Shown: positions 1 through 64,000, counted from the first letter of the stretch. The stretch: DNA of 64,000 bases from Candidatus Nanohalarchaeota archaeon (GCA_022729235.1 JALDAJ010000001.1:64001-128000), one strand, 5' to 3'. Numbers and translations: made by a program. The notes: a model not told the origin generated them from the sequence alone.

Positions 1-382
1 TGTCTTGAAGATGGTCGAGAGCTCTTACACCGCCGAAGCCGCCGGCTGATACTGTCACGTACGAGAATGGCTTGTCTTCATATTCAGGATAGAGGTAGTC
101 GAGCAGGTTCTTCAACGCGCCGGGGATCGAGTGGTTGTATTCCGGGGTAACCAGTACGACTCCATCCGATTCTTCTACTTTCTGTCCGAACTCTTCTACG
201 TCTTCCGGCGGATCCCCAGAATCTGTATATCTACGTGTACCGAGGAACGGTATCTCTTTCTCCGCAGGATCGAAAAGTTCAGCCCCGTATCCTTTTTCAC
301 TCAAAACCTCAACTGCTTTCCTGGCAGCATGGATACTTCTCCTCTGCTCTCTTACAGTACCTACGACAACCAAGAAATTCAT
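1..382 (-). CDS. NADPH-dependent FMN reductase (flavodoxin-like fold), 3' end beyond the window
   Basis: Not in the ORF track. Manual translation gives MNFLVVVGTVREQRRS...VTPEYNHSIPGALKNLLDYL...SAGGFGG, containing the family signature PEYNxSxPGxLKN. Confidence 0.9.
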   Translation of the reverse strand, partial: MNFLVVVGTVREQRRSIHAARKAVEVLSEKGYGAELFDPAEKEIPFLGTRRYTDSGDPPEDVEEFGQKVEESDGVVLVTPEYNHSIPGALKNLLDYLYPEYEDKPFSYVTVSAGGFGGVRALDHLQD

Positions 383-420
383 GCTACCCCCCCTATATAA
401 CAACCTGTTATTCAAGCCCT

Positions 421-663
421 TTATTCTTCCTGTTCTTCTATGAAGTCTTTCACTCGCGTCTTTACTTCAGCCCGTGAAAAACTGTTCTCATCGATGTCGA
501 ACACAATCTCGCTCTCTATAGAGATTCTTAAGACCCCGTCTTCGGACGGAACCAGTTCTACCTTGTCAAATTCCTCCGGGTAGTTCTCAAGGATCTCTTC
601 AGCCGCCTCAACAGCTTTACCTAGGTGACCACAGTCCGTGCAGTAGTCTATAGTCAGTTTCAT
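421..663 (-). CDS. Rdx (SelT/SelW/SelH) family thioredoxin-like protein
   Basis: MKLTIDYCTDCG has the YCxxC motif; later LVPSEDGVLRI. Start reassigned to the ATG at 663, just downstream of the rps2 stop. Confidence 0.75.
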   Translation of the reverse strand: MKLTIDYCTDCGHLGKAVEAAEEILENYPEEFDKVELVPSEDGVLRISIESEIVFDIDENSFSRAEVKTRVKDFIEEQEE

Positions 664-670
664 CGATTGT

Positions 671-1279
671 TTACTCTTCTTCCTCTTCGGGTTTAAAGTC
701 TTCGAGATCGTACTCAAGTTCTTCTCCCTTGGCGTCCGCCATCTGCCGGGCTATCAAGAAGTAAACTGTCGCGACCGCGCTACCGCTCTTGTTGTTGGCA
801 GGGATAGCAAGGTCAACATTTTCCAGCGTGTCCGCAGAGTCAGCTATAGCTATAACAGGTATCTTGGCATCTACCGCCTCGTTAATCGCCTGCGAATCCT
901 TCTCCGGGTCAGAAACCATCACCAGCCCAGGTTCAACGAAATCGTCTGACTGCGGGTTGGTGAGCGTTCCCGGGGTAAAGCGACCTGCGATTCTCTCAGC
1001 GCCGACAGATTCTGCAAACCTTGTGACCGGTAAAAGAGCTTCCTCGCTCCTCGCAACCACCAGGATATCCTCCGGCTCATAGTTCCTGAGGAACTGTGCC
1101 GCATCTCTTATACGCTCGTCAGTCTGTTTAAGATCAAGTACTGCGAGCTGGTTCTTCTTCACGTGAAATATGTATTTTTCCATGTCAGTGTGCTGGGACT
1201 TAGTACCGATGTGGACACCGTTTGACAGGTACTCCTCACGGTCGATTAGAAGGTCTTCCTCTGCTTGTTGTTCGGTCAT
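671..1279 (-). CDS. rps2: 30S ribosomal protein S2 (archaeal uS2)
   Basis: Motifs YLSNGVHIGTK, GRFTPGTLTNP and IPANNK. Confidence 0.97.
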   Translation of the reverse strand: MTEQQAEEDLLIDREEYLSNGVHIGTKSQHTDMEKYIFHVKKNQLAVLDLKQTDERIRDAAQFLRNYEPEDILVVARSEEALLPVTRFAESVGAERIAGRFTPGTLTNPQSDDFVEPGLVMVSDPEKDSQAINEAVDAKIPVIAIADSADTLENVDLAIPANNKSGSAVATVYFLIARQMADAKGEELEYDLEDFKPEEEEE

Positions 1280-1336
1280 ACGAGGGCTTTGAGGAACAAA
1301 TATTAAATAAGGTCTAGATTAGATGCTATCCTGTTA

Positions 1337-1954
1337 TCAATATCTTACCCACATCCTTCCTTTGTACCCCTCCTCTCCTGCATCCTTGTGATGTTCAAGA
1401 AGTGTATGTGGTCTTGTCTCATAAAGACCGTCAAAAAGGGTGTCAGCGACAGGTTTACCTCCTATGCTCTCACCCTCATTGTAGTGGAAAAACTCTCTGT
1501 CAGCATTGGGCTGCCACCGGGACTCTGACTTAAGGTTTAAGTAAAAATCATAGGCTACAGAACCTATTTCTTCTCCAGCTACATCGCCTCCTTCCGCGGG
1601 AAAGAACACCTCCGCGATTATCCTTGCATCCTCATCTGACTGTGACTCTTCCGGCAGGTTATAGGCTCCTCTGACCTGTGCTTCAAAATGAAAGGTTTCA
1701 AGAGATACTTCCCTCTCTTCCAGCCCCATAGAGAACAAGTTATGGAACTCTTCCTCAATTCTGTTCTCTACCGCCATTCCAGGGTGTTTATCATCTACCC
1801 ATGTCTGCGGAAGCTTAATGTTACCCCTAAAATTGCCTTTATCAGCTAGCTTGCGCTTTAGAGCGGTGTCGTACCCATTTCGCCGTATAAGTTCCTGGGA
1901 AGGACCGGAAACAACTTCAAAATTCTTCCCGCCAAAGCCATCCGGATATACCAT
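1337..1954 (-). CDS. hypothetical protein
   Basis: 205-aa acidic ORF filling the gap between eno and rps2; no motif recognised. Confidence 0.6.
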   Translation of the reverse strand: MVYPDGFGGKNFEVVSGPSQELIRRNGYDTALKRKLADKGNFRGNIKLPQTWVDDKHPGMAVENRIEEEFHNLFSMGLEEREVSLETFHFEAQVRGAYNLPEESQSDEDARIIAEVFFPAEGGDVAGEEIGSVAYDFYLNLKSESRWQPNADREFFHYNEGESIGGKPVADTLFDGLYETRPHTLLEHHKDAGEEGYKGRMWVRY

Positions 1955-2006
1955 GGGTGCAGGTTTCTTTACCTGCTTTTAACCGATAGTTACAGGTTAA
2001 TAGATG

Positions 2007-3128
2007 CTATAGACTGTACATCTCCACTCCATCAATTTCATCCCATAGCCGGATGAGCCTGTTGAGTTTCGCGATGCGGATGTCGGCGATACCTGCCTTT
2101 ATGAACGGGCATCCCCACTCCAGCGCCAGGTGGCTGATGGTCGAGTCACAGGTCTCCCCGCTCCTGTGAGATATGACGGGCGTGTAATCGTTCTCTTTCG
2201 CAAGTTCCACAGTTTCTTTTGCATCTGATACCGTCCCTATCTGGTTGGGCTTGACTATGAGTGAGTTGCATGCGCCGTTATCGATTCCTTCCTGCAACCT
2301 CTCTTTATTGGTGGTGAACAGGTCGTCTCCGCATACCAGCACGTCCGGGTTCTTTTTCGTGAGTTTGGCGTGCATCCGGAAGTCTTCCTGGTCGAACGGA
2401 TCTTCTACATAGAGTAAATCAAACTCATCGATAAGTTTCTGGACAAATTTAAGCATCTCTTTGGGCTCCAGGTCCTGTCTCATAGAGTCGATACGATACT
2501 TGCCATCCCTGTAGAGTTCGCCCGCGGCAATATCCAGACCGAGGCGAGCATCGTACTTGTCCGCGACCTTCTTCACTGCCTTAAGCGTCTGCTCATCATC
2601 CATGGATGTGATAAGAGCACCTTCATCGTTCATGCCCTTAACTTTCTGTGAGTAGCGCTCTTTCAGTTCCAGGTATATTTTCGTGTTGGTCTTCACGGCT
2701 TCTGGAAAACTCTCCGCATTGACCGGGACGACAAGGAACTCCTGTATCGCAGTATTACCGCCGTGCTCTCCTCCTCCAACGACATTGCTGAGCGGGTAAG
2801 GGAACTGGTTACCGTGGTCGAATCCTGCGGCGTTCTTGAAGGCGAAGCTAGAAGCAATCGATACAGCTCCTATCCTTGAAAAGTCATCAGTATCGTCCAG
2901 CTCTTTCAGTTTCCCGTCGAAATCTTCCTGTGACATGTCACGGTCCTCCAGTTTCTTCAGCAGTTCTTCTGTCGCGTCGAGGTGTTCCGGTACCGAGCAG
3001 TTGACCTCGTGCCTCCCGGTCGAGGCGCCTGACGGAGCTTTTCCCGTACACCTATTTATCTCCGCCTCTACCGTCGGTTTTGTCCTTGAATCGATGATCT
3101 CCCGTAGCTGGATTGAATCAATCTTCAT
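2007..3128 (-). CDS. eno: enolase (compact form)
   Basis: Motifs PSGASTG, EDPF, GDDL, KPNQIG and SHRSGET. Start set at MKIDSIQ. Confidence 0.95.
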   Translation of the reverse strand: MKIDSIQLREIIDSRTKPTVEAEINRCTGKAPSGASTGRHEVNCSVPEHLDATEELLKKLEDRDMSQEDFDGKLKELDDTDDFSRIGAVSIASSFAFKNAAGFDHGNQFPYPLSNVVGGGEHGGNTAIQEFLVVPVNAESFPEAVKTNTKIYLELKERYSQKVKGMNDEGALITSMDDEQTLKAVKKVADKYDARLGLDIAAGELYRDGKYRIDSMRQDLEPKEMLKFVQKLIDEFDLLYVEDPFDQEDFRMHAKLTKKNPDVLVCGDDLFTTNKERLQEGIDNGACNSLIVKPNQIGTVSDAKETVELAKENDYTPVISHRSGETCDSTISHLALEWGCPFIKAGIADIRIAKLNRLIRLWDEIDGVEMYSL

Positions 3129-3234
3129 ACCGAAAAATTGTCGGGATGGTTTAAACCATCTTGGCTCTCTTTTAGACACGTCTAAACAGGATTCACAGAA
3201 AAACCTATAAAGCCTGCTTAGAACCTATTCTCGT

Positions 3235-3903
3235 ATGGTTGAAAGAGTCGGCACTGGAGTTCCAGGTCTTGATGAAAATCTGGATGGAGGTTTTCCTGAA
3301 GGCTCTGTGACTCTGATAACTGGAGGACCAGGTTCTGGTAAAACCACTTTCTGCACACAGTTCCTCGCTGAAGGGCTGCGTAACGAGGAGAGCTGTCTTT
3401 ACCTGACGACAGGACAGAGCCCGGACGAGATAAGGAGAGATGCGAAGGAGTTCGGTATCGACTTTGATAACTACTTCGAGAACCTGTCGATGGCACACAT
3501 CAATCCTTCACGGGAGCTGGAAAGCGAGATAATCGAGTACATCCAGGGAGAAGAGTTCGACAGGATAGTACTTGACTCACTCAGCGTATTCGAGATGTAC
3601 TGGGGTGAGAAAGATGGTCTCCGGAAATATCTTAACAGGATAATCGAACGCCTCAAGGATATGGATGCAACAGCAGTGGTTACTTCCGAACTTCCCGAAA
3701 ACAGGTCAGGCAAGCTTTCAAGATTCGGTATAGCCGAGTTTGTGGTTGACGGGGTTATTCGGCTTGAGGGCTTTGCTCTTGGAGATACCACCTACCGTTC
3801 TGCACAGATAGTGAAGATGAGGAGAACTAATATAGAGGGTGATTTGATGGAGGTCATAATAGATGAGAACGGTATCCGAATTGAGGAAGAAGAGAAAATA
3901 TAG
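3235..3903 (+). CDS. KaiC/RAD55-family single-domain ATPase
   Basis: TGVPGLDE, Walker A GGPGSGKT, Walker B RIVLDS, and IVKMR. Confidence 0.9.
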   Translation: MVERVGTGVPGLDENLDGGFPEGSVTLITGGPGSGKTTFCTQFLAEGLRNEESCLYLTTGQSPDEIRRDAKEFGIDFDNYFENLSMAHINPSRELESEIIEYIQGEEFDRIVLDSLSVFEMYWGEKDGLRKYLNRIIERLKDMDATAVVTSELPENRSGKLSRFGIAEFVVDGVIRLEGFALGDTTYRSAQIVKMRRTNIEGDLMEVIIDENGIRIEEEEKI

Positions 3904-3946
3904 CTAAGATCAATCTTTTTACCTCATCTTCACTACAACTTCTATA

Positions 3947-4786
3947 ATGCAGGATTTCAAAAAGTTGGAGACAGAGTTCTTTCTTGATTCAGATCCTGGA
4001 GATAAACATCTGGAAGCACTTATTGAAATGGTCCAGTCCTCTTTTACCGCAGACGGTTTACCTACGAAGGAGGACATAAGAGACCATTTACTCGGGAAAG
4101 ACCTGACTCTCGTAATGACTCTAGACAACAGAGAGCCTGTAAGTTTCGGTAGCGTCCTGCGCGAGAATGACCTAATTATCCAGCATGGGGCGGCAGTAGA
4201 TAAGAATTACAGGGGCGAGAAACTCGCCAACATTCCGGTGGATCTAGCCACGCTACTGGAAGCTGAAGAAGATGAGTTCATGGTCGGAGGACGACACCAG
4301 TCAACTTATTACCCAGAATATCTTGAAAAAAGGGCTGAGTACTACCCTCAACCTGGAGAGCCTTTTCCAGACAAATTTGAAGAATACTTGAAAACGCTCT
4401 GGAAGTTCTATTCTCCGGATGCAGAGCTCGAAGACCAGGTTATGAAGGAATCACACACTCCTCTTTATGCGGATAAACACCTTAGACGATACGAAAAATC
4501 GCTTTCAAAGTACGTGGATGTTGAACTAGATCTTTTCCAGGGTGACGCAATTCTTACAGTAGGAGAGACAAGCATCTGGAGGCTTCTAAAGGCGCTCGGT
4601 GAAGATCTGGATGACTCCTCATACTTCCCTGAAATCTCTTTAGTTGACAGAGAATTACGGCATACCAAGACAGGTCCTGATGAAATACTCGCTCTTTTTG
4701 GCGGAGAAGAACCAGAATACTCGAGAAAATCTGGAGATTATGAAGAAGATATGGAACGCCTAATATCGATGTTGGATTCAAGGTGA
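3947..4786 (+). CDS. hypothetical protein, possibly GNAT-like N-terminal half
   Basis: AAVDKNYRGEKLA resembles the GNAT acetyl-CoA binding motif A; weak support. Confidence 0.45.
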   Translation: MQDFKKLETEFFLDSDPGDKHLEALIEMVQSSFTADGLPTKEDIRDHLLGKDLTLVMTLDNREPVSFGSVLRENDLIIQHGAAVDKNYRGEKLANIPVDLATLLEAEEDEFMVGGRHQSTYYPEYLEKRAEYYPQPGEPFPDKFEEYLKTLWKFYSPDAELEDQVMKESHTPLYADKHLRRYEKSLSKYVDVELDLFQGDAILTVGETSIWRLLKALGEDLDDSSYFPEISLVDRELRHTKTGPDEILALFGGEEPEYSRKSGDYEEDMERLISMLDSR

Positions 4787-4938
4787 CCGAAAAACCAGAC
4801 CATACCAGAAATCCTAATTATACCTATTATACATCTTGTAAGACCTTATAAAATACTCTAGAAGAAAATTATAGACACATGAGAATTCATCAACTACATA
4901 AATGTTAGAAGATTAAGAACAGGTAAAAAGGTAGGAAA

Positions 4939-5475
4939 ATGGCTCTGGGAGAATTAATAAAAGATTTAATCCGTTCCAACACCCTCACATATGAAGAAGG
5001 TCACATAGAAATACTGGACATACCAGGAGTCATGCTGCCCGCATCCACCTATTTTGACTTACTGGAGGAAGTAGCGCGGAGGACAGATGAAGATGTTCTT
5101 GATATACTATTTGAAGTCGGTCTAAGACACGGCGAAGTAGCAGTCGAAGATGTAGGTCGGAAAAACAACACGAGCAAAAGACAGTTTATAGAAACCATAA
5201 AAACAGGGAACGTCATGGGAATGGGAAAAATTACGGTAGAATACCACAACCTAGAAGAAGAAGTCCTGGTAACCAGTATAAAAGGATCTCCCCTGAACTC
5301 GCTGTTCAGAGAATCGGATGTCCTCAACCCCAACGGTCCTGTACATCATTTCTTCCGCGGAGTAATGCACACTATTAGCGAGGAGATGTTCAATGCAGAA
5401 GTAGAGTCGGAAGAGGAGCAATGCGAGTACCTTGGAGACGATAAATGCGTAATAAGATGTGAAACTATTCGGTAG
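4939..5475 (+). CDS. V4R (4-vinyl reductase) domain protein
   Basis: MGMGKI, HHFFRGVM and EEQCEYLGDDKC match the C-terminal V4R pattern. Confidence 0.75.
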   Translation: MALGELIKDLIRSNTLTYEEGHIEILDIPGVMLPASTYFDLLEEVARRTDEDVLDILFEVGLRHGEVAVEDVGRKNNTSKRQFIETIKTGNVMGMGKITVEYHNLEEEVLVTSIKGSPLNSLFRESDVLNPNGPVHHFFRGVMHTISEEMFNAEVESEEEQCEYLGDDKCVIRCETIR

Positions 5476-5483
5476 ACTCTGCA

Positions 5484-6305
5484 TTAGCCTAGTGCTTGCT
5501 TCTGGGCTCTGATGAACTCCATTTTAGGATCGTCTACTGTCTCTCTAGTGATCTCTTCATCTGAAGCCTCCAGAATAGCCTCTATCTGGCCTACTCCTTC
5601 ACCATACACCTCTAGTCGGTCTTCGTGTCGAACGGAGTATGAAGCGTTCTCTAGCATAGCCGCAACGCACTCTTTGGACCAGTAGTACTGTCTAAGAGGT
5701 TCTATCTCCTTACCCTCCAGGAAACCATTGTAACCGTCCAGACCGGCATCCATCCATACCTCGTGGTCTATAGGGACTTCGATATAATCTACTTTCCTGT
5801 CCTCATCATAACCTGTGCTTAACGGAGCGTTTTCCCCGGGCCACGTTATCCACAGTTCGCCGTCCTGTCTCAGAGCATCTCTTACTGGATTCTGAATAAC
5901 ACTCTCAAAATCTTCCAGTTCCTGGAAAGAGTTTATCGCCATCACTACATCCACACTCCCTTCTTTTCCATTCAATACGTCACGGCCATCCCCCTGTTCA
6001 ACATTGAAGTTATCTATCCCTGATGCATTCCCTTCAGCTTTTTCAGCCATAAAAGAAGATAACTCTATCCCCAGGAACATGTAGTCTCCGCCGAGACGGT
6101 CAGCCAGCTCATAGGACGTATAACCATCTCCGCATCCCCAATCAATAACTGTCAATCCCTCTTCTTCCCCGTAAAGTTTATCACGTAAATCCTCAAGCTG
6201 ACTGGTAAACATGTCTAGGTTATCATCTACTCTGCCCGGGGAGCTAGGGTATATACCTGCATTGTAGAGCGCATCCCACCCCGTTTCTATATCTGGATCG
6301 GTCAT
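5484..6305 (-). CDS. class I SAM-dependent methyltransferase
   Basis: Motif I VIDWGCGDG, then LGIELS, QGDG and VDVVMA. Confidence 0.8.
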   Translation of the reverse strand: MTDPDIETGWDALYNAGIYPSSPGRVDDNLDMFTSQLEDLRDKLYGEEEGLTVIDWGCGDGYTSYELADRLGGDYMFLGIELSSFMAEKAEGNASGIDNFNVEQGDGRDVLNGKEGSVDVVMAINSFQELEDFESVIQNPVRDALRQDGELWITWPGENAPLSTGYDEDRKVDYIEVPIDHEVWMDAGLDGYNGFLEGKEIEPLRQYYWSKECVAAMLENASYSVRHEDRLEVYGEGVGQIEAILEASDEEITRETVDDPKMEFIRAQKQALG

Positions 6306-6347
6306 AATACACTTATAGAATACAAAAAATAAGTAGGATGAGAAATG

Positions 6348-6536
6348 TTATTTTTTCACTGTGATAGGCAGCTTTCCTTCCTCGAGTTCCTTCTTCGCGA
6401 TGTCTCTCGGCTCCTGTGCGTCTGTATCAACGAAAACCGGTGCCCCCATCGCAATCTGCAGTGAGCGGGCGCCTATCATCCGTGCCCTTTCGTAACGTGT
6501 GTGTTCCGTCATAGTATCAAGCATCGTTGTCATCAT
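6348..6536 (-). CDS. rpoK: RNA polymerase subunit K (Rpo6)
   Basis: TRYERARMIGARSLQIAMGAP...LPITV. The true start may be a few codons downstream. Confidence 0.95.
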   Translation of the reverse strand: MMTTMLDTMTEHTRYERARMIGARSLQIAMGAPVFVDTDAQEPRDIAKKELEEGKLPITVKK

Positions 6537-7297
6537 CCTATGTATCCGAGGTCCTGTTGACCCTGGTCCTGGTCCTGACCCTGTTGTTGCTGAAGATTCT
6601 GAAGTTTTTTAAGTACTTCCTGTGCTTCTTCGACCTTGTTGTCAAGCTCTGTGTAGTCCAGGTCGAGGTCCAGAATATCTTCTACCACTTCAAGGACAGC
6701 CTCTGTCGCCTTTGGGTCGCTCAGCAGGAAGCCTGGAGTCTCGCCGAGCAGGCAGATACCGTCGTACCCTCTCTCTTCTCCTAGACCTAGTAGAAGACCT
6801 GAGGCGCCGACTATCTGACCTACCTCGTGGTCAAAGTTTATGCCGTTATCAGAGTATTTTTCCCTAACCTCAGTCGAGCTTACCGCTCCGAAGACCTGTG
6901 GATCCTCTACGACGTCACCGGTACCGTAGCCGCCGATAGTTATTATCTCCGAAACGTTGTTTTCATCGACAAAGTCCAGGATTCTCTCTGCCACCTGGAA
7001 ATGCCCCTCTGGCGTGGATGCCTGCGCATTACCTTCTATTATCAATAGGTCTCGTCCGTCGTCGCGCTTTAACTGGTAGATATCGTTTTTGAGAAGGTTG
7101 ACGGTCTTATCGTCGTGGATTATTGTATAAGGCGGGAAATGGTGAGAGTAGAGTTCACCTATCTTCTCTGCGTCCAGGTGGTCCGCGAGGTACGAGACGC
7201 AGGTCTTTCCTATGTGACCGATACCTGCAAGTCCTTCGATAAAAACAGGGTTTTCTACGTCTGGTTCTTTGTCAAGTTCGATTCTAGTTGCTTCCAT
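6533..7297 (-). CDS. PAC2 family proteasome assembly chaperone homologue
   Basis: IEGLAGIGHIG, IVGASGLLLG and CLLGETPG; conserved position after nop10. Start set at MEATRIEL. Confidence 0.9.
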   Translation of the reverse strand: MEATRIELDKEPDVENPVFIEGLAGIGHIGKTCVSYLADHLDAEKIGELYSHHFPPYTIIHDDKTVNLLKNDIYQLKRDDGRDLLIIEGNAQASTPEGHFQVAERILDFVDENNVSEIITIGGYGTGDVVEDPQVFGAVSSTEVREKYSDNGINFDHEVGQIVGASGLLLGLGEERGYDGICLLGETPGFLLSDPKATEAVLEVVEDILDLDLDYTELDNKVEEAQEVLKKLQNLQQQQGQDQDQGQQDLGYIG

Positions 7298-7442
7298 CTT
7301 CTTCCACCTCTTTTTTGGTCCTGCGCCGGTATTTCCCGTATCTATCCGGGAATGAGAATTTCGGCGGTCTCGCCGGTACTGTTTCAACGCAGTGCTCGTC
7401 TTTCAACGTGTAAGAGTTACATTCTGGACACTTTTTAATCAT
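7284..7442 (-). CDS. nop10: H/ACA RNP protein Nop10 (52 aa)
   Basis: Not in the ORF track. Manual translation MIKKCPECNSYTLKDEHCVETVPARPPKFSFPDRYGKYRRRTKKEVEEDGSN has the PPKFSxxDxYGKYR motif and sits after aIF2a. Confidence 0.93.
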   Translation of the reverse strand: MIKKCPECNSYTLKDEHCVETVPARPPKFSFPDRYGKYRRRTKKEVEEDGSN

Positions 7443-7444
7443 TG

Positions 7445-8206
7445 TCACGCACGCGAGAACTCGAACTCTCCCTCGAGCCCTTCTACCTGTTCCCGGATGT
7501 TTTCAACCGCGTCATCCATCCTCTTCTTCGCAAGTCTTGAGTTCCTGCCCCACGCGGTTATCGAGTAAGTTGGGGCTGAAACGTATTCCACATCTATCCC
7601 CTCTCCGAGATTGCCGAAGGAGTCTCTTATCTTTTCCACGCCGTTACCCTGACTGAAACTAATCTCGAGTTCGCCTTCGAGCTTTTCCTGCCTGAGGTTG
7701 ATGTTCTCCTTCGCGACTTCCTGTATCGCCTCGACAGTTTCCCCGTCGAAAAGCTCTGTCAGTTTCTCTTCCTCGCCGACCGCGATTTCGAATCCGGTGA
7801 ATGATGACCCGAACTCTCTCTGCATCGGGAAAACCACGTCCTCGTAGAGGTCTTCCTTATCTTCACCTAGCTCTTCAGCCAGGTCTTCGACAAACTCTTC
7901 GGCCTTCTGCTCCTTGTTCCACCGCGACATGGTATCCTTTTTCTGTTTCTCGTTGACACGCTTGAGCGACAGGTCTACTGTGTCGTCTCCCGCGTCAACT
8001 ACCTGTGCCACAGTTTTCTCGCCTTCATCGATTTCCTTGGATACATCCTGCACCCAGGAACGCGAAACCTCGGATATGTGTATAAGCCCTGTAACATCCT
8101 CGTACTCGTCCAGATCGGCGTATGCCGAGTTCTTGTCCGCGTCAGTTATCGTCACGACGACAAAGTCGCCTTCCTCAGGTCTGTCTTTATACCAGCGCAT
8201 AGTCAC
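7445..8206 (-). CDS. eif2a: translation initiation factor 2 alpha subunit (aIF2a)
   Basis: S1 domain with GLIHISEVS and VDLSLKRV; C-terminal YVSAPTY. Confidence 0.95.
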   Translation of the reverse strand: MTMRWYKDRPEEGDFVVVTITDADKNSAYADLDEYEDVTGLIHISEVSRSWVQDVSKEIDEGEKTVAQVVDAGDDTVDLSLKRVNEKQKKDTMSRWNKEQKAEEFVEDLAEELGEDKEDLYEDVVFPMQREFGSSFTGFEIAVGEEEKLTELFDGETVEAIQEVAKENINLRQEKLEGELEISFSQGNGVEKIRDSFGNLGEGIDVEYVSAPTYSITAWGRNSRLAKKRMDDAVENIREQVEGLEGEFEFSRA

Positions 8207-8240
8207 TGCTTGAAAAGTGACTTTTAAAAGCAGAACGATG

Positions 8241-8795
8241 CTACACCATCAGTTCAAGCATCAATGGTGCAAAGTAGTAGAACAGTACGAGGTTGAACCC
8301 GGTATTGGTGACCGCGTACGGTAGGTACCTGTCAAGACTGCCGAGGCTCGTGACCGAGGAGAGCAGGGCGAAAACCACCTGCATCCCGACTGTTAACGCG
8401 GCTCCTAGCACGAATATATCTCTCCCGGAGAAAAATCCTGCGGCAAACCCTGCCACGGCATAGGACGGGATAACCCATATTATGTATCCGCCAGTGTACT
8501 GCCCCGCAATCACCTGTAACAGTATCAAACCAAACCCGGCAACCGCACCTATAAACGGACCGTAGACAGCTCCTATCAAAACCGTTGATAGCGTGGTGAG
8601 TTCAATTCCGACAGTTTTGATACCCAGCTGGTTCACCGTCCACGCCGTCAACGCCACACCCGCCACCAGTAAAGCGGCTGCAACGTATTCCGTGAAAAAG
8701 AAAACTCCTGCCGCCACCATACCGATTATCCCGGCAGTCCAGTAAATCCTTGGGTTCTTAGAATACTCTGTTAGGTGCTCAAATCCTTCAAGCAT
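8241..8795 (-). CDS. multi-pass membrane protein (ECF S-component-like)
   Basis: About 6 hydrophobic segments; TVLIGAVYGPFIGAVAG resembles the S-component pattern. Confidence 0.55.
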   Translation of the reverse strand: MLEGFEHLTEYSKNPRIYWTAGIIGMVAAGVFFFTEYVAAALLVAGVALTAWTVNQLGIKTVGIELTTLSTVLIGAVYGPFIGAVAGFGLILLQVIAGQYTGGYIIWVIPSYAVAGFAAGFFSGRDIFVLGAALTVGMQVVFALLSSVTSLGSLDRYLPYAVTNTGFNLVLFYYFAPLMLELMV

Positions 8796-8825
8796 GCATA
8801 AAATCTGGTTTAAACACCTAAAAAC

Positions 8826-8999
8826 TTATTCCGGGCTAAGTACTTCAGCAATATCTGCCTCGACCTCTGCCTTACCACCTGAAGGACTTACAAGCACTTC
8901 TCCACAAACCAGGCATTCAACCTCTGTAGAGGCGTGCGAGAAGACGTTCTGCTCGTTTCCACATTCCGGACACTCTACCCTGTAAAATTCTTGAGTCAT
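8826..8999 (-). CDS. rps27e: 30S ribosomal protein S27e (57 aa)
   Basis: Not in the ORF track. Manual translation MTQEFYRVECPECGNEQNVFSHASTEVECLVCGEVLVSPSGGKAEV...; follows rpl44e. Confidence 0.95.
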   Translation of the reverse strand: MTQEFYRVECPECGNEQNVFSHASTEVECLVCGEVLVSPSGGKAEVEADIAEVLSPE

Positions 9000-9005
9000 G
9001 ATTAT

Positions 9006-9308
9006 CTACCTCTCTATCTCCAGTTTAGCAGTTCTTAAAGGTTCACTGGGTTTCCAGGACTTTCCGCATTCCTTACACGTGAACTGCATGTCCTTCTTCT
9101 CCGAAGTCGGATTCTTCCTACCACGAGCACGGATAGCCGGGTTCTCGAACGGGAAAGACCCGTAACCTTTGTCGACCTTTCTCTGCCTCTTCCTGTGCTT
9201 CTTCTTGAAAGGTGAAGCCGAGCGGTTGGTAACTTCCTTTACAGTTTGCTCTGTGTGCTCGTCACAGTTCGGGCAGTAACGGTTCTGCTCTTTTGGGATC
9301 TTGACCAT
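9006..9308 (-). CDS. rpl44e: 50S ribosomal protein L44e
   Basis: MVKIPK..RYCPNC..HT and CKECGK zinc ribbon; basic protein. Confidence 0.93.
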   Translation of the reverse strand: MVKIPKEQNRYCPNCDEHTEQTVKEVTNRSASPFKKKHRKRQRKVDKGYGSFPFENPAIRARGRKNPTSEKKDMQFTCKECGKSWKPSEPLRTAKLEIER

Positions 9309-9340
9309 ATCAACCCGTCCGAAGTTAAACTTTAAAAGTA

Positions 9341-9970
9341 CTACTCGACATCCGTCCCTTCAGCGTTTTCAGGATCAGCCAGGTTCTCCAGGGTTCCCTC
9401 GAAGATTCTTGTCGGAATGTTTGAACGCCTGATTATCTTGACCGCTGTCTCATCGATCAGTTCGTAGCTTCCCGGCTCGTAGTCATCACCTACTATTTCC
9501 AGAAGTTCGTCCGGCGTCACCTCATCAAGTTTCTCCGCACCGTCTTCATCCGGGTGTTTATCGTGCACCCCGTTAACCGTAGTTGCGATGTAGAGCTCCG
9601 CATCCAGCATCTCGGCAGCGATAGCTGCGGTAGCATCAGTTGAGTATCCAGGCGTAAGCCCCCCCATCACGACATCCTTTCCGGAAGCGGCTGCTACCTT
9701 GATCTCTTCAGGTCTTTCAGGTATCGAAGGATAAGCATCCATCACGGTCAGCAGAGTCTGCGCGTTCAGCCGCGTTGCCTTGATACCGACAAGGTCCTGC
9801 TCGCCGTTATTTGCAATGCCTTTGACAGCTTTCTGGTGCTTATTGAGGTCGCCTGCACCGGTAACAACCAGCACTTGCTCATCTCTTTCCAGCGCGTCCG
9901 CCAGCTCTTCTATCCTGTCAAGGTTTTCCCGTACAATCGAACCTCCTATCGAAAATACATAATCTACCAT
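9341..9970 (-). CDS. pyrH: UMP kinase (archaeal type)
   Basis: SIGGS, GIKATRLNA, MGGLTPGYSTDA and VNGVHDKHP. Confidence 0.9.
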   Translation of the reverse strand: MVDYVFSIGGSIVRENLDRIEELADALERDEQVLVVTGAGDLNKHQKAVKGIANNGEQDLVGIKATRLNAQTLLTVMDAYPSIPERPEEIKVAAASGKDVVMGGLTPGYSTDATAAIAAEMLDAELYIATTVNGVHDKHPDEDGAEKLDEVTPDELLEIVGDDYEPGSYELIDETAVKIIRRSNIPTRIFEGTLENLADPENAEGTDVE

Positions 9971-10551
9971 TATTCCATCCTCTCCGCACTCCCGCGGTTA
10001 ACCAGTATCTCTGCGTTTTCCTCCGGGACCTCGACCTCATCTCCCTCGTCAAGAGGTCCGTAGCTTTCCAGGTCGGTTCCCATAAACTCAGGTACGTGAG
10101 ACGTCACTTTTATGACCTCGTATCCCTCTTCAGCACTGTCTTCGTCTTCCGCCTCTAAATCATCTTCGAATTCTTCATCCTCCTCTACCTCTCCGAGGTC
10201 GACATCCAGGTCGCCGTTCACCTCGCCGTCGATACGGTCGCGGTGCTCCTCGAAAATGCTCTTTAATTCCCGGAAAAGCTTCTTCTCTCTCGGCAGGAGA
10301 TTCAAACTTGAAGCGTTCACATCAGATTTCACCGCGAGCCGCGCGTTCTTCACTATCTTGTCCTCTCTCAGAGAAATTATCTTGTCAAACACACGTTTCG
10401 AGTTCCGGTGCTCGCGCTCATCAACATCTTTCTTTCCATCCAGGAAACTACCAACACGCAGGAGGAACTTCTCACCGAGATCAGTCAGATCATCTTGGCG
10501 AGCCTCGCTCTTCTGCATCTTCCGCAACTCCTGAAACGTTAACTCCTCCAT
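9970..10551 (-). CDS. GINS complex subunit (Gins51/Gins15 type)
   Basis: Helical A domain (REDKIV, NLLPREK) plus C-terminal B domain (VPEFMGTDLESYGP, NAEILV); conserved primase-GINS-L44e neighbourhood. Confidence 0.85.
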   Translation of the reverse strand: MEELTFQELRKMQKSEARQDDLTDLGEKFLLRVGSFLDGKKDVDEREHRNSKRVFDKIISLREDKIVKNARLAVKSDVNASSLNLLPREKKLFRELKSIFEEHRDRIDGEVNGDLDVDLGEVEEDEEFEDDLEAEDEDSAEEGYEVIKVTSHVPEFMGTDLESYGPLDEGDEVEVPEENAEILVNRGSAERME

Positions 10552-10620
10552 GAGCCGTGGTTTAGTTGAAAGATTTTTATCTGGGTCGCTTTAGGATAGC
10601 CAAAAGTTAAAAAGTATAAG

Positions 10621-10636
10621 CAATAATATAGTATTG
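10621..10636 (+). promoter_or_regulatory. putative RHH operator (inverted repeat) just before the antitoxin start
   Basis: CAATA-atatag-TATTG, ending 5 nt before the ATG at 10642. Confidence 0.35.
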
Positions 10637-10641
10637 GAAGT

Positions 10642-10863
10642 ATGACAACAACTGTCGATCTACCGAGCGAAATCGAGAAGGCTATAGAAGAGAAGATCGA
10701 GGGAGGAGAGTACACCAGCAAGTCAGATTTCGTGAAGGAGGCGGTGAGGACGCACCTAGACAAGATACTTCTAATCCCTGAAGATGTATCCAGGAGAGCT
10801 GAAGAAGTTAGGAAAGGTGAAGCTGAAACAGTTGAATGGGAAGAAGTCAGGGAAGACATGTAG
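10642..10863 (+). CDS. ribbon-helix-helix antitoxin (CopG/ParD-like)
   Basis: TTVDLP...GEYTSKSDFVKEAVR; immediately precedes a RelE-like gene. Confidence 0.8.
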   Translation: MTTTVDLPSEIEKAIEEKIEGGEYTSKSDFVKEAVRTHLDKILLIPEDVSRRAEEVRKGEAETVEWEEVREDM

Positions 10864-10865
10864 AC

Positions 10866-11171
10866 ATGGAGTTCGAAGTTCACTCTAAAGCGGTTGAAGA
10901 ATTTCTGGAGCTCCCTGGAGAAGACCGCGAGAAAGTGAAGGAGAACATCGACTCCCGGCAGAGAAGAGAGAACAGCATCCTCAATCAGCGAGGCACAGGC
11001 ATCAGCTACGACAACCACGGAGAACCTGTCCACTACTTCAAGGCGGAAGGAGAAAACCAGAACTACAGGGTTTTCTTCGACATCCAAGACGACACAGTAA
11101 TCCTGCTAGGCGTCAGACCACGAGACGACGATACCTACCTCAACCTCCGAGAATACACCAAGAGAACCTGA
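10866..11171 (+). CDS. RelE/ParE-like toxin
   Basis: EFEVHSKAVEEFLELP...NYRVFFDIQDDTVILLGVRPRDDDTY; starts 2 nt after the antitoxin stop. Confidence 0.75.
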   Translation: MEFEVHSKAVEEFLELPGEDREKVKENIDSRQRRENSILNQRGTGISYDNHGEPVHYFKAEGENQNYRVFFDIQDDTVILLGVRPRDDDTYLNLREYTKRT

Positions 11172-11220
11172 AAACACCTTTTACCCAGGTCAATTCCTTT
11201 CTCCGGTGCAGGAGAGACTT

Positions 11221-11280
11221 GAACCCTTATCACGGTTAATTTACTAAACCAGCCACGAATTGCCGGTTTAATAAACGGCT
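11221..11280. repeat. 60-nt imperfect direct repeat, copy A, with internal hairpin
   Basis: Shares CTTATCACGGTTAATTTACTAAAC (24 nt) and GTTTAATAAACGG (13 nt) with 12649-12708 at a constant offset of 1428. Confidence 0.9.
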
Positions 11281-11372
11281 GATGGTTGTGAAATACGGTT
11301 TTTCAGCCTTTAATTCTTGATTTTTAGGTTATAACCATTAAACTTTTAAGTTGTGAGGAGTAAGTAACAAAT

Positions 11373-12023
11373 ATGACTGAATTGTCTAAGACAACAGTTT
11401 ATATTCCTGAAAAAATCCATAGTTATCTGAAGTTTGAAACTCAGCAGGATGCTGAGAATCAAGGAGTTTTAGTTTACAGAGAACATCCAGGAGCAGATAA
11501 TGAAGACGATATTTTCATCGAATACAAGCTACCTACAGGCAGAGGTACTCCGGGAAGAGTGGAACCACAGCAGGAGAAGTTAGATGTTTTACATCAATTC
11601 ATGGAAGATAATCCTGAATACAGAGGAATTGTATACCATACTCACTCGGAAGGAACTCTTGAGGAGTTCGGAGAAATTTACGGTCATAACTTTTCGCCAG
11701 GAGATATGCCTCAGATTAGTAGTGAGAAGCCTTCAGGTTATGAAGATTGGGAACTTTTGGTTACTCCGGATTGGATTTTATCTTCGGAGGAATGGCAAGA
11801 ACTAAGTGGTTCCTATAATGGAAGACACAATTTCATCAGTGAGGAAGAACTCGAAAGGGCGCACGAGGAAGGAAGAGGAAAGCCAGAAGTTGTTATATCT
11901 GATTGGAGCATGGATGACGGAACACCATTCATGCCTGAAAATCCTGGAACAGATGAATCAGTCTGGGGAGATGTCAGGTCAAAACTAGGTCAAGCAAGAA
12001 AAAAAGCTACAGAAGGAGTATAG
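11373..12023 (+). CDS. JAB/MPN (JAMM)-like metalloprotease
   Basis: ENQGVLV...GIVYHTHS...FSPGD...ELLVT gives E, HxH and SxxD, with a longer spacer than canonical. Confidence 0.65.
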   Translation: MTELSKTTVYIPEKIHSYLKFETQQDAENQGVLVYREHPGADNEDDIFIEYKLPTGRGTPGRVEPQQEKLDVLHQFMEDNPEYRGIVYHTHSEGTLEEFGEIYGHNFSPGDMPQISSEKPSGYEDWELLVTPDWILSSEEWQELSGSYNGRHNFISEEELERAHEEGRGKPEVVISDWSMDDGTPFMPENPGTDESVWGDVRSKLGQARKKATEGV

Positions 12024-12033
12024 AGGGATTATT

Positions 12034-12618
12034 ATGTCGGGAGATTTTGGAGACTCACTCAAAGAATTCTCTTTTATTGAACATGATATTGAGCCGGGTA
12101 AAACGCTTTCCGGCGGGTTAGGAGCTGAAATAAGGTATGATGAGAGAAGTCCTGATGTAGTCGAAGAACATTTCGATACTGATACAGAACCCGGGGATGA
12201 AATATTTAATCACTTCACAAACGATAGAGGAAATTACCATAGTATTGAGGAACAGGGAATCTCAACTGACAAAGACGGGAACCCGCTCTTTTCGGAATTA
12301 GTTGAAGAAGAGGTTGGCGAGTGCCTTGAGATGGCCTTAGTAGGATTAAACTATGTACAAGATGACTTTGATGAAGTATATCTGGTAAACGGTTCCTTAC
12401 CTGATACTGACCAACTTAATTACAAAGTTCCAGAACACGCATACCTGATTTTAGAGGATGAAAAAGGTTATGAAGTATTCGACCCGGCAAGACTGATTGG
12501 TAATGAGCCAGTTCGGGGCAGAATAGTAGGAATAGGCGACTCCAATACTCTAGAACTTGAAAGCGATGTACAGGAAGATTTTGAATCTGCATTTGGACAA
12601 AAATATTCGCTTCAATAA
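12034..12618 (+). CDS. transglutaminase/papain-like Cys-His-Asp protein
   Basis: VGECLEMAL, EHAYLIL and VFDPA occur in canonical catalytic-triad order. Confidence 0.6.
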   Translation: MSGDFGDSLKEFSFIEHDIEPGKTLSGGLGAEIRYDERSPDVVEEHFDTDTEPGDEIFNHFTNDRGNYHSIEEQGISTDKDGNPLFSELVEEEVGECLEMALVGLNYVQDDFDEVYLVNGSLPDTDQLNYKVPEHAYLILEDEKGYEVFDPARLIGNEPVRGRIVGIGDSNTLELESDVQEDFESAFGQKYSLQ

Positions 12619-12648
12619 ATTAATTGGTTCTATGGGCTTCGGTGTGCG

Positions 12649-12708
12649 GAACGCTTATCACGGTTAATTTACTAAACTAGTCGTGATTTGACAGTTTAAT
12701 AAACGGTT
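12649..12708. repeat. 60-nt imperfect direct repeat, copy B
   Basis: Matches copy A at 11221-11280; abuts the stop codon of 12709-13344. Confidence 0.9.
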
Positions 12709-13344
12709 CTATGATGATTTTTGTGGCTGTTCAGCGCCTAAAAGTTGATTCCACAGATTAGACAGGCGGGTTGTGATAGTCTTCCAAATATCATGTCTTC
12801 GTTTGTATAATTCTGCCAGTTGTTCTACTACATTGATTTCGAATTTTATCTTGATGGCTGTAAATGAAATAGGAATCAGAACTAAAATTGAGATGACTAT
12901 TGATATAGACAGGTAAACTATGTTTACAGACCTTTGAATTACTGGAACCACAATATCATATTCGCGAATATTTCTGACTGACAATGTTCTTTCAACTTCA
13001 TCTTCTAACTCCTCGATTTCTTGCTCCTGATTTTCTATCAGTTCCGACTGGTTCTCACTTTTTTCTTCATAATAATCCGCTTGTTCTCGTAAGTCACTTC
13101 TGTTATCGCTGTAGTTACTGGCGACTGCTTGGTAATGTTCTTTTTCAGACTGCAGTTGCGATATTGTACTTTCAAGTTCATTTATTTCAGCTTCTAAACT
13201 TGATATGTCCTCCTCGTACACCTCTTCATCTACTGTATCGGCGTTTATTTGTTGAAACATGGAAGGTACTACGGAGAGTATCCCTACAACAAGTATAGCT
13301 ACTGCTATACCTGTACACGCAGTTACTATATCGTCTTCTGTCAC
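12709..13344 (-). CDS. membrane-anchored coiled-coil protein
   Basis: N-terminal hydrophobic segment, acidic heptad region, then a second hydrophobic segment. Confidence 0.65.
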   Translation of the reverse strand: MTEDDIVTACTGIAVAILVVGILSVVPSMFQQINADTVDEEVYEEDISSLEAEINELESTISQLQSEKEHYQAVASNYSDNRSDLREQADYYEEKSENQSELIENQEQEIEELEDEVERTLSVRNIREYDIVVPVIQRSVNIVYLSISIVISILVLIPISFTAIKIKFEINVVEQLAELYKRRHDIWKTITTRLSNLWNQLLGAEQPQKSS

Positions 13345-13375
13345 ATAGAATTTCTGGGTCGCAAATATTATCTGT

Positions 13376-13657
13376 TTAATCTAATTCGGATTGGAAATAC
13401 TCTTCGTAACCCAGATTCGCTATTAATCCTTCTAAATTCAGGTCTAAATCTTCAATATTGTTTTCGGGATTAATTTTGTCTTCTTCAATTTCTTCTTCCG
13501 TTAAAAATGCGGTATTGTCTATTTCGGCTATATTGGTTGCTAGTTCTTGTCTATCTACTTCTTTTTCGGGTATTTCTTCAATGATATTCTGATATAGTTC
13601 GGTCTTTCTGGTTGCTATTAGCCCAATCATGTTGAGCGCCTGTTCTTCTTTCTCCAT
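13376..13657 (-). CDS. hypothetical acidic protein
   Basis: 93-aa ORF whose start overlaps the stop of the upstream ORF at 13657. Confidence 0.55.
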   Translation of the reverse strand: MEKEEQALNMIGLIATRKTELYQNIIEEIPEKEVDRQELATNIAEIDNTAFLTEEEIEEDKINPENNIEDLDLNLEGLIANLGYEEYFQSELD

Positions 13658-14217
13658 TATGCCACCTCAAGCGCCGTTTTACTTACTTCGGCAGAACCAG
13701 TCGTTAAGGCTTCTTTAGTACTCCCTTCAAGCATTTCTCCAAATACTTCTTCATCTACTGTATCGTTGGTAGTGTCTGCTAGATATTCAAGTCCGCCAGA
13801 ATCTTCTACGCTATTCCTCAAGTCTTCTGCAATTTCGCCCGCCTCTTTTTCTGTGATTTTACTCGCTTGAAATGCGACACCTTGTTGTTTTGTTTCTTCT
13901 ACTAAATTGCTGAATCTATCAGAGGAATCTGAGTCACTCCATGCGTCATACATTCTTTTTCCGGCTTTTCCAGTAGTGTAAGCAGTGTATGCTGTAGCAA
14001 GATGAGGATTAGTAGAAGCCACTCCGCCTAAAACCATTGCTTTACCGACTGTTTTAGCTGAATCCTTTACATCTTCCTCCGAAATACTATCTTCGGAACC
14101 AGAAAACCCTGCATCTTCCGGATGTAGTGCGCCGTTACAGCTACATTGACACTGACTGGCTGGCATTTTTACAGCATTCTCACAACGAGGACTGTGCGAC
14201 ATAGAACCCCCTCCCAA
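13657..14217 (-). CDS. hypothetical protein with N-terminal Cys/His cluster
   Basis: HSPRCENAVKMPASQCQCSCNGALH, followed by an Ala/Gly-rich hydrophobic segment. Confidence 0.6.
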   Translation of the reverse strand: MGGGSMSHSPRCENAVKMPASQCQCSCNGALHPEDAGFSGSEDSISEEDVKDSAKTVGKAMVLGGVASTNPHLATAYTAYTTGKAGKRMYDAWSDSDSSDRFSNLVEETKQQGVAFQASKITEKEAGEIAEDLRNSVEDSGGLEYLADTTNDTVDEEVFGEMLEGSTKEALTTGSAEVSKTALEVA

Positions 14218-14379
14218 TAAATTGAATATTAGAAGGAATATCTAATGTATTTTTTCCTATTCAAAATTTCTCAAGAGTTCCGACAAAATTACTATTTATC
14301 TCAACGCTTCCTTGATATGCTCCTGTTTAACCGTCTTGTACCCGTTTTCTTGTGCGATTGCCCGGGCTTCCTCCACGAT

Positions 14380-15795
14380 TCAACCAAAACATTTCTGGAC
14401 GTGTTTCTTGTAGTAGTGTTCCATCTGGTATTCTTTGCCGCAGTACGGGCATTCAAAGACCTCGTCTTCCTCGTCGTCTCCAGATTCTCCGTCTGAGGAG
14501 TTGCCGATGTCGAGGCTGTCGTCGCCTTTGGCTTTGCGGAAGGCGTAGGAGACGGGGTTGGGGACGCGTTCTTCCAGGCTGTCGCCTTCGTAGACCTGCA
14601 TGTCTTTGTAGTAGCCTTTCGCGTCGTAGTTCGGTGGCGGGACGTCCTCTTCCCTGTCGCGGTGCCAGTTGAGCTGTCCCCTGACATATGATTCGCGGAG
14701 CGCCTGGTCGTTCTCCTCGTTCCACTCCCAGATACGTGATTCGATTTCCTCCCAGCTGTAGCCTACTGTTCTCAGGAAGTTGATGAGTATGAACAGTCCG
14801 CGCTTTCTGCCGTCTTCCAGCCCGTCGAGTATGTTGTGGATGGTAGGAGGCCAGTGCTCCTCCGGTATCGCGTCGTCGGGTCTGTCAAAGTCTTTCTCAG
14901 CCCGCTCCTTTCTCCTCGCCTGTTTCTTCCTCTCCTCCTCCGCAACGTTTTCCGCCGCCTGCAGTAGAAGGTTGGTGGCTTCTCCCTCCTCGTATTCTTC
15001 CAGGAACGTCGTCTCGAAGTCTATGCTGTCCATCTGCGCGTCGCTTTTCTCGAAGTCCTGGATCTGCGAGGGTTGGATGGGCAGGGATACTAGCCAGCTC
15101 CCGTCGTGCAGTGAGTAGGGCATGCGGAAGAGGTGGCGCTGTCCCCAGTCGTTTTCTATGTCGGCGACCTGGTACGGGTCCCAGCCGGTGTCGACTTTCA
15201 TATCCTCCTCGAAGCCGTATTCGCGGACGAGGTCTTTCATCTCGTTTTCGAGGTTGTCCCGTATGTATTCGATTATTCCTCTCGGGAGTTTTGGATACAG
15301 CGAGGCAACGTTTTCCCCGCGGAATATCTCCGGGACATCCTCGCCTTCGAGCGTGTCGGGAAACGCCTCCCACCGCACTCCTATGTGGAAGCCTCTGTTG
15401 CCGGAGAACTTGACACTGACGTTTTCTATACCGTGCTCACGCAGTTCTCTCACGACGAGTTCCGCGGTGTCTTTCGCGAGTTCAAACGAGTGGTCACAGT
15501 CGATGTCGATGACGAAGTCCCAGCCCTCGCGCAGGTCGTCAAGGTTGTTGACGTTGTCGATGAGTAGCGGGTTCTTCCAGCGCTCGACCGACGAGTGTAA
15601 CGCGACCGCGCCGTCCTCGACTAACTGTGAGAAGTCCCCCGGAAAGTTGATAGCGTCCGGCCGTTTCCCATAACCGTTCGGATATGTCGGCGCTATCTCC
15701 CTATACTCCGCGACAGAAGTGATGTGTTCGGAGACCTCTTCCTGCTGGTAGTACTGTCTTATCTTCCAGTCCTGCGGCTTTTCCCCTTCTCCCAT
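14380..15795 (-). CDS. fused DNA primase (PriS catalytic domain + PriL C-terminal domain + zinc finger)
   Basis: AEP motifs WDFVIDIDC, KFSGNRGFHI and RHLFRMPYSLH; PriL-like WPPTI...DGRKR..F.L..FL; terminal CPYC...H...C. Confidence 0.9.
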   Translation of the reverse strand: MGEGEKPQDWKIRQYYQQEEVSEHITSVAEYREIAPTYPNGYGKRPDAINFPGDFSQLVEDGAVALHSSVERWKNPLLIDNVNNLDDLREGWDFVIDIDCDHSFELAKDTAELVVRELREHGIENVSVKFSGNRGFHIGVRWEAFPDTLEGEDVPEIFRGENVASLYPKLPRGIIEYIRDNLENEMKDLVREYGFEEDMKVDTGWDPYQVADIENDWGQRHLFRMPYSLHDGSWLVSLPIQPSQIQDFEKSDAQMDSIDFETTFLEEYEEGEATNLLLQAAENVAEEERKKQARRKERAEKDFDRPDDAIPEEHWPPTIHNILDGLEDGRKRGLFILINFLRTVGYSWEEIESRIWEWNEENDQALRESYVRGQLNWHRDREEDVPPPNYDAKGYYKDMQVYEGDSLEERVPNPVSYAFRKAKGDDSLDIGNSSDGESGDDEEDEVFECPYCGKEYQMEHYYKKHVQKCFG

Positions 15796-15834
15796 ATAGA
15801 GAAGTTAATGAGAAAAGAGGTAAAAGATATGAGG

Positions 15835-16185
15835 TCAGTAACTTGTATCTGAAGCTGATTTATATCCTCCACTAACTGTAGAACCATCCGCTTGCCTCTC
15901 TACAGATTCTCTAACTTCCCTAATTATCTCTCCGCAAGAGCGATTATCCGAGAGCGCCCAGTATACAGTTCCGTCCTCGAAATCAAATTCATCTTCAACA
16001 TACCCCAGACTGGATAGCCCTCTAGCTGCTTTAGTCACACAGTGGTCAGGATAATGACTTACGCTCGACATCAGTTCTGTTGAAGAGGTTCTTCCATTTT
16101 CATCCAAGTGCCTTACTACACCCTCAAGACGCTCATCCTTCAAGGCATCCAAGATTTTCTCGTCAAGTTCTTCTACAGACATCAC
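15835..16185 (-). CDS. hypothetical protein, possible winged helix
   Basis: SSTELM...AARGLSSLGYVE...YWAL resembles a wHTH; start overlaps the pcn stop. Confidence 0.45.
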   Translation of the reverse strand: MMSVEELDEKILDALKDERLEGVVRHLDENGRTSSTELMSSVSHYPDHCVTKAARGLSSLGYVEDEFDFEDGTVYWALSDNRSCGEIIREVRESVERQADGSTVSGGYKSASDTSY

Positions 16186-16934
16186 TCTTCCTCAATCCGT
16201 GGCGCGAGTACGAAGCTGAGGTTCGCTTTGTCAGGCACTGTGAACTCCATTTTCATCGGGAAGTCTTCGCCGAGCCTGAGTGTTAAAGTATCGGCGAGTT
16301 TCTTGGCGCCGATCATGTTGTCGAGGTAGTCGAGGGAGAACATCGAGTTCGCCTCATCTCCTTCAAGTTCGAGGACTCCGTCTGCACCGCTGTCGATATG
16401 GAAGTTAGCGTTGCTCTGGTCTCCTTCTGCTTCTATGTTGATGCCGTCTTCGTCCGCGGAAATCCTTACTGAGTCGCCAACGACCATGGCGTCGCCGATA
16501 GCGTCTTCGATGACACCGGTTTCAAGTTCCGCTTCCACAGTAAAGTCGAGGTTTCTCGTGTCTGGTATGTCGTCCTCTGAAAGGTTGAGGATCGGTAGGG
16601 AGAAGTTTCTCGTTGATCTGCCTTCCATCCTTATGTAGAACTTGGAGTCGTCTTCTTTGACCTCGAAGACGATAGTATCGCTTGAGTTTGCACGTCTGAG
16701 AATCGAGTAAAGGTTCTCAAGATTGAGACCTACCTTTGTCTCTTCTTCAAGCTCATAGTCTTCAAAAACGTCTTCTTCCAGCTGGAAATCGACAAGCGCG
16801 ACCATCGCAGGGTCTGCCGCGATAAGCTCTACCCCGTCTTCGTTTAACTGGAAAATCCCTTCTGATATGAGATCTGAAATGGTTTTCATTGAATCCTGGA
16901 TAAGGCTAACGTCTTCTAGTTCTGCTTTAAACAC
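16182..16934 (-). CDS. pcn: PCNA sliding clamp
   Basis: AADPAMVALVD, SMFSLDYL, LGEDFPM and FVLAPRIEEE; GTG start with upstream GGAG. Confidence 0.97.
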   Translation of the reverse strand: MFKAELEDVSLIQDSMKTISDLISEGIFQLNEDGVELIAADPAMVALVDFQLEEDVFEDYELEEETKVGLNLENLYSILRRANSSDTIVFEVKEDDSKFYIRMEGRSTRNFSLPILNLSEDDIPDTRNLDFTVEAELETGVIEDAIGDAMVVGDSVRISADEDGINIEAEGDQSNANFHIDSGADGVLELEGDEANSMFSLDYLDNMIGAKKLADTLTLRLGEDFPMKMEFTVPDKANLSFVLAPRIEEE

Positions 16935-16952
16935 TCCTCTCCCACCTTTGTG

Positions 16953-17282
16953 TTATTCAGAAGTGTTGACAACTTTTTTAACCCTGTCGTAGACATCTGG
17001 ATCGACGTCCTCGAAGTCCTGGGCTATCTCGCCCTGTATTTCGAACGAGTCAGGAGTTGGAAGTACTCTTCCAAGGACGCGGATACGCTGTCCTTCTTCC
17101 ACATCTTCTATATCGTCTTCTTCAAGAAACACTTCCACTGTACCCGTCCCATCGTCAAGCGCTACTGAACTGTCATCCTTCGATATCAATGTACCTACTA
17201 CGCGGACGCGTATGTCGTCCCTGGGTTCGATTTCTTCGATATTCTTTGGTACTGCGGGTGCTCTTCTCTGGTTCTCCGGCAT
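16953..17282 (-). CDS. small OB-fold protein (RPA small-subunit-like)
   Basis: RVRVVG, LDDGTGTVEV and IRVLGRV form an OB-fold pattern. Confidence 0.75.
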   Translation of the reverse strand: MPENQRRAPAVPKNIEEIEPRDDIRVRVVGTLISKDDSSVALDDGTGTVEVFLEEDDIEDVEEGQRIRVLGRVLPTPDSFEIQGEIAQDFEDVDPDVYDRVKKVVNTSE

Positions 17283-17362
17283 ATCTTATGCGAGGGGTTA
17301 AACTGTTTTAACTATATTGATTCCCGGGAGGTTTCAAATACAGCCGCGTAAAAACACTGTTT

Positions 17363-17953
17363 ATGGACCCTCTGGGGAAGAAAGGTGAGCAGGCGCTTGA
17401 AGGCGTCCAAAACGTATCGCAGAGACTGGAGCAGCTTGAATCGCACCTACAGGCGGTTGACAGCGCGCTTCAGGACTTTATGCAGGATTCACGTGACATC
17501 CTCCAGGAGGAGCACGACATCGAACAGCGGGAGCTGGAGCAGATAGGGAAGCTGGCGGATAAAACTCCTGATGAGAAAACTGTTGAAGAGCTGGAAGAGA
17601 AAGTTGAAGACCTTGAGCACCGGCAAAAGAAGACGGAGCGGAAGATAAAAGAGGTACTTGACAGCGAGTTGATGGGCGCGGTCTCAAGAGTTACAGATAC
17701 TATAAAAAAAGTTAACCGATCTTCGAGGGGCCTCCGAGAAGATTTACAGGGATTGGAAGACCGTGTCGGCGAGCTGGAGAACAACTTCATCCTCGAGGAG
17801 AACAAGCGGGACTACGACTTCCAGCAGAAACTGGACAAGTCCGAGTTCGAAGCCGAACGTGTGGAGATGCTGGACGAAATCAGGAAGCTGCGCGCCTCAG
17901 TCAATGTCCTCGCGGACGAACTGGACAAGAAAGACGAGATAGAGGTTGAGTAG
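17363..17953 (+). CDS. coiled-coil hypothetical protein
   Basis: Continuous heptad-like E/L/K-rich sequence. Confidence 0.65.
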   Translation: MDPLGKKGEQALEGVQNVSQRLEQLESHLQAVDSALQDFMQDSRDILQEEHDIEQRELEQIGKLADKTPDEKTVEELEEKVEDLEHRQKKTERKIKEVLDSELMGAVSRVTDTIKKVNRSSRGLREDLQGLEDRVGELENNFILEENKRDYDFQQKLDKSEFEAERVEMLDEIRKLRASVNVLADELDKKDEIEVE

Positions 17954-18112
17954 TCGTTTGTGAAGTTTTCGATGCGCCAGAAGACAGCAAGTCCTGTATC
18001 ACCGACTAAATATCGCTTAATTCGTATACCTTAGAAATCGAGATTTAAACCAGATGGTTCTTCGGGAACTTCTAGTTTATACTTAAGCTTTACTCTGAAA
18101 CCAGTTTTTAGG

Positions 18113-18421
18113 ATGAACGAGTCACAGGATCATGAAAATTCGGAGTCCTTAAACCTTGTGTACGACGGAAACATATTCAATGAGTCTGCTAATCTAGGAG
18201 GTCCTAAATTCGTGGATGCGAGAGAATACGAATCTGCTCTTTACTCTTTAAACCAGATTGAAGCCGATGGCACTGTTGTAGATATCTATCATCATGATAA
18301 AACATCCCGGTCTGAACCAGCCAGATTCCCTGCAGAGCTATGGGTAGAGACTACAGATCCTGAGCACCTCAGGGAGCTCCTTAAACAAGACCCCGCTATT
18401 AACTATCTGCCGGCTGAGTAA
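18113..18421 (+). CDS. hypothetical protein
   Basis: 102-aa acidic ORF convergent with tfs. Confidence 0.45.
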   Translation: MNESQDHENSESLNLVYDGNIFNESANLGGPKFVDAREYESALYSLNQIEADGTVVDIYHHDKTSRSEPARFPAELWVETTDPEHLRELLKQDPAINYLPAE

Positions 18422-18757
18422 TCAGTCATACTCTTTGTGAACGTTTCCGCACTCCTTGCATTCGTAGAACCGTGTTGGTGGTTCGTCGCTAGCTCTTGTC
18501 TGTTCCATCCACCATTCGTGTTCTGTTTCTTCCCCACAGCTTGGGCATTCTTTCGTCGTGACTGGCCTGGTAGATGCCTCGTCGTCTTCCGAGGAGACGT
18601 TTAACCGATCCATAGGGTCTTCTTCCTTCTCCTCTGTCACTGTGTAGTCGCCGCCTTCTACGTCCTGTAAATGCCCGCAGTTACGGCATTTCATGACTGT
18701 TTCACCATTTTTCTTCTCGGATACTAGCATTCCTCCGCATTCGTCACAAAATTCCAT
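18422..18757 (-). CDS. tfs: transcription factor S (TFS/RpoM-like)
   Basis: Two zinc ribbons; QTRASDEPPTRFYEC carries the catalytic DE. Confidence 0.95.
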   Translation of the reverse strand: MEFCDECGGMLVSEKKNGETVMKCRNCGHLQDVEGGDYTVTEEKEEDPMDRLNVSSEDDEASTRPVTTKECPSCGEETEHEWWMEQTRASDEPPTRFYECKECGNVHKEYD

Positions 18758-18827
18758 ACTTGAGCATTTTACCTAAGTTACCTTTAAATGGGTATCGTCA
18801 GGCAGAAGACGGGAAACATCTGCACAA

Positions 18828-19346
18828 CTATAACTCTCTACCGGCGCAGGAGTAGATGTTGTTGATGCTGAGCGGATTGTTAGAACCTTCTACATTCGAC
18901 TCTCCTATCCCGGTTATATCCATCGCCAGAAGCTTCAGGTTTCCTGCAAGAGGAATCCTGAAAAGTACCTGTCCGTGTATCTGTTCCGGACGTATATCTC
19001 GTTCCCACTCGTTTTGACCCCGCGTGTTATCTCCTCTTGTCTCCAGGTACCCGTCGTGCGTATCCACTACCCTGTGGACGACCGGTATCTCTACTTCCGG
19101 TGTTGAAAACACTATTATGTCACCCTCCTCTATTTCTTCGAACTCCATCCCGCTAACCAGGAGGATATCTCCTACGTCAAGCTCCGGGTACATCGAACAA
19201 GAGACAACAGAAACAACAGGTCTGTCCGTATCCATGACTGTTCCAGCAGTTTGCAGGGTTCCAAAGGCTAGTATAAGTGCAACTGCCAGGAAGTAGAACT
19301 CCCTGAAACTTCTTGAATCTCTTACGTTTTCCCATCTCTTGCTCAT
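18828..19346 (-). CDS. archaeal signal peptidase I (Sec11-type)
   Basis: TM segment, VVSCSMYP (Ser), VVHRV (His) and TRGDN. Confidence 0.88.
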   Translation of the reverse strand: MSKRWENVRDSRSFREFYFLAVALILAFGTLQTAGTVMDTDRPVVSVVSCSMYPELDVGDILLVSGMEFEEIEEGDIIVFSTPEVEIPVVHRVVDTHDGYLETRGDNTRGQNEWERDIRPEQIHGQVLFRIPLAGNLKLLAMDITGIGESNVEGSNNPLSINNIYSCAGREL

Positions 19347-19376
19347 AGAGTATCTTGCCCCAGTCTTCTTTTTCAA

Positions 19377-19916
19377 TCAATCGAAAGCACGACCCATCAT
19401 GTGCGCAACGCGTATAGGTTCAGGTGTGAGCCCATGGATTATCGAGCTTTCAACGATGCTTTTCGCTCTTTCAAAGTCCGTTCCCGCATACTGTATGTAG
19501 GTTTTGCCATCCTTCAGCTCGATTTCTTCTGCATCCCCTAACCGGTCAAAGACTTCATCGTAGTTACCTGTCTTCTCCATAGTGTCCTTAAACCGGTCAC
19601 GGTCCGGCTTGTTGGAGGTTACCACTATAACAGGTCTTTCTATCTCCTCCGAGACCTTTTCGAAGTCGACAATATTGAAACCTGCAAAACTTATACCGTC
19701 CAGCATCACAGCCTTTATCTGGGTCGTGTTATTGCAACGGTTGAAAAGCTCCACCACTTTTTCAGTCGCGTCACCGCCATCTACCTCGATATCGGTGGTA
19801 ACGATATCTTCTATGAACTCTGTACCGCGGTAAACAACACCGGTCAGAAACGTTTCCTCATCCTCGAATTCAAAGGCAGCATCGTCTATACCAAGGACTC
19901 TGATACCTTGTTTCAT
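19377..19916 (-). CDS. DUF99 family (endonuclease V-like) protein
   Basis: RVLGIDD, VDGGDAT, LDGISFAGFNIVD and PEPIRVAH. Confidence 0.85.
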   Translation of the reverse strand: MKQGIRVLGIDDAAFEFEDEETFLTGVVYRGTEFIEDIVTTDIEVDGGDATEKVVELFNRCNNTTQIKAVMLDGISFAGFNIVDFEKVSEEIERPVIVVTSNKPDRDRFKDTMEKTGNYDEVFDRLGDAEEIELKDGKTYIQYAGTDFERAKSIVESSIIHGLTPEPIRVAHMMGRAFD

Positions 19917-19942
19917 AAAGAGAATATTACTGATGAAGAAAT

Positions 19943-20185
19943 TTACAGTTGATCCTCTATCTCATCCATCCACTCTCTCGCAGTCTCGATCGCGTCCTCA
20001 AGGATCTCTTTCTGATCGTCACCTTCGATTATTAGCTGTGACTCATCGCCTAGAGGGTGACCTTTGTCGTAGGCTGCCTGTCCGCTTTTCTCCCATACAG
20101 CCTTCCGGATAAGATTTGCGATACCGTGGTTCTGTTGCATGTCGATGATAAGTCTATCGTCTTTCTCAACTGTCTCAAGTTCCAT
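19943..20185 (-). CDS. rpoL: RNA polymerase subunit L (Rpo11)
   Basis: NHGIANLIR...AAYDKGHPL; located in the methyltransferase-rpoL-DUF99-tfs neighbourhood. Confidence 0.8.
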   Translation of the reverse strand: MELETVEKDDRLIIDMQQNHGIANLIRKAVWEKSGQAAYDKGHPLGDESQLIIEGDDQKEILEDAIETAREWMDEIEDQL

Positions 20186-20786
20186 TGTCGTCTATCCTCC
20201 TTGTTATGATAACATCAACGGGTGTTTCCCGTGACTCTTCGGTGTGGAAACCATAGCTCGGACCGAGCGCTATAGTATACTCCTCGACTCCGAGCACTTC
20301 ATGTCCGTATTCCTCCGATAACTCTTTTATACGTTCCCGCACACCTCTCGGAGCCACGCTGTAAACCGCATCAGCGATGGAGAAAGCTTTCCGGAAGAAC
20401 TTAAGCCCTGTATCAGAGTGTACAGAGAACGGCGGGTTCATGACACAGGTATCGAACTTGCTGTTAACTCCTGTCGCATCTCGTTCCACTAACTCAATCG
20501 CGTCAACAGCATCCAGCTTCTCGGCGTTCTCCCTCGCGATCTCCAGCGCCCCGGCATCCTTCTCTACCGCGGTAACTCTTGCTCCTGCTAAAGCCGAACC
20601 GATAGCGAGAATTCCTGTACCTGTGCCGAGATCGACAACCTCGCAGTTTTCGATGTCACCCTGCATGTACGCGGTATGGATAATATCGGCTGCCAGCTCC
20701 GGCGGGGTCATATACTGCTCCAGCTCGATATCCGGCTGGGAGAAGCTGTCGAGCTGAGAAAGTTTACGCACAAGCTCTGTCTTCAT
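20175..20786 (-). CDS. METTL5-family N6-adenine RNA methyltransferase
   Basis: LEQYMTPPELAA, DLGTGTG and MNPPF. Confidence 0.88.
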   Translation of the reverse strand: MKTELVRKLSQLDSFSQPDIELEQYMTPPELAADIIHTAYMQGDIENCEVVDLGTGTGILAIGSALAGARVTAVEKDAGALEIARENAEKLDAVDAIELVERDATGVNSKFDTCVMNPPFSVHSDTGLKFFRKAFSIADAVYSVAPRGVRERIKELSEEYGHEVLGVEEYTIALGPSYGFHTEESRETPVDVIITRRIDDNGT

Positions 20787-20838
20787 GTTCTCAGGTCAGA
20801 CGTGAAGGATTTAAGATTAACGCTCCATCACGTAGGGC

Positions 20839-22470
20839 ATGCCCGAGGCAACTGAAGAATTCGAAGACCTTTCACGTGAAGAGCTTGTAGAGAAAATCAA
20901 GAAGATGCAGGAGGATAAAGTGGTTTTCTTTGAACCACAGCGAGAGATAATAGTTTCGAATCCTTCTGAGGAAACGCTTAATGAGATATCAGAAATCGCG
21001 CACATGGCAACCTCCTCGGGCGAACACTACAAGTTCGAAGTACGGGAGATGGATATCTGGAACTCTGAGCTATCTCTTGAAGAAATGAGAGAGAAATACA
21101 CGAGGATACTGGGATCGTATCCCCGGTTCATAGAATGGCTGGAGAGAACCTATGAAAAGCAGGAGATGTTCTCGATAGAACATGAAGGTACCTATCACGC
21201 CCTGGTAGCGGAAGACGAGGAACGCATGGAGTGGGCGCGCAGTATCGAGGGGGTACGGGACAACCTCGCTGTTGACCTTACAGACAACAAGTCCCGTATC
21301 GCGATGGGAGCCAAATCCCGCGCAAAAATCAAGGAGGCTCTGCTGAAGAAAGGCTACCCGGTAGAGGACAACTCCAAGTTCCGGGAGGTCGACGAGAAAA
21401 TCGGTGCTGACCTGAAAATCGACCTGAGGGATTACCAGGAAGAGTACGTCGCGAGAGCTTACGATGAAAAGGCAGCAGTACTGGCGAACCCTGCCGGCTC
21501 AGGTAAAACAGTTACTTCTATCGGCCTCATGGCCAGGATAGATGCGCCAACACTGGTGCTCGTACCACAGCGCTCGCTGGTGAACCAGTGGAAGCGCGAG
21601 ATACTTGACAAGACAACTATCACCGAGGACCAGATAGGCGAGTTCCACGGCGGTGACAAGGAGATGAACGATGTGACCATCGCGACATACCACATGGCGG
21701 GAGAGAAGACCTCGCTGTTCCGGAAGGACTGGGGTCTGATAATCTTCGATGAAGTCCACCACATCCCCTCACAGCTTTTCAGGAGAACCGCATCGCTACA
21801 GTCAACGCGCAGGATAGGTTTAAGCGCGTCACCTGTCAGGGAGGATTCAAAAGAAAGGGAGATATTCGCGCTTATAGGTCCTGAAATCGGCGGTGACTGG
21901 GCTCGTTTCTTCCAGCAGGACTTCGTCCTCAAGCCAGACGTGAAGATACAGTTCGCGGAGTGGGAGAGCGATGCCTACCGCCACAAGTACAACCAGGCAT
22001 CCGGAATCAAGAAGGCTATAATCGCCTCTAAAAACCCGGCGAAAAAGCAGCAACTGGAGAACCTCCTCGATGAACACAGCGATGACAAGACCATCATCTT
22101 CTGTGACTGGATAGACCAGGGAGAAGAACTGGAAGAAGAATACGATATACCTTTCATCTCCGGCGAAACAGATTACGAGGAACGGGAAAAATACTTCCAG
22201 AAGTTCCGTGACAACGAACTTGACACCCTCATCGTGTCCCGTATCGGCGACGAAGGTCTCGACCTGCCCGACGCAGAGATAGGTATCATCATGTCCGGAC
22301 AGGGAGGCTCAAGGAGACAGGCAACCCAGAGAGCAGGAAGAGTCATGCGCCCGTTCGGCGACGCCAAGGTCTACATGATAGCGACCAAGGGCAGCAACGA
22401 GGAAGACTTCGCCAAACACCAGGTAGAACTCCTGAAAGAGAAAGGAGTTCCTGTAACGGTGGAAGGGTGA
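20839..22470 (+). CDS. xpb: XPB/Rad25-family SF2 helicase
   Basis: LRDYQ, PAGSGKT, DEVHH, GLSASPVRED, GDEGLDLPDA and QRAGRVMRP. Confidence 0.9.
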   Translation: MPEATEEFEDLSREELVEKIKKMQEDKVVFFEPQREIIVSNPSEETLNEISEIAHMATSSGEHYKFEVREMDIWNSELSLEEMREKYTRILGSYPRFIEWLERTYEKQEMFSIEHEGTYHALVAEDEERMEWARSIEGVRDNLAVDLTDNKSRIAMGAKSRAKIKEALLKKGYPVEDNSKFREVDEKIGADLKIDLRDYQEEYVARAYDEKAAVLANPAGSGKTVTSIGLMARIDAPTLVLVPQRSLVNQWKREILDKTTITEDQIGEFHGGDKEMNDVTIATYHMAGEKTSLFRKDWGLIIFDEVHHIPSQLFRRTASLQSTRRIGLSASPVREDSKEREIFALIGPEIGGDWARFFQQDFVLKPDVKIQFAEWESDAYRHKYNQASGIKKAIIASKNPAKKQQLENLLDEHSDDKTIIFCDWIDQGEELEEEYDIPFISGETDYEEREKYFQKFRDNELDTLIVSRIGDEGLDLPDAEIGIIMSGQGGSRRQATQRAGRVMRPFGDAKVYMIATKGSNEEDFAKHQVELLKEKGVPVTVEG

Positions 22471-22474
22471 AGAG

Positions 22475-22822
22475 ATGACTGAAGTAATCTATTTAGCCGA
22501 CAGAAAAGACGGAGAAGAACTTCGTGCCGTAGAACTTCATGAAATAGAAAGAGAACTCGAGGAAGAAAGCGATGGATGGTCGATAGATAATAAACTAGAA
22601 GATATCCCACAAGAAATCAGAGAACACGCCGAGCAAATAAGAAATGAGAAAGAAAACTCTGACCGGTTCTACGAAAACGTAGTAAGATATGAAATAGAGG
22701 GAGAAGGAGAAGCATACTTATTCAGAACTGAAAAGGGATACGTAATCGCCTCCGAAGAAGGTCTACCCGACGCCCTCCCCAATGAGGATAGTCCTGACGA
22801 ATTATACTTCGACCCTCAGTGA
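22475..22822 (+). CDS. hypothetical acidic protein
   Basis: 115-aa ORF starting 4 nt after the xpb stop. Confidence 0.55.
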   Translation: MTEVIYLADRKDGEELRAVELHEIERELEEESDGWSIDNKLEDIPQEIREHAEQIRNEKENSDRFYENVVRYEIEGEGEAYLFRTEKGYVIASEEGLPDALPNEDSPDELYFDPQ

Positions 22823-22857
22823 GGAGAATTATTAACTTACTGTTCTTAATCAACCGT

Positions 22858-22929
22858 ATGCCTATAATCGAAGCAGAGAACCTGTCGAAGACGTTCAGGA
22901 ATAAATTTTCTGGACTCTTCACAGAATAG
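22858..22929 (+). pseudogene. orphan 5' fragment of the ABC ATPase gene
   Basis: ATG at 22858 reads MPIIEAENLSKTFR(NKFSGLFTE*), versus MPIIKAENLSKTFR at 23574. Confidence 0.75.
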
Positions 22930-23488
22930 TGGAAAAGAGTGCAAACTCAACGACAACAACAGTAATTGCAAGCAGCAGTATCGTATATATAGCGTCAAAC
23001 CAGAAGAAACGTAGTTTATCACCTACATAAATTAGCGCCGCTACAGGCATGCCCAGAGTCGCAAACAGCGATCTTCTCCATTCTCTTTTAGAATGATGCC
23101 AAATATTCTTGGCGTCCGTTGAGCTTGGTATAGCATGCATACCTGTACTAAAACCTATCCAGGCAATGAATAGAGCTATCAAATTTAAAACCAAATTATT
23201 CTCGTTGATAGCCTGAACCTCAGTTGCAACAACAGCCAAGAGGGCGAGAGGTATGAACAACATAATTGCCAAAAATGTATTTATCAGGAAAGGAGCTCCT
23301 GAAATCGCAAATGTATCTGCAAAATTGTTAGTTCGTTCATGCTTAACATACCCTGCAGGATTGCCTATACGGAAATAACACACTTCAAAAACACGTACAT
23401 CTCTTCTATTACACATTCTCTCATGAGCATATTCGTGAATAATCACGCCTGGAAAAGTCAATATAGATATAAGCCAGCCCGGTATCAC
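22919..23488 (-). CDS. membrane zincin-like metalloprotease (HExxH)
   Basis: PGVIIHEYAH, ISGAPF and HAIPSSTDA with several TM segments; AT-rich. Confidence 0.75.
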   Translation of the reverse strand: MIPGWLISILTFPGVIIHEYAHERMCNRRDVRVFEVCYFRIGNPAGYVKHERTNNFADTFAISGAPFLINTFLAIMLFIPLALLAVVATEVQAINENNLVLNLIALFIAWIGFSTGMHAIPSSTDAKNIWHHSKREWRRSLFATLGMPVAALIYVGDKLRFFWFDAIYTILLLAITVVVVEFALFSTIL

Positions 23489-23573
23489 GATTATAACTAT
23501 TAATTAAGCCCTATATAGAAGTTTTCCCGTTTAAACCTCATAAATTAAAACTATACTCGCTCTTCAAAATAAT

Positions 23574-24551
23574 ATGCCCATAATCAAGGCTGAAAACCTT
23601 TCCAAGACATTCAGAATTTACCAGCGAGAGGAAGGTATAACCGGATATCTAAAGGGCTTTCTTACCCGCGACTATCGGGAGGTCGACGCCGTTGAAGACC
23701 TTGACCTTGAAATCGAGAGAGGTGAGATGATAGGGTACATCGGTGCGAACGGCGCCGGTAAATCCACGACTGTGAAGATGCTGACCGGTATCCTCGAACC
23801 CTCGGGCGGCAGAATCGAGGTTGACGGGAGGAATCCTCACAGGGAGAGGAAAAAGAACGCGATGAACATCGGGGTCGTGTTTGGACAAAAAACGCAGCTC
23901 TGGTGGGACCTGCCGGTGCGGGAGTCCTTCAAGCTCCTGAGACAGATCTACGAGGTCGATGAAGACGATTTCGAGGAGCGTATCGAAGAGTTCGACGAGG
24001 TCCTGCAGCTGAAAGAGTTCTGGGAACAGCCCGTCAGGAAGCTTTCACTCGGACAAAAGATGCGCTGTGAGCTAGCCGCTGCATTTTTACACCACCCGCC
24101 GATAGTCTACCTGGACGAACCAACTATCGGTCTAGATGTCGCCGTGAAAGAACGGATACGTGACTTCATCCGGAAGATGAACCGGGAGAACAATATTACG
24201 GTAATGCTGACCACGCACGATATCGGCGATATAGAGGATTTATGTGATAGGATAGTGGTGTTGGACGAGGGCCGGAAGATATACGACGGCGAACTCGACA
24301 CGCTCGTCAACAGGTTCACGTCCCGGCGACTGATACTTGACCTGAAGTCGGAGCCCAACTTCCACCTGGAAAAAGAAGGTGTTGATGAAATCGATATCGA
24401 CGGGAGGACGGAGATAGTTTTCAACCGCGAGAAGATCTCCGCGTCGGATCTTATGAAGCGCGTCCTGGAGCGATATGACGTTATCGACTTCGAGCTGCGG
24501 GAGCCGAACATCGAGCAGGTTGTCAAGAAGATATACAACGAGGGTCTGTGA
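23574..24551 (+). CDS. ABC transporter ATP-binding protein (ABC-2 type)
   Basis: GANGAGKST, LSLGQ, LDEPT and TTHD. Confidence 0.95.
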   Translation: MPIIKAENLSKTFRIYQREEGITGYLKGFLTRDYREVDAVEDLDLEIERGEMIGYIGANGAGKSTTVKMLTGILEPSGGRIEVDGRNPHRERKKNAMNIGVVFGQKTQLWWDLPVRESFKLLRQIYEVDEDDFEERIEEFDEVLQLKEFWEQPVRKLSLGQKMRCELAAAFLHHPPIVYLDEPTIGLDVAVKERIRDFIRKMNRENNITVMLTTHDIGDIEDLCDRIVVLDEGRKIYDGELDTLVNRFTSRRLILDLKSEPNFHLEKEGVDEIDIDGRTEIVFNREKISASDLMKRVLERYDVIDFELREPNIEQVVKKIYNEGL

Positions 24552-25339
24552 ATGCACCTGAGAAAGTACCTTGAGTTCACGCGTATCGGTATCAGGGAGG
24601 GCTCAGCCTACAGGTTCAACGCAGTCATGGCGCTCGGAACCTCGATACTCTACCTACTGCTGTACTTCTTCATCTGGAGCGCTATCGACGAGGCAGGGTC
24701 TATACAGGGAGGGCTGGGACAAGTCATGGCCTACCTTGTCATCGGGCAGCTGGTGTCTAACACAGTATTTATGAACACGGAGGAGTTCTTCGGCGAGAGG
24801 ATACGTAGAGGTACTATCGTAAACGAGCTGAAGCGCCCGATGTCCCTGCGTTTGCAGACCTATTTCTACGAAATCGGTTGGGCGTGCTTCAGGTTTGTGA
24901 CAAGAGGGTTACCGGTGTTCATTTTCGGCATGCTGTTTTTCGATGTCAGCCTTCCCGGTCTCTCCACGCTCGCGTTGTTCGGAGTGAGCATGTTCCTCAG
25001 CCTTAACCTAGTCTTCTCCTTCGCATACATCACCTCGATGCTGGTGTTCTGGACCAAAATAGACTGGAGCGTCAGGATGGCAAGGAACGTCATCCAGAAC
25101 CTGTTCTCGGGAGTTATGTTTCCCCTCTACCTGCTTCCCGGGACGCTTGAGACCGTTTTCAACGCACTGCCGTTCCAATCCATGGCTGACGGTCCGATTT
25201 CGATATACCTGATGCAGCAAACCGGCGAGAGGCACTGATGGTTCTGGTCCAGCAGCTGGGCTGGATACTGTTCTTCCTCCTCGCGGGGGAACTGTTCTGG
25301 AGAAAAGCCCGGAAAAAACTGACGGTTCAGGGGGGATAG
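24552..25339 (+). pseudogene. ABC-2 family permease with a frameshift near 25227 (or a sequencing error)
   Basis: The ORF stops at 25238, but a shifted frame continues EALMVLVQQLGWILFFLLAGELFWRKARKKLTVQGG* to 25339, 1 nt before the next ATG. Confidence 0.8.
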
Positions 25340-25340
25340 T

Positions 25341-26141
25341 ATGGACGCGAGGAAGCACCTGAAAATCTACTGGTACTACTTCAAGCAGTACTGGAAGTCC
25401 CGGCTTGTCTACAAGAAAGACTTCCTCCTCGGGTTCACCAGCCAGATGATCAACCTAGCGGTGTCGATAGCTTTCATCGGTCTCCTGTTCACGCAGGTCG
25501 ACGCCATCCAGGGCTGGACCTTCAACGAGATGCTCTTCCTCGCGGGACTGAGCGGTTTCATAATGAATCTGCACCACATCTTCATGTTCAACATATACCG
25601 GCTCGGAGACAACTACGTCGTCAGCGGTGACTTCGACCGTTTCCTGGTGCGACCGCTCAACCCACTGTTTCAGGTGTACGCGGACGACGTCGGAGACAAT
25701 AACCTGTCGAAGTTCCTCGCCAACATCTTCCTGATAGCGTATGCCTCCAGCCAGATAGGTCTCGAACTCCTGACTCTTAGCAACCTGACCTATGGAGTTT
25801 TCGCTGTACTGAGCGGGGTACTGGTGTTCGCATCGATGTACCTCTGGTTCGCGACCACCGCGTTCTGGACTGGTAGGAGCCGGGCCGCGATATGGCTGAT
25901 CTTCCGGCTCAGCGACTTCAGGAAGTACCCTTACAGCATCTACAGCTTCGGTATACAGATCATACTGATAACCATCGTCCCTATCGCGTTCGCCTCGTTC
26001 TTCCCCGCTACCTACTTCCTCGGGAAGGAGGGCTGGGCGTTCTGGCAGTACCTGACAATATTCGTAGGACCATTGTTCTTCCTCGTTGCCTACGGGTTCT
26101 GGAAGATAGGGCTGAAGAACTACTCAAGTACCGGGAGCTAG
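25341..26141 (+). CDS. ABC-2 family permease
   Basis: GDFDRFLVRPLNPLFQ, KYPYSIY and C-terminal YSSTGS. Confidence 0.9.
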   Translation: MDARKHLKIYWYYFKQYWKSRLVYKKDFLLGFTSQMINLAVSIAFIGLLFTQVDAIQGWTFNEMLFLAGLSGFIMNLHHIFMFNIYRLGDNYVVSGDFDRFLVRPLNPLFQVYADDVGDNNLSKFLANIFLIAYASSQIGLELLTLSNLTYGVFAVLSGVLVFASMYLWFATTAFWTGRSRAAIWLIFRLSDFRKYPYSIYSFGIQIILITIVPIAFASFFPATYFLGKEGWAFWQYLTIFVGPLFFLVAYGFWKIGLKNYSSTGS

Positions 26142-26189
26142 AAAAAAGTAATAAGTTATACCATTTGGGAGGAAAAACACGATTAGATA

Positions 26190-26981
26190 ATGTTTACTAG
26201 AGAAAAAAGAAGTGCTGAAGAAATTTATAGGTTCTCAAATAAGTCGAGAGGTTATATCCAATCAGCCTTTGAAAACGGTTATGAGAAGGACGTGCTCAGT
26301 TTTTTATCAGAAATTTATATTCCTCTGGTTGAAAGATATCTTAGTCTCGATCCAGATTTAAGAACACATGATGATTTTCCGGAAGACATAGATTACTGGG
26401 AAACGAGACTTGAAGGATTTGAAGGCGATTTCGATTATACTCCTCTTGAGGTCCCTGATCTTTACAGAGGGTTCTATGAAGAAGTGTATAATCTATGGGA
26501 CGATACCGATTTTGATAAAGTAATAGGTATCGCCACCAGCGGACTTCCTTTTGCAGCCATAGTCGCAAACCTTACAAACACACCGTTTGAAATGGTGAAA
26601 TACTCTCACTGGGATGGGAACGATGAAAGAGTAGTAGATAGATGGATAGGAGACAGTCTACAGGGGAAAAAAGTTGTACTTGTAGATGATACTATATCTA
26701 CAGGAGAAACCGTAGAGAACGTAACTAATTACCTTAATAACCAGGGCGTCTCAAGTATTCACGGTGCATTTCTAAAAGCCAATTCCAGATGTGCAAGTAG
26801 AATCGAGGAGAACTATGAGGAGTTGCTGATTATTAGAAAAACAGGAATAGAGCCTCTAATTCGACAGAACCTAGAAGAAGATATCAAAAAACTTCAATAT
26901 TTAAATCCTGAAGTCTCTCACCAAGAAGAGAGGTTAAAAAGTAGAAAACCTAAAACAGACCTGCCTCTACCTCTAATGTGA
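26190..26981 (+). CDS. type I phosphoribosyltransferase domain protein
   Basis: VIGIATSGLPFA and PRPP-binding loop VVLVDDTISTGET; AT-rich. Confidence 0.8.
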   Translation: MFTREKRSAEEIYRFSNKSRGYIQSAFENGYEKDVLSFLSEIYIPLVERYLSLDPDLRTHDDFPEDIDYWETRLEGFEGDFDYTPLEVPDLYRGFYEEVYNLWDDTDFDKVIGIATSGLPFAAIVANLTNTPFEMVKYSHWDGNDERVVDRWIGDSLQGKKVVLVDDTISTGETVENVTNYLNNQGVSSIHGAFLKANSRCASRIEENYEELLIIRKTGIEPLIRQNLEEDIKKLQYLNPEVSHQEERLKSRKPKTDLPLPLM

Positions 26982-27027
26982 ACACGGTATTTAAAGAAAC
27001 GTCGGGTATGAAGGTGCTAGGTGCGAC

Positions 27028-27567
27028 CTACTCAAACTCTTCCCTGTAGAGCTCCTGCGACCTTTCAATTGCTTCCTTCGCTTCTTCGACATCTCCCCAG
27101 CCCTCGATCTCGACTTCTTTCTTGGGCTCCAGGTTCTTGTAGGTCTTGAAGAACTCCGAGATCTCTTTTCTCGTGTGTTCTTCGATGTCGTCAAGGTCTT
27201 CGACATCGTTCCACCGCGGGTCTTCTGTCGGTACCGCGATGATGTTGTCGTCCTGTTCACCGCCATCGTCCATGTAGAGGATTCCGACTGGTCGGCACTC
27301 GATCACGCATCCTGGGAATGTTGCTTGCGTTGTCAGCACAAGGATGTCCATCGGGTCGCCGTCCTCGTAGTATGCCTGCGGGATGAAACCGTAGTCTCCC
27401 GGGTAGTGAACCGCGCTGTGAAGAACTCTATCTAGAACAACACTCTCCATGTCTTTGTCGTACTCGTACTTGTTCTTGGTTCCCTGAGGGTTTTCGATTA
27501 CTGCATAAATCGTGTCCGGCGCCTCGCCGTCCGGTCCTGTCGGATAGTCCTGCCACTTGTTAACCAT
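27028..27567 (-). CDS. ppa: family I inorganic pyrophosphatase
   Basis: KNKYEYD, YPGDYGFIP, DGDPMD and FFKTYKNLE. Confidence 0.96.
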   Translation of the reverse strand: MVNKWQDYPTGPDGEAPDTIYAVIENPQGTKNKYEYDKDMESVVLDRVLHSAVHYPGDYGFIPQAYYEDGDPMDILVLTTQATFPGCVIECRPVGILYMDDGGEQDDNIIAVPTEDPRWNDVEDLDDIEEHTRKEISEFFKTYKNLEPKKEVEIEGWGDVEEAKEAIERSQELYREEFE

Positions 27568-27607
27568 TCTGTATCACGTAGAAAGGATAGAGGAGAGACT
27601 TTTATTC

Positions 27608-27763
27608 TTACTCCCGCTTCTGTGTCGTGGCGGAAAGCCTTACCATAGAAACATTCTTGATGGCTCCGCACCTGGAGCATACAACTTTGACCCAGTCAAC
27701 GTTGGGTTTCTCTACAGGATTCACGTGCAAATCTCGATCACATTCGTCGCAGGTAGCGGGCAT
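27608..27763 (-). CDS. small zinc-finger protein (51 aa, two CxxC)
   Basis: Not in the ORF track. Manual translation MPATCDECDRDLHVNPVEKPNVDWVKVVCSRCGAIKNVSMVRLSATTQKRE*, with GGAGG upstream. Confidence 0.7.
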   Translation of the reverse strand: MPATCDECDRDLHVNPVEKPNVDWVKVVCSRCGAIKNVSMVRLSATTQKRE

Positions 27764-27897
27764 CTAACTTCCTCCTCTACGAACTACTTCTCCATCGAAC
27801 TATTTAAGCATAACTTTGAGACAGTCAAGGGAGTGATAGGGAATAAAAAAGATTACACAGAACAGGGAATATACAAAGCCAAACAAGACCAAAAAGC

Positions 27898-27952
27898 CTG
27901 AAGTGCGTTCGTCTTACGAACGTGCTATGTTGATGAAACTGACAGCAGTTTC
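27898..27952 (+). ncRNA. 55-nt structured module (D-like box, stem, C-like box, hairpin) abutting tRNA-Val
   Basis: CTGA-agtgcgttcgt-ctt-acgaacgtgct-ATGTTGA-t-gaaactg-acag-cagtttc; a same-length copy with compensatory changes lies at 28232-28286. Confidence 0.6.
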
Positions 27953-28027
27953 GGGTTCGTAGTCTAGCTTGGTTATGACACCGCCTTGACATGGCGGAGA
28001 TCCCCAGTTCAAATCTGGGCGAACCCA
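27953..28027 (+). tRNA. tRNA-Val(GAC)
   Basis: Acceptor GGGTTCG/CGAACCC, anticodon arm CCGCC-TTGACAT-GGCGG, T arm CCCAG-TTCAAAT-CTGGG; CCA not encoded. Confidence 0.96.
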
Positions 28028-28051
28028 TACGGGCGATGATATGAGTCCAAC

Positions 28052-28328
28052 GGGAAGGTAGCTCAGGTGGTAAGAGCGCTGCGCTCATAACAACTTTATG
28101 AGCGATGAGGGTCACTGTCTCGCCATGCGTGACAGTTCGAGAAGATCACATCGTTCTTTAAAGAACGATGTTCAAACACCGTTTCCCGAAAACGGTGTGT
28201 CTCTGATCTTCGACCCGATGATTAAAACATCTTGAAGTGCGTTCGCTTTGCGAACGTGCTATGGTGATCGAACTTCCAGAAGTTCGTGAGATACGCAGAG
28301 GTCGCGGGTTCGAGTCCCGCCCTTCCCA
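28052..28328 (+). tRNA. tRNA(CAT), probably elongator Met, with a 203-nt intron (28090-28292) at position 37/38
   Basis: Acceptor GGGAAGG/CCTTCCC, anticodon stem CTGCG/CGCAG, T arm GCGGG-TTCGAGT-CCCGC; BHB with central CTCA/TGAG helix and TAA/ATA bulges. Lacks initiator features; Ile2 is not excluded. Confidence 0.9.
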
Positions 28329-28427
28329 TTTCTGCTTCCGAAATATTCGGAAGGAGATAGAGAAAATCTTTGATTTTCGAATGTATAGTCAGCGTGGTCG
28401 AGAAGCATCCGGGTTCGGATGCGTTCG

Positions 28428-28444
28428 TTCCCAACCTATAAACC
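28428..28444. repeat. 17-bp direct repeat, copy 1
   Basis: TTCCCAACCTATAAACC, identical at 29167-29183. Confidence 0.8.
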
Positions 28445-28569
28445 ATTCAGTTTGTAATCCAGTCCGCCCTTTCACCTGTTTTTCAAGAGATAACCTCTTC
28501 AGACTTATACAATATCCGGAAAATTCTTGAGCGCGCCATTTCTCGCTAAGTACAAATAATGTTATTAAA

Positions 28570-28584
28570 TATTGGTATCCAATA
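28570..28584 (+). promoter_or_regulatory. putative RHH operator palindrome
   Basis: TATTGG-tat-CCAATA, ending 7 nt before the antitoxin ATG. Confidence 0.45.
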
Positions 28585-28591
28585 AACCATC

Positions 28592-28822
28592 ATGGGAACG
28601 ACTACTGTTGATATTCCTGAGGCACTGGAGAATGGTATCGAAAGAGAACTTGAGAGAGGTAAGTATGCTTCCAAGTCCGAGCTTATCAGGGCGGCTATAA
28701 GAGCGTTTCTAGAGCAGGAGGATATGATTGTTGAGAGAACTCTTTCAGAAAAAGCAAAGGCTAGAATTGAAGAGGCTAGAGAACAGGACGACAGTGTTTC
28801 ACACAGAGAAGTATTCAGTTGA
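28592..28822 (+). CDS. ribbon-helix-helix antitoxin
   Basis: TTTVDIP...GKYASKSELIRAAIR; paralogous to 10642-10863. Confidence 0.8.
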   Translation: MGTTTVDIPEALENGIERELERGKYASKSELIRAAIRAFLEQEDMIVERTLSEKAKARIEEAREQDDSVSHREVFS

Positions 28823-28829
28823 TTAGAGA

Positions 28830-29102
28830 ATGATACCTATAGAGTATAAACCTGTAGCACAGTCAAGCATCCAAGATTTGGATGAAGAAGTCAGAGAAAT
28901 TATAGAAGAGAAGATAAAGGAAGTAAGAGAGAACGGAATCTTCAAGCACAGGAATGTTGGCATAGTTCACGATGAAGAATGGGGAGAAATATGGAGGATT
29001 AAAGCGAAGAACGCCATCGCTAACCATAGAGTGTTCTTCGATATACAGGATAACAAGATGGTCGTACTTGATGTTCTGCACAGAGATATCGCATATGACT
29101 AA
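28830..29102 (+). CDS. RelE/ParE-like toxin
   Basis: IWRIK...HRVFFDIQDNKMVVLDVLHRDIAYD. Confidence 0.78.
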   Translation: MIPIEYKPVAQSSIQDLDEEVREIIEEKIKEVRENGIFKHRNVGIVHDEEWGEIWRIKAKNAIANHRVFFDIQDNKMVVLDVLHRDIAYD

Positions 29103-29166
29103 ATGACAGAATTTCGTTACAACATTTACCATCTGAAGAAATCATGTCTTTTGTTTAGTAGCTCTC

Positions 29167-29183
29167 TTCCCAACCTATAAACC
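29167..29183. repeat. 17-bp direct repeat, copy 2
   Basis: Identical to 28428-28444. Confidence 0.8.
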
Positions 29184-29400
29184 TTAGAGAATACAGCTTT
29201 GATGACAGTACCCTTCACGGGTCTTCAGGTAGTTCTCATCAGTATGGACTCTGGAGCCGCATACTGCACAGAATCCTAGTCTCTGAGTTGTATCAGACAC
29301 GTATTATCTTCCCTCCCCTCGAGACATAAACTATCTGGATGTCTACTTAAACAACTCTACAGTCTGTACAATGAGTAACTTTCAGTAGCCGGACTGTTAT

Positions 29401-31074
29401 TCAAGAATGAGTGTAGTAGAACCTGTTCTCGTCCTCATACCTGACAAATCCGAAGCGTTCGAACTGTACAACCTCGTCTTCCTCTATATTGTTCGGTTCA
29501 ATCACACCCTCTACTTCCGAGGCATCAGGCATTACTACAGTTGCTTCCTCTGAACTTGTAGGCGTCCAGTGGATGATAGGCGCGTCTTCCTCGACCGCAA
29601 CAGTGTGGTCTCCCTCTACGTACTCCGCTGATTCTCCTTCAAGCTCGATATTGCATAACCCCTTGAGCCTCATGAGTCCATCCTGCAGGTCTTCCCTGTT
29701 GATAAGAACTTTGACCTTGCCGTCTTCACGGGCGAGTCCAGGAGTTCTCTCTCCTCTTTCAGGATAGTCAGGATGTAAAGGGATTTCAGGCTCCAGACTC
29801 TCCGGAACACCGCTTATCTCTATCTCTACAGGGTCGGCGACGAAGAAGTATCTATTGGACTTTTCTTCGACTATGTCACGGTTGTGGGCTTCTAGGGTAT
29901 CAACAGATGCCTCGATATCTTTCTCGTTGACACCCATCTCTATGAAGAACTCCTGTATTGCTTCAGGTCTAAACCCTCTTTTCCTTAACCCTGCGATTGT
30001 GGGTGCGCGGGGATCGTCCCATCTCTCTAGCTCTCCGTCGTCTATCATCTCTTTCAGCGTTGAACCGCTTACTGGTGCGTTGAAACCAGATATCTTGACG
30101 TTGCCCCAGTACCTTACCTCTGGATACTCCCATCCAAGATAGTCGTAGATATATTTCTGTCTCTTAGTTGATGCCCGCAAATCCTTACCGCGGACGATGT
30201 GAGTGGTCTCGGTGTAGTGATCCTCTATCGCCCCAGCGAAATCTAGCAGAGGCCAGACTCTGTAATCGTTTCCTGTCACCGGGTGGTCCGCGTCTTCGAT
30301 TATCCTGAATGCGACGAAGTCTCTTACCGCCGGGTTCTTATGGTCCAGATCAGTCTTGATTTTGAGAGTTGCACCACCCTCTGCAATATCTCCGTTCCTC
30401 ATCTCTTTCCAGTCTTCCATGTTTTCCTCCACGCTCTGACGGCGGTGGGGGCATGCTTCCCCCCTGGAACGGTATTCCTGACCTTCCTCAGGCTCACATT
30501 TACAGACATACGCCTTTTCCATCTTGATAAGCTCCTCTGCATGCTCGATGTACTTGTCGAACTGTTTCGAGCTGTAAACTATCTCATCCGGCTCGTATCC
30601 TAGCCACTCGTAGTCTTTCGGGTACATCTCATATGCATCAGCTTCTTCGGTCTTAAGCGGTCGCTTATTCCTTGGATCAGTATCGTCAAAACGTAGAACC
30701 AGCCTTCCGTCATACTTATCCCTTAGCTCGCCGTTGATCACCATTCCCCTGGCATGTCCGATGTGCGGAGGTCCGTTAGGGTTAGGCGCGAAACGTACTA
30801 CGACCTCGTCTTCTTCCGCTCCCGGCAGGTCAGGTATCGGGTCGTGCTCGTGTTCTTCTTCCTCGAACTCGTACTCTTCCAGCGCCTCTTCCTGTTCTCC
30901 GGGTGAAAGCTGGTTGACCTCAGAACATACTCTACCCGCGACTTCCTGGACTTCTTCCGGTTCGGCATCTTCCTCACTCATAATCTTTCCGATAACCGCT
31001 CCAGGGTTGCATTCTCCGCCGTACTCTACCGCGTTCTTCAGCGCGTACTTCCGGGCGAGTTCTTCAAGTTCCAT
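29401..31074 (-). CDS. gltX: glutamate--tRNA ligase (archaeal type)
   Basis: RFAPNPNGPPHIGH, LRFDDTDP, THIVRGKD, WDDPR and VQFERFGF. Confidence 0.96.
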   Translation of the reverse strand: MELEELARKYALKNAVEYGGECNPGAVIGKIMSEEDAEPEEVQEVAGRVCSEVNQLSPGEQEEALEEYEFEEEEHEHDPIPDLPGAEEDEVVVRFAPNPNGPPHIGHARGMVINGELRDKYDGRLVLRFDDTDPRNKRPLKTEEADAYEMYPKDYEWLGYEPDEIVYSSKQFDKYIEHAEELIKMEKAYVCKCEPEEGQEYRSRGEACPHRRQSVEENMEDWKEMRNGDIAEGGATLKIKTDLDHKNPAVRDFVAFRIIEDADHPVTGNDYRVWPLLDFAGAIEDHYTETTHIVRGKDLRASTKRQKYIYDYLGWEYPEVRYWGNVKISGFNAPVSGSTLKEMIDDGELERWDDPRAPTIAGLRKRGFRPEAIQEFFIEMGVNEKDIEASVDTLEAHNRDIVEEKSNRYFFVADPVEIEISGVPESLEPEIPLHPDYPERGERTPGLAREDGKVKVLINREDLQDGLMRLKGLCNIELEGESAEYVEGDHTVAVEEDAPIIHWTPTSSEEATVVMPDASEVEGVIEPNNIEEDEVVQFERFGFVRYEDENRFYYTHS

Positions 31075-31255
31075 GTTCAAGAAGTCGTGCAGAAATTCTT
31101 TATAACGAACGGATTCCAAGAACCAGTCTTCATAACAGCAGCTATCTACTAGCTCCCAGATAACTTGCCGAGAACAAGCTCGAAAGCAGGCAAGTTATGG
31201 CGAAGTATATCAAATACTCATAATCGATATAAGTATTGGTACATGTACACAGATT

Positions 31256-31483
31256 ATGGCTTCGAAAACAATATCTCTCAAAGAAGAAGCATATGAAAGG
31301 CTCAAAGCCCTGAAAACCAGCGATAAGAGCTTTTCCGACGTGGTGCTGGAGCTGACAGAGGACAAGAAAAAAGGCCTGGAAAAGCTCAGAGATGTCAAAA
31401 CAGACTACACTGTAGAAGAACTTATCGAAGACCGTGAAGAGGAGGAGTTCTCAGATGAAAGAAGAGAAGATTTACTTCGCTGA
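31256..31483 (+). CDS. vapB: VapB-type antitoxin
   Basis: KTISLKEEAYERLKALK...SFSDVV; palindrome GTACATGTAC upstream at 31239-31248. Confidence 0.82.
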   Translation: MASKTISLKEEAYERLKALKTSDKSFSDVVLELTEDKKKGLEKLRDVKTDYTVEELIEDREEEEFSDERREDLLR

Positions 31484-31826
31484 CACCAGTTTCCTTATAG
31501 ATATGATCCATGAAAGAGAAGAAACCATAGAATTGATTGAGACTGCTGAAAAAGTAATCACAAGCGCTCTATGCGCCTACGAACTTAACAAAAAGATAAG
31601 ATTTGACTTCAGCTCGATAGATGAGGCATTCATCAGACCCTTCAGAGTTGAAGATGCAGAGGAAGCCTCCAGACTTTCCAGGAAAATGGAAAGAAAAGGA
31701 GAGAAGATAAACGAGATAGACTACCTGATAGCAGCACAGGCACGAAACACAGGCATACCTGTACTAACCGCTGACCAGGACTTCAAAAAGATAGATGGTC
31801 TGGAAACCATCTTCTACAGGGACTAG
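31455..31826 (+). CDS. vapC: PIN-domain VapC toxin
   Basis: ADTSFLID, YEL, DYLIAAQA and LTADQDF. Confidence 0.88.
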   Translation: MKEEKIYFADTSFLIDMIHEREETIELIETAEKVITSALCAYELNKKIRFDFSSIDEAFIRPFRVEDAEEASRLSRKMERKGEKINEIDYLIAAQARNTGIPVLTADQDFKKIDGLETIFYRD

Positions 31827-33133
31827 CCTATCTCAATGGTGCGCCCGTTCTCGCCTATGAAGACGTTCTCTTCTAGGCTGTATCCTTCCTCTCTCGCGAG
31901 CTCAACGTAGTCGCCGAGCTTCTGGATGGTTCCGTGTGAAGGTACGATATTCTCCGGGTCAAGGTACCGGATGAAGTCTCGGTGATCCTCCTTGTGGGCG
32001 TGACCTGTCGTGTGGACATCCATGTAGAGCCGGACACCTTTCTCCTTCAGCTTCTTCTCAAGGCTGTACCGGTTCGCCTCAGTGAGAGGTGTCGGGATAG
32101 TCCTTGATGAGAAGATGACATGGTCATCCTTTGAAAGCTCGAACGGGTAAGTTCCAGATGCTAACTTGTCGAGCTGTGCGCCCGGTTCTCCCTGGTTACC
32201 TGTGGCAACGACAAGCCATTCCTCTTTCTCGTTGTCAACACGGTTCATCAGCTGTTCGACCTCATCGAAGTATGAGACAACTTCAACATCTGAGAGGTCG
32301 ATGAGCCCTAAATCTGCAGCGGCTTCAGTGTACTCCTTCAGCGAGCGACCGACGAACGCGACCTTCCTGCGACCATCGTTTGCCCTGAGCAGGGAATTAA
32401 GCCTTGATATCTGGGATGAGAACGTGGTCACGATGACCGCGCCTCCCGCCTCGTAGCACGAGTTCAGGACTCCACGGAGTTCGACTTCCACTGATTCCTC
32501 TGAACGTGCTCTACCCGGCGAACTTACCCTAGTAGTTCCCGGAATCATCAGTTTGACATTGTTGCTTCCTGCCTCTTTCAGCCGTTCTATATCGGTCGTC
32601 TCCTCGATAACCGGTGAGAAATCGATTTTCATGTCGTTCCCGTAAACCACTTTTCCTTCAGGCGTGTCGAGAAGAGACAGTGTCGCCTGCGGAATCGAGT
32701 GGTTAACGTGCATGAATTCGAGAGTGAGGTCGTCGTTAATCGCGTACTCATCTCCTTTCTCGACCGCGATAACGTCATTCTTGATGTTCTTCCGGTCGTC
32801 CTCCAGGATACCCTGGATAACTCTCTTTGTGTACGGTGTACACAGAATCGGTGCATCGTACGCGCCCGCGAGTTTTGGAATCGCTCCGACGTGGTCAAGG
32901 TGTCCGTGTCCTATGACGATCGCTTTGACATCTTTGTCCATTATCTGCTCGTCGAGAGGGATAGCCCCAGTCTCTAATGCATCATTGGTGGTCATCTCGT
33001 TGACTTCGCCATCAGCGTTGATGACCTCCTCCATTTCGAAACCCATGTCAAAAATAACTGTCTGATTTTGAACTTCAACTGCTGTCATGTTGCGGCCTAC
33101 TTCCTCGTAGCCGCCTAACGTATGTACTTTCAT
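31823..33133 (-). CDS. rnj: ribonuclease J (beta-CASP)
   Basis: GGYEEVGRNMT, HGHLDHVG, HSIP, TGNQGEP, HTTGH and PSHG. Confidence 0.93.
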   Translation of the reverse strand: MKVHTLGGYEEVGRNMTAVEVQNQTVIFDMGFEMEEVINADGEVNEMTTNDALETGAIPLDEQIMDKDVKAIVIGHGHLDHVGAIPKLAGAYDAPILCTPYTKRVIQGILEDDRKNIKNDVIAVEKGDEYAINDDLTLEFMHVNHSIPQATLSLLDTPEGKVVYGNDMKIDFSPVIEETTDIERLKEAGSNNVKLMIPGTTRVSSPGRARSEESVEVELRGVLNSCYEAGGAVIVTTFSSQISRLNSLLRANDGRRKVAFVGRSLKEYTEAAADLGLIDLSDVEVVSYFDEVEQLMNRVDNEKEEWLVVATGNQGEPGAQLDKLASGTYPFELSKDDHVIFSSRTIPTPLTEANRYSLEKKLKEKGVRLYMDVHTTGHAHKEDHRDFIRYLDPENIVPSHGTIQKLGDYVELAREEGYSLEENVFIGENGRTIEIG

Positions 33134-33197
33134 CTATTTTATCACGTTTCATACTTCTAGTTCAAAACAGGAACTCTTTTAAATAGAGAAGTCCGAT

Positions 33198-34118
33198 TTA
33201 GTAGACTTCCTGTATAAAGTTGTTAAACCGGTCGTAAGAGCCCGAACCCATAAATTCCCGGTATTCTCCGGTCTCCGTGTTGTAAATCAGGAATCCAGGA
33301 GTTCCTCTAACAAAGTCAGGGTTTCCTGGGTAATCAAAGGATTCCGCCTCCGCCTGGTCCTCTTCTACACTGTCAATGGTCTCCTGGTTGTCTATACAGC
33401 TCATAAGTTCCTCTGTATCCAGACCTGTTTGATCCGAGTACTGCTCTATCTCTGAACGGATAACTGCCGAGTTAAGCTCTCCCTGGTTCTGGTATATCCA
33501 GTTCTTCATATCCCAGAAAGCATCAGTGTCCTGTCTTAGAGCACACTGAACAGCTATATCCCCAGTGTCGCTGAGGGTGTGCATGGTGTTGAAGTGCTTG
33601 TAGAAGTACTGTACATCTCCTTCAGCCGCATACTCCTCGACTATCTTGTAGAAGTTCCCTGTGTTGTGTTCACCACAGAACCCGCAGTCAAAGTCTTCGT
33701 AAGTTACGATAACTATATCTGCTTCCTCGGAACCTATGTAAGGTTTACCCTGTAAACTCACGTCTCCGCCCGGCCATTCAAAGCTTCCTTCTCCCAGACC
33801 GGTGTTAAATTCTGATGCGTCGAACTCGTATTCTTCAGCAGGGGCGCCGTCAATCATCAGTTCATCGTCTTCTGTACCTGCGGTCGGTCGGTCCTGAGTT
33901 TGTTCTTCCTGCTGAGGCTGTTGTTCGGAATCTCCGGTTGGCGCAGCGTCACCTCCATCTTCTAGAGGGTTTTCTCCGAACTGGACGTATGTAGGCGGTT
34001 CATCATCTACAAAAACCGAGATAGCTACAGCACCTGCCAAGAAACCTGCCGCAAAAACCAGTACAAGCGCATTCCTGACAGTTAAAGTGATACTGACTGC
34101 ATTACCCTCTGTATCCAT
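33198..34118 (-). CDS. membrane-anchored DsbA-like thiol-disulfide oxidoreductase
   Basis: N-terminal TM, YEDFDCGFC (CxxC) and VRGTPGF (cis-Pro loop). Confidence 0.85.
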   Translation of the reverse strand: MDTEGNAVSITLTVRNALVLVFAAGFLAGAVAISVFVDDEPPTYVQFGENPLEDGGDAAPTGDSEQQPQQEEQTQDRPTAGTEDDELMIDGAPAEEYEFDASEFNTGLGEGSFEWPGGDVSLQGKPYIGSEEADIVIVTYEDFDCGFCGEHNTGNFYKIVEEYAAEGDVQYFYKHFNTMHTLSDTGDIAVQCALRQDTDAFWDMKNWIYQNQGELNSAVIRSEIEQYSDQTGLDTEELMSCIDNQETIDSVEEDQAEAESFDYPGNPDFVRGTPGFLIYNTETGEYREFMGSGSYDRFNNFIQEVY

Positions 34119-34187
34119 ACCCGCAACTTGGAATCATACGCTTTTGTATCCTTCGAACTCGCCACAGAAAGACCTCTCAAGCATCTT

Positions 34188-35789
34188 TTACTGGAGCACT
34201 CTTTCATCCCCGAACTCGTCTACATAGTGAACATTTCCGTCGATCCAGGCTGTCCCGGTATTCGCCGATGGACTGCTTCCAGTGGCTGCTCCATGATATC
34301 TTCTCTTATCTCCGTTCTGGTCTATCCAGTAGAAGTATTCTCCATCTATCCATGCGTGACCCTTACTACCGGTGTGACCTGAAGACTCCACATTGTTCTC
34401 GTTTATTATCCAGTACTCGGTGCTTCCATCCGTCCAGTGGAACGCATCTCCTTCAATCCATGCCATCCCCGGATCAGCCTCGCTGTTGGATTTAGTATCA
34501 CGCTGCATGCATGGACAGTCGTTCGTTTCACATGGTTCAGACTCAGTATCTGTGTACGTGTCAGAGTCACAGCTACCGCCGCTGCAACCCTTATAATCAG
34601 TACACTCCCCGTCCCTAGACATGGAGCCGTCATCATCACAGTACCAGTCACCCCAGTCATCACACTCCTCATCGGTACGGCAGGTCTCTACTGTATAAGT
34701 GTTCGTTCCTGTACAGCTTGTCGAAGTACAATCACCACCGTCACACCCTGTGTAATCAGTGCCTGTGTTCTCCTCATCCTGGACAACATCATCACCATCA
34801 CAGTAAGGATCACCAGTATCCTCCCAACTACACGTATCACCAGTAGAACACGAAGAACCATCATCAACCCAACGAGTCTCAGTAGAAGTATCTTCCTGGC
34901 ATGACCCGCCGCTACAACCCTCATAATCAGTACAACTACGCTCCTGCTCCTTTATCGGCTGATCACCGTCACAACTTGTCGCACCCGTATCACTCCAGGA
35001 ACCACAGTCCTCACCTGTAGGACACGACTCTACAGTGATCGTCCTACTACCACTGCAGCTTGTCCAAGTACAACTACCGCCGCTGCAGCCCGTGTAATCA
35101 GTGCCTGACTCCTCTTGATCCTGGACAACATCATTACCATCACAGTACTCGCTACCATCATCCTCCCAACTACACGTATCACCAGTAGAACACGAAGAAC
35201 CATCATCAACCCAACGAGTCCCGCTGCAGCTTGTTGAAGTACAGCTACCGCTACTACAACCAGTGTAATCAGTACCTTCATACGACTGCTCCTTCTGAGG
35301 CTGATCACCGTCACACCTCGTCGCACCTGTATCCTCCCAACTACAAGTATCACCAGTAGGACATGACTCGCTGCTGTAATCGCAGTAGCCGCCGCTCGAA
35401 GAACAGCTCCAGTCCCCGTTATACAGCCGTGTATCTCCATCACACGTGTCATCACAGCTCTGATAGTCATCCGAACTACCCCATTCACAGGTCCAGCCGC
35501 TCGAGGTACAGTCAGCCGAGCCATCATAATAACAGGTACCCATACCATCCATCTGATAGTCGCAGTCAGGATAATCACTGTCCTGACCGCTGTAATCACA
35601 TTGCTCTTCCATCTGATTACAGACACCGTCGTAGTAACAGGTCATCGAACCATCGACGTAAGTATCACAATCATAATCTGAACCACAAGTATTACCCCAG
35701 CCTGCAGAAACACCGGAAACCAGAGATAGTACCAATAGAGACAGAAGTATTGCAGATATAAGTAGTCCGCCAGGCAACCTGGTTTTCAC
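34188..35789 (-). CDS. secreted Cys-rich repeat protein (five ~57-aa repeats plus three GxAWIxG repeats)
   Basis: Signal peptide; repeats of type SCxTGDTCSWEDxG..CDG...TDYxGCSGGSC; GTG start overlapping the upstream stop (GTGA). Confidence 0.85.
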   Translation of the reverse strand: MKTRLPGGLLISAILLSLLVLSLVSGVSAGWGNTCGSDYDCDTYVDGSMTCYYDGVCNQMEEQCDYSGQDSDYPDCDYQMDGMGTCYYDGSADCTSSGWTCEWGSSDDYQSCDDTCDGDTRLYNGDWSCSSSGGYCDYSSESCPTGDTCSWEDTGATRCDGDQPQKEQSYEGTDYTGCSSGSCTSTSCSGTRWVDDGSSCSTGDTCSWEDDGSEYCDGNDVVQDQEESGTDYTGCSGGSCTWTSCSGSRTITVESCPTGEDCGSWSDTGATSCDGDQPIKEQERSCTDYEGCSGGSCQEDTSTETRWVDDGSSCSTGDTCSWEDTGDPYCDGDDVVQDEENTGTDYTGCDGGDCTSTSCTGTNTYTVETCRTDEECDDWGDWYCDDDGSMSRDGECTDYKGCSGGSCDSDTYTDTESEPCETNDCPCMQRDTKSNSEADPGMAWIEGDAFHWTDGSTEYWIINENNVESSGHTGSKGHAWIDGEYFYWIDQNGDKRRYHGAATGSSPSANTGTAWIDGNVHYVDEFGDERVLQ

Positions 35790-36448
35790 GGCTGCCAACC
35801 ACCTCCTTCAAAGGAAGCTACGCTCTCCTGCCCTGATGGGAACTCAAGCACCATGTGTTTATCCATGTTTTTACAGTCGTAACGAACATAGAACTCTCTC
35901 TCAGTCTTATTACATTCTTCCCCTAAATAAGAACTCACCAAATCAACTGCCTCGTTCCGGGACATATTATCAGGCAAAGCCAAGTGTACAAACCTATCGT
36001 TATATACTCCAATTTCAATTCCTTCCTCACAGTCACAGGAACTACCACCGCACTCACAGTCTAAAGCTTTTGAAACTCCTCTAGTGTAGTATGCGAACTT
36101 GGTGTTGTTAGAATACTCGCCCTCAAGAAACTTCGATCCAGAAGGATTGAACTTTGTTCCCGCCGTCCTGTTAACCTCAGCGTATCCGAAACACGCTGTC
36201 TGCTCACCGCATGGGAAACACGCGGTGTCAGTTCCGTTCATCTCGTCGAAGTAGAACTCTTCGCCTTCACAGCCGATAGCTGTCAGGCTCGAGTTGACTC
36301 TTTCATCCATGTACTCCGTTGAATTAGCATAGAACTCACTGCTATCCATCAAATCATCCTGTTCAGAGAGTAAAAGGTAAGAAGAGACGGCAGTTACCGA
36401 AATAATCACTACTAACAGGACTGCCAGCAAACCTTTTCTAGTTATCAT
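35786..36448 (-). CDS. membrane-anchored Cys-containing protein
   Basis: N-terminal TM followed by multiple Cys (ACFPCG, CECGGSSCDC). Confidence 0.7.
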   Translation of the reverse strand: MITRKGLLAVLLVVIISVTAVSSYLLLSEQDDLMDSSEFYANSTEYMDERVNSSLTAIGCEGEEFYFDEMNGTDTACFPCGEQTACFGYAEVNRTAGTKFNPSGSKFLEGEYSNNTKFAYYTRGVSKALDCECGGSSCDCEEGIEIGVYNDRFVHLALPDNMSRNEAVDLVSSYLGEECNKTEREFYVRYDCKNMDKHMVLEFPSGQESVASFEGGGWQP

Positions 36449-36475
36449 ATTATCGAGCCTCAATCCAGCACCACG

Positions 36476-37582
36476 TCAGTACATGTTCGCTCCTACAGGG
36501 AATCGGAAGGTTTGTGAAGCCGATATGTCGTCCGCATTCACCTGTTCAGCGTTGTCTATGCTGTTACCGTTCATATCCACATCGCTGGCAGGGTCAAGGT
36601 TACCACTGCCGTCTAAATCATTCGCTCCGCTCCAGTCGTCGATATTCCCGCTAGAGTCAAAGTCATTTGCGGAACCAAGAACAGAGCCCTCATCAACGTT
36701 CAAAGTCGTGGACTCACCGAGAGAAACAGAGCCGCCACCAGTTAAATGGCTGCCAGAACTAACTGTGATGTCATCGTTAACTAGTTCGCTACTTCCTATA
36801 CTATTGGAAGCGACCGCAACATTATCACTGCTAATCGTTAAGGCATTACCTGTATTCACATCCAGCTCCTCGTTGGTTCCATCCCAGGAGAGACCTGAAC
36901 CACCCATCGATGACTGCGCGATATTCTCAACACTACCCAAACCAACATCTGAGGCAGAAACATCCGACTCATCAATATCAAGATTACCCCAGCTCAAATC
37001 ATACGTATCCGTCTCATCCAACTCAGAAGAAGAAACCGCGTTAGAAGCAATATTACCTGTGTTAACTATACCATCACCTCCAAGATTCCCAATATTAATG
37101 ATATCGTTTTCATGCATGTTGATGTCAGCATCCTCAGTGATATGCAAGGTACCAGTCATCGAATCACCATCAATGCTAACGTAGTCACCGGAAACCTCTC
37201 CTGATACATCCCTGCAGTTGTACGTACCGTCATCATCTACACCCGCAACCACCTCTCCCGGATCACAGTCAGCAGCAAAAAAGTTCTCAATACTCTGACC
37301 ACTCATATCCAGGTCCGAAAACATCCTTAACTCGAAAACATCCGGGTCATACATCATAATCTCCTGACCTGTCGCATCCCGTAGAGTTATGCTGCCCGGG
37401 TCCGGTCGGGCGGTGATGTTAGTCAGCTCCGCGTCTGACAGGTCCTGGATGCTATAACCTTCAAAGTTCAGGTCTTCATCAGCAGGTCCTATCTCGGAGA
37501 ACGGGTGGTGCTGCATCTGTGCAGCTGCTACCCCTATCAGCGCTATCACTGTAAGTATCAAGAATACCTTTCTGGTTTTCAC
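36476..37582 (-). CDS. secreted fibre/adhesin-like protein
   Basis: Signal peptide; repeated (L/I/V)(D/N)MxxxxIxN; GDSMTGTL; Asp/Ser/Gly-rich. Confidence 0.7.
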   Translation of the reverse strand: MKTRKVFLILTVIALIGVAAAQMQHHPFSEIGPADEDLNFEGYSIQDLSDAELTNITARPDPGSITLRDATGQEIMMYDPDVFELRMFSDLDMSGQSIENFFAADCDPGEVVAGVDDDGTYNCRDVSGEVSGDYVSIDGDSMTGTLHITEDADINMHENDIINIGNLGGDGIVNTGNIASNAVSSSELDETDTYDLSWGNLDIDESDVSASDVGLGSVENIAQSSMGGSGLSWDGTNEELDVNTGNALTISSDNVAVASNSIGSSELVNDDITVSSGSHLTGGGSVSLGESTTLNVDEGSVLGSANDFDSSGNIDDWSGANDLDGSGNLDPASDVDMNGNSIDNAEQVNADDISASQTFRFPVGANMY

Positions 37583-37667
37583 GGCTTAAGCCCCTGACTT
37601 AATCCATAAGTTGTAGAGCTGGAATATAAAACCAGGTTTTTATTCTAGCGTCCGCAAATTCTGGGCA

Positions 37668-38606
37668 ATGAAGCGAGGAGTAGCTGCCATACTGTTTATC
37701 CTTGTGATGGCGTATTCCGCTCAGGCGATATCCGCTGATATCAAGGATGTAGGAGAAAGCTGCGACCCAGAGCAGGAGGCGTCACTAGTGTCGATAAACG
37801 ATACTGATGGCGGACACGTTGCAGAGCCCGGGTATTACGGACACGAGGTCTGTGTAGAAGGCGAGATAGAATACAACGTAAGGGAGAGCTGTACGGGCGG
37901 AGAGACACACGTTTTCTCTCTATTTGACAGGACTAACTCCCACCTGAGCATGTATTCAACATACAATTACGATGTGTGTTCACGGCAGACACGGGCATGG
38001 GTTGACAGCACTTGTAGCGAAAACGGTACAGCTGTCCTGTCAGTCGAATCGGATAACAATACTCACGTGGCAGAACCAAACCATGAAGATTTCTCCCAGC
38101 AGATTTGCATGTCATTTATAGAACCGGAAAACGTCACCGTGGAGCTTTCAGGTCTTTCCGGCGACGATTTCTACGTTGACGATCACGAGGAGACTGTCGA
38201 GCCGAGAGAGGAGTCCTGGAGACTTCTCGAGTACCCATACGTCGTTGCTGAAGAGAACAACCACGTCACAGGTCTTGTAAGCCAGGGTGACTTTGTCAAG
38301 CTATCCCATCCCGACGAGACCGTGATGTCCATGACTGTAAGCGAAGGAAGTATACTGGTACCTCACACAGAAGGCGGTGTAGAGAACATTGAGAGAAGGC
38401 AGGATATGGTGCTGGACAACGTGTTCCTGCGGCAGTTGAGCCCGAGCTTCGCATTCTTCATACCAGACCAGCCAACAGTGAGAGTGGTACTCCAGCCCGA
38501 TCAGGAAGTTGAGGGCTTCTCCAGCGTCCTCCGGCGCGATATCACGATCGGGGTAAGTAACGAGGGACTGCGAGACGGAGAGCTTGTGATAAATATAGAA
38601 GGTTGA
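37668..38606 (+). CDS. secreted protein with three short Cys/His repeats
   Basis: Signal peptide; C...SL....GHVAEP....VC pattern occurs three times. Confidence 0.7.
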   Translation: MKRGVAAILFILVMAYSAQAISADIKDVGESCDPEQEASLVSINDTDGGHVAEPGYYGHEVCVEGEIEYNVRESCTGGETHVFSLFDRTNSHLSMYSTYNYDVCSRQTRAWVDSTCSENGTAVLSVESDNNTHVAEPNHEDFSQQICMSFIEPENVTVELSGLSGDDFYVDDHEETVEPREESWRLLEYPYVVAEENNHVTGLVSQGDFVKLSHPDETVMSMTVSEGSILVPHTEGGVENIERRQDMVLDNVFLRQLSPSFAFFIPDQPTVRVVLQPDQEVEGFSSVLRRDITIGVSNEGLRDGELVINIEG

Positions 38607-38645
38607 AAGAAAAGCTGTTATTATTTTAGATAAGAACGCAGTACT

Positions 38646-39401
38646 ATGGAAGAATTCTCGGTTGTCATCCCAACGCTGAACGAAGAAGATAATATTGGAG
38701 AGGTTATCGACGCGATAAAAGGTATCAGCGACCCTGAGATAATAGTTATGGATGACGATTCCAGGGATAATACCAGAGATGAAGCCAGAAAGAGAGACGT
38801 CAAGGTCATCCACAGGAAGGAGAAAAGAGACCTGAGCAAGTCAGTGGTTGAGGGGTTGAAAGCCGCATCTTATGATAGAGTCGTGGTCATGGACGGCGAC
38901 GGCCAGCATCCGCCAAAGAAAGTACCTGAGATAGCTGAGAAGCTTGAAGAAGACGGACTAGTTATCGGCTGCCGTGAAGAAGTAATAGGCAACTGGGGGC
39001 TACACCGCCGATTGATGTCTCTTGGGGCAGAGCTACTGGTCAAGACGCTTTTCAAGAGCTGCAGAAGAACGAGAGACCCTTTATCAGGATTCTTCGGAAT
39101 CGATAGAGATGCTCTAGACCTAGGCAAGATGAGCCCAAGAGGTTACAAGATACTGGCAGAAATACTGGTTCTCACCGGCATCAGACCTCAAGAAGTCGCT
39201 TACAGTTTCCATCAGCGCCAGAGAGGGAGGTCATCAATCGGTATTTCTTCAATCGCAGATTTCCTTACTCACGTGCTAGAGCTAAAATATAGGCAACTAG
39301 GTAGCAGCCCTCAATACGCGTCCCTCCAGGAGTCACTGATAGATCCGGTTGACCGCCGTAGTACTTCACGGTCTCTAGCGTGTAACCCCCCTGAAACGTA
39401 G
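38646..39401 (+). CDS. GT2 polyprenol-phosphate glycosyltransferase (Dpm1-like)
   Basis: VVIPTLNEE, DDDSRD, MDGDGQHPP and DPLSGFF. Confidence 0.88.
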   Translation: MEEFSVVIPTLNEEDNIGEVIDAIKGISDPEIIVMDDDSRDNTRDEARKRDVKVIHRKEKRDLSKSVVEGLKAASYDRVVVMDGDGQHPPKKVPEIAEKLEEDGLVIGCREEVIGNWGLHRRLMSLGAELLVKTLFKSCRRTRDPLSGFFGIDRDALDLGKMSPRGYKILAEILVLTGIRPQEVAYSFHQRQRGRSSIGISSIADFLTHVLELKYRQLGSSPQYASLQESLIDPVDRRSTSRSLACNPPET

Positions 39402-40822
39402 AGTAGTCCTGCATAAAGAACTGTGAGAAACGCCCCGAGAAATGCGCTTTCTAGCGGACTAGGAGCTAAAAAGACCTTCAGACCGTAAACTACTCCCGAG
39501 GACAGCATTATAGCCGGAATTGCTTTCAGGTATTTACGGTTATACGGCAAACCACCGACCTCTCTCCTGGCAAATATCAGGAGTAAAGTATCGCCCAGGA
39601 AAAAGCCTATCGTGGTAGATATAGCTGCCCCCATTATACCGTAAACCGGTATCAGAAGGAGATTAAGCAGAACCGTGAACGTTGTTATAACCCCTATACC
39701 TAACATCTGTAGACGTGTTTTACCTGTCGAAAGAAGTATCATGCCTGCCGGTCCCTTGACAGCGTTGTAGAAAAAACCTATCGAAAGGACTGCCAGAGCG
39801 ACAGACCCTTCAACGTACGAAGACCCGAAAAGCAAGTGTATTATCTCTTCAGGGAAAATCAGCATCCCTGCCAGGAGCGGGAGTGTTAATGTAAATATCC
39901 AGCGAGTGGAAGTGCTATATACCTCCAGAATTCCGGACATATCCCTTTTTCCGTATAGCTCAGACACCACCGGCATGAACATGTAGCTCAGGGAGCTCAG
40001 CATGAAACCCATTATGCCCGCGATCGCATATGAGACATCGTAAATACCTGCCTGCGATGAGTCTATGAGCCACCCTAACATCAGGACGTCCACCCACCTG
40101 TTAACGATGAGCAGTATCGAGATCACGAACAGCGGCCAGGAGAAAGATATCAGACGCCTCACCGGAAAATCCGGATTAGAGAAAAGTCTGCCCTCAGACA
40201 CTTTCCTGCAGAAGTAGTACCCTGCAACCACTGCTATTGATGTCGCAATTATATACGCGTAGACCGCGCCCGTTACCCCGTAACCTGCCGATATGAAACT
40301 CGCTACTAACAGAAGTACCCCTCCTGACCATATAAAATCATCCATGTATATTTTGTGCTTGGCATCCTGCATACCTCTCAAGAGCGATTTGGCGAGTTTA
40401 AACAAAACCAGAGGAGTTATAGCAAGAGAAAACAATTTCAAAGGTTCTTCAAGAGCCGGTTCATCGAAAACCGAGACAGAGATCCATCCTGACAGGTAGA
40501 AGATGATCGCTGAGACCAGCAGTGATGAGGGAATGATAAGATACAGAGAGGTAGAAACTATACTGCCTGTAAGCTGTTCATCCTCACTGCCCGTGTAGAA
40601 AGACATGAAACGCGGTATGCTCATTGACAGACCAAGCAGAGATATCATGGCAGCAGCCTGGGCTATACCCATTCCTTGGACAAAAACACCGTAAGCCTCG
40701 GGACCGAGAAAACGTGCGAGAATGACCTTGACCAGATAGTAGAAAAAAGCCCCTACAAAAAAACCGGTTATGACTATAGCAGACCCAATACCCACCTTTG
40801 TGAGAGCTTCCTCTCCATCCAT
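39311..40822 (-). CDS. Wzx/MOP-family flippase
   Basis: ARFLGPEAYG, DVLMLG...AGIY and LLIPVYGIMGAA; many TM segments. Confidence 0.9.
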   Translation of the reverse strand: MDGEEALTKVGIGSAIVITGFFVGAFFYYLVKVILARFLGPEAYGVFVQGMGIAQAAAMISLLGLSMSIPRFMSFYTGSEDEQLTGSIVSTSLYLIIPSSLLVSAIIFYLSGWISVSVFDEPALEEPLKLFSLAITPLVLFKLAKSLLRGMQDAKHKIYMDDFIWSGGVLLLVASFISAGYGVTGAVYAYIIATSIAVVAGYYFCRKVSEGRLFSNPDFPVRRLISFSWPLFVISILLIVNRWVDVLMLGWLIDSSQAGIYDVSYAIAGIMGFMLSSLSYMFMPVVSELYGKRDMSGILEVYSTSTRWIFTLTLPLLAGMLIFPEEIIHLLFGSSYVEGSVALAVLSIGFFYNAVKGPAGMILLSTGKTRLQMLGIGVITTFTVLLNLLLIPVYGIMGAAISTTIGFFLGDTLLLIFARREVGGLPYNRKYLKAIPAIMLSSGVVYGLKVFLAPSPLESAFLGAFLTVLYAGLLYVSGGLHARDREVLRRSTGSISDSWRDAY

Positions 40823-40913
40823 ACCAGAAAGTGTCGCACACCAATTTAAAACGGTATTCAACAGAGGTATAGGTACATACTATGGCTCAGAAAACCTTGC
40901 TCAGGAAGACAGT

Positions 40914-41612
40914 TCATCCTACCTTACGTAACCTCTGAAACATATCCTCCGTCAGGAGAAAGGTAAGTAGAACAATATTATCGAGTAAGTCCCCAAGAGA
41001 ATACTTTGAATTCCCGGACCTCCTTGGTAGGAACTCTATCGGAACCCCTACTACATCACAGTCCAGACTCATAAGAGATGCAGGAAGGAAGTGAAAGCCA
41101 TCCGGAAGATCATTTTCAAGTAATTTCAGAGCAACCTCCCTCTTATATGCTCTAAAACCACTTGTAATATCCTGGACTGGAGAACCAAGAAGATGAACGT
41201 ACAGATACACTCCTACAAGAGCCTGTACTCTCCTGTATAATGGATCTTTCCTTTTTCCATTATCAACGTATCTAGATCCTATTGCTATATCATGACCTTC
41301 ATTTATTGCATCAACAAGTTCCGGTATCTTTTCTACAGGATGAGAAAAATCAGCATCTAAATGAACTATGATCTCGCCTTTTGCAGCCGAGAAACCTTCC
41401 TTGTAAGCCGAACCTATACCTTTCCTGCTCTGTCTTTCGATCACCTTCAGGCTGTCCAGTCCCGTACTCCTTGCCTCTTCAACTGTTCTATCCTCAGAGT
41501 CGTCATCGATAACCAGTGCTTCGTACTCCTCCTCGATTATAGAGTCTATACGCTCAAGAAGCGGAGCAATGTTTCCCGCCTCATTATAGGTAGGGATAAT
41601 TACAGAAATCAT
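40914..41612 (-). CDS. GT2 polyprenol-phosphate glycosyltransferase (Dpm1-like)
   Basis: IIPTYNE, DDDSED, LDADFSHP, GSRY and DITSGFRAY. Confidence 0.9.
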   Translation of the reverse strand: MISVIIPTYNEAGNIAPLLERIDSIIEEEYEALVIDDDSEDRTVEEARSTGLDSLKVIERQSRKGIGSAYKEGFSAAKGEIIVHLDADFSHPVEKIPELVDAINEGHDIAIGSRYVDNGKRKDPLYRRVQALVGVYLYVHLLGSPVQDITSGFRAYKREVALKLLENDLPDGFHFLPASLMSLDCDVVGVPIEFLPRRSGNSKYSLGDLLDNIVLLTFLLTEDMFQRLRKVG

Positions 41613-41696
41613 TCTTCTGCTCTATAAAGTGAAACTCAAAGATATTATTAAAACATGCGGAAAAGCAAAAAAGAGTACCCCTTAAAGTATAGATAG

Positions 41697-42662
41697 ATGC
41701 CTAAGACAGCGCTCATAACAGGGATCACTGGTCAGGACGGTTCTTACCTCGCCGAACTTCTGCTTGAGAAGAACTACGAAGTTTACGGGATGCTCAGAAG
41801 AACTTCCTCTCCTACTGATTGGAGGATAAAACACATCTCGGATGAGATAAACTTCGTGAACGGGAACCTCCGAGACCAGTACAGCCTTATCAGAACGCTG
41901 AAGGAGTCTGAACCAGACGAGATATACAATTTAGCGGCGCAGAGTGACGTGAGCGTTTCATGGGACATACCTCTGCAGACAGCGCAAATTACAGGAATGG
42001 GAACACTTAGAATTCTGGAGGCTTACAGAGAATTCGCTCCGGGTGCGAAGTTCTATCAGGCTTCCTCGAGCGAGATGTTCGGCAATATTGGCGAGGAGAC
42101 TAGAAACGAGAATACGAAGTTCAGACCACGGAGCCCTTACGCCTTCTCAAAGGTATTCGCTCACAACGCCGCGGTGAATTACCGTGAAAGCTTCGAACTG
42201 GATATCTCATGCGGTATTATGTTTAACCATGAATCGCCGAGGCGAGGAAAGGACTTTGTTACCCGAAAAGTGACTGACGCAGTTGCCCAGATACATCTCG
42301 GAAAGAAAGAGAAACTGACGCTCGGGAACATGGAGCCGGAGCGGGACTGGGGCTACGCACCGGACTACGTCAAGTCCATGTGGAGGATGCTCCAGCAGGA
42401 AAAAATGGATGACTACGTGATCTCAACCGGGGAAACTCACTCTGTCAGGGAGTTGGTCGAAACCGCTTTCTCTGTAGTAGGTATCGATAACTGGAAAGAG
42501 TATGTGGAGCAGGACCCGAAATACATGAGACCTGCCGATATCCAGAAACTGAAGGGAGACTACTCGAAGGCAAAAGAAGAACTAGACTGGGAGCCAGAGA
42601 CAGAATTCGAGGAGATGATAGAAGAGATGGTCAAAAAAGATATAGATCGACATAAAAGCTGA
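41697..42662 (+). CDS. gmd: GDP-mannose 4,6-dehydratase
   Basis: ITGITGQDGSYL, YQASSSEMFG, PRSPYAFSK, FNHESPRRG and RDWG. Confidence 0.95.
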   Translation: MPKTALITGITGQDGSYLAELLLEKNYEVYGMLRRTSSPTDWRIKHISDEINFVNGNLRDQYSLIRTLKESEPDEIYNLAAQSDVSVSWDIPLQTAQITGMGTLRILEAYREFAPGAKFYQASSSEMFGNIGEETRNENTKFRPRSPYAFSKVFAHNAAVNYRESFELDISCGIMFNHESPRRGKDFVTRKVTDAVAQIHLGKKEKLTLGNMEPERDWGYAPDYVKSMWRMLQQEKMDDYVISTGETHSVRELVETAFSVVGIDNWKEYVEQDPKYMRPADIQKLKGDYSKAKEELDWEPETEFEEMIEEMVKKDIDRHKS

Positions 42663-42733
42663 ATTTAGAAAGATTCTTTCCTCAATATTTTAACAGACCC
42701 TATTGTTTTTACTGTAGAGACCAATCCATCTAC

Positions 42734-44113
42734 ATGGAAGCCAACCGCAAATCTCTATACCTAGCTATCTTTCTCCTCGCAATTCTTTCTGGCGTCTTAG
42801 CTTCCGGTCTAGACCTTCATTCTGCAACATTGGAAAAAGGTGAAAATCTAGTTGAGAGATCTATTTTTTCAGTCTCGAGCCAAGAGGCAGAGACACCGGT
42901 TTTCCTAGTAACTATTGAGACACTGAGAGCTGACCATTTAGGACCGTGCTACGGCTATGAACGGGAAACCGCACCGAACATGTGCGAATTCGCGGAAGAC
43001 AGTATCAAGTTCAAAAACGCATACGCACCCGCATCCAATACGCACTCCACTATTCCCGCAATGTTTACCTCTACCCCTCCGAATGCGTTCGGAATAAATT
43101 TTGATGAAACTGTTGATCAGAAAGCCCCGGTGATGACCGAAACACTCAGGGAAGAAGGATACTATACTTCAGCGTATTCAGACACCCCAGAACTAAATGA
43201 AGAACACGGATTTCTACAAGGGTTTCAAGAGGTTCAAGAGACCAGTTACGCAGAAGACAAGAGCATGATCTTTAGACTTAGAGATATAGAAGAGAATCAT
43301 TTCTCTTTCATATTTTTCAGACACCAAGCGCACGCGCCATACGAACCTGAACCGGATTACGTGAAATGGGGAGACCCTCCCGAACAAGGAGTAGAGATAG
43401 ATCCCTTTGAAGACACCATCGAAACCCCGAACGCCACTCTTCAAGACGCTATCGATGCTTATGACGCCGAGATACGTCAAGCCGATTCACGCGTGGGGAA
43501 AGTGCTGACACATCTGAAAGAAGAGTCGCTATATGAAGAGTCACTGATAATCATCACTTCAGACCATGGAGAGGGGTTCATGGAGCGCGGTGAACTGAGT
43601 CACTCCACAACCCCCTACGAGGAACAAATCCGTGTTCCTCTGTTTGTAAAACCTCCTAACAACAAACATAGTGGAAAAGTAGTTGAAGACCCTGTAAGCC
43701 TCATAGATATCCCTCCAACTATCTATGGGATAACAGATACGGAACCCGAATCAGAGCAATACGGTGAATCTCTTCTTCCCGTAGAGAGGAAGTCTGAAGG
43801 TTTGGTTTACGCCACAGACCCTACCCACAGTGAATGGTCTATACGCAATAACTCGATGAAATACATGCTCCTGAATACAGGGAGGTACTGCACCCAGGAA
43901 AACGTCAACCCCCGGGAACGAATGTACGATTTGAAATACGACCCAAGCGAGACAGAGAACATGATTTACGAACATCCGGAGAAAGCCGGGAAGTTAAGAG
44001 AGGGTCTATGCAAGATATATCTGGATGGTAGAGACCTAGCGGCTCAGCCTGACGAAGCAGAACTGACGAACGAAATGGAAGAAAAACTACGTGAGCTAGG
44101 ATATATCGAATAA
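42734..44113 (+). CDS. secreted sulfatase-like protein (alkaline phosphatase superfamily)
   Basis: TLRADHL, HAPY, YDAEI, TSDHGE, RVPL and LRELGY; lacks a canonical C/S-x-P-x-R motif. Confidence 0.85.
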   Translation: MEANRKSLYLAIFLLAILSGVLASGLDLHSATLEKGENLVERSIFSVSSQEAETPVFLVTIETLRADHLGPCYGYERETAPNMCEFAEDSIKFKNAYAPASNTHSTIPAMFTSTPPNAFGINFDETVDQKAPVMTETLREEGYYTSAYSDTPELNEEHGFLQGFQEVQETSYAEDKSMIFRLRDIEENHFSFIFFRHQAHAPYEPEPDYVKWGDPPEQGVEIDPFEDTIETPNATLQDAIDAYDAEIRQADSRVGKVLTHLKEESLYEESLIIITSDHGEGFMERGELSHSTTPYEEQIRVPLFVKPPNNKHSGKVVEDPVSLIDIPPTIYGITDTEPESEQYGESLLPVERKSEGLVYATDPTHSEWSIRNNSMKYMLLNTGRYCTQENVNPRERMYDLKYDPSETENMIYEHPEKAGKLREGLCKIYLDGRDLAAQPDEAELTNEMEEKLRELGYIE

Positions 44114-44259
44114 TCTGTTACATAAACAAGAAGTAACGGAGAACGATATTTACCCTGTGATACACTATTCCCCTCCTTTCTGATAGTAACATCTAGGACA
44201 TCTCAAGTCCGTATTCGAACCCTGTAAAATAAAAAAATAAGAATTAAACACAAGCAAGC

Positions 44260-45621
44260 ATGGAGAAGCTGTTTTTATTCGCTGTTCTAGTATTGTCTAT
44301 CGCTACAGGGCTTACAATTGGTAATTCCTCCTCTGTCAATGATTTAATCTCTACAACTTTGGAAGAGATCAACAAAATGGATAAGGCGCCTATTATAGAC
44401 TGTCAGGGACAATATTTTACCTGCAATGAAGGAGCAATCGAAGAGCGTCCAGAATCCTGTAATCCATGGAGTCATTGGGAACCCGAAAGCAAACTGGAAT
44501 GTAATTATACATCAGAAAGTATTGAATCAATTTCGCTAGTTACAGACCCTGGGAACTATGTTAATATTCCTAAAAAAGATGATTCCTATAGAGTTAACAA
44601 ACCGATATCAGATACAGGAAGATCTCCGTGGGATATAGAATTTCTTCCCTCCGGTAAACCTATTTGGACTACGATTAGCGGAGAGCTGAGAAAATATCAG
44701 AACAATACCAAGGTAGCAGAACTGGAGGTAGTCCAAGTGACCAATACAGGTCTCCTAGGTCTAGCTATCGATCCTGACTATAGTGAAAACAATCTTGTTT
44801 ACATGTATTATACCTTTGAAGAGACCGCTAAAACAAATGACACGGAAGAACCTGTTTACTTGAATAGGATTTCAAGGTTCAAGTATGACGAAGGTCTAGA
44901 GAATGAAAAGGTTTTAGTGGATGAGATACCAGGAGGTAAACACCATTCCGGTGGGCGTCTGGACTTTGGTCCGGACGGAAAACTTTATGCGACCACAGGA
45001 GACGCAAATATACCTCATAAAGCCCAAAATCGCTCCTCCTTGGCTGGCAAAGTTCTGAGAATAAATACTAATGGAACTGTTCCTGATGATAACCCGTTTG
45101 AAGACAGTTATATATACTCACATGGACACCGGAATCCGCAAGGTCTAGACTGGCATCCTGATACAGAAGAGATGTTCATATCAGAACACGGAGAATACAA
45201 ACACGATGAAATTAACCGTATAAAACCTGGCGAGAACTATGGTTGGCCTGGTTATGAATGTGACAAAGAAAGAGAACCTCTAGAGCACCTGATCAGTAAA
45301 TATAGAGAATTATCGGAAAATTTTCAGGGTAATACTCTTCCCGTATACTGCTTCAAGGACTGGACTATAGCTCCTTCAGGAGCCACTTTTGTTGATGATT
45401 CCGATCATCCCTGGCATGGCGACATGTTCGTCGCGGGTCTAAGGGGCAAACAGATTTTCCGGCTTCAGTTCGATGATGGCGAACCCTCTACAGCAGAAGT
45501 TTTCTACGTTTCGAAAGACGAGCCTGAGATCAGTCTGAGACTCAGAGAAGTAGAATATCATGACGGCGCCTTATACGCGATCGGAGACCTTAAAGGATCA
45601 GTCAAGATTAAACCGGAGTAG
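44260..45621 (+). CDS. PQQ-dependent soluble aldose/glucose dehydrogenase family
   Basis: GLLGLAIDP, HSGGRLDFGPDG, GHRNPQG, DEIN and NYGWP. Confidence 0.88.
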   Translation: MEKLFLFAVLVLSIATGLTIGNSSSVNDLISTTLEEINKMDKAPIIDCQGQYFTCNEGAIEERPESCNPWSHWEPESKLECNYTSESIESISLVTDPGNYVNIPKKDDSYRVNKPISDTGRSPWDIEFLPSGKPIWTTISGELRKYQNNTKVAELEVVQVTNTGLLGLAIDPDYSENNLVYMYYTFEETAKTNDTEEPVYLNRISRFKYDEGLENEKVLVDEIPGGKHHSGGRLDFGPDGKLYATTGDANIPHKAQNRSSLAGKVLRINTNGTVPDDNPFEDSYIYSHGHRNPQGLDWHPDTEEMFISEHGEYKHDEINRIKPGENYGWPGYECDKEREPLEHLISKYRELSENFQGNTLPVYCFKDWTIAPSGATFVDDSDHPWHGDMFVAGLRGKQIFRLQFDDGEPSTAEVFYVSKDEPEISLRLREVEYHDGALYAIGDLKGSVKIKPE

Positions 45622-45686
45622 CGATCTCAACTTAACCAGAAAATCATGAAGATTTTGAAACTATTCTTCCAAAGAAAGCTTATCAG

Positions 45687-46832
45687 ATGAAATTAGCAAT
45701 AGTTTCCACGTTTCCGCCAGAAGATGAGAGACATCCTGTAGGCAGTTATGGCGCATCTAGTTATACGAAAAATCTTGTTGATAATCTTTCTCAGAAAGCG
45801 GATGATTTAGAAGTGTTCTCGAACTGTGAATCTTACAGCACAGAAAATTATGACGTTATAGAAGCCTGGAACAAGGGGGTTCTGTATCCGTTGACTGTCC
45901 TAATATCTCTTAGAAAAAAAGAAGAAGTTGATACAGTTCATATCCAGCATGAGATGTTCCTCTACGGCGGAATACTGTCTGCTCTAGTTTTCCCGATTCT
46001 ACCTTTCTTATTGAAAGCTCAGGGCAAAAAAGTTGTTATAACACTGCATACAGTTCCTCAGAACATCGATGCAGGCTTCTGTGAAATCCACAGTCTTCCA
46101 AAACTGACCTCTATATGGAAAATCGGAGCAAAACTATATTTCAGGGTTATTTCCTTTACCTGCCACAAGATGATTGTACACGAAGAAATATTCAGGAAAA
46201 CCCTTTCCCACAACTACAACCTGAAGGAAGAGAAAATCGAGGTCATATCTCATGGTGTCGAGGAAAAGGAAAACACTGACAAAACGGAGAAAGAGAAGAA
46301 CACGATACTTTTCTTCGGATTTGTAGCGCCCTACAAAGGTGTAGAGAAACTGATTGACATAGAGGATGAGCTAAATTTCAGACACGAGACAGTTATTGCA
46401 GGAGGGAAACATCCTAGAACAGAGAAAGACGATATCTACGATATATACTATCAGAAGATCAAGGAAAGAGCATCAGAGTTCCCGGACATAGAAACCACTG
46501 GCTGGGTAGAGGAGGACGATATGCCCTACTATTTCAGAAAGGCAGATGTTCTCGTCCTGCCGTATAAAGATGTCTTCTCCGCTTCAGGACCTCTTCATCT
46601 AGCTCTTGCATACAGGACACACATCCTCGCCTCCCGACACTTCGACTGCAGTCTACCTCAGGAGCTAGTTTTCAAAGACAACGCGGAACTAATAGAGAAA
46701 CTGAATCGATTATTCGATAATCAGAAATCAGAAGAAATATTTAATCAGTATCTGGAACCTATAAGAGAAAAGCGGTTATGGTCAAAAGTCTCAGAGGAAA
46801 CTTACCATCTCTATGAAGAGTTACACAGTTAG
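45687..46832 (+). CDS. GT4 family glycosyltransferase
   Basis: HIQHE, FFGFVAPYKG and ADVLVLPY...SASG. Confidence 0.85.
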   Translation: MKLAIVSTFPPEDERHPVGSYGASSYTKNLVDNLSQKADDLEVFSNCESYSTENYDVIEAWNKGVLYPLTVLISLRKKEEVDTVHIQHEMFLYGGILSALVFPILPFLLKAQGKKVVITLHTVPQNIDAGFCEIHSLPKLTSIWKIGAKLYFRVISFTCHKMIVHEEIFRKTLSHNYNLKEEKIEVISHGVEEKENTDKTEKEKNTILFFGFVAPYKGVEKLIDIEDELNFRHETVIAGGKHPRTEKDDIYDIYYQKIKERASEFPDIETTGWVEEDDMPYYFRKADVLVLPYKDVFSASGPLHLALAYRTHILASRHFDCSLPQELVFKDNAELIEKLNRLFDNQKSEEIFNQYLEPIREKRLWSKVSEETYHLYEELHS

Positions 46833-46874
46833 ACTGCGAAGAGAATTTAACTTCGTCCTTCATAATCGACTTAC

Positions 46875-49800
46875 GTGAATAAAGAGATTTGGAGAGGAAA
46901 TAGAAAGTATAAGATTGCTGGTCTGGGCATATTTTTAGCCTATGTTCTGCTTCATATAGTCTTCCAGCGCCACGAACTACTCGCTTATGACGTTTACACT
47001 TACATCTCATTTGCCGACCACTATTCGGAAAACTGGTTCTATACAATAATTCCTGAACAGGCTCACGGTCTGGAGATTGTGAGTTATCCGCCTCTGTTCT
47101 TCCAGGTATCCGCGCTACTATCCTTTCTACCTTTCATCAATGAAACTCTACTTTCTATCCTAGTAGCTAGCGCTGGCGCTACAGCGTTCTCCTTCGCATT
47201 TTTCTACCTATTCAAAACAATTTCAGGGATAGAGACAGACCATGACCTACTTATCATTCTCTTCATCGCGTTCTCACCTGGTTTACTGAGATTTATCCTC
47301 GTGCACGGACAGCTTACCCTGATATTCGGGACCACCTTTGGACTTCTAAGCACAACCTACTTCTACAAAATAATAAATGGCGAGGATTACGGAGTCTACC
47401 TGATAATAACGCTTATCATTACCGCCTTTATCCACCATTTCAGCTTCCTTATAACAGCCCTCATGTTTGCAATTATCTCTTTAGTTCAATTCCGAAAAGT
47501 CGTTTCGAGAATAGATTATCTTGTTCCCGTGTTTTCAGTATCTGGACTCATCGTTCTCCTTGGTATGTTCCCGATGGTTTATGAGATGCTTTTCGGAGTC
47601 ATCCAGGACGAAATCTACCACGGCTCAAGATATCCTCTCGAACATCACCTTGCATTTAATTCGTACATTACTAGTCTCTACGGAGCAAGTATCCTCGGAA
47701 TAGTGTTCGTCTTCAGGGACAAGATAAACCACATAGAACGACCGAACTCACTTACAATCAACCTGTTGACACTGATATTCTTGATACTGGGTCTGGGGCT
47801 AACCACGCCTCTACCCGAAGTACTGTTCGGAGATACCGCAACTAAGCTTGTCTATGATCGTTTCTCTCTTCTAGCATCACTGTTCCTGACCTCTCTCGTA
47901 GGCGTTTACGCAGCAACCTATCAAGGCTCGCTTTCCCGAAAAATACCGCTCAAAACAGTCCTTCTCACAGTTTTTGTGGTTCTCTCGCTTGGAGCAGCTT
48001 TCTGGACAAACAGCCTTCATCATGGCTCATACGTAGGTTACGGACATGAAAATCTAGGCTCTTACAATCAAACTCAGGCGCAAACGGCTTTGGACTTTCT
48101 TAACGAGGAGGCTTCAGAAGACTATCTCTACATGACCCACGGTCACGGTCTTCCGATCGGCGAAATCGAAAGGAACACTGAAATACCTACTCTAGATACA
48201 GGTTATTTCACAGGCAGAAAGATAGAGTTCGCCAGCTCTTATGACAAATTAGATAGGACAACTAGGTCAGAACTGGAAAACATAATACATCACGCCTCCA
48301 ACGTATCACTTAAATACGTACTTACGTTCGATGACCAGTCAGCATCCTGGATGAACGACACCGGATGGGATGAAGAAGAACTGGGAAATGATGTGAAAGT
48401 ATGGACTAATCCAGATCCTGGTTCAGAATATGAGCGAGACCTCGGTGAAAGACGTATTCTATTCGGAATTATACCTCCGATATTCCTAGTGATATCATTC
48501 GCATTTGTCTTATCAGAACGCCTCAGATCAAGAGCAGAAAAGGGAATAAAAACATCTCAACAGTTCTTAAACAGTTTTCTGAACTTATCAAGAGACTCTC
48601 TTAGTGGCTACAGCGCTTACGGCATAATACTTTTGCTACCGTTTTTAGCTGCCGCTCCTGCATTTCTAACATCAGGACTTCCTGCAGGAGTAGACTCGCC
48701 CTTACCATTATTCCGGGCTGAGCTCATGACCTCTTTAATAGAAGAGTACGGTCAGATATACTACTGGACTGATTTATGGTACAATGGATCTCCTCTCTTG
48801 GCGGTTTACTCACCTCTAGGAACCTATCTCCTGTATTATACCAACGTTCTTTTCCAAGATATCACCCTGTCATACAACACCCTCCGTCTTTTAACGCTGG
48901 TTCTGACAGCATCAGCAGTTTACACCATTTCAAGGGAGATTTCTGAAGATAAGAGAGTAAGACTATTTTCCGTTGTCCTAGTCACATTTTCCTATCCGCT
49001 ATACAGCAACTTGTTCACTGTTGGACGTTTCAGCTCGGCCTTAGCAGTTCCAGTATATCTTTTCCTGATCACACTCCTAGTTAGAGACGATTTATTTCAG
49101 CAAAGTATTTCTTCTACACATGTCCTTCTCGGATTAGGATCCGGAATTCTGTTTCTAATGCATACCATGATGGCGTATCTCTTCCTGTTCACAGGCACTA
49201 TATTCTTTTTAGTATACAGAGACAACCTGAGAGAACTCGGACTGGCTCCAATAGCAGCAATACTTTTCATACCTCTGCTTTTGGGAGCACCATATTTGAC
49301 CCGTTTTATCCAGCATATGAACGTACTAGGACCTGCCTGGAACGTTGCGCCTCTGGACTTCAGCCTAGTATCACATATAGACCGTAATTTTGCCGTCCAG
49401 CCCCCTCCATTACACATGGGATGGATCCATGCAGTACTTCTAGCGGTCGGAGTCATGAGCTATAGGCGTATGAAAAACAAGTTTCTGCAATTTTCCTTAC
49501 TGAATCTCTTACTCTTCTATATACTGTTCTGGTCCCGGAACTACGGTCTCAAAATAATACCCTTCATGAACCAATTTGACCTAGCGCGATTCGAGATTCT
49601 CTTCGCAACCTTCGGGGTTTTTATAGCAGTATATGGTCTAGATCACCTTCTAGAAAATAAGCTTTTAGGAATAGACCATTCAAAAATAACCTTATTCTTG
49701 ATTATTCTATCAGGACTGGTGATTCTGGATACAAGTCCGATGCTTACCCAGTCAGCCAACTGGAGCCCTGAATTCGAAGAGGAACTCAGCGAGTTGCCTC

Positions 49801-50585
49801 TAGATGATAACTACCGAGGTATGGGTATAGGTATGCGACACTGGGATGCCTACCTCCTTTGGGATGCTGGAGTTCCGAATGTATTCGGATGGTTCCCTCA
49901 AGCTAACCCTAACGAGGAATTCACAGAATTACTGCAAAAAACAGGAGGAAGGTGGTACGCAACAGATCTTTCAGAAAGAGAAGATGATCCAGAACTCCGT
50001 AAAAATCTAATGCACATCTCTAATACAAGATACATTATCTCACCTAAAGGACAATGGCTACCTTCTCACTACGAAACACAAACTATAGGACTGGAATCTA
50101 CTATACACCCTAGTGATAGACAGCTCAGAAATGAAACATTCCTAGACGAAGAGTTCAAACGAATACACTCATCAGAACACCTTGACGTGTATGAGCTTGA
50201 GCGGGAAATGTCTTACTGCGAGAGGATAGAGCCTGTCTGGATAGAGAACAACTATGCGGATACGGCGAAGGATTTCTTCAGAGAGGGTCAGCCTCTTCCC
50301 AAATTCCCTGTCGAGGGTACTCCTGCAGAAAAACCTGAAGGAGGCGATATCGAAGTCAGGTGTGATAAGAAAGATCCTTACACTATCTCTCTAGATGTTG
50401 ATGGTTCAGGATGGGTTCTGGTGAAGGAGTCATACTATCCGTTCTGGGAGCGGGTTGACGGCGGCGAGATCCACAACGGATTCGGGTTCATGGTTGTTTA
50501 CGTGGAAGAAGGCACGGAGCTTAAATATCAGCCTCGAGATTTATCCACATTCTCAATTGACGACCTGATAACATTTATTTCGTGA
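46875..50585 (+). CDS. large multi-TM GT-C-like protein with two tandem membrane modules
   Basis: Two similar modules beginning (A/G)xD...W...G.....Y(P/S)PL; C-terminal LVKESYYPFW. Confidence 0.7.
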   Translation: MNKEIWRGNRKYKIAGLGIFLAYVLLHIVFQRHELLAYDVYTYISFADHYSENWFYTIIPEQAHGLEIVSYPPLFFQVSALLSFLPFINETLLSILVASAGATAFSFAFFYLFKTISGIETDHDLLIILFIAFSPGLLRFILVHGQLTLIFGTTFGLLSTTYFYKIINGEDYGVYLIITLIITAFIHHFSFLITALMFAIISLVQFRKVVSRIDYLVPVFSVSGLIVLLGMFPMVYEMLFGVIQDEIYHGSRYPLEHHLAFNSYITSLYGASILGIVFVFRDKINHIERPNSLTINLLTLIFLILGLGLTTPLPEVLFGDTATKLVYDRFSLLASLFLTSLVGVYAATYQGSLSRKIPLKTVLLTVFVVLSLGAAFWTNSLHHGSYVGYGHENLGSYNQTQAQTALDFLNEEASEDYLYMTHGHGLPIGEIERNTEIPTLDTGYFTGRKIEFASSYDKLDRTTRSELENIIHHASNVSLKYVLTFDDQSASWMNDTGWDEEELGNDVKVWTNPDPGSEYERDLGERRILFGIIPPIFLVISFAFVLSERLRSRAEKGIKTSQQFLNSFLNLSRDSLSGYSAYGIILLLPFLAAAPAFLTSGLPAGVDSPLPLFRAELMTSLIEEYGQIYYWTDLWYNGSPLLAVYSPLGTYLLYYTNVLFQDITLSYNTLRLLTLVLTASAVYTISREISEDKRVRLFSVVLVTFSYPLYSNLFTVGRFSSALAVPVYLFLITLLVRDDLFQQSISSTHVLLGLGSGILFLMHTMMAYLFLFTGTIFFLVYRDNLRELGLAPIAAILFIPLLLGAPYLTRFIQHMNVLGPAWNVAPLDFSLVSHIDRNFAVQPPPLHMGWIHAVLLAVGVMSYRRMKNKFLQFSLLNLLLFYILFWSRNYGLKIIPFMNQFDLARFEILFATFGVFIAVYGLDHLLENKLLGIDHSKITLFLIILSGLVILDTSPMLTQSANWSPEFEEELSELPLDDNYRGMGIGMRHWDAYLLWDAGVPNVFGWFPQANPNEEFTELLQKTGGRWYATDLSEREDDPELRKNLMHISNTRYIISPKGQWLPSHYETQTIGLESTIHPSDRQLRNETFLDEEFKRIHSSEHLDVYELEREMSYCERIEPVWIENNYADTAKDFFREGQPLPKFPVEGTPAEKPEGGDIEVRCDKKDPYTISLDVDGSGWVLVKESYYPFWERVDGGEIHNGFGFMVVYVEEGTELKYQPRDLSTFSIDDLITFIS

Positions 50586-53500
50586 AAGGACTCTTATGAG
50601 TCTCAAGGTCGAGAAACGTACGGTCATCGAATTCTAACGAGTTAATCATAAAGCTGAGGCACCGATTATCTTCGGATTCTGCCTCCTCCCTGACGGGCGC
50701 CTTGCATCCCTTTACACTCTCAAGTTCCAGAATGTTTACTCCTTCTTCCAAATGACTTCCGACACCGAAACTTCTGGTAAATCGCTCATCTGATTCAACT
50801 TTTTCCAGTATCTCCCCATTCAAAGACAGCTTCAGAACAGGATTATCAAGTTTGCTGTATGGTGTCGCCTGTAGAAACATTGAAGTATCCTCATTTCCAG
50901 ATAAGACCACTTTTGTCTCATTCGCCATCCATCTTCCGTCTTCCTCTTTTTCATACCAGCCCCCCAGGTACTTCTTCTCTTCTAAGCTTTCCACCAGTTC
51001 GTGTTCAACTTTGAAGCTCAGGCATCGTTCATCCGTCGAGTCTTCCTCATATTCTGCCGGAGTTATACATCCCTCCCTGCTCCTAAAGCGGACATAGTTG
51101 ATATCTCTGCCTGTCACAGGGACGAGGTGATGGTTATCTTCTCTTTCAGGAGTTATCGTCTCATGTTCTTCGCCGTTGACGTAGATTGTAAGCTCCGAGT
51201 CCTCGACGCCATGATAAGGTCTAGCCGTTACATTGAGGAGAGCTGAACGAGAACCGAGCATGACTTCTGATTCGTCTTCCATCCATCTGCCATCACTTTC
51301 TTTCCCGTGCCATCCCTTACCTAGAGTTTTCTCCGGCAGTTCATCCTTTGAGAATGTTGAGAAGCTTTCCAGAAGATAGCTGAGACAGCGCTCATCATCG
51401 GAGTCCTCTTTTTCTGCAGGTACGACACATCGATCAGCCTCAAGCTGTAACTCGTTCCATCCGCTATCCGGGACACTAGCATAAATCAAGGAGTCGGATG
51501 GCTCAAAGGTTTCCGCCCTTTCTCCGTTTAGGCTGACTTCAATATCGCTGTCTTCAAGATAGCCTGCTTCAGTCATGTTAAGCCGGACAAACTGGTCGCT
51601 ACCGTCCGAGTAGAACGCCAGTCCTGCCTCCTCCCGCATCCAGCCACCTTCTTCAGAAAGTGTACCCGAGTCATGCCATCCCTGAAGAAGAACAGGACCG
51701 TCTATCTCCTCTGGAGACCTCAGGGACATGTTTTCTATTCCGAAGGATAGACACCTTGTATCCGATGAGTTGCCGTGGAGCGCAGGTACCTGACAATCCC
51801 GGGATTCAAGCTTGATCTCATTTCTTCCCTCGCTCACAGATGGGAAGTAAAGCTCTTCGGAACCCCGGACCTCGTAAGTCCTTTGATTATTTCCGTTGAC
51901 AGCGACGTTCAATTCCAGTATTTCGTTCTGAGATACATCAAAGACCTCAATATGCGGTACCTCTCTCTCATCGGCGTAAAAGATAGTGGTCACGCTCCCG
52001 TTTACGCTGTCAAAGTACTCTCCGCTCGATCTGTATGTCTCCCCTGCAGCGTAAATGCTGGAAGTGCTTATCGAAGCAAGAATTAACAAGACTATTGCGC
52101 CTATACCTACAAACCGTAGTTTCTCAAGTTCCCTCCATAACAGACCTGTCAGGATAGCTACCGCCAGCATCACCGGCACGAGATTTGTCGAGAATAAAAG
52201 AGCTTCGTCACCTATAGCTCCCAGTTCAACGAACTCAGGTCCGTAAGGTGCTTCACGGGTGATGTCCATACCCTTGTAGCGACCAGTCAAGCTCATCATA
52301 ACTTCTGACTGAGGTCCGTACTCTTTGAACTCGCTCACAAGATGCGGGTAGAATTCGGGTTGAACAGCCGAAAAGCTGTGGAAGTTATCGCTATATTCAT
52401 CCTGATCCATGTCGATACTATGCCAGGCGTTAAATCCTAGCAGCATGCCGAATACAGAGAAAAGAAAAGTCAGTAGGACGAAAATCTGGATAGTACGTCC
52501 TTTCTCCATCATCTTTTCAAGCCCTAAAGCAACCGGCAGAATCAGGAAGGGAAGCCCGACTACGGTATAACGAGGTCCAAAGCTGACTCCTGCAAGCCAG
52601 TTCAGTTGAGATGCCTGGAAGAGCAGGAAAAGCAGGAATACTCCTGGGAACAGGATAAGAAGCTTTTTGTTCCTCTTGTAAAGCTCGTAGGTTCCCGGGA
52701 TTGCGAGCAGCAGGATGGGTGCGTAGAAGAACAACCCTCTAGTAGGGAAAAAGAGAAGACGAAATGCTGCATTTAAAGCCCTCACAGGGTCCGCAATAAA
52801 GAAAGCATTAATTCTTGAGTCAAGACTATAACACTCCACGTAAACTGCACACTCGGCTTCTAAAGGTCCTAGAAACATATCCGCAGCGAGTAACGGAGGT
52901 TTTAGAGGATTACCTGTAGTAAACCAGTTATAAAGGAGCAAAGGGATAGACCCTATTAGAACGCCTCCGATGAACCTCTTAACATCTTTCTTCTCTCCAG
53001 AGGCAAATAAGTATAAGATGAAAGGAACCAGAAGTAGACTGGCGTAGTACTCAGTAGCAAATGCTAAGGCAGATAATATACCTGAAACGTACATTAACAA
53101 TGAAGCCCCCGTGTTTATCGACCTCTGAAGCACAATATACGCTAAAAAACCGAAAAACGCTGCAGTTATGACTCCGAAAAAGCTTGTCGAATATACCATC
53201 AGAGGCGTTGAAATACCAGCTAAAACCGCAGTGTAAAGAGCTGCTCTCACATCAACATAATCTTGCAGATATCGATAGACAAGCACCAGAAGCAAGGCTC
53301 CCGGAAGAACGGAGAGAGCGAATACCATAAGAAACTGTCTGAATACCGTCTGGAAAGAAAGTTCTACAGGGGAATCAGAAGACTCGCTCTCCATCCACCT
53401 ATCTGCACCTTCATCGAAAAAGCCTCCTAGGATGTAAGCCGGTACAGCTAGAAAAGAAGACATAGGCGCTTTATCCGTATAAATCACTGAGGCATTCTCA

Positions 53501-53799
53501 AAGGATTGAAGCCTTAATCTCCTTACCATCTCTTCTCTCTTACCAGGAGGACCTTCCTCATAAATCTCCCAGTATTCAGATTCGTTGATTTCACCCCAAT
53601 GCACCTCAGGGCTTATCTTGTCCATCGTGTTATGCGAATACTCAGATATTTCAAGAGACCGATCTTCTACCATAGCTTGGGCAAGATTGTATCGAGACCA
53701 GGCGTTATCTCCGCCCCAACTGATGAACATCGTGAAGAGGAATAGGAACACGAGAAACAGCTTGATCTCGGTCCGGTCCATTTGAAACGGAATCTGCAT
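50575..53799 (-). CDS. GT-C-like membrane protein with four extracellular repeats
   Basis: N-terminal TM module (DKAP, RGLFFYAP, FGPRY); four repeats ending CxxP...D.RCLS. Confidence 0.7.
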   Translation of the reverse strand: MQIPFQMDRTEIKLFLVFLFLFTMFISWGGDNAWSRYNLAQAMVEDRSLEISEYSHNTMDKISPEVHWGEINESEYWEIYEEGPPGKREEMVRRLRLQSFENASVIYTDKAPMSSFLAVPAYILGGFFDEGADRWMESESSDSPVELSFQTVFRQFLMVFALSVLPGALLLVLVYRYLQDYVDVRAALYTAVLAGISTPLMVYSTSFFGVITAAFFGFLAYIVLQRSINTGASLLMYVSGILSALAFATEYYASLLLVPFILYLFASGEKKDVKRFIGGVLIGSIPLLLYNWFTTGNPLKPPLLAADMFLGPLEAECAVYVECYSLDSRINAFFIADPVRALNAAFRLLFFPTRGLFFYAPILLLAIPGTYELYKRNKKLLILFPGVFLLFLLFQASQLNWLAGVSFGPRYTVVGLPFLILPVALGLEKMMEKGRTIQIFVLLTFLFSVFGMLLGFNAWHSIDMDQDEYSDNFHSFSAVQPEFYPHLVSEFKEYGPQSEVMMSLTGRYKGMDITREAPYGPEFVELGAIGDEALLFSTNLVPVMLAVAILTGLLWRELEKLRFVGIGAIVLLILASISTSSIYAAGETYRSSGEYFDSVNGSVTTIFYADEREVPHIEVFDVSQNEILELNVAVNGNNQRTYEVRGSEELYFPSVSEGRNEIKLESRDCQVPALHGNSSDTRCLSFGIENMSLRSPEEIDGPVLLQGWHDSGTLSEEGGWMREEAGLAFYSDGSDQFVRLNMTEAGYLEDSDIEVSLNGERAETFEPSDSLIYASVPDSGWNELQLEADRCVVPAEKEDSDDERCLSYLLESFSTFSKDELPEKTLGKGWHGKESDGRWMEDESEVMLGSRSALLNVTARPYHGVEDSELTIYVNGEEHETITPEREDNHHLVPVTGRDINYVRFRSREGCITPAEYEEDSTDERCLSFKVEHELVESLEEKKYLGGWYEKEEDGRWMANETKVVLSGNEDTSMFLQATPYSKLDNPVLKLSLNGEILEKVESDERFTRSFGVGSHLEEGVNILELESVKGCKAPVREEAESEDNRCLSFMINSLEFDDRTFLDLETHKSPFTK

Positions 53800-53867
53800 A
53801 TGCTATCTCTGCTATCAGAAACTTTTATCAGTTCTCACAGGGTAAAAAAGAGCCGGTTTAGTACCGC

Positions 53868-55562
53868 TTATTTCTCTATAATAAAGTTCTCTAAAACCAA
53901 GATGTCCATACCTGTACCGTAGAAAGTTTTTATCGCCTCCTCCGGTCTATTAACTATAGGCTCTCCACGTATATTGAGCGAAGTATTGAGAGATGCCGGG
54001 ATGCCCGTTCTCTCTTTGAACCTCTTTATAACTCTATAAAGGCGGGGGTTAGTTTCCTCCGATACTGTCTGCGGTCTTACTGATCCATCGATATGCATTG
54101 CAGCAGGAATGTTCTCTTTTTTCTCAGATCTGACATCGAACGTTTGAACCATGTTAGGCGCTTCTGCAGCATCATACACATACTCCTCAAAATCTTCAAG
54201 AAGTATGACCGGAGCAAAAGGTCGAAATTCCTCGCGGAACTTAATTCTTCTATTAATCACATCCTTCATCCGTGCATCACGTGGATCTGCTAGAATCGAT
54301 CTGTTCCCAAGAGCACGCGGACCCATTTCCATCCTTCCACTAAAGTGCCCTACAATCTTCCTCTCTGAAAGCTCTTCGGCTATTATCTCCTCGACATTGT
54401 CGGCTCTAGTGTAATCTATCTTGTTTCTATTAAGCACGTCTTCTATATGCCCATCCGAATATTCTCTCCCTAGGTAAACACTTTCATAACCAGCCCTCCC
54501 TTGAAATTCCAGCATGCCTGCTCCTATCGAAGTTCCGGCATCGCTCGCAACGGGAAACGGATAAAAATCCTCTGTCTCGTCCATCCCTCTAAGTCTCTGA
54601 TTCATCTTACAATTAAGAGCTATACCTCCAGCGACTGCTAAATTTTCGTGTCCAAGTTCATCCAGGTACTTTCTAGCAATCGAGACAACAGTATCCTCAA
54701 GAAACTTCTGAACTTCAAAAGCCAAATCTTTGTGCCAATCTGTTATATCCTCTTCTCTTCTTCCTCTACCAAAAATCTCTTCCAGAATTTTGTATCTCTC
54801 TCCCAGACTTTGGTAAGTCAGCTTCTCAACATTATAATCTGATCCTCTCTTAAAATACTCATCTAATACGGATCTGATCTCTTTATTCGGACCTCCATAG
54901 GCTGCTAACCCCATCAACTTGCCTTCTCCATTTAATCTTCTGAAACCCAGGTACTCGGTAAAGACAGAGTAGAAATTTCCTAGACTATTTGGAAAACTAT
55001 AAGTTCTGACTCTCTCAAGCCCGTCTTCTGTTCCTTTCCAAACAACTGTAGAGTCATGTTCTCCCACCCAATCCATAGTCAAGACTATCGATGAATCAAA
55101 TTCAGATGAGTAAAAAGCGGTTGCAGCATGACACCGGTGGTGAGAGAACATCTTCACCTCCGGTACCTCACCAAACTTTTTCAACTCCTTAATTATTTCC
55201 CTATACGGCCAGTTTTTAGTGATCAGATATTTCTCTATAGCTCTTTCACACCTAAATATAAGCTGAGGTACACTGCAAGAACTCCTGAAAGCATTTTTCA
55301 GCTCAACTCCTGCCAAATGTCTAACTCGGGAAATATCGAAGGGAATTAAGATACGTTCTAACTCCTCAAACTCTATATCACAGAAATCCAGACACGCTTT
55401 GACAGAGTTCTCAGGAAACTGATCAAAAGCATGTTTATCACGCGTCAAACGCTCCTCCTCTACCCCGAAAACCAGTTCTCCATCCTGATAAATAACCGCG
55501 CTTAAGTCATTATAACCAGAATTATTTGTAGCAGGTACAACAGATAGAACGTACTGAGACAT
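53868..55562 (-). CDS. O-carbamoyltransferase (NodU/CmcH/TobZ family)
   Basis: EEERLTRDKH, HHRCHAA, EGKLMGLAAYG, GPRALGNRSILADPR, RPFAP and LNTSLN. Confidence 0.95.
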   Translation of the reverse strand: MSQYVLSVVPATNNSGYNDLSAVIYQDGELVFGVEEERLTRDKHAFDQFPENSVKACLDFCDIEFEELERILIPFDISRVRHLAGVELKNAFRSSCSVPQLIFRCERAIEKYLITKNWPYREIIKELKKFGEVPEVKMFSHHRCHAATAFYSSEFDSSIVLTMDWVGEHDSTVVWKGTEDGLERVRTYSFPNSLGNFYSVFTEYLGFRRLNGEGKLMGLAAYGGPNKEIRSVLDEYFKRGSDYNVEKLTYQSLGERYKILEEIFGRGRREEDITDWHKDLAFEVQKFLEDTVVSIARKYLDELGHENLAVAGGIALNCKMNQRLRGMDETEDFYPFPVASDAGTSIGAGMLEFQGRAGYESVYLGREYSDGHIEDVLNRNKIDYTRADNVEEIIAEELSERKIVGHFSGRMEMGPRALGNRSILADPRDARMKDVINRRIKFREEFRPFAPVILLEDFEEYVYDAAEAPNMVQTFDVRSEKKENIPAAMHIDGSVRPQTVSEETNPRLYRVIKRFKERTGIPASLNTSLNIRGEPIVNRPEEAIKTFYGTGMDILVLENFIIEK

Positions 55563-55626
55563 ATCCCGTATATACGCTCTAATCTATTTAATCTTTAATT
55601 CAAAGAGTTCAACAGAGTTCTAAATC

Positions 55627-56712
55627 ATGAAAAGGCAGCCTCAGAGGAAAATCAGAAGCACTCGTTACCCGATTTACAAGTCGCAACCTCTCTCAAGACA
55701 CAAACCTCTTTTCTTCGTAGAAGAAAAATCTTCCTCCTATATAGAGCTCCATGGACACAGCAGGTACGGTCTGAGGCGAGCCATAGAAATATTGGGGCTG
55801 GAGGAAGGTTCTGAAGTACTTTTACCCTCATATCTGTGCAGAGAGGCGGTAGAGGTATTTCAGGAGAAACATATTGACATAGAGTTTTATCAGGTAGAAA
55901 ACGATCTCGATCCTCGAATACCCGACCTAGTAGAGAAGATAAACGAGAAAACAGCCGCAATACTTGTGGTTAACCAGTTCGGGTTTCAACCAAATAACTT
56001 TGAACAAGTGGAAAAAATCGCCGATGAATATGATCTCTTTCTAATAGATGACTGTGCCCACTCTGCTTTGAGCACAAAGAAAGGTAAAATACTGGGTAGT
56101 TTCGGTGACATCGGTATTACAGGCCTTTACAAGTCTCTTCCTCTAACTGACGGATCTGTCCTCCATGTCGGTAAAGAAATTGACGTAGATTTGGAAGGGA
56201 TAGATACAAAATTCAAACCCCGAGATATTCTAAAAATAATGGGAGAGATCCTATCGAGAATAGAGCCGTACCATCCCGTCGCTGTACAGAAGATAAGGGA
56301 AGAATTCGGAGGAAACACAAGACGTCACAAGGGAGACCAAAAAATGTCTTCCATATCTTTTCTAAGAGCGACAACGCTGAATGTTGAAGATCTTAAAGCT
56401 GATAGGAGGGAAAAATTTCAAAAGTGGAAAGACATCTTCCCTCCCAAAAAGAAACTGGAGAAAGGAGTTTATCCTCTCTGCTATCCAACTTTTGTAGAAC
56501 AGCCTTCAAAGACAAAATCAATTCTGGAGAAAGAAGGTTTATACGGTGTTCAGACCTGGAACGATCTCCTTGCAGACGAGGTCACAGGCAATCCTGAGTT
56601 CAAGAATGCAAACAAGTATATCAAACATTTTATCGGATTGCCCGTCCACAGCGGAACACGGATCGAAACAGAGTATCTCAAAGAAGCCTTTTCCAGGGAT
56701 AGGATAACCTGA
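55627..56712 (+). CDS. DegT/DnrJ/EryC1/StrS PLP-dependent aminotransferase family
   Basis: EVLLPSYLC, LIDDCAHS, YKSLP (putative PLP lysine) and GLPVH. Confidence 0.8.
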   Translation: MKRQPQRKIRSTRYPIYKSQPLSRHKPLFFVEEKSSSYIELHGHSRYGLRRAIEILGLEEGSEVLLPSYLCREAVEVFQEKHIDIEFYQVENDLDPRIPDLVEKINEKTAAILVVNQFGFQPNNFEQVEKIADEYDLFLIDDCAHSALSTKKGKILGSFGDIGITGLYKSLPLTDGSVLHVGKEIDVDLEGIDTKFKPRDILKIMGEILSRIEPYHPVAVQKIREEFGGNTRRHKGDQKMSSISFLRATTLNVEDLKADRREKFQKWKDIFPPKKKLEKGVYPLCYPTFVEQPSKTKSILEKEGLYGVQTWNDLLADEVTGNPEFKNANKYIKHFIGLPVHSGTRIETEYLKEAFSRDRIT

Positions 56713-56768
56713 GCGACCGCAGTATAGACCCCCCCAATCTCTATAAAGAGATAAGAGAACACATATAC

Positions 56769-57491
56769 GTGAAACCAAAAAGTTTAGGCATAATAATCGC
56801 GCTAGGATTAATTACCGGATTTAGCTTCTCAGTACTTTACAGCCACAATCAGCTTCCTGATGATTTTAAGACGGATAACCATGAACTTGTTCTTGATGAT
56901 GCAGACTATTTTAACAGGTTTGAAAGAGAAATGGGCAGCGAGAATAAAACTGTTTATAGAGGGAGATTTAGCGGCGAGTTAAACGGTTGGCAGGGTTCTG
57001 GTTTTTACCTAAGTCATGGTTACTCTCAAGATGTTCCGCGTAATCATACCGCTGAAATATTCGAAAACGGAGAAAAAAGGACTACAGAAGGCTTTAATAC
57101 TAGTACCTATGACAGAGGATTAGTTTTCCTACTTGGATCTGATAGTGAACTAAAAAGGCAAGAGAAAATCCCTAATATAAACCTTGACTTGCAGATAGAA
57201 GCAGTCAACATGTATAGAGACGCCCTCCATCATGCAGGAGAAGTTGAGAACATATGCTTCGATCAGCCGATAGGCATCTTCAGAAACGGTAATCTCATCG
57301 CTGAGAAAAACATTACAAACACCAGAAACTACGAAAAAATCGTCGTTGAAGACTTTACCGACCCTTCAATCCTATCTCAGATAGTTAAACCGGAAAAATC
57401 TGCGGAGTTCAGTGTAGCAATGCTAGACGCTCCTTGGTGTGAAGAGAAAATAACGACCGTGGCTATCAAAGAGTTCTATATTAGCTCGTAA
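56769..57491 (+). CDS. membrane-anchored or secreted hypothetical protein
   Basis: N-terminal hydrophobic segment; no motif recognised. Confidence 0.55.
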   Translation: MKPKSLGIIIALGLITGFSFSVLYSHNQLPDDFKTDNHELVLDDADYFNRFEREMGSENKTVYRGRFSGELNGWQGSGFYLSHGYSQDVPRNHTAEIFENGEKRTTEGFNTSTYDRGLVFLLGSDSELKRQEKIPNINLDLQIEAVNMYRDALHHAGEVENICFDQPIGIFRNGNLIAEKNITNTRNYEKIVVEDFTDPSILSQIVKPEKSAEFSVAMLDAPWCEEKITTVAIKEFYISS

Positions 57492-57545
57492 ACCATATTG
57501 TATCTTTCAGGAACAGGCATAACTCTCAGAAAATAAAACATCCCG

Positions 57546-58262
57546 TCAAATTAACATCGCCGCAGTTTTCTTGTAAGTTTCTACCTCATGTTTCTGCAGA
57601 GGTTTTTCAAGACCATAGATGTCTCCCGCAACTACTTCTTTCTCCTCTCTTATTATCTCTATCAGGTCTTCAAGCTCATTCAAGTCAAGTACACCCTGAC
57701 CAAAACTTGTCTCCATAAGTGACTTGTCCAGTATATCAAGATCTATAGATACGTAGACTTTATCGGGGAAATCATCCAGTTTCTCCCGCAAAATCTCTCT
57801 CCAGTCTTCTTTCTCCATCACCTCATCAGATATACAGTCCAGACTGTGGTAGTATGCTCCTATCAATAAGATACTAGATACACTGTCAAGAGAACCTATA
57901 TCAGATACAAAGCTTGAGAACAGGAGGTTTTCCTCTCCTTTCTCCCGTAGATTAGCTGCGTCGTGATGGTTATCGATATGAATGTAACCTATATCCTCTT
58001 CTTCAACACCTTTGACAAGACCATAGGTGAGGTGGTGGTAGGTGTTCTCAGTGAGGAGTACCAGACTTCTATCAGGTAAATCAGCTTCCGCAACTAACTT
58101 TTCAACATCATCCTTCGATGCTTTTGCCTTATATTTGTGAAATAACTGGTTTACTATCAGAGAAGGTAACCCTGGTCTGACCAGGTTCCCGGGCATAGTC
58201 TCTCCCATATCCTTGGATAAGAAAAAGTCGATTTGAAACACGCATGGCTCAAGTTCTCGCAT
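57546..58262 (-). CDS. arginase/ureohydrolase family protein
   Basis: HHLTYG, HIDNHHD (DxHxD) and VSIDLD (DxD). Confidence 0.8.
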   Translation of the reverse strand: MRELEPCVFQIDFFLSKDMGETMPGNLVRPGLPSLIVNQLFHKYKAKASKDDVEKLVAEADLPDRSLVLLTENTYHHLTYGLVKGVEEEDIGYIHIDNHHDAANLREKGEENLLFSSFVSDIGSLDSVSSILLIGAYYHSLDCISDEVMEKEDWREILREKLDDFPDKVYVSIDLDILDKSLMETSFGQGVLDLNELEDLIEIIREEKEVVAGDIYGLEKPLQKHEVETYKKTAAMLI

Positions 58263-58280
58263 TTTTCATCCCTCTACAAA

Positions 58281-58991
58281 TCATCCTGGAGAATAATCTT
58301 TCAGATAACCTCTGTGCAGAGCGGTTGAGACCAGAACTCCTGATATATTATGCTTTTCCAGTTTTTCGACATCATTAACATTCCTGACTCCTCCACCGGT
58401 TATGAACTCCTCCTCTCCATACTCATCAGCTTTTTCCAGTAAGTGTTCAGCCACACCTGACGCCGTTCCAACGTTACCGATATCCAGCAGAATAATCTCT
58501 TCTACATCCAAATCCTCTACATACTCCAACAACTCAGAAGCCGAGTCAAAATGCCCTATATCACCAGCCAGCTCTCCGTTATACATGTCTACGCTGAACA
58601 CAGCTCTTGAACCGAGACATTCCATGATATTTTCCATGTCGCCTACCGACCTCACTGTTTCAGACGCCACTATCACCTTGTCAGTTCTCTCAACGACCCT
58701 GCTTTCAAGACCTTCAGCGGTTTTTATTCCCCTATCCAAGTAGAACTGTAGGTCGAAAGTATCGAACAACTCTATTATACAGTCATCGTTGTCCCCGTTG
58801 TCCTCTAGAGAATCGATATCTGCTATATACACCTTCTTGAGCTCAAAATCGTCTTTTAAAGCCTCAAGAACGTCCACCGGTTCCGCAGAGTCAGTCAGAC
58901 AGGATTCGACAGGTTTGTAGGAGTCCCTGTCCCCTTCCACCCCTCGGACAACCTTACCTTCCTTTATGTCAAGTACAGGTATCAGCTCCAC
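58281..58991 (-). CDS. HisA/HisF-related TIM-barrel protein (type found near C1-cofactor genes)
   Basis: IPVLDIKEGKVVRGVEGDRDSYKP, YIADID, VASET, LLDIGNVGT and GGGVRN. Confidence 0.82.
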   Translation of the reverse strand: MELIPVLDIKEGKVVRGVEGDRDSYKPVESCLTDSAEPVDVLEALKDDFELKKVYIADIDSLEDNGDNDDCIIELFDTFDLQFYLDRGIKTAEGLESRVVERTDKVIVASETVRSVGDMENIMECLGSRAVFSVDMYNGELAGDIGHFDSASELLEYVEDLDVEEIILLDIGNVGTASGVAEHLLEKADEYGEEEFITGGGVRNVNDVEKLEKHNISGVLVSTALHRGYLKDYSPG

Positions 58992-59044
58992 AAAAGAATG
59001 TTTGCACCTTCAAAGGTAAAAAGTATTGTAATACTGTTCAGTCT

Positions 59045-59689
59045 ATGGAGACCGTTGTCAAGGTGGGCGGTTCAACAATCCGCGACCGAGAACGTTGTCG
59101 AAAAGTAGTTAACGCGTTAGAGGACATAGAAAGCAATATCTCAGTAATCGCAGGCGGCGGCGAGGCAGCGGACGTTGTCAGGGAACTAGATGAACGTTTC
59201 TCTATTTCAGATGAAGCTGCTCACTGGGCAGCCATAAAGGCGATGGATGTCAATGCCCACGTGCTATCCGGTATGTCGCCTGTATTCCAGTACGCAGAGG
59301 ATGAAGATGAAATCAGAGAAACAATGAGTAAAGACCATATACCAGTAACAGGCGTATACCAGCTACTCAGAAAAGACGATTCGCTGGATAAATCATGGGA
59401 TGTCACGTCTGACAGCATCACCGCACACCTAGGTAAAAAATTCGGCGTAGAAAAGATAGTGCTGGTAAAATCCGTTTCAGGGATCAAAGATGACGAAGGA
59501 AAACTCCATCAAGAGATAACTGCGGAGGAAGCCAAGAAATCAGCAGGCGAGGTAATAGATCCAATTCTACCTGAGATACTCCAGCAACACCAGCTATCCT
59601 GCACACTCGTCCACGGTGAATACCCGGAAAGAGTAAAATCGGCTATAGAAGGAGAGAGAACAACTGCGACCCAGATCTTGTCTAAGTAA
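59045..59689 (+). CDS. mfnE: amino-acid-kinase-fold protein, MfnE-like (furanylmethyl phosphate kinase)
   Basis: VKVGGS, GGGEAADVVRELD, DEAAHWAAIKAMD and SWDVTSDSI. Confidence 0.78.
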   Translation: METVVKVGGSTIRDRERCRKVVNALEDIESNISVIAGGGEAADVVRELDERFSISDEAAHWAAIKAMDVNAHVLSGMSPVFQYAEDEDEIRETMSKDHIPVTGVYQLLRKDDSLDKSWDVTSDSITAHLGKKFGVEKIVLVKSVSGIKDDEGKLHQEITAEEAKKSAGEVIDPILPEILQQHQLSCTLVHGEYPERVKSAIEGERTTATQILSK

Positions 59690-59740
59690 TCAGGAGATCT
59701 CTACACCTCTATAAAAAGCCACAAATAGTAAGAGCATACT

Positions 59741-60574
59741 GTGAACCCTGTCAAGTTTTACAGGCTAGATACCTGGTACAAGAACATGGGGATGGCGCTG
59801 ATAGGAGTCTTCAGCGCCGGAGTTTCGCTGGACAACGCATTTGCAGCCGCGATAGGCTTTCTACAAGTATTTCTTGTTCAGCTGCACTCATTCAGCATGA
59901 ATGATTATTATGATCATCTAAGATGGGGTGAAGAGACCTACGTTGGAAAGCTTCTCTCTGAAGGATGGGATCTCTGGCAACTCCGGTTTCTTATGTTGGC
60001 GCCGCTTGCGTTAGCATTGATGTTTTATCCTGTTTCGCAAGAGTTCACCCTACTTCTTGTGCTTTACAGTCTTCTCTTCTACCTTTACCAGGGACCGATG
60101 CGTTTAAAACGGCATTGGGCGTTCTCCATACCCCTAAACGCGATCCCTCTCGGTCTTATAATCTACCTACATCCTTACCTAGTAACCGCAGGATCACTTG
60201 GAGCTACCGGATTATTCTTTTCTATACTTTTCACGTTCTATCTGGCGTTTTACGAGATAGCGCACCAGATCGAGCATCAGGAAGAGGAACGGGAAGTATT
60301 TTCGCTCATTGACCAAATAGGAGTCAAAAACAGTTTAATCGTCGCCACGCTTTTCCTAATAGTCCCTGTTGTAACAGGGATCTTCCTTGCTTGGTCAACC
60401 GGTGTTTGGCAACTGTATCTTATACCCGCATTCTTCTTTATAATTCGAGTTTTGCAGCTTCATAGAATAGAGGACTACGGGAGGATAAGAAAAAGTCGGC
60501 ACAAGTTCTACGCAGCACATGAAGGCATTTATTACTTAATTATACTCTCTCTAATTAGTGCAGGAATGCTATGA
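59741..60574 (+). CDS. UbiA-family membrane transferase
   Basis: About 8 TM segments, NDYYD motif and YQGPMRLKR; the second acidic motif is degenerate (HQIEHQEEE). Confidence 0.75.
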   Translation: MNPVKFYRLDTWYKNMGMALIGVFSAGVSLDNAFAAAIGFLQVFLVQLHSFSMNDYYDHLRWGEETYVGKLLSEGWDLWQLRFLMLAPLALALMFYPVSQEFTLLLVLYSLLFYLYQGPMRLKRHWAFSIPLNAIPLGLIIYLHPYLVTAGSLGATGLFFSILFTFYLAFYEIAHQIEHQEEEREVFSLIDQIGVKNSLIVATLFLIVPVVTGIFLAWSTGVWQLYLIPAFFFIIRVLQLHRIEDYGRIRKSRHKFYAAHEGIYYLIILSLISAGML

Positions 60575-61287
60575 AATCACTGATAACGGTAACAGATGCG
60601 GACGAGGCAGAGGTTGTTTCTGATCAAAGACCTGAGATAGTGGACATCAAGAATCCTTCCGAAGGATCTCTCGGTGCTTCAAGACCCAGTAGAATAGAAG
60701 AGATCTGCGATGAAATAGCTGGCGACTCCGAAATCAGCATAGCAATCGGGGACTGCCCTCAACTTCCCGGAACCATAGGTCTGGCTGTGGAAGGCGCTCT
60801 GCGCTTTGATCCTGATTACATCAAGATAGGTCTGAAAGAGGCTGAAACAATTGAAGAAGGTGTAGAAATCATAAGGACAGCGGTGAAGACAGTAGATAGA
60901 AATAATACGGACACCAGCGTGGTCGTGGCAGGATACGGGGATTATAAAGCCTCTGGAACCCTTGAACCGAAAAATATCGTCGAAGTAGGTTCGAGAGCGG
61001 GCGCAGACACAGTTATGCTTGATACGTTATCCAAAGATAAGGGAAATCTGTTGGACATATTACCACGGAGCGAACTGGAAGGATTCACTAGATACGCCAG
61101 ACAGAACGGTATGGATGTGGCGCTCGCCGGCTCCCTCACGACAGAAGACATTAAGAAGGTGGACAACATAGGAGCGGACATAGCAGGCTTCAGAGGCGCT
61201 GTGTGCGAACAAGGGAGAGAGTCAAGTATAAACAGCGAAAAAGTCGAGAACATAGTCAAGAACTGCAAACTGAGGGAAAAACAATGA
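60571..61287 (+). CDS. mfnB: (5-formylfuran-3-yl)methyl phosphate synthase (4-HFC-P synthase, DUF556)
   Basis: DIKNPSEGSLGA, DYIKIGL, MLDT..KD, ALAGSL and GFRGAVC. Confidence 0.9.
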   Translation: MKSLITVTDADEAEVVSDQRPEIVDIKNPSEGSLGASRPSRIEEICDEIAGDSEISIAIGDCPQLPGTIGLAVEGALRFDPDYIKIGLKEAETIEEGVEIIRTAVKTVDRNNTDTSVVVAGYGDYKASGTLEPKNIVEVGSRAGADTVMLDTLSKDKGNLLDILPRSELEGFTRYARQNGMDVALAGSLTTEDIKKVDNIGADIAGFRGAVCEQGRESSINSEKVENIVKNCKLREKQ

Positions 61288-62534
61288 TGCTCAGGAAAGG
61301 GTTCTATCTTCATAGTTCATTCAAACATCTCGAACAAAGTCTGCCTCATATAAAAAAAACTCAAGAGGAACGACTAAGAGAAATCCTAGAGGAGGCATAC
61401 AAAAGACCTTTCTACTCTGATAAATGGTCTAAACACGGTTTCCATCCAAACCAGTTCGACAAGCTAGAGGATATAAAGAAAATCCCTATCATCGATCCGG
61501 ACAGAAACCAGATGGGAGATGTCAAGAAAAGTATAGACAAGGGCGGAAGTCTGTTAAGCTCAGGGTCTTCGGGAAGGCAGAGACTTAAAGTCAATTTCGG
61601 GAACCAGCCCTGGGACTGGGTCGAGGCAGTGTACCTCAGAAACCTGATTATCCAAGGCTACCGACCGTTCAGGAAACAGCATAATTACTGGTATGAGAAA
61701 AGGAAGAATAAAATCAGAAGAAACATTTTCGTTCCGAAAGAAAATATCCTGTATGAACGATCTTTCGAAGAACAACTGGAAGAGCTTGAAAGCACCTCCC
61801 ATGACTACATAATATACTACCCTATTGTTCTCTTCACGCTAGCCAAGAAAGCCTTGCAATCAGACAGGAATTACGACATCAGTCCTAAAGCAATATTCAC
61901 GCAGGGGGAGGTACTCACTCCTACCATGAGAGAAACTATCCAGGAAGCCTTCAAAGCACCCGTCCACGATAACTATGGTTGTACGGAGTTTCACCGGATA
62001 GCCTGGGAATGCCCTGAAGGAGACGGATATCATCTCTGTTCCAACTCAGTGCTTATCGAGATACTGGATGAAAATGGGGAAGAGGTATCAGCCGGAGAAA
62101 GAGGACGGTTAGTAGGTACAACACTGGTAAACCACGTGACACCTCTGGTAAGGTATGACCTGGGAGACGTAGTGATGAAGATGGAGAATAAATGTGCCTG
62201 TGGAAAGAGCTTCCCGAAGATCAAAAAGGTAGAAGGAAGAGCCAGAAACTTCTTCGACGCCAAGAATTCTGTCGTATCGCCCTACGAAATTATCGACACC
62301 CTTGCCAAGTACAGGGATTTGCTTGTCTTCCAGCTCGTAAAGCAGGACGGAGAAGTTACCCTGAAGTACGTTCCTAATTCTAACTTCCAGCAAGAAACAC
62401 TGAAGGATGTTGAAGGCGATCTCAAGGAGGTATTAGGAATCAGGGAGATAGAGTTCCATGAAGTTGGAGAACTAGATATTACAGAGGGAGGAAAGATCGT
62501 GTCCGTGAAGAACAGAGGTAAGAACGTTGTATAG
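61284..62534 (+). CDS. phenylacetate-CoA ligase / CapK / F390-synthetase family adenylate-forming enzyme
   Basis: SSGSSG, YGCTE, PLVRYDLGD, VEGR and GGK; ATGA overlap with the mfnB stop. Confidence 0.85.
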   Translation: MMLRKGFYLHSSFKHLEQSLPHIKKTQEERLREILEEAYKRPFYSDKWSKHGFHPNQFDKLEDIKKIPIIDPDRNQMGDVKKSIDKGGSLLSSGSSGRQRLKVNFGNQPWDWVEAVYLRNLIIQGYRPFRKQHNYWYEKRKNKIRRNIFVPKENILYERSFEEQLEELESTSHDYIIYYPIVLFTLAKKALQSDRNYDISPKAIFTQGEVLTPTMRETIQEAFKAPVHDNYGCTEFHRIAWECPEGDGYHLCSNSVLIEILDENGEEVSAGERGRLVGTTLVNHVTPLVRYDLGDVVMKMENKCACGKSFPKIKKVEGRARNFFDAKNSVVSPYEIIDTLAKYRDLLVFQLVKQDGEVTLKYVPNSNFQQETLKDVEGDLKEVLGIREIEFHEVGELDITEGGKIVSVKNRGKNVV

Positions 62535-62586
62535 GACAGATTTGTTTATTCAAAAAATTCTAAACTTTGCGAAATATAGGATACTC

Positions 62587-62592
62587 TTATAA
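62587..62592 (+). promoter_or_regulatory. putative TATA box
   Basis: TTATAA centred about 27 nt upstream of the ATG at 62617, the spacing expected for a leaderless archaeal mRNA. Confidence 0.45.
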
Positions 62593-62616
62593 CTTAGGCA
62601 GGTAATAGACTCTCTT

Positions 62617-62709
62617 ATGAGATACACCCAAAGCAGAGTCGAGGTACTCTTGAACTACATCGCAAGACTCACTTCAGGAGGCAACTCCTTCACACGCACG
62701 AGAGACTGA
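62617..62709 (+). CDS. 30-aa small ORF, candidate precursor peptide
   Basis: Not in the ORF track. Manual translation MRYTQSRVEVLLNYIARLTSGGNSFTRTRD*; has its own TATA-like box. Confidence 0.45.
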   Translation: MRYTQSRVEVLLNYIARLTSGGNSFTRTRD

Positions 62710-62869
62710 TAATCTGAGAAACCGTTAGAAATATCTTCTGAATAAAGAATATCTCTATCGTCACATCTATAGTTTTTGACAGTTCGTGAAGATTCGCCTA
62801 ACAGATCTCGGCACTGACTCTCTCTTCTAAAAGAGTAAAAAATATGGTACTTAAGGAATAATTCAAGGT

Positions 62870-64000
62870 ATGGGTAGCCCAGACATCCTGCTGTTCTCTC
62901 CTCCCGTGAAAGAAGATTCGTTCATGCCTATGATAAACGCCGGTCTCGGCGCCATTTCAGGCTGGCTGGACGAAGAAGGATATGAACATGATCAGAAGAG
63001 CCTCCTAGCAGACTGCCGCTTTCTGAACAAAAACAAGTTCCAGAAAGATATAGTTGAATTATCAGTCCTGAACCAAGAGGACGTCCTAGACTATCTAAGA
63101 GGCGAGAATAATGAGGAAATAACGAAAGTAGCTAACCAGTTAGGAGATATGCTTGACATCGACTCCTACGATGTGATTCTCATATCAGCCAAAAGCGATG
63201 ACTCTCTTATCAAAGGACTACCTGTACTGAAGGAAAGAGCTCAGGAAAAATTAGTGGTTATAGGCGGATCATGTACCTCCACAAACGATTTAGAGATAGT
63301 AAGGCTGCCGTTCATTGACTACGGAGTTATAGGTGACGGAGAAATACCTATCTCTAATATACTCAAACACGAGCTGGACGGCGAACCCTTGGAAAACGAT
63401 ACAGGTCTGGTATACGTTGAGAACGGCGAACTAATCCGAGGGAAACCCTATAAACACCCTCTCGATATGAAACCTAAGCCAGTTTTCAACCAAGATATTG
63501 TAGAGAAGCTAAGAGACATATCCTTCTTTGATGAGCCCATACTCCCGTATCAATTCGGCAGAGGCTGCACCCAGAAATGTAGTTTCTGTAATTACATTGA
63601 GAACCAGAAATTCCAGTATAAAAGTATAGATAAGGCTATAGAAGAACTCAGAGATTACAGAGACAGAGAAGGGGTTAGAAACATTTTCTTCACAGACTCC
63701 AACTTATTCAACAAACCGGATTACGTCAAAAAGTTTGCGGAAAGAGTTATTGAAGAGGAGCTAGATATTCGCTGGGGAAGCCAGGCAATCATACTACCGC
63801 GTAGACAGGAGTTCTTTGACACACTCGCAGAGGGAGGATGTGTCTGCCTAATGCATGGTATCGAGTCCGCTTCAAACAGCGTACTTCACAGGATGAGGAA
63901 AGCAGAAACGCGATCAATGATAGAAAACACCCTTGAAAAAGAGGCGAAAGCCGGTATAAAACCTCACGGGTTTTTTATAACAGATTTCCCTCATGAAACT
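62870..64000 (+). CDS. B12-binding-domain radical SAM protein, 3' end beyond the window
   Basis: Not in the ORF track. Manual translation MGSPDILLFSPP...VVIGGS...VIGDGE...GRGCTQKCSFC (CxxxCxxC)...GIESAS. Confidence 0.9.
   Translation, partial: MGSPDILLFSPPVKEDSFMPMINAGLGAISGWLDEEGYEHDQKSLLADCRFLNKNKFQKDIVELSVLNQEDVLDYLRGENNEEITKVANQLGDMLDIDSYDVILISAKSDDSLIKGLPVLKERAQEKLVVIGGSCTSTNDLEIVRLPFIDYGVIGDGEIPISNILKHELDGEPLENDTGLVYVENGELIRGKPYKHPLDMKPKPVFNQDIVEKLRDISFFDEPILPYQFGRGCTQKCSFCNYIENQKFQYKSIDKAIEELRDYRDREGVRNIFFTDSNLFNKPDYVKKFAERVIEEELDIRWGSQAIILPRRQEFFDTLAEGGCVCLMHGIESASNSVLHRMRKAETRSMIENTLEKEAKAGIKPHGFFITDFPHET

Follow-up and report, generated by a model that had tools for sequence, protein, structure and literature searches.

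Methanofuran-type furan genes joined to a divergent UbiA-family membrane transferase in a Candidatus Nanohalarchaeota genome: a candidate furan-transfer pathway

The window (the whole 64,000-nucleotide stretch of DNA that was analysed) belongs to the genome of a Candidatus Nanohalarchaeota archaeon (GCA_022729235.1), which is 1.03 Mb in size, 95% complete, with 0.04% contamination and assembled as a single contig, so that a chimeric origin, a worry of the initial annotation, is unlikely. Between positions 59045 and 62534 of the plus strand, genes for a MfnE-like kinase, a UbiA-family protein, MfnB and a PaaK-like ligase follow one another in series, and HisA/HisF-related and arginase-fold genes are divergent from them. 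ATGA overlaps, read directly in the sequence, join ubiA to mfnB (60571–60574) and mfnB to the ligase gene (61284–61287). The gene order and the two overlaps proposed previously were found at their positions, and the four families named there were upheld by profile search. The features of the locus are the following:

46875–50585, plus strand: membrane protein of 1236 aa (tblastn matches to proteins of loci L015 and L010)
50575–53799, minus strand: GT-C-type (PMT_2-like) membrane protein of 1074 aa (PF13231)
53868–55562, minus strand: NodU/CmcH-type carbamoyltransferase, accessory (PF16861, 228.2 bits; PF02543, 177.6 bits)
55627–56712, plus strand: DegT/DnrJ/EryC1-type aminotransferase, accessory (PF01041, 60.6 bits, residues 49–174 only)
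57546–58262, minus strand: arginase-fold protein of 238 aa, locus-specific accessory (PF00491, 40.2 bits)
58281–58991, minus strand: HisA/HisF-related TIM barrel of the Orf17/MJ0703 family (TIGR00734, 160.5 bits; PF00977, 124.7 bits)
58992–59044, no strand: divergent intergenic region of 53 bp between the HisA/F relative and mfnE (sequence read directly)
59045–59689, plus strand: MfnE-like kinase, amino-acid-kinase fold (NF040622, 131.7 bits; PF00696, 64.5 bits)
59741–60574, plus strand: divergent UbiA-family membrane transferase (PF01040, 47.8 bits)
60571–61287, plus strand: MfnB, (5-formylfuran-3-yl)methyl phosphate (4-HFC-P) synthase (PF04476, 219 bits)
61284–62534, plus strand: PaaK/F390-synthetase-like adenylate-forming ligase, accessory (DVU1553_fam_AMP and paak_haloarch, both sub-cut-off)
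62870–64000, plus strand: B12-binding radical SAM protein, accessory, extending past the window end (PF04055)

The intergenic region contains a 6-bp inverted repeat (AGTATT-GT-AATACT). A Polysacc_synt (Wzx-type flippase) gene is found 2.8 kb past the window end (112.5 bits), and the setting of the window is one of glycan and envelope genes (GT-C, Wzx-type flippase, GT4 and GT2).

MfnB matches PF04476 at full length (gathering threshold 22.4 bits; residues 4–228 on profile positions 2–227 of 228) and the MJ1099 structure 4rc1 with 137.5 bits, and it scores under the NCBIfam equivalog cut-offs (NF002575, 217.5 against 304; NF002573, 198.3 against 341). On PF04476 the MfnB copies of the module reach 209–266 bits and those of the Methanobacteria class 273–299 bits. 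All 34 aligned sequences keep D25, K27, K85 and D151, where we take D25, K85 and D151 to be catalytic positions by this numbering. Two lysines and two aspartates are essential in the MfnB active site according to PMC6604932, which is also the source of the numbering of Lys27 as the Schiff base residue. The MfnE-like kinase aligns with NF040622 over positions 3–210 of 211 (131.7 bits against an equivalog cut-off of 300), far above its scores on the rival models for UMP kinase (36.7 bits) and IPK (26.1 bits); its closest solved chain is 7qrh (78.7 bits), and it is predicted from its family to convert furanylmethyl phosphate to the diphosphate. Of 18 non-redundant loci, 15 have a mfnE-like gene, and tblastn adds L012.

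The best NCBIfam model for the HisA/F relative is TIGR00734 (hisAF_rel; positions 1–220 of 221, 160.5 bits against a cut-off of 179.85), whereas the HisA model reaches only 93 bits. Full-length hisAF_rel proteins occur in only 4 of the 70 genomes of the phylum, adjoining the furan module in all four, and in other lineages a class-III aminotransferase occupies the same gene position. Orf17 is described as essential for methylofuran synthesis, acting early, in PMC8141765, and the HisA/F relative was counted in the furan set because its family (Orf17/MJ0703) is required for methylofuran. The initial description of a HisA-related barrel and a ureohydrolase divergent from the series holds for orientation, the barrel being a member of the furan set and no bystander. 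The arginase-fold gene, 18 bp downstream of it, gives a weak match (PF00491, residues 76–229, cut-off 22; only 20 bits to the formimidoylglutamase structure 3m1r), and a tblastn search of the related loci returned 0 matches. Since MfnB, the MfnE-like kinase and the HisA/F relative all score below equivalog level, their substrates may differ from those of methanogens.

The UbiA-family protein, which is the sole match to its family in the host genome, aligns with PF01040 over residues 18–253 (gathering threshold 34.2 bits) and is rare, with 72 cluster representatives at E ≤ 0.001 among 1.84 billion. The first Asp-rich motif, NDxxD, is kept (N54DxxD58), N54 and D58 being invariant in 41 sequences and position 55 being D or N among the aligned sequences shown. 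The second one, DxxDxxxD, is absent and aligns with H175-Q176-x-x-H179-x-x-x-E/D, which is part of the motif E172xxH175Q176xxH179 (ExxHQxxH), with E172 and H175 invariant or nearly so. HQxxH is also found in UbiA relatives without furan genes; it is not furan-specific, and the common chemistry of the subfamily may be something else. The best solved relatives of the family profile are AfUbiA (4tq3, 52.6 bits) and DGGGP synthase (6m31, 50.8 bits), matched over most of the UbiA length with NDxxD aligned, and at E ≤ 10 the profile's PDB matches do not include the structure of the mycobacterial phosphoribosyltransferase (DPPRS). Both relatives are prenyl diphosphate users with DxxDxxxD as second motif, whereas HQxxHxxxD/E is aligned here. 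The module UbiA is present in only 9 of the 70 genomes of the phylum and so does not serve as a housekeeping lipid synthase. All 17 furan-linked UbiAs, together with one furan-less member (L026, genome G030), form a single clade (support 99/99), nested in a subfamily that often neighbours GT-C membrane transferases; this wider subfamily also occurs without furan genes, adjoining GT-C and B12-radical-SAM genes. Within the conserved core, UbiA is the only family with known activity on diphosphate esters.

MfnB was found in 8 of the 70 genomes of the phylum, all eight of which also carry the UbiA clade, and this clade is present in only 1 of the 62 genomes without MfnB; mfnE is adjacent to ubiA in 7 of the 8. 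Additionally, 13 of 14 metagenome contigs (GC 28–59%), picked by UbiA similarity, have mfnB, mfnE or hisAF_rel beside ubiA, the exception being a 1.7 kb contig, and G130, a genome from a different DPANN phylum, has all four genes. Of the 16 non-redundant loci with both mfnE and ubiA, 12 have mfnE immediately ahead of ubiA and in the same orientation, although these counts overstate independence, as the genomes are related to one another and similarity in UbiA or MfnB guided the choice of loci. Linkage of mfnE, ubiA and mfnB thus recurs in seven other genomes of the phylum, in 13 of the 14 metagenome contigs and in the one genome from the other DPANN phylum, as a synteny check suggested initially had asked, and its conservation excludes chance. 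The furan module is therefore conserved, and it belongs to non-methanogens.

The genome search agrees with the earlier proposal that the host makes no C1 or methanofuran use of these genes. MfnF (NF040623) was found in none of the 70 genomes of the phylum, the host included, nor in G130, with a model that matches both controls (M. jannaschii and M. acetivorans). FTR gave no match in the host genome or in five of five other module genomes tested, MCH gave none in the host genome, and MfnA (25.7 bits against a cut-off of 299.4) and FwdA (20.7 against 392.75) gave only generic sub-threshold matches there. Some DPANN genomes have been credited with 'methanofuran biosynthesis' in a pathway-level annotation (PMC10936187).

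The neighbouring genes point toward the cell envelope. The GT-C-type protein scores 26.2 bits on PF13231 (cut-off 26.1), its homologues reach 29.3 and 48 bits, and up to 67.2 bits, and it is a candidate user of a lipid-linked donor. Homologues adjoin the furan module in six loci (L011, L013, L015, L016, L027 and L039) and furan-less UbiA relatives in two (L017 and L053); the family is present in 11 of the 70 genomes (6 module carriers and 5 module-free) and was not found in two module genomes that are 72–73% complete. The 1236-aa membrane protein gave no match in a Pfam scan; its N-terminal ~560 aa match module neighbours of 548–571 aa by tblastn (34% in L015 and 27% in L010, over 568 aa), the L015 homologue giving a weak DUF2142 match (E 0.0054). 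The radical SAM protein (505 aa; PF04055, 70.4–81.1 bits; B12-binding domain 19.5 bits, sub-cut-off) has homologues adjoining UbiA relatives in L017–L022, L032/L033 and L041, and three loci with UbiA relatives (L018, L019 and L038) have carbamoyltransferase homologues close by. The ligase matches NCBIfam models below their cut-offs (DVU1553_fam_AMP, 119.3 bits; paak_haloarch, 103.8 bits) and the phenylacetate-CoA ligase structure 4r1l with 91.8 bits. PaaK-like ligases are present in 5 of 18 loci, and an adenylate-forming or AsnB-like enzyme in 11 of 18. An upstream GTG at 61203 was dropped as start of the ligase gene in favour of the ATG at 61284, where homologues begin correspondingly. The DegT/DnrJ/EryC1-type aminotransferase, which was not found in the related loci searched, is a possible stand-in for an amination step.

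The best explanation, a tentative one, is that the module makes furanylmethyl diphosphate and that the UbiA protein stands in for MfnF by moving the furanylmethyl group, with a polyprenyl phosphate on which GT-C enzymes draw as the probable acceptor. MfnB, given its family membership and intact catalytic residues, would join two triose phosphates into 4-HFC-P. The Orf17-type HisA/F relative would then act on the furan branch, possibly in the conversion of aldehyde to amine, and the MfnE-like kinase, by its family, would yield furanylmethyl diphosphate. The clade-specific UbiA-like enzyme would ionise this diphosphate and move the furanylmethyl group; such a transfer, the central claim of the initial annotation, we infer from how the genes are ordered and co-occur and from the lack of MfnF. 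The last step is the most speculative one and is suggested by the parallel with systems of UbiA-type phosphoribosyltransferase, flippase and GT-C enzyme: a Wzx-type flippase and the GT-C enzymes encoded nearby would place a lipid-linked furan on the cell envelope. The furan-less UbiA relatives beside GT-C and B12-radical-SAM genes and the glycan and envelope locus narrow the acceptor, which is likely a polyprenyl phosphate or another envelope (membrane) lipid. The ligase or AsnB-like, carbamoyltransferase, radical SAM and arginase-fold proteins may provide lineage-specific decoration of the product.

UbiA and MenA prenylate aromatic acids, and an alternative, which we regard as unlikely, is that the furan is the acceptor, its ring or side chain being prenylated by UbiA from a polyprenyl diphosphate to give a membrane-anchored prenyl-furan. 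The nearest solved relatives are prenyl-diphosphate users (4tq3, 6m31, chlorophyll synthase and 4od4), which, like the loss of the second Asp-rich motif, counts against UbiA acting on an activated furan; a polyprenyl diphosphate synthase in the host genome (99.2 bits) makes a prenyl donor available, and a UbiA paralogue in G017 lies beside polyprenyl synthase-like and IPK-like genes, named from sequence reading. However, prenylation would leave the diphosphate made by the linked MfnE-like kinase without a consumer, with mfnE so often directly before ubiA and no MfnF, and the motif lost is the one that binds the diphosphate in prenyl-using UbiAs.

It is rather more doubtful that UbiA and the GT-C protein are a general envelope-modification pair with a non-furan substrate, the furan being attached by the PaaK-like or AsnB-like enzymes or staying soluble. 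Such a role would suit the HQxxH UbiA relatives that lie by GT-C and B12-radical-SAM genes in mfn-free loci (L017, L018, L019 and L053) and the frequency of adenylate-forming or AsnB-like enzymes, but all furan-linked UbiAs fall in one clade, mfnE and mfnB flank ubiA, with translational overlap, UbiA co-occurs with MfnB across genomes, and the core offers no other conserved candidate transferase. A methanofuran-like soluble C1 cofactor, or a decaying remnant of its pathway with UbiA incidental, is highly improbable: three of the core genes are of methanofuran/methylofuran synthesis families and the DPANN annotation mentioned above would fit, but the C1 and methanofuran genes searched for are absent or sub-cut-off in a 95%-complete genome, and intact genes, conserved catalytic residues and an order kept across GC 28–59% do not fit decay.

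That a tiny, salt-loving archaeon free of methane-type one-carbon metabolism has this gene set in common with other small archaea suggests an undescribed furan product whose destination is probably the cell envelope; we found no published description of a furan module joined to UbiA. A more specific version, to which we give little probability, is that the product is polyprenyl-phospho-furanylmethyl, a non-sugar lipid-linked donor from which GT-C-fold enzymes put aminomethyl- or formyl-furan on surface glycans, lipids or proteins. If this is true, host-attached DPANN cells would possess a novel type of surface modification. It would also follow that the Orf17/MJ0703 HisA/F relative offers a way of aminating 4-HFC-P to F1-P that does not depend on PLP, and its role in methanofuran and methylofuran synthesis would be settled.

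Two known systems resemble the module. Of the methanofuran/methylofuran core (MfnB, MfnC, MfnE, MfnF and Orf17/MJ0703), MfnB, a MfnE-like kinase and an Orf17-type relative are likewise present and linked here, all three under equivalog cut-offs, and activation of the furan as a diphosphate would be common to both (compare F1-PP in PMC8141765). Unlike that system, which has a soluble coupling enzyme and a context of C1 metabolism, the module has a UbiA-family membrane protein and envelope glycan genes. The second is extracytoplasmic glycosylation, for which a three-component logic of UbiA, flippase and GT-C has been described (PMC11127046), with UbiA enzymes (DPPRS Rv3806c/PPPRS) that take PRPP, a diphosphate that is not an isoprenoid, together with a polyprenyl phosphate as acceptor (PMC11127046; PMC10994848). 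The donor is PRPP there and the proposed furanylmethyl diphosphate here, the second Asp-rich motif is replaced in the present UbiA, and phosphoribose phosphatase or epimerase genes were not seen at this locus; as in that system, a UbiA-family enzyme, a Wzx-type flippase and GT-C-fold proteins share one locus.

The module considered here (mfnB, an MfnE-like kinase gene, ubiA and hisAF_rel, a HisA/F relative of the Orf17/MJ0703 family) appears, from its gene families, to combine methanofuran-type furan activation with UbiA-type transfer. The genes named in the initial annotation were borne out by the ORF listing and family scans:

57546-58262, minus strand: short arginase-fold protein (PF00491, 40.2 bits)
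58281-58991, minus strand: HisA/HisF relative (best model TIGR00734 hisAF_rel, 160.5 bits; cut-off 179.85)
59045-59689, plus strand: MfnE-like kinase (NF040622, 131.7 bits over the whole model, cut-off 300; IPK model, 26.1 bits)
59741-60574, plus strand: UbiA-family protein (PF01040, 47.8 bits; cut-off 34.2)
60571-61287, plus strand: MfnB (PF04476, 219 bits)
61284-62534, plus strand: PaaK/F390-synthetase-like ligase (NCBIfam matches all below cut-off; PDB phenylacetate-CoA ligase, 91.8 bits)
from 62870, plus strand: B12-binding radical SAM protein (505 aa, extending past the window end)

All three furan genes (mfnB, mfnE-like and hisAF_rel) score under the equivalog cut-offs, and the catalytic residues of MfnB are intact in the alignment. 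The ATGA overlaps of ubiA with mfnB and of mfnB with the ligase gene, also recorded at the outset, were both read in the sequence. The 53-bp divergent promoter region (58992-59044) holds a 6-bp inverted repeat, AGTATT-GT-AATACT, that could be a regulator site. The reduced halophilic DPANN host guessed initially agrees with the host GC (48.5%), the share of Asp plus Glu in long ORFs (18.8% of residues) and the label of the closest named UbiA homologues (Candidatus Nanohaloarchaea). Among the sequencing runs listed, the only one with the window DNA in full is a soda lake metagenome run, which may be its source, and none is an RNA run. A chimeric contig, foreseen as a case against the module, is unlikely given the single contig of 1,027,595 bp (genome completeness 95.15%, contamination 0.04%) and by the recurrence of the module in the phylum.

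Methanofuran-type furan chemistry has so far been tied to the C1 metabolism of methanogens and methylotrophs. The whole-genome check for mfnA, mfnF, ftr, fwd and mch that had been proposed yielded none above cut-off in the window's own genome: at 95.15% completeness it has no match to MfnF (the methanofuran coupling enzyme), FTR or MCH, and the MfnA and FwdA models gave generic sub-threshold matches only (25.7 vs 299.4 bits and 20.7 vs 392.75 bits, respectively). MfnF was found in 0/70 genomes of the phylum, FTR in 0/5 further module-carrying genomes and neither of them in G130, a genome from a second DPANN phylum; these absences of MfnF and FTR hold for genomes searched whole, not for metagenome loci. 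Methanogen controls matched in every search for methanofuran-pathway genes.

Within the phylum, MfnB occurs in 8/70 genomes (5/32 genera) and the UbiA clade in nine of the 70, a distribution that rules out a housekeeping DGGGP synthase. UbiA is present in all eight MfnB genomes but in 1/62 genomes without MfnB; this sole exception, G030, is 89% complete and carries UbiA on a 5.1 kb contig. By tblastn on the fetched loci, mfnE adjoins ubiA in 7/8 MfnB genomes, and mfnB is adjacent or at most 8 kb away in 7/8, the mfnB of G012 being on a separate 5.6 kb contig. A metagenome scan with the UbiA alignment gave 14 loci (identity 32-42%, GC 28-59%), 13 of which have mfnB, mfnE or a hisAF relative beside UbiA (mfnB in 11); the one locus with no furan neighbour is a 1.7 kb contig. 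The flanks of one locus, L037 (glutamyl-tRNA synthetase and a response regulator), look bacterial-type as named by reading the sequences. Additionally, a UbiA-subfamily match was found in 5/371 genomes of the phylum holding an Aenigmatarchaeota record, one of which, G130, harbors all four core genes together with AsnB-like and ligase genes. The mfnB-mfnE-ubiA synteny that had been sought elsewhere was thus found in the phylum, in metagenome loci and in G130.

Gene content of 18 non-redundant loci (selected for similarity to MfnB or UbiA, with many of them related to one another, so that the counts do not represent independent samples)
mfnB: 18/18
ubiA: 17/18, plus L012 by tblastn
mfnE: 15/18, plus L012 by tblastn
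hisAF_rel: 10/18
AsnB-like: 7/18
GT-C (membrane transferase fold): 6/18
PaaK-like ligase: 5/18
GT2: 5/18
Wzx-type flippase: 4/18
class-III aminotransferase: 4/18

The tally is without L013, L032 and L040 (near-duplicates of L011, L033 and L041) and the 1.7 kb contigs L031 and L034, and merges L010 with L027 (both from G012) and L014 with L028 (both from G017). In the MfnB tree, module copies stand apart from one methanogen class, the only class compared, which says nothing on module MfnBs as a clade among all MfnBs. This tree excludes tblastn matches shorter than 180 aa, among them the truncated second mfnB in L015. It also excludes L033, which duplicates L032, and three loci that show no mfnB (L031, L034 and L040). 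At L015:4602-5795 (G036), mfnB is in tandem, with the first copy cut to 163 aa.

The HisA/F relative is a member of the furan set. Full-length hisAF_rel (136-158 bits) is present in 4/70 phylum genomes only (the window's own, G012, G043 and G044), beside the module in all four; everything else that matches in the phylum is fragmentary (25-35 bits) and comes from another barrel. The module genomes lacking it (G015, G016, G017 and G036, 72-78% complete) carry a class-III aminotransferase gene directly upstream of mfnE (L012:6752-7693, L015:158-1366, L016:3853-5043 and L028:10677-11864; PF00202 271 bits for the L016 protein), the slot that hisAF_rel fills at 58281-58991 of the window. The two genes occur together in no phylum genome or fetched locus (four genomes of each kind), and since either fills the same slot upstream of mfnE, they replace each other. 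This position suggests that they serve one and the same reaction, in which 4-HFC-P, the aldehyde product of MfnB, becomes the amine F1-P, an argument behind which there are perhaps two replacement events. On this view, Orf17/MJ0703 may work where MfnC does, between aldehyde and amine. According to Hemmann et al. (2021; PMC8141765), Orf17, a PF00977 protein and MJ_0703 homologue, is essential for methylofuran synthesis and dispensable for the pterin cofactor; since its mutant builds up no detectable intermediate, Orf17 may act early. The same study gives the function of Orf17 and the bacterial MfnC transaminase as both still to be identified.

The UbiA protein is rare, with 72 cluster representatives at E<=0.001 and 46 at E<=1e-10 among 1.84 billion, and its own genome has no second UbiA-family gene besides 59741-60574. 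All 41 aligned members share N54 and D58 of the NDxxD motif, and E172-x-x-H175-Q176-x-x-H179 (residues 172-179) stands where the second Asp-rich motif would be; in profile alignments this ExxHQxxH stretch lies over DxxDxxxD of AfUbiA (4tq3) and DGGGP synthase (6m31). Metal or substrate binding in the HQxxH subfamily may differ from that of known UbiA enzymes. In other lineages, the subfamily also occurs without furan genes. Distant relatives retrieved with a second alignment come from Aenigmatarchaeota, Omnitrophota, Methanobacteriota and Hadarchaeales records; no mfn gene was found within 8 kb of any of the eight (0/8), their neighbours being B12-radical-SAM genes (6/8) and carbamoyltransferase genes (2/8), and MfnB is present in 1/5 of their genomes, elsewhere in the genome. 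Most of these furan-less relatives keep HQxxH, so the motif marks the subfamily and not the furan link. In the UbiA tree of 27 sequences (without L013, L022-L024, L031, L032, L040, L042 and L043), 17 furan-linked sequences and that of G030 (L026) form one group with 99/99 support, and the nearest row outside is L017, a furan-less Aenigmatarchaeota sequence. No fused UbiA forms (512-2000 aa) were found, which is weak evidence.

The accessory set varies by locus and includes carbamoyltransferase, radical SAM, dual-specificity phosphatase, arginase-fold and PaaK-/AsnB-like proteins. At least one PaaK-like or AsnB-like enzyme is present in 11/18 loci and both occur together in L051 only, which suggests that the pathway forms an amide at the expense of ATP. 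AsnB-like amidotransferases lie at L011:4062-5816, L014:10014-11777, L030:14123-15874 and L039:6120-7952 and, in two copies, in L051. The arginase-fold gene is missing from all related loci and is ruled out as a core part. A dual-specificity-phosphatase-fold protein (L011:5858-6358, PF00782 61.1 bits; L013:5302-5832; L014:9370-9972) is encoded next to mfnB, or a short way from it, in G043, G044 and G017. The radical SAM protein at L033:12913-14088 has a zinc ribbon (PF23545, 68.6 bits) named after the MJ0619-type methanopterin pterin methyltransferase, and similar N-termini occur near UbiA relatives in L018, L019 and L020; it is a second methanogen-cofactor-type family in UbiA-relative loci.

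Upstream of the module, the window encodes a GT4 glycosyltransferase, a 1236-aa membrane protein, a 1074-aa PMT_2-like (GT-C) protein (50575-53799, minus strand), a carbamoyltransferase and a DegT-type aminotransferase, and a Wzx-type flippase (Polysacc_synt, 112.5 bits) lies 2.8 kb past the window end. Homologues of the 1074-aa protein are found beside the module (L011, L013, L015, L016, L027 and L039) and beside furan-less UbiA relatives (L017 and L053). The GT-C assignment rests on Pfam PMT_2 matches, since the family profile searched against PDB sequences returned nothing at E<=1. The family is present in 11/70 phylum genomes, six module carriers and five non-carriers, and its link to the module is frequent, not obligatory. 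One homologue beside the module (G043:C5:10521-12614) has two in-frame TAA stops, absent from its near-identical G044 counterpart, which could mean a pseudogene or an error in the sequence. G017 has another, distant UbiA paralogue (25% identity) in the block L028:5121-10499, which ends shortly before the genes for the class-III aminotransferase and mfnE. The next gene after this paralogue encodes a GT-C protein (PMT_2, 67.2 bits); ahead of it lie GT2-like genes and genes for a polyprenyl synthase and an IPK-like kinase, both named from sequence reading. The glycan and furan region (window 44000-64000) has a GC of 0.41-0.47 vs 0.485 for the genome, and G032, a genome of the same genus (96% complete), lacks any match to MfnB, the UbiA clade or the GT-C family; such behaviour is that of a variable island.

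Following the roles of MfnB, MfnE and MfnF as summarised in PMC8141765, MfnB would produce 4-HFC-P and the MfnE-like kinase would yield a furanylmethyl diphosphate, which UbiA, in place of MfnF, is proposed from gene context to consume. The acceptor would be a membrane lipid phosphate, GT-C enzymes would take up the product, and the accessory enzymes (PaaK-/AsnB-like, carbamoyltransferase, radical SAM, phosphatase and arginase-fold) may tailor it. A live rival is a prenylated furan made by UbiA from a prenyl diphosphate, because the nearest solved relatives of UbiA use prenyl diphosphates and a Pfam model matched a polyprenyl synthase in the window's own genome. That match led us to drop missing isoprenoid synthesis as an argument against a prenyl donor; polyprenyl synthase-like and IPK-like queries from G017 gave nothing against the same genome by tblastn.

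A conserved furan module in organisms without C1 metabolism implies a new furan metabolite, which probably sits in the envelope of host-attached DPANN archaea; more boldly, the product could be read as a lipid-linked donor of a new, non-sugar kind. Among the papers listed by literature searches, supplementary files aside, none connected a UbiA enzyme with MfnB or MfnE, and none described this module in DPANN archaea. If UbiA does use furanylmethyl diphosphate, UbiA-family chemistry would be widened to this donor. Additionally, the four-gene module offers a compact system to probe the role of Orf17/MJ0703, and what pathway-level annotation labels 'methanofuran biosynthesis' in DPANN genomes may in fact be this module. 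A UbiA-type enzyme, a flippase and a GT-C protein together make up an established scheme by which pentofuranoses are added beyond the cytoplasm (PMC11127046, PMC10994848); instead of the furanylmethyl group proposed here, the UbiA enzyme of those systems moves phosphoribose from PRPP to polyprenyl phosphate.
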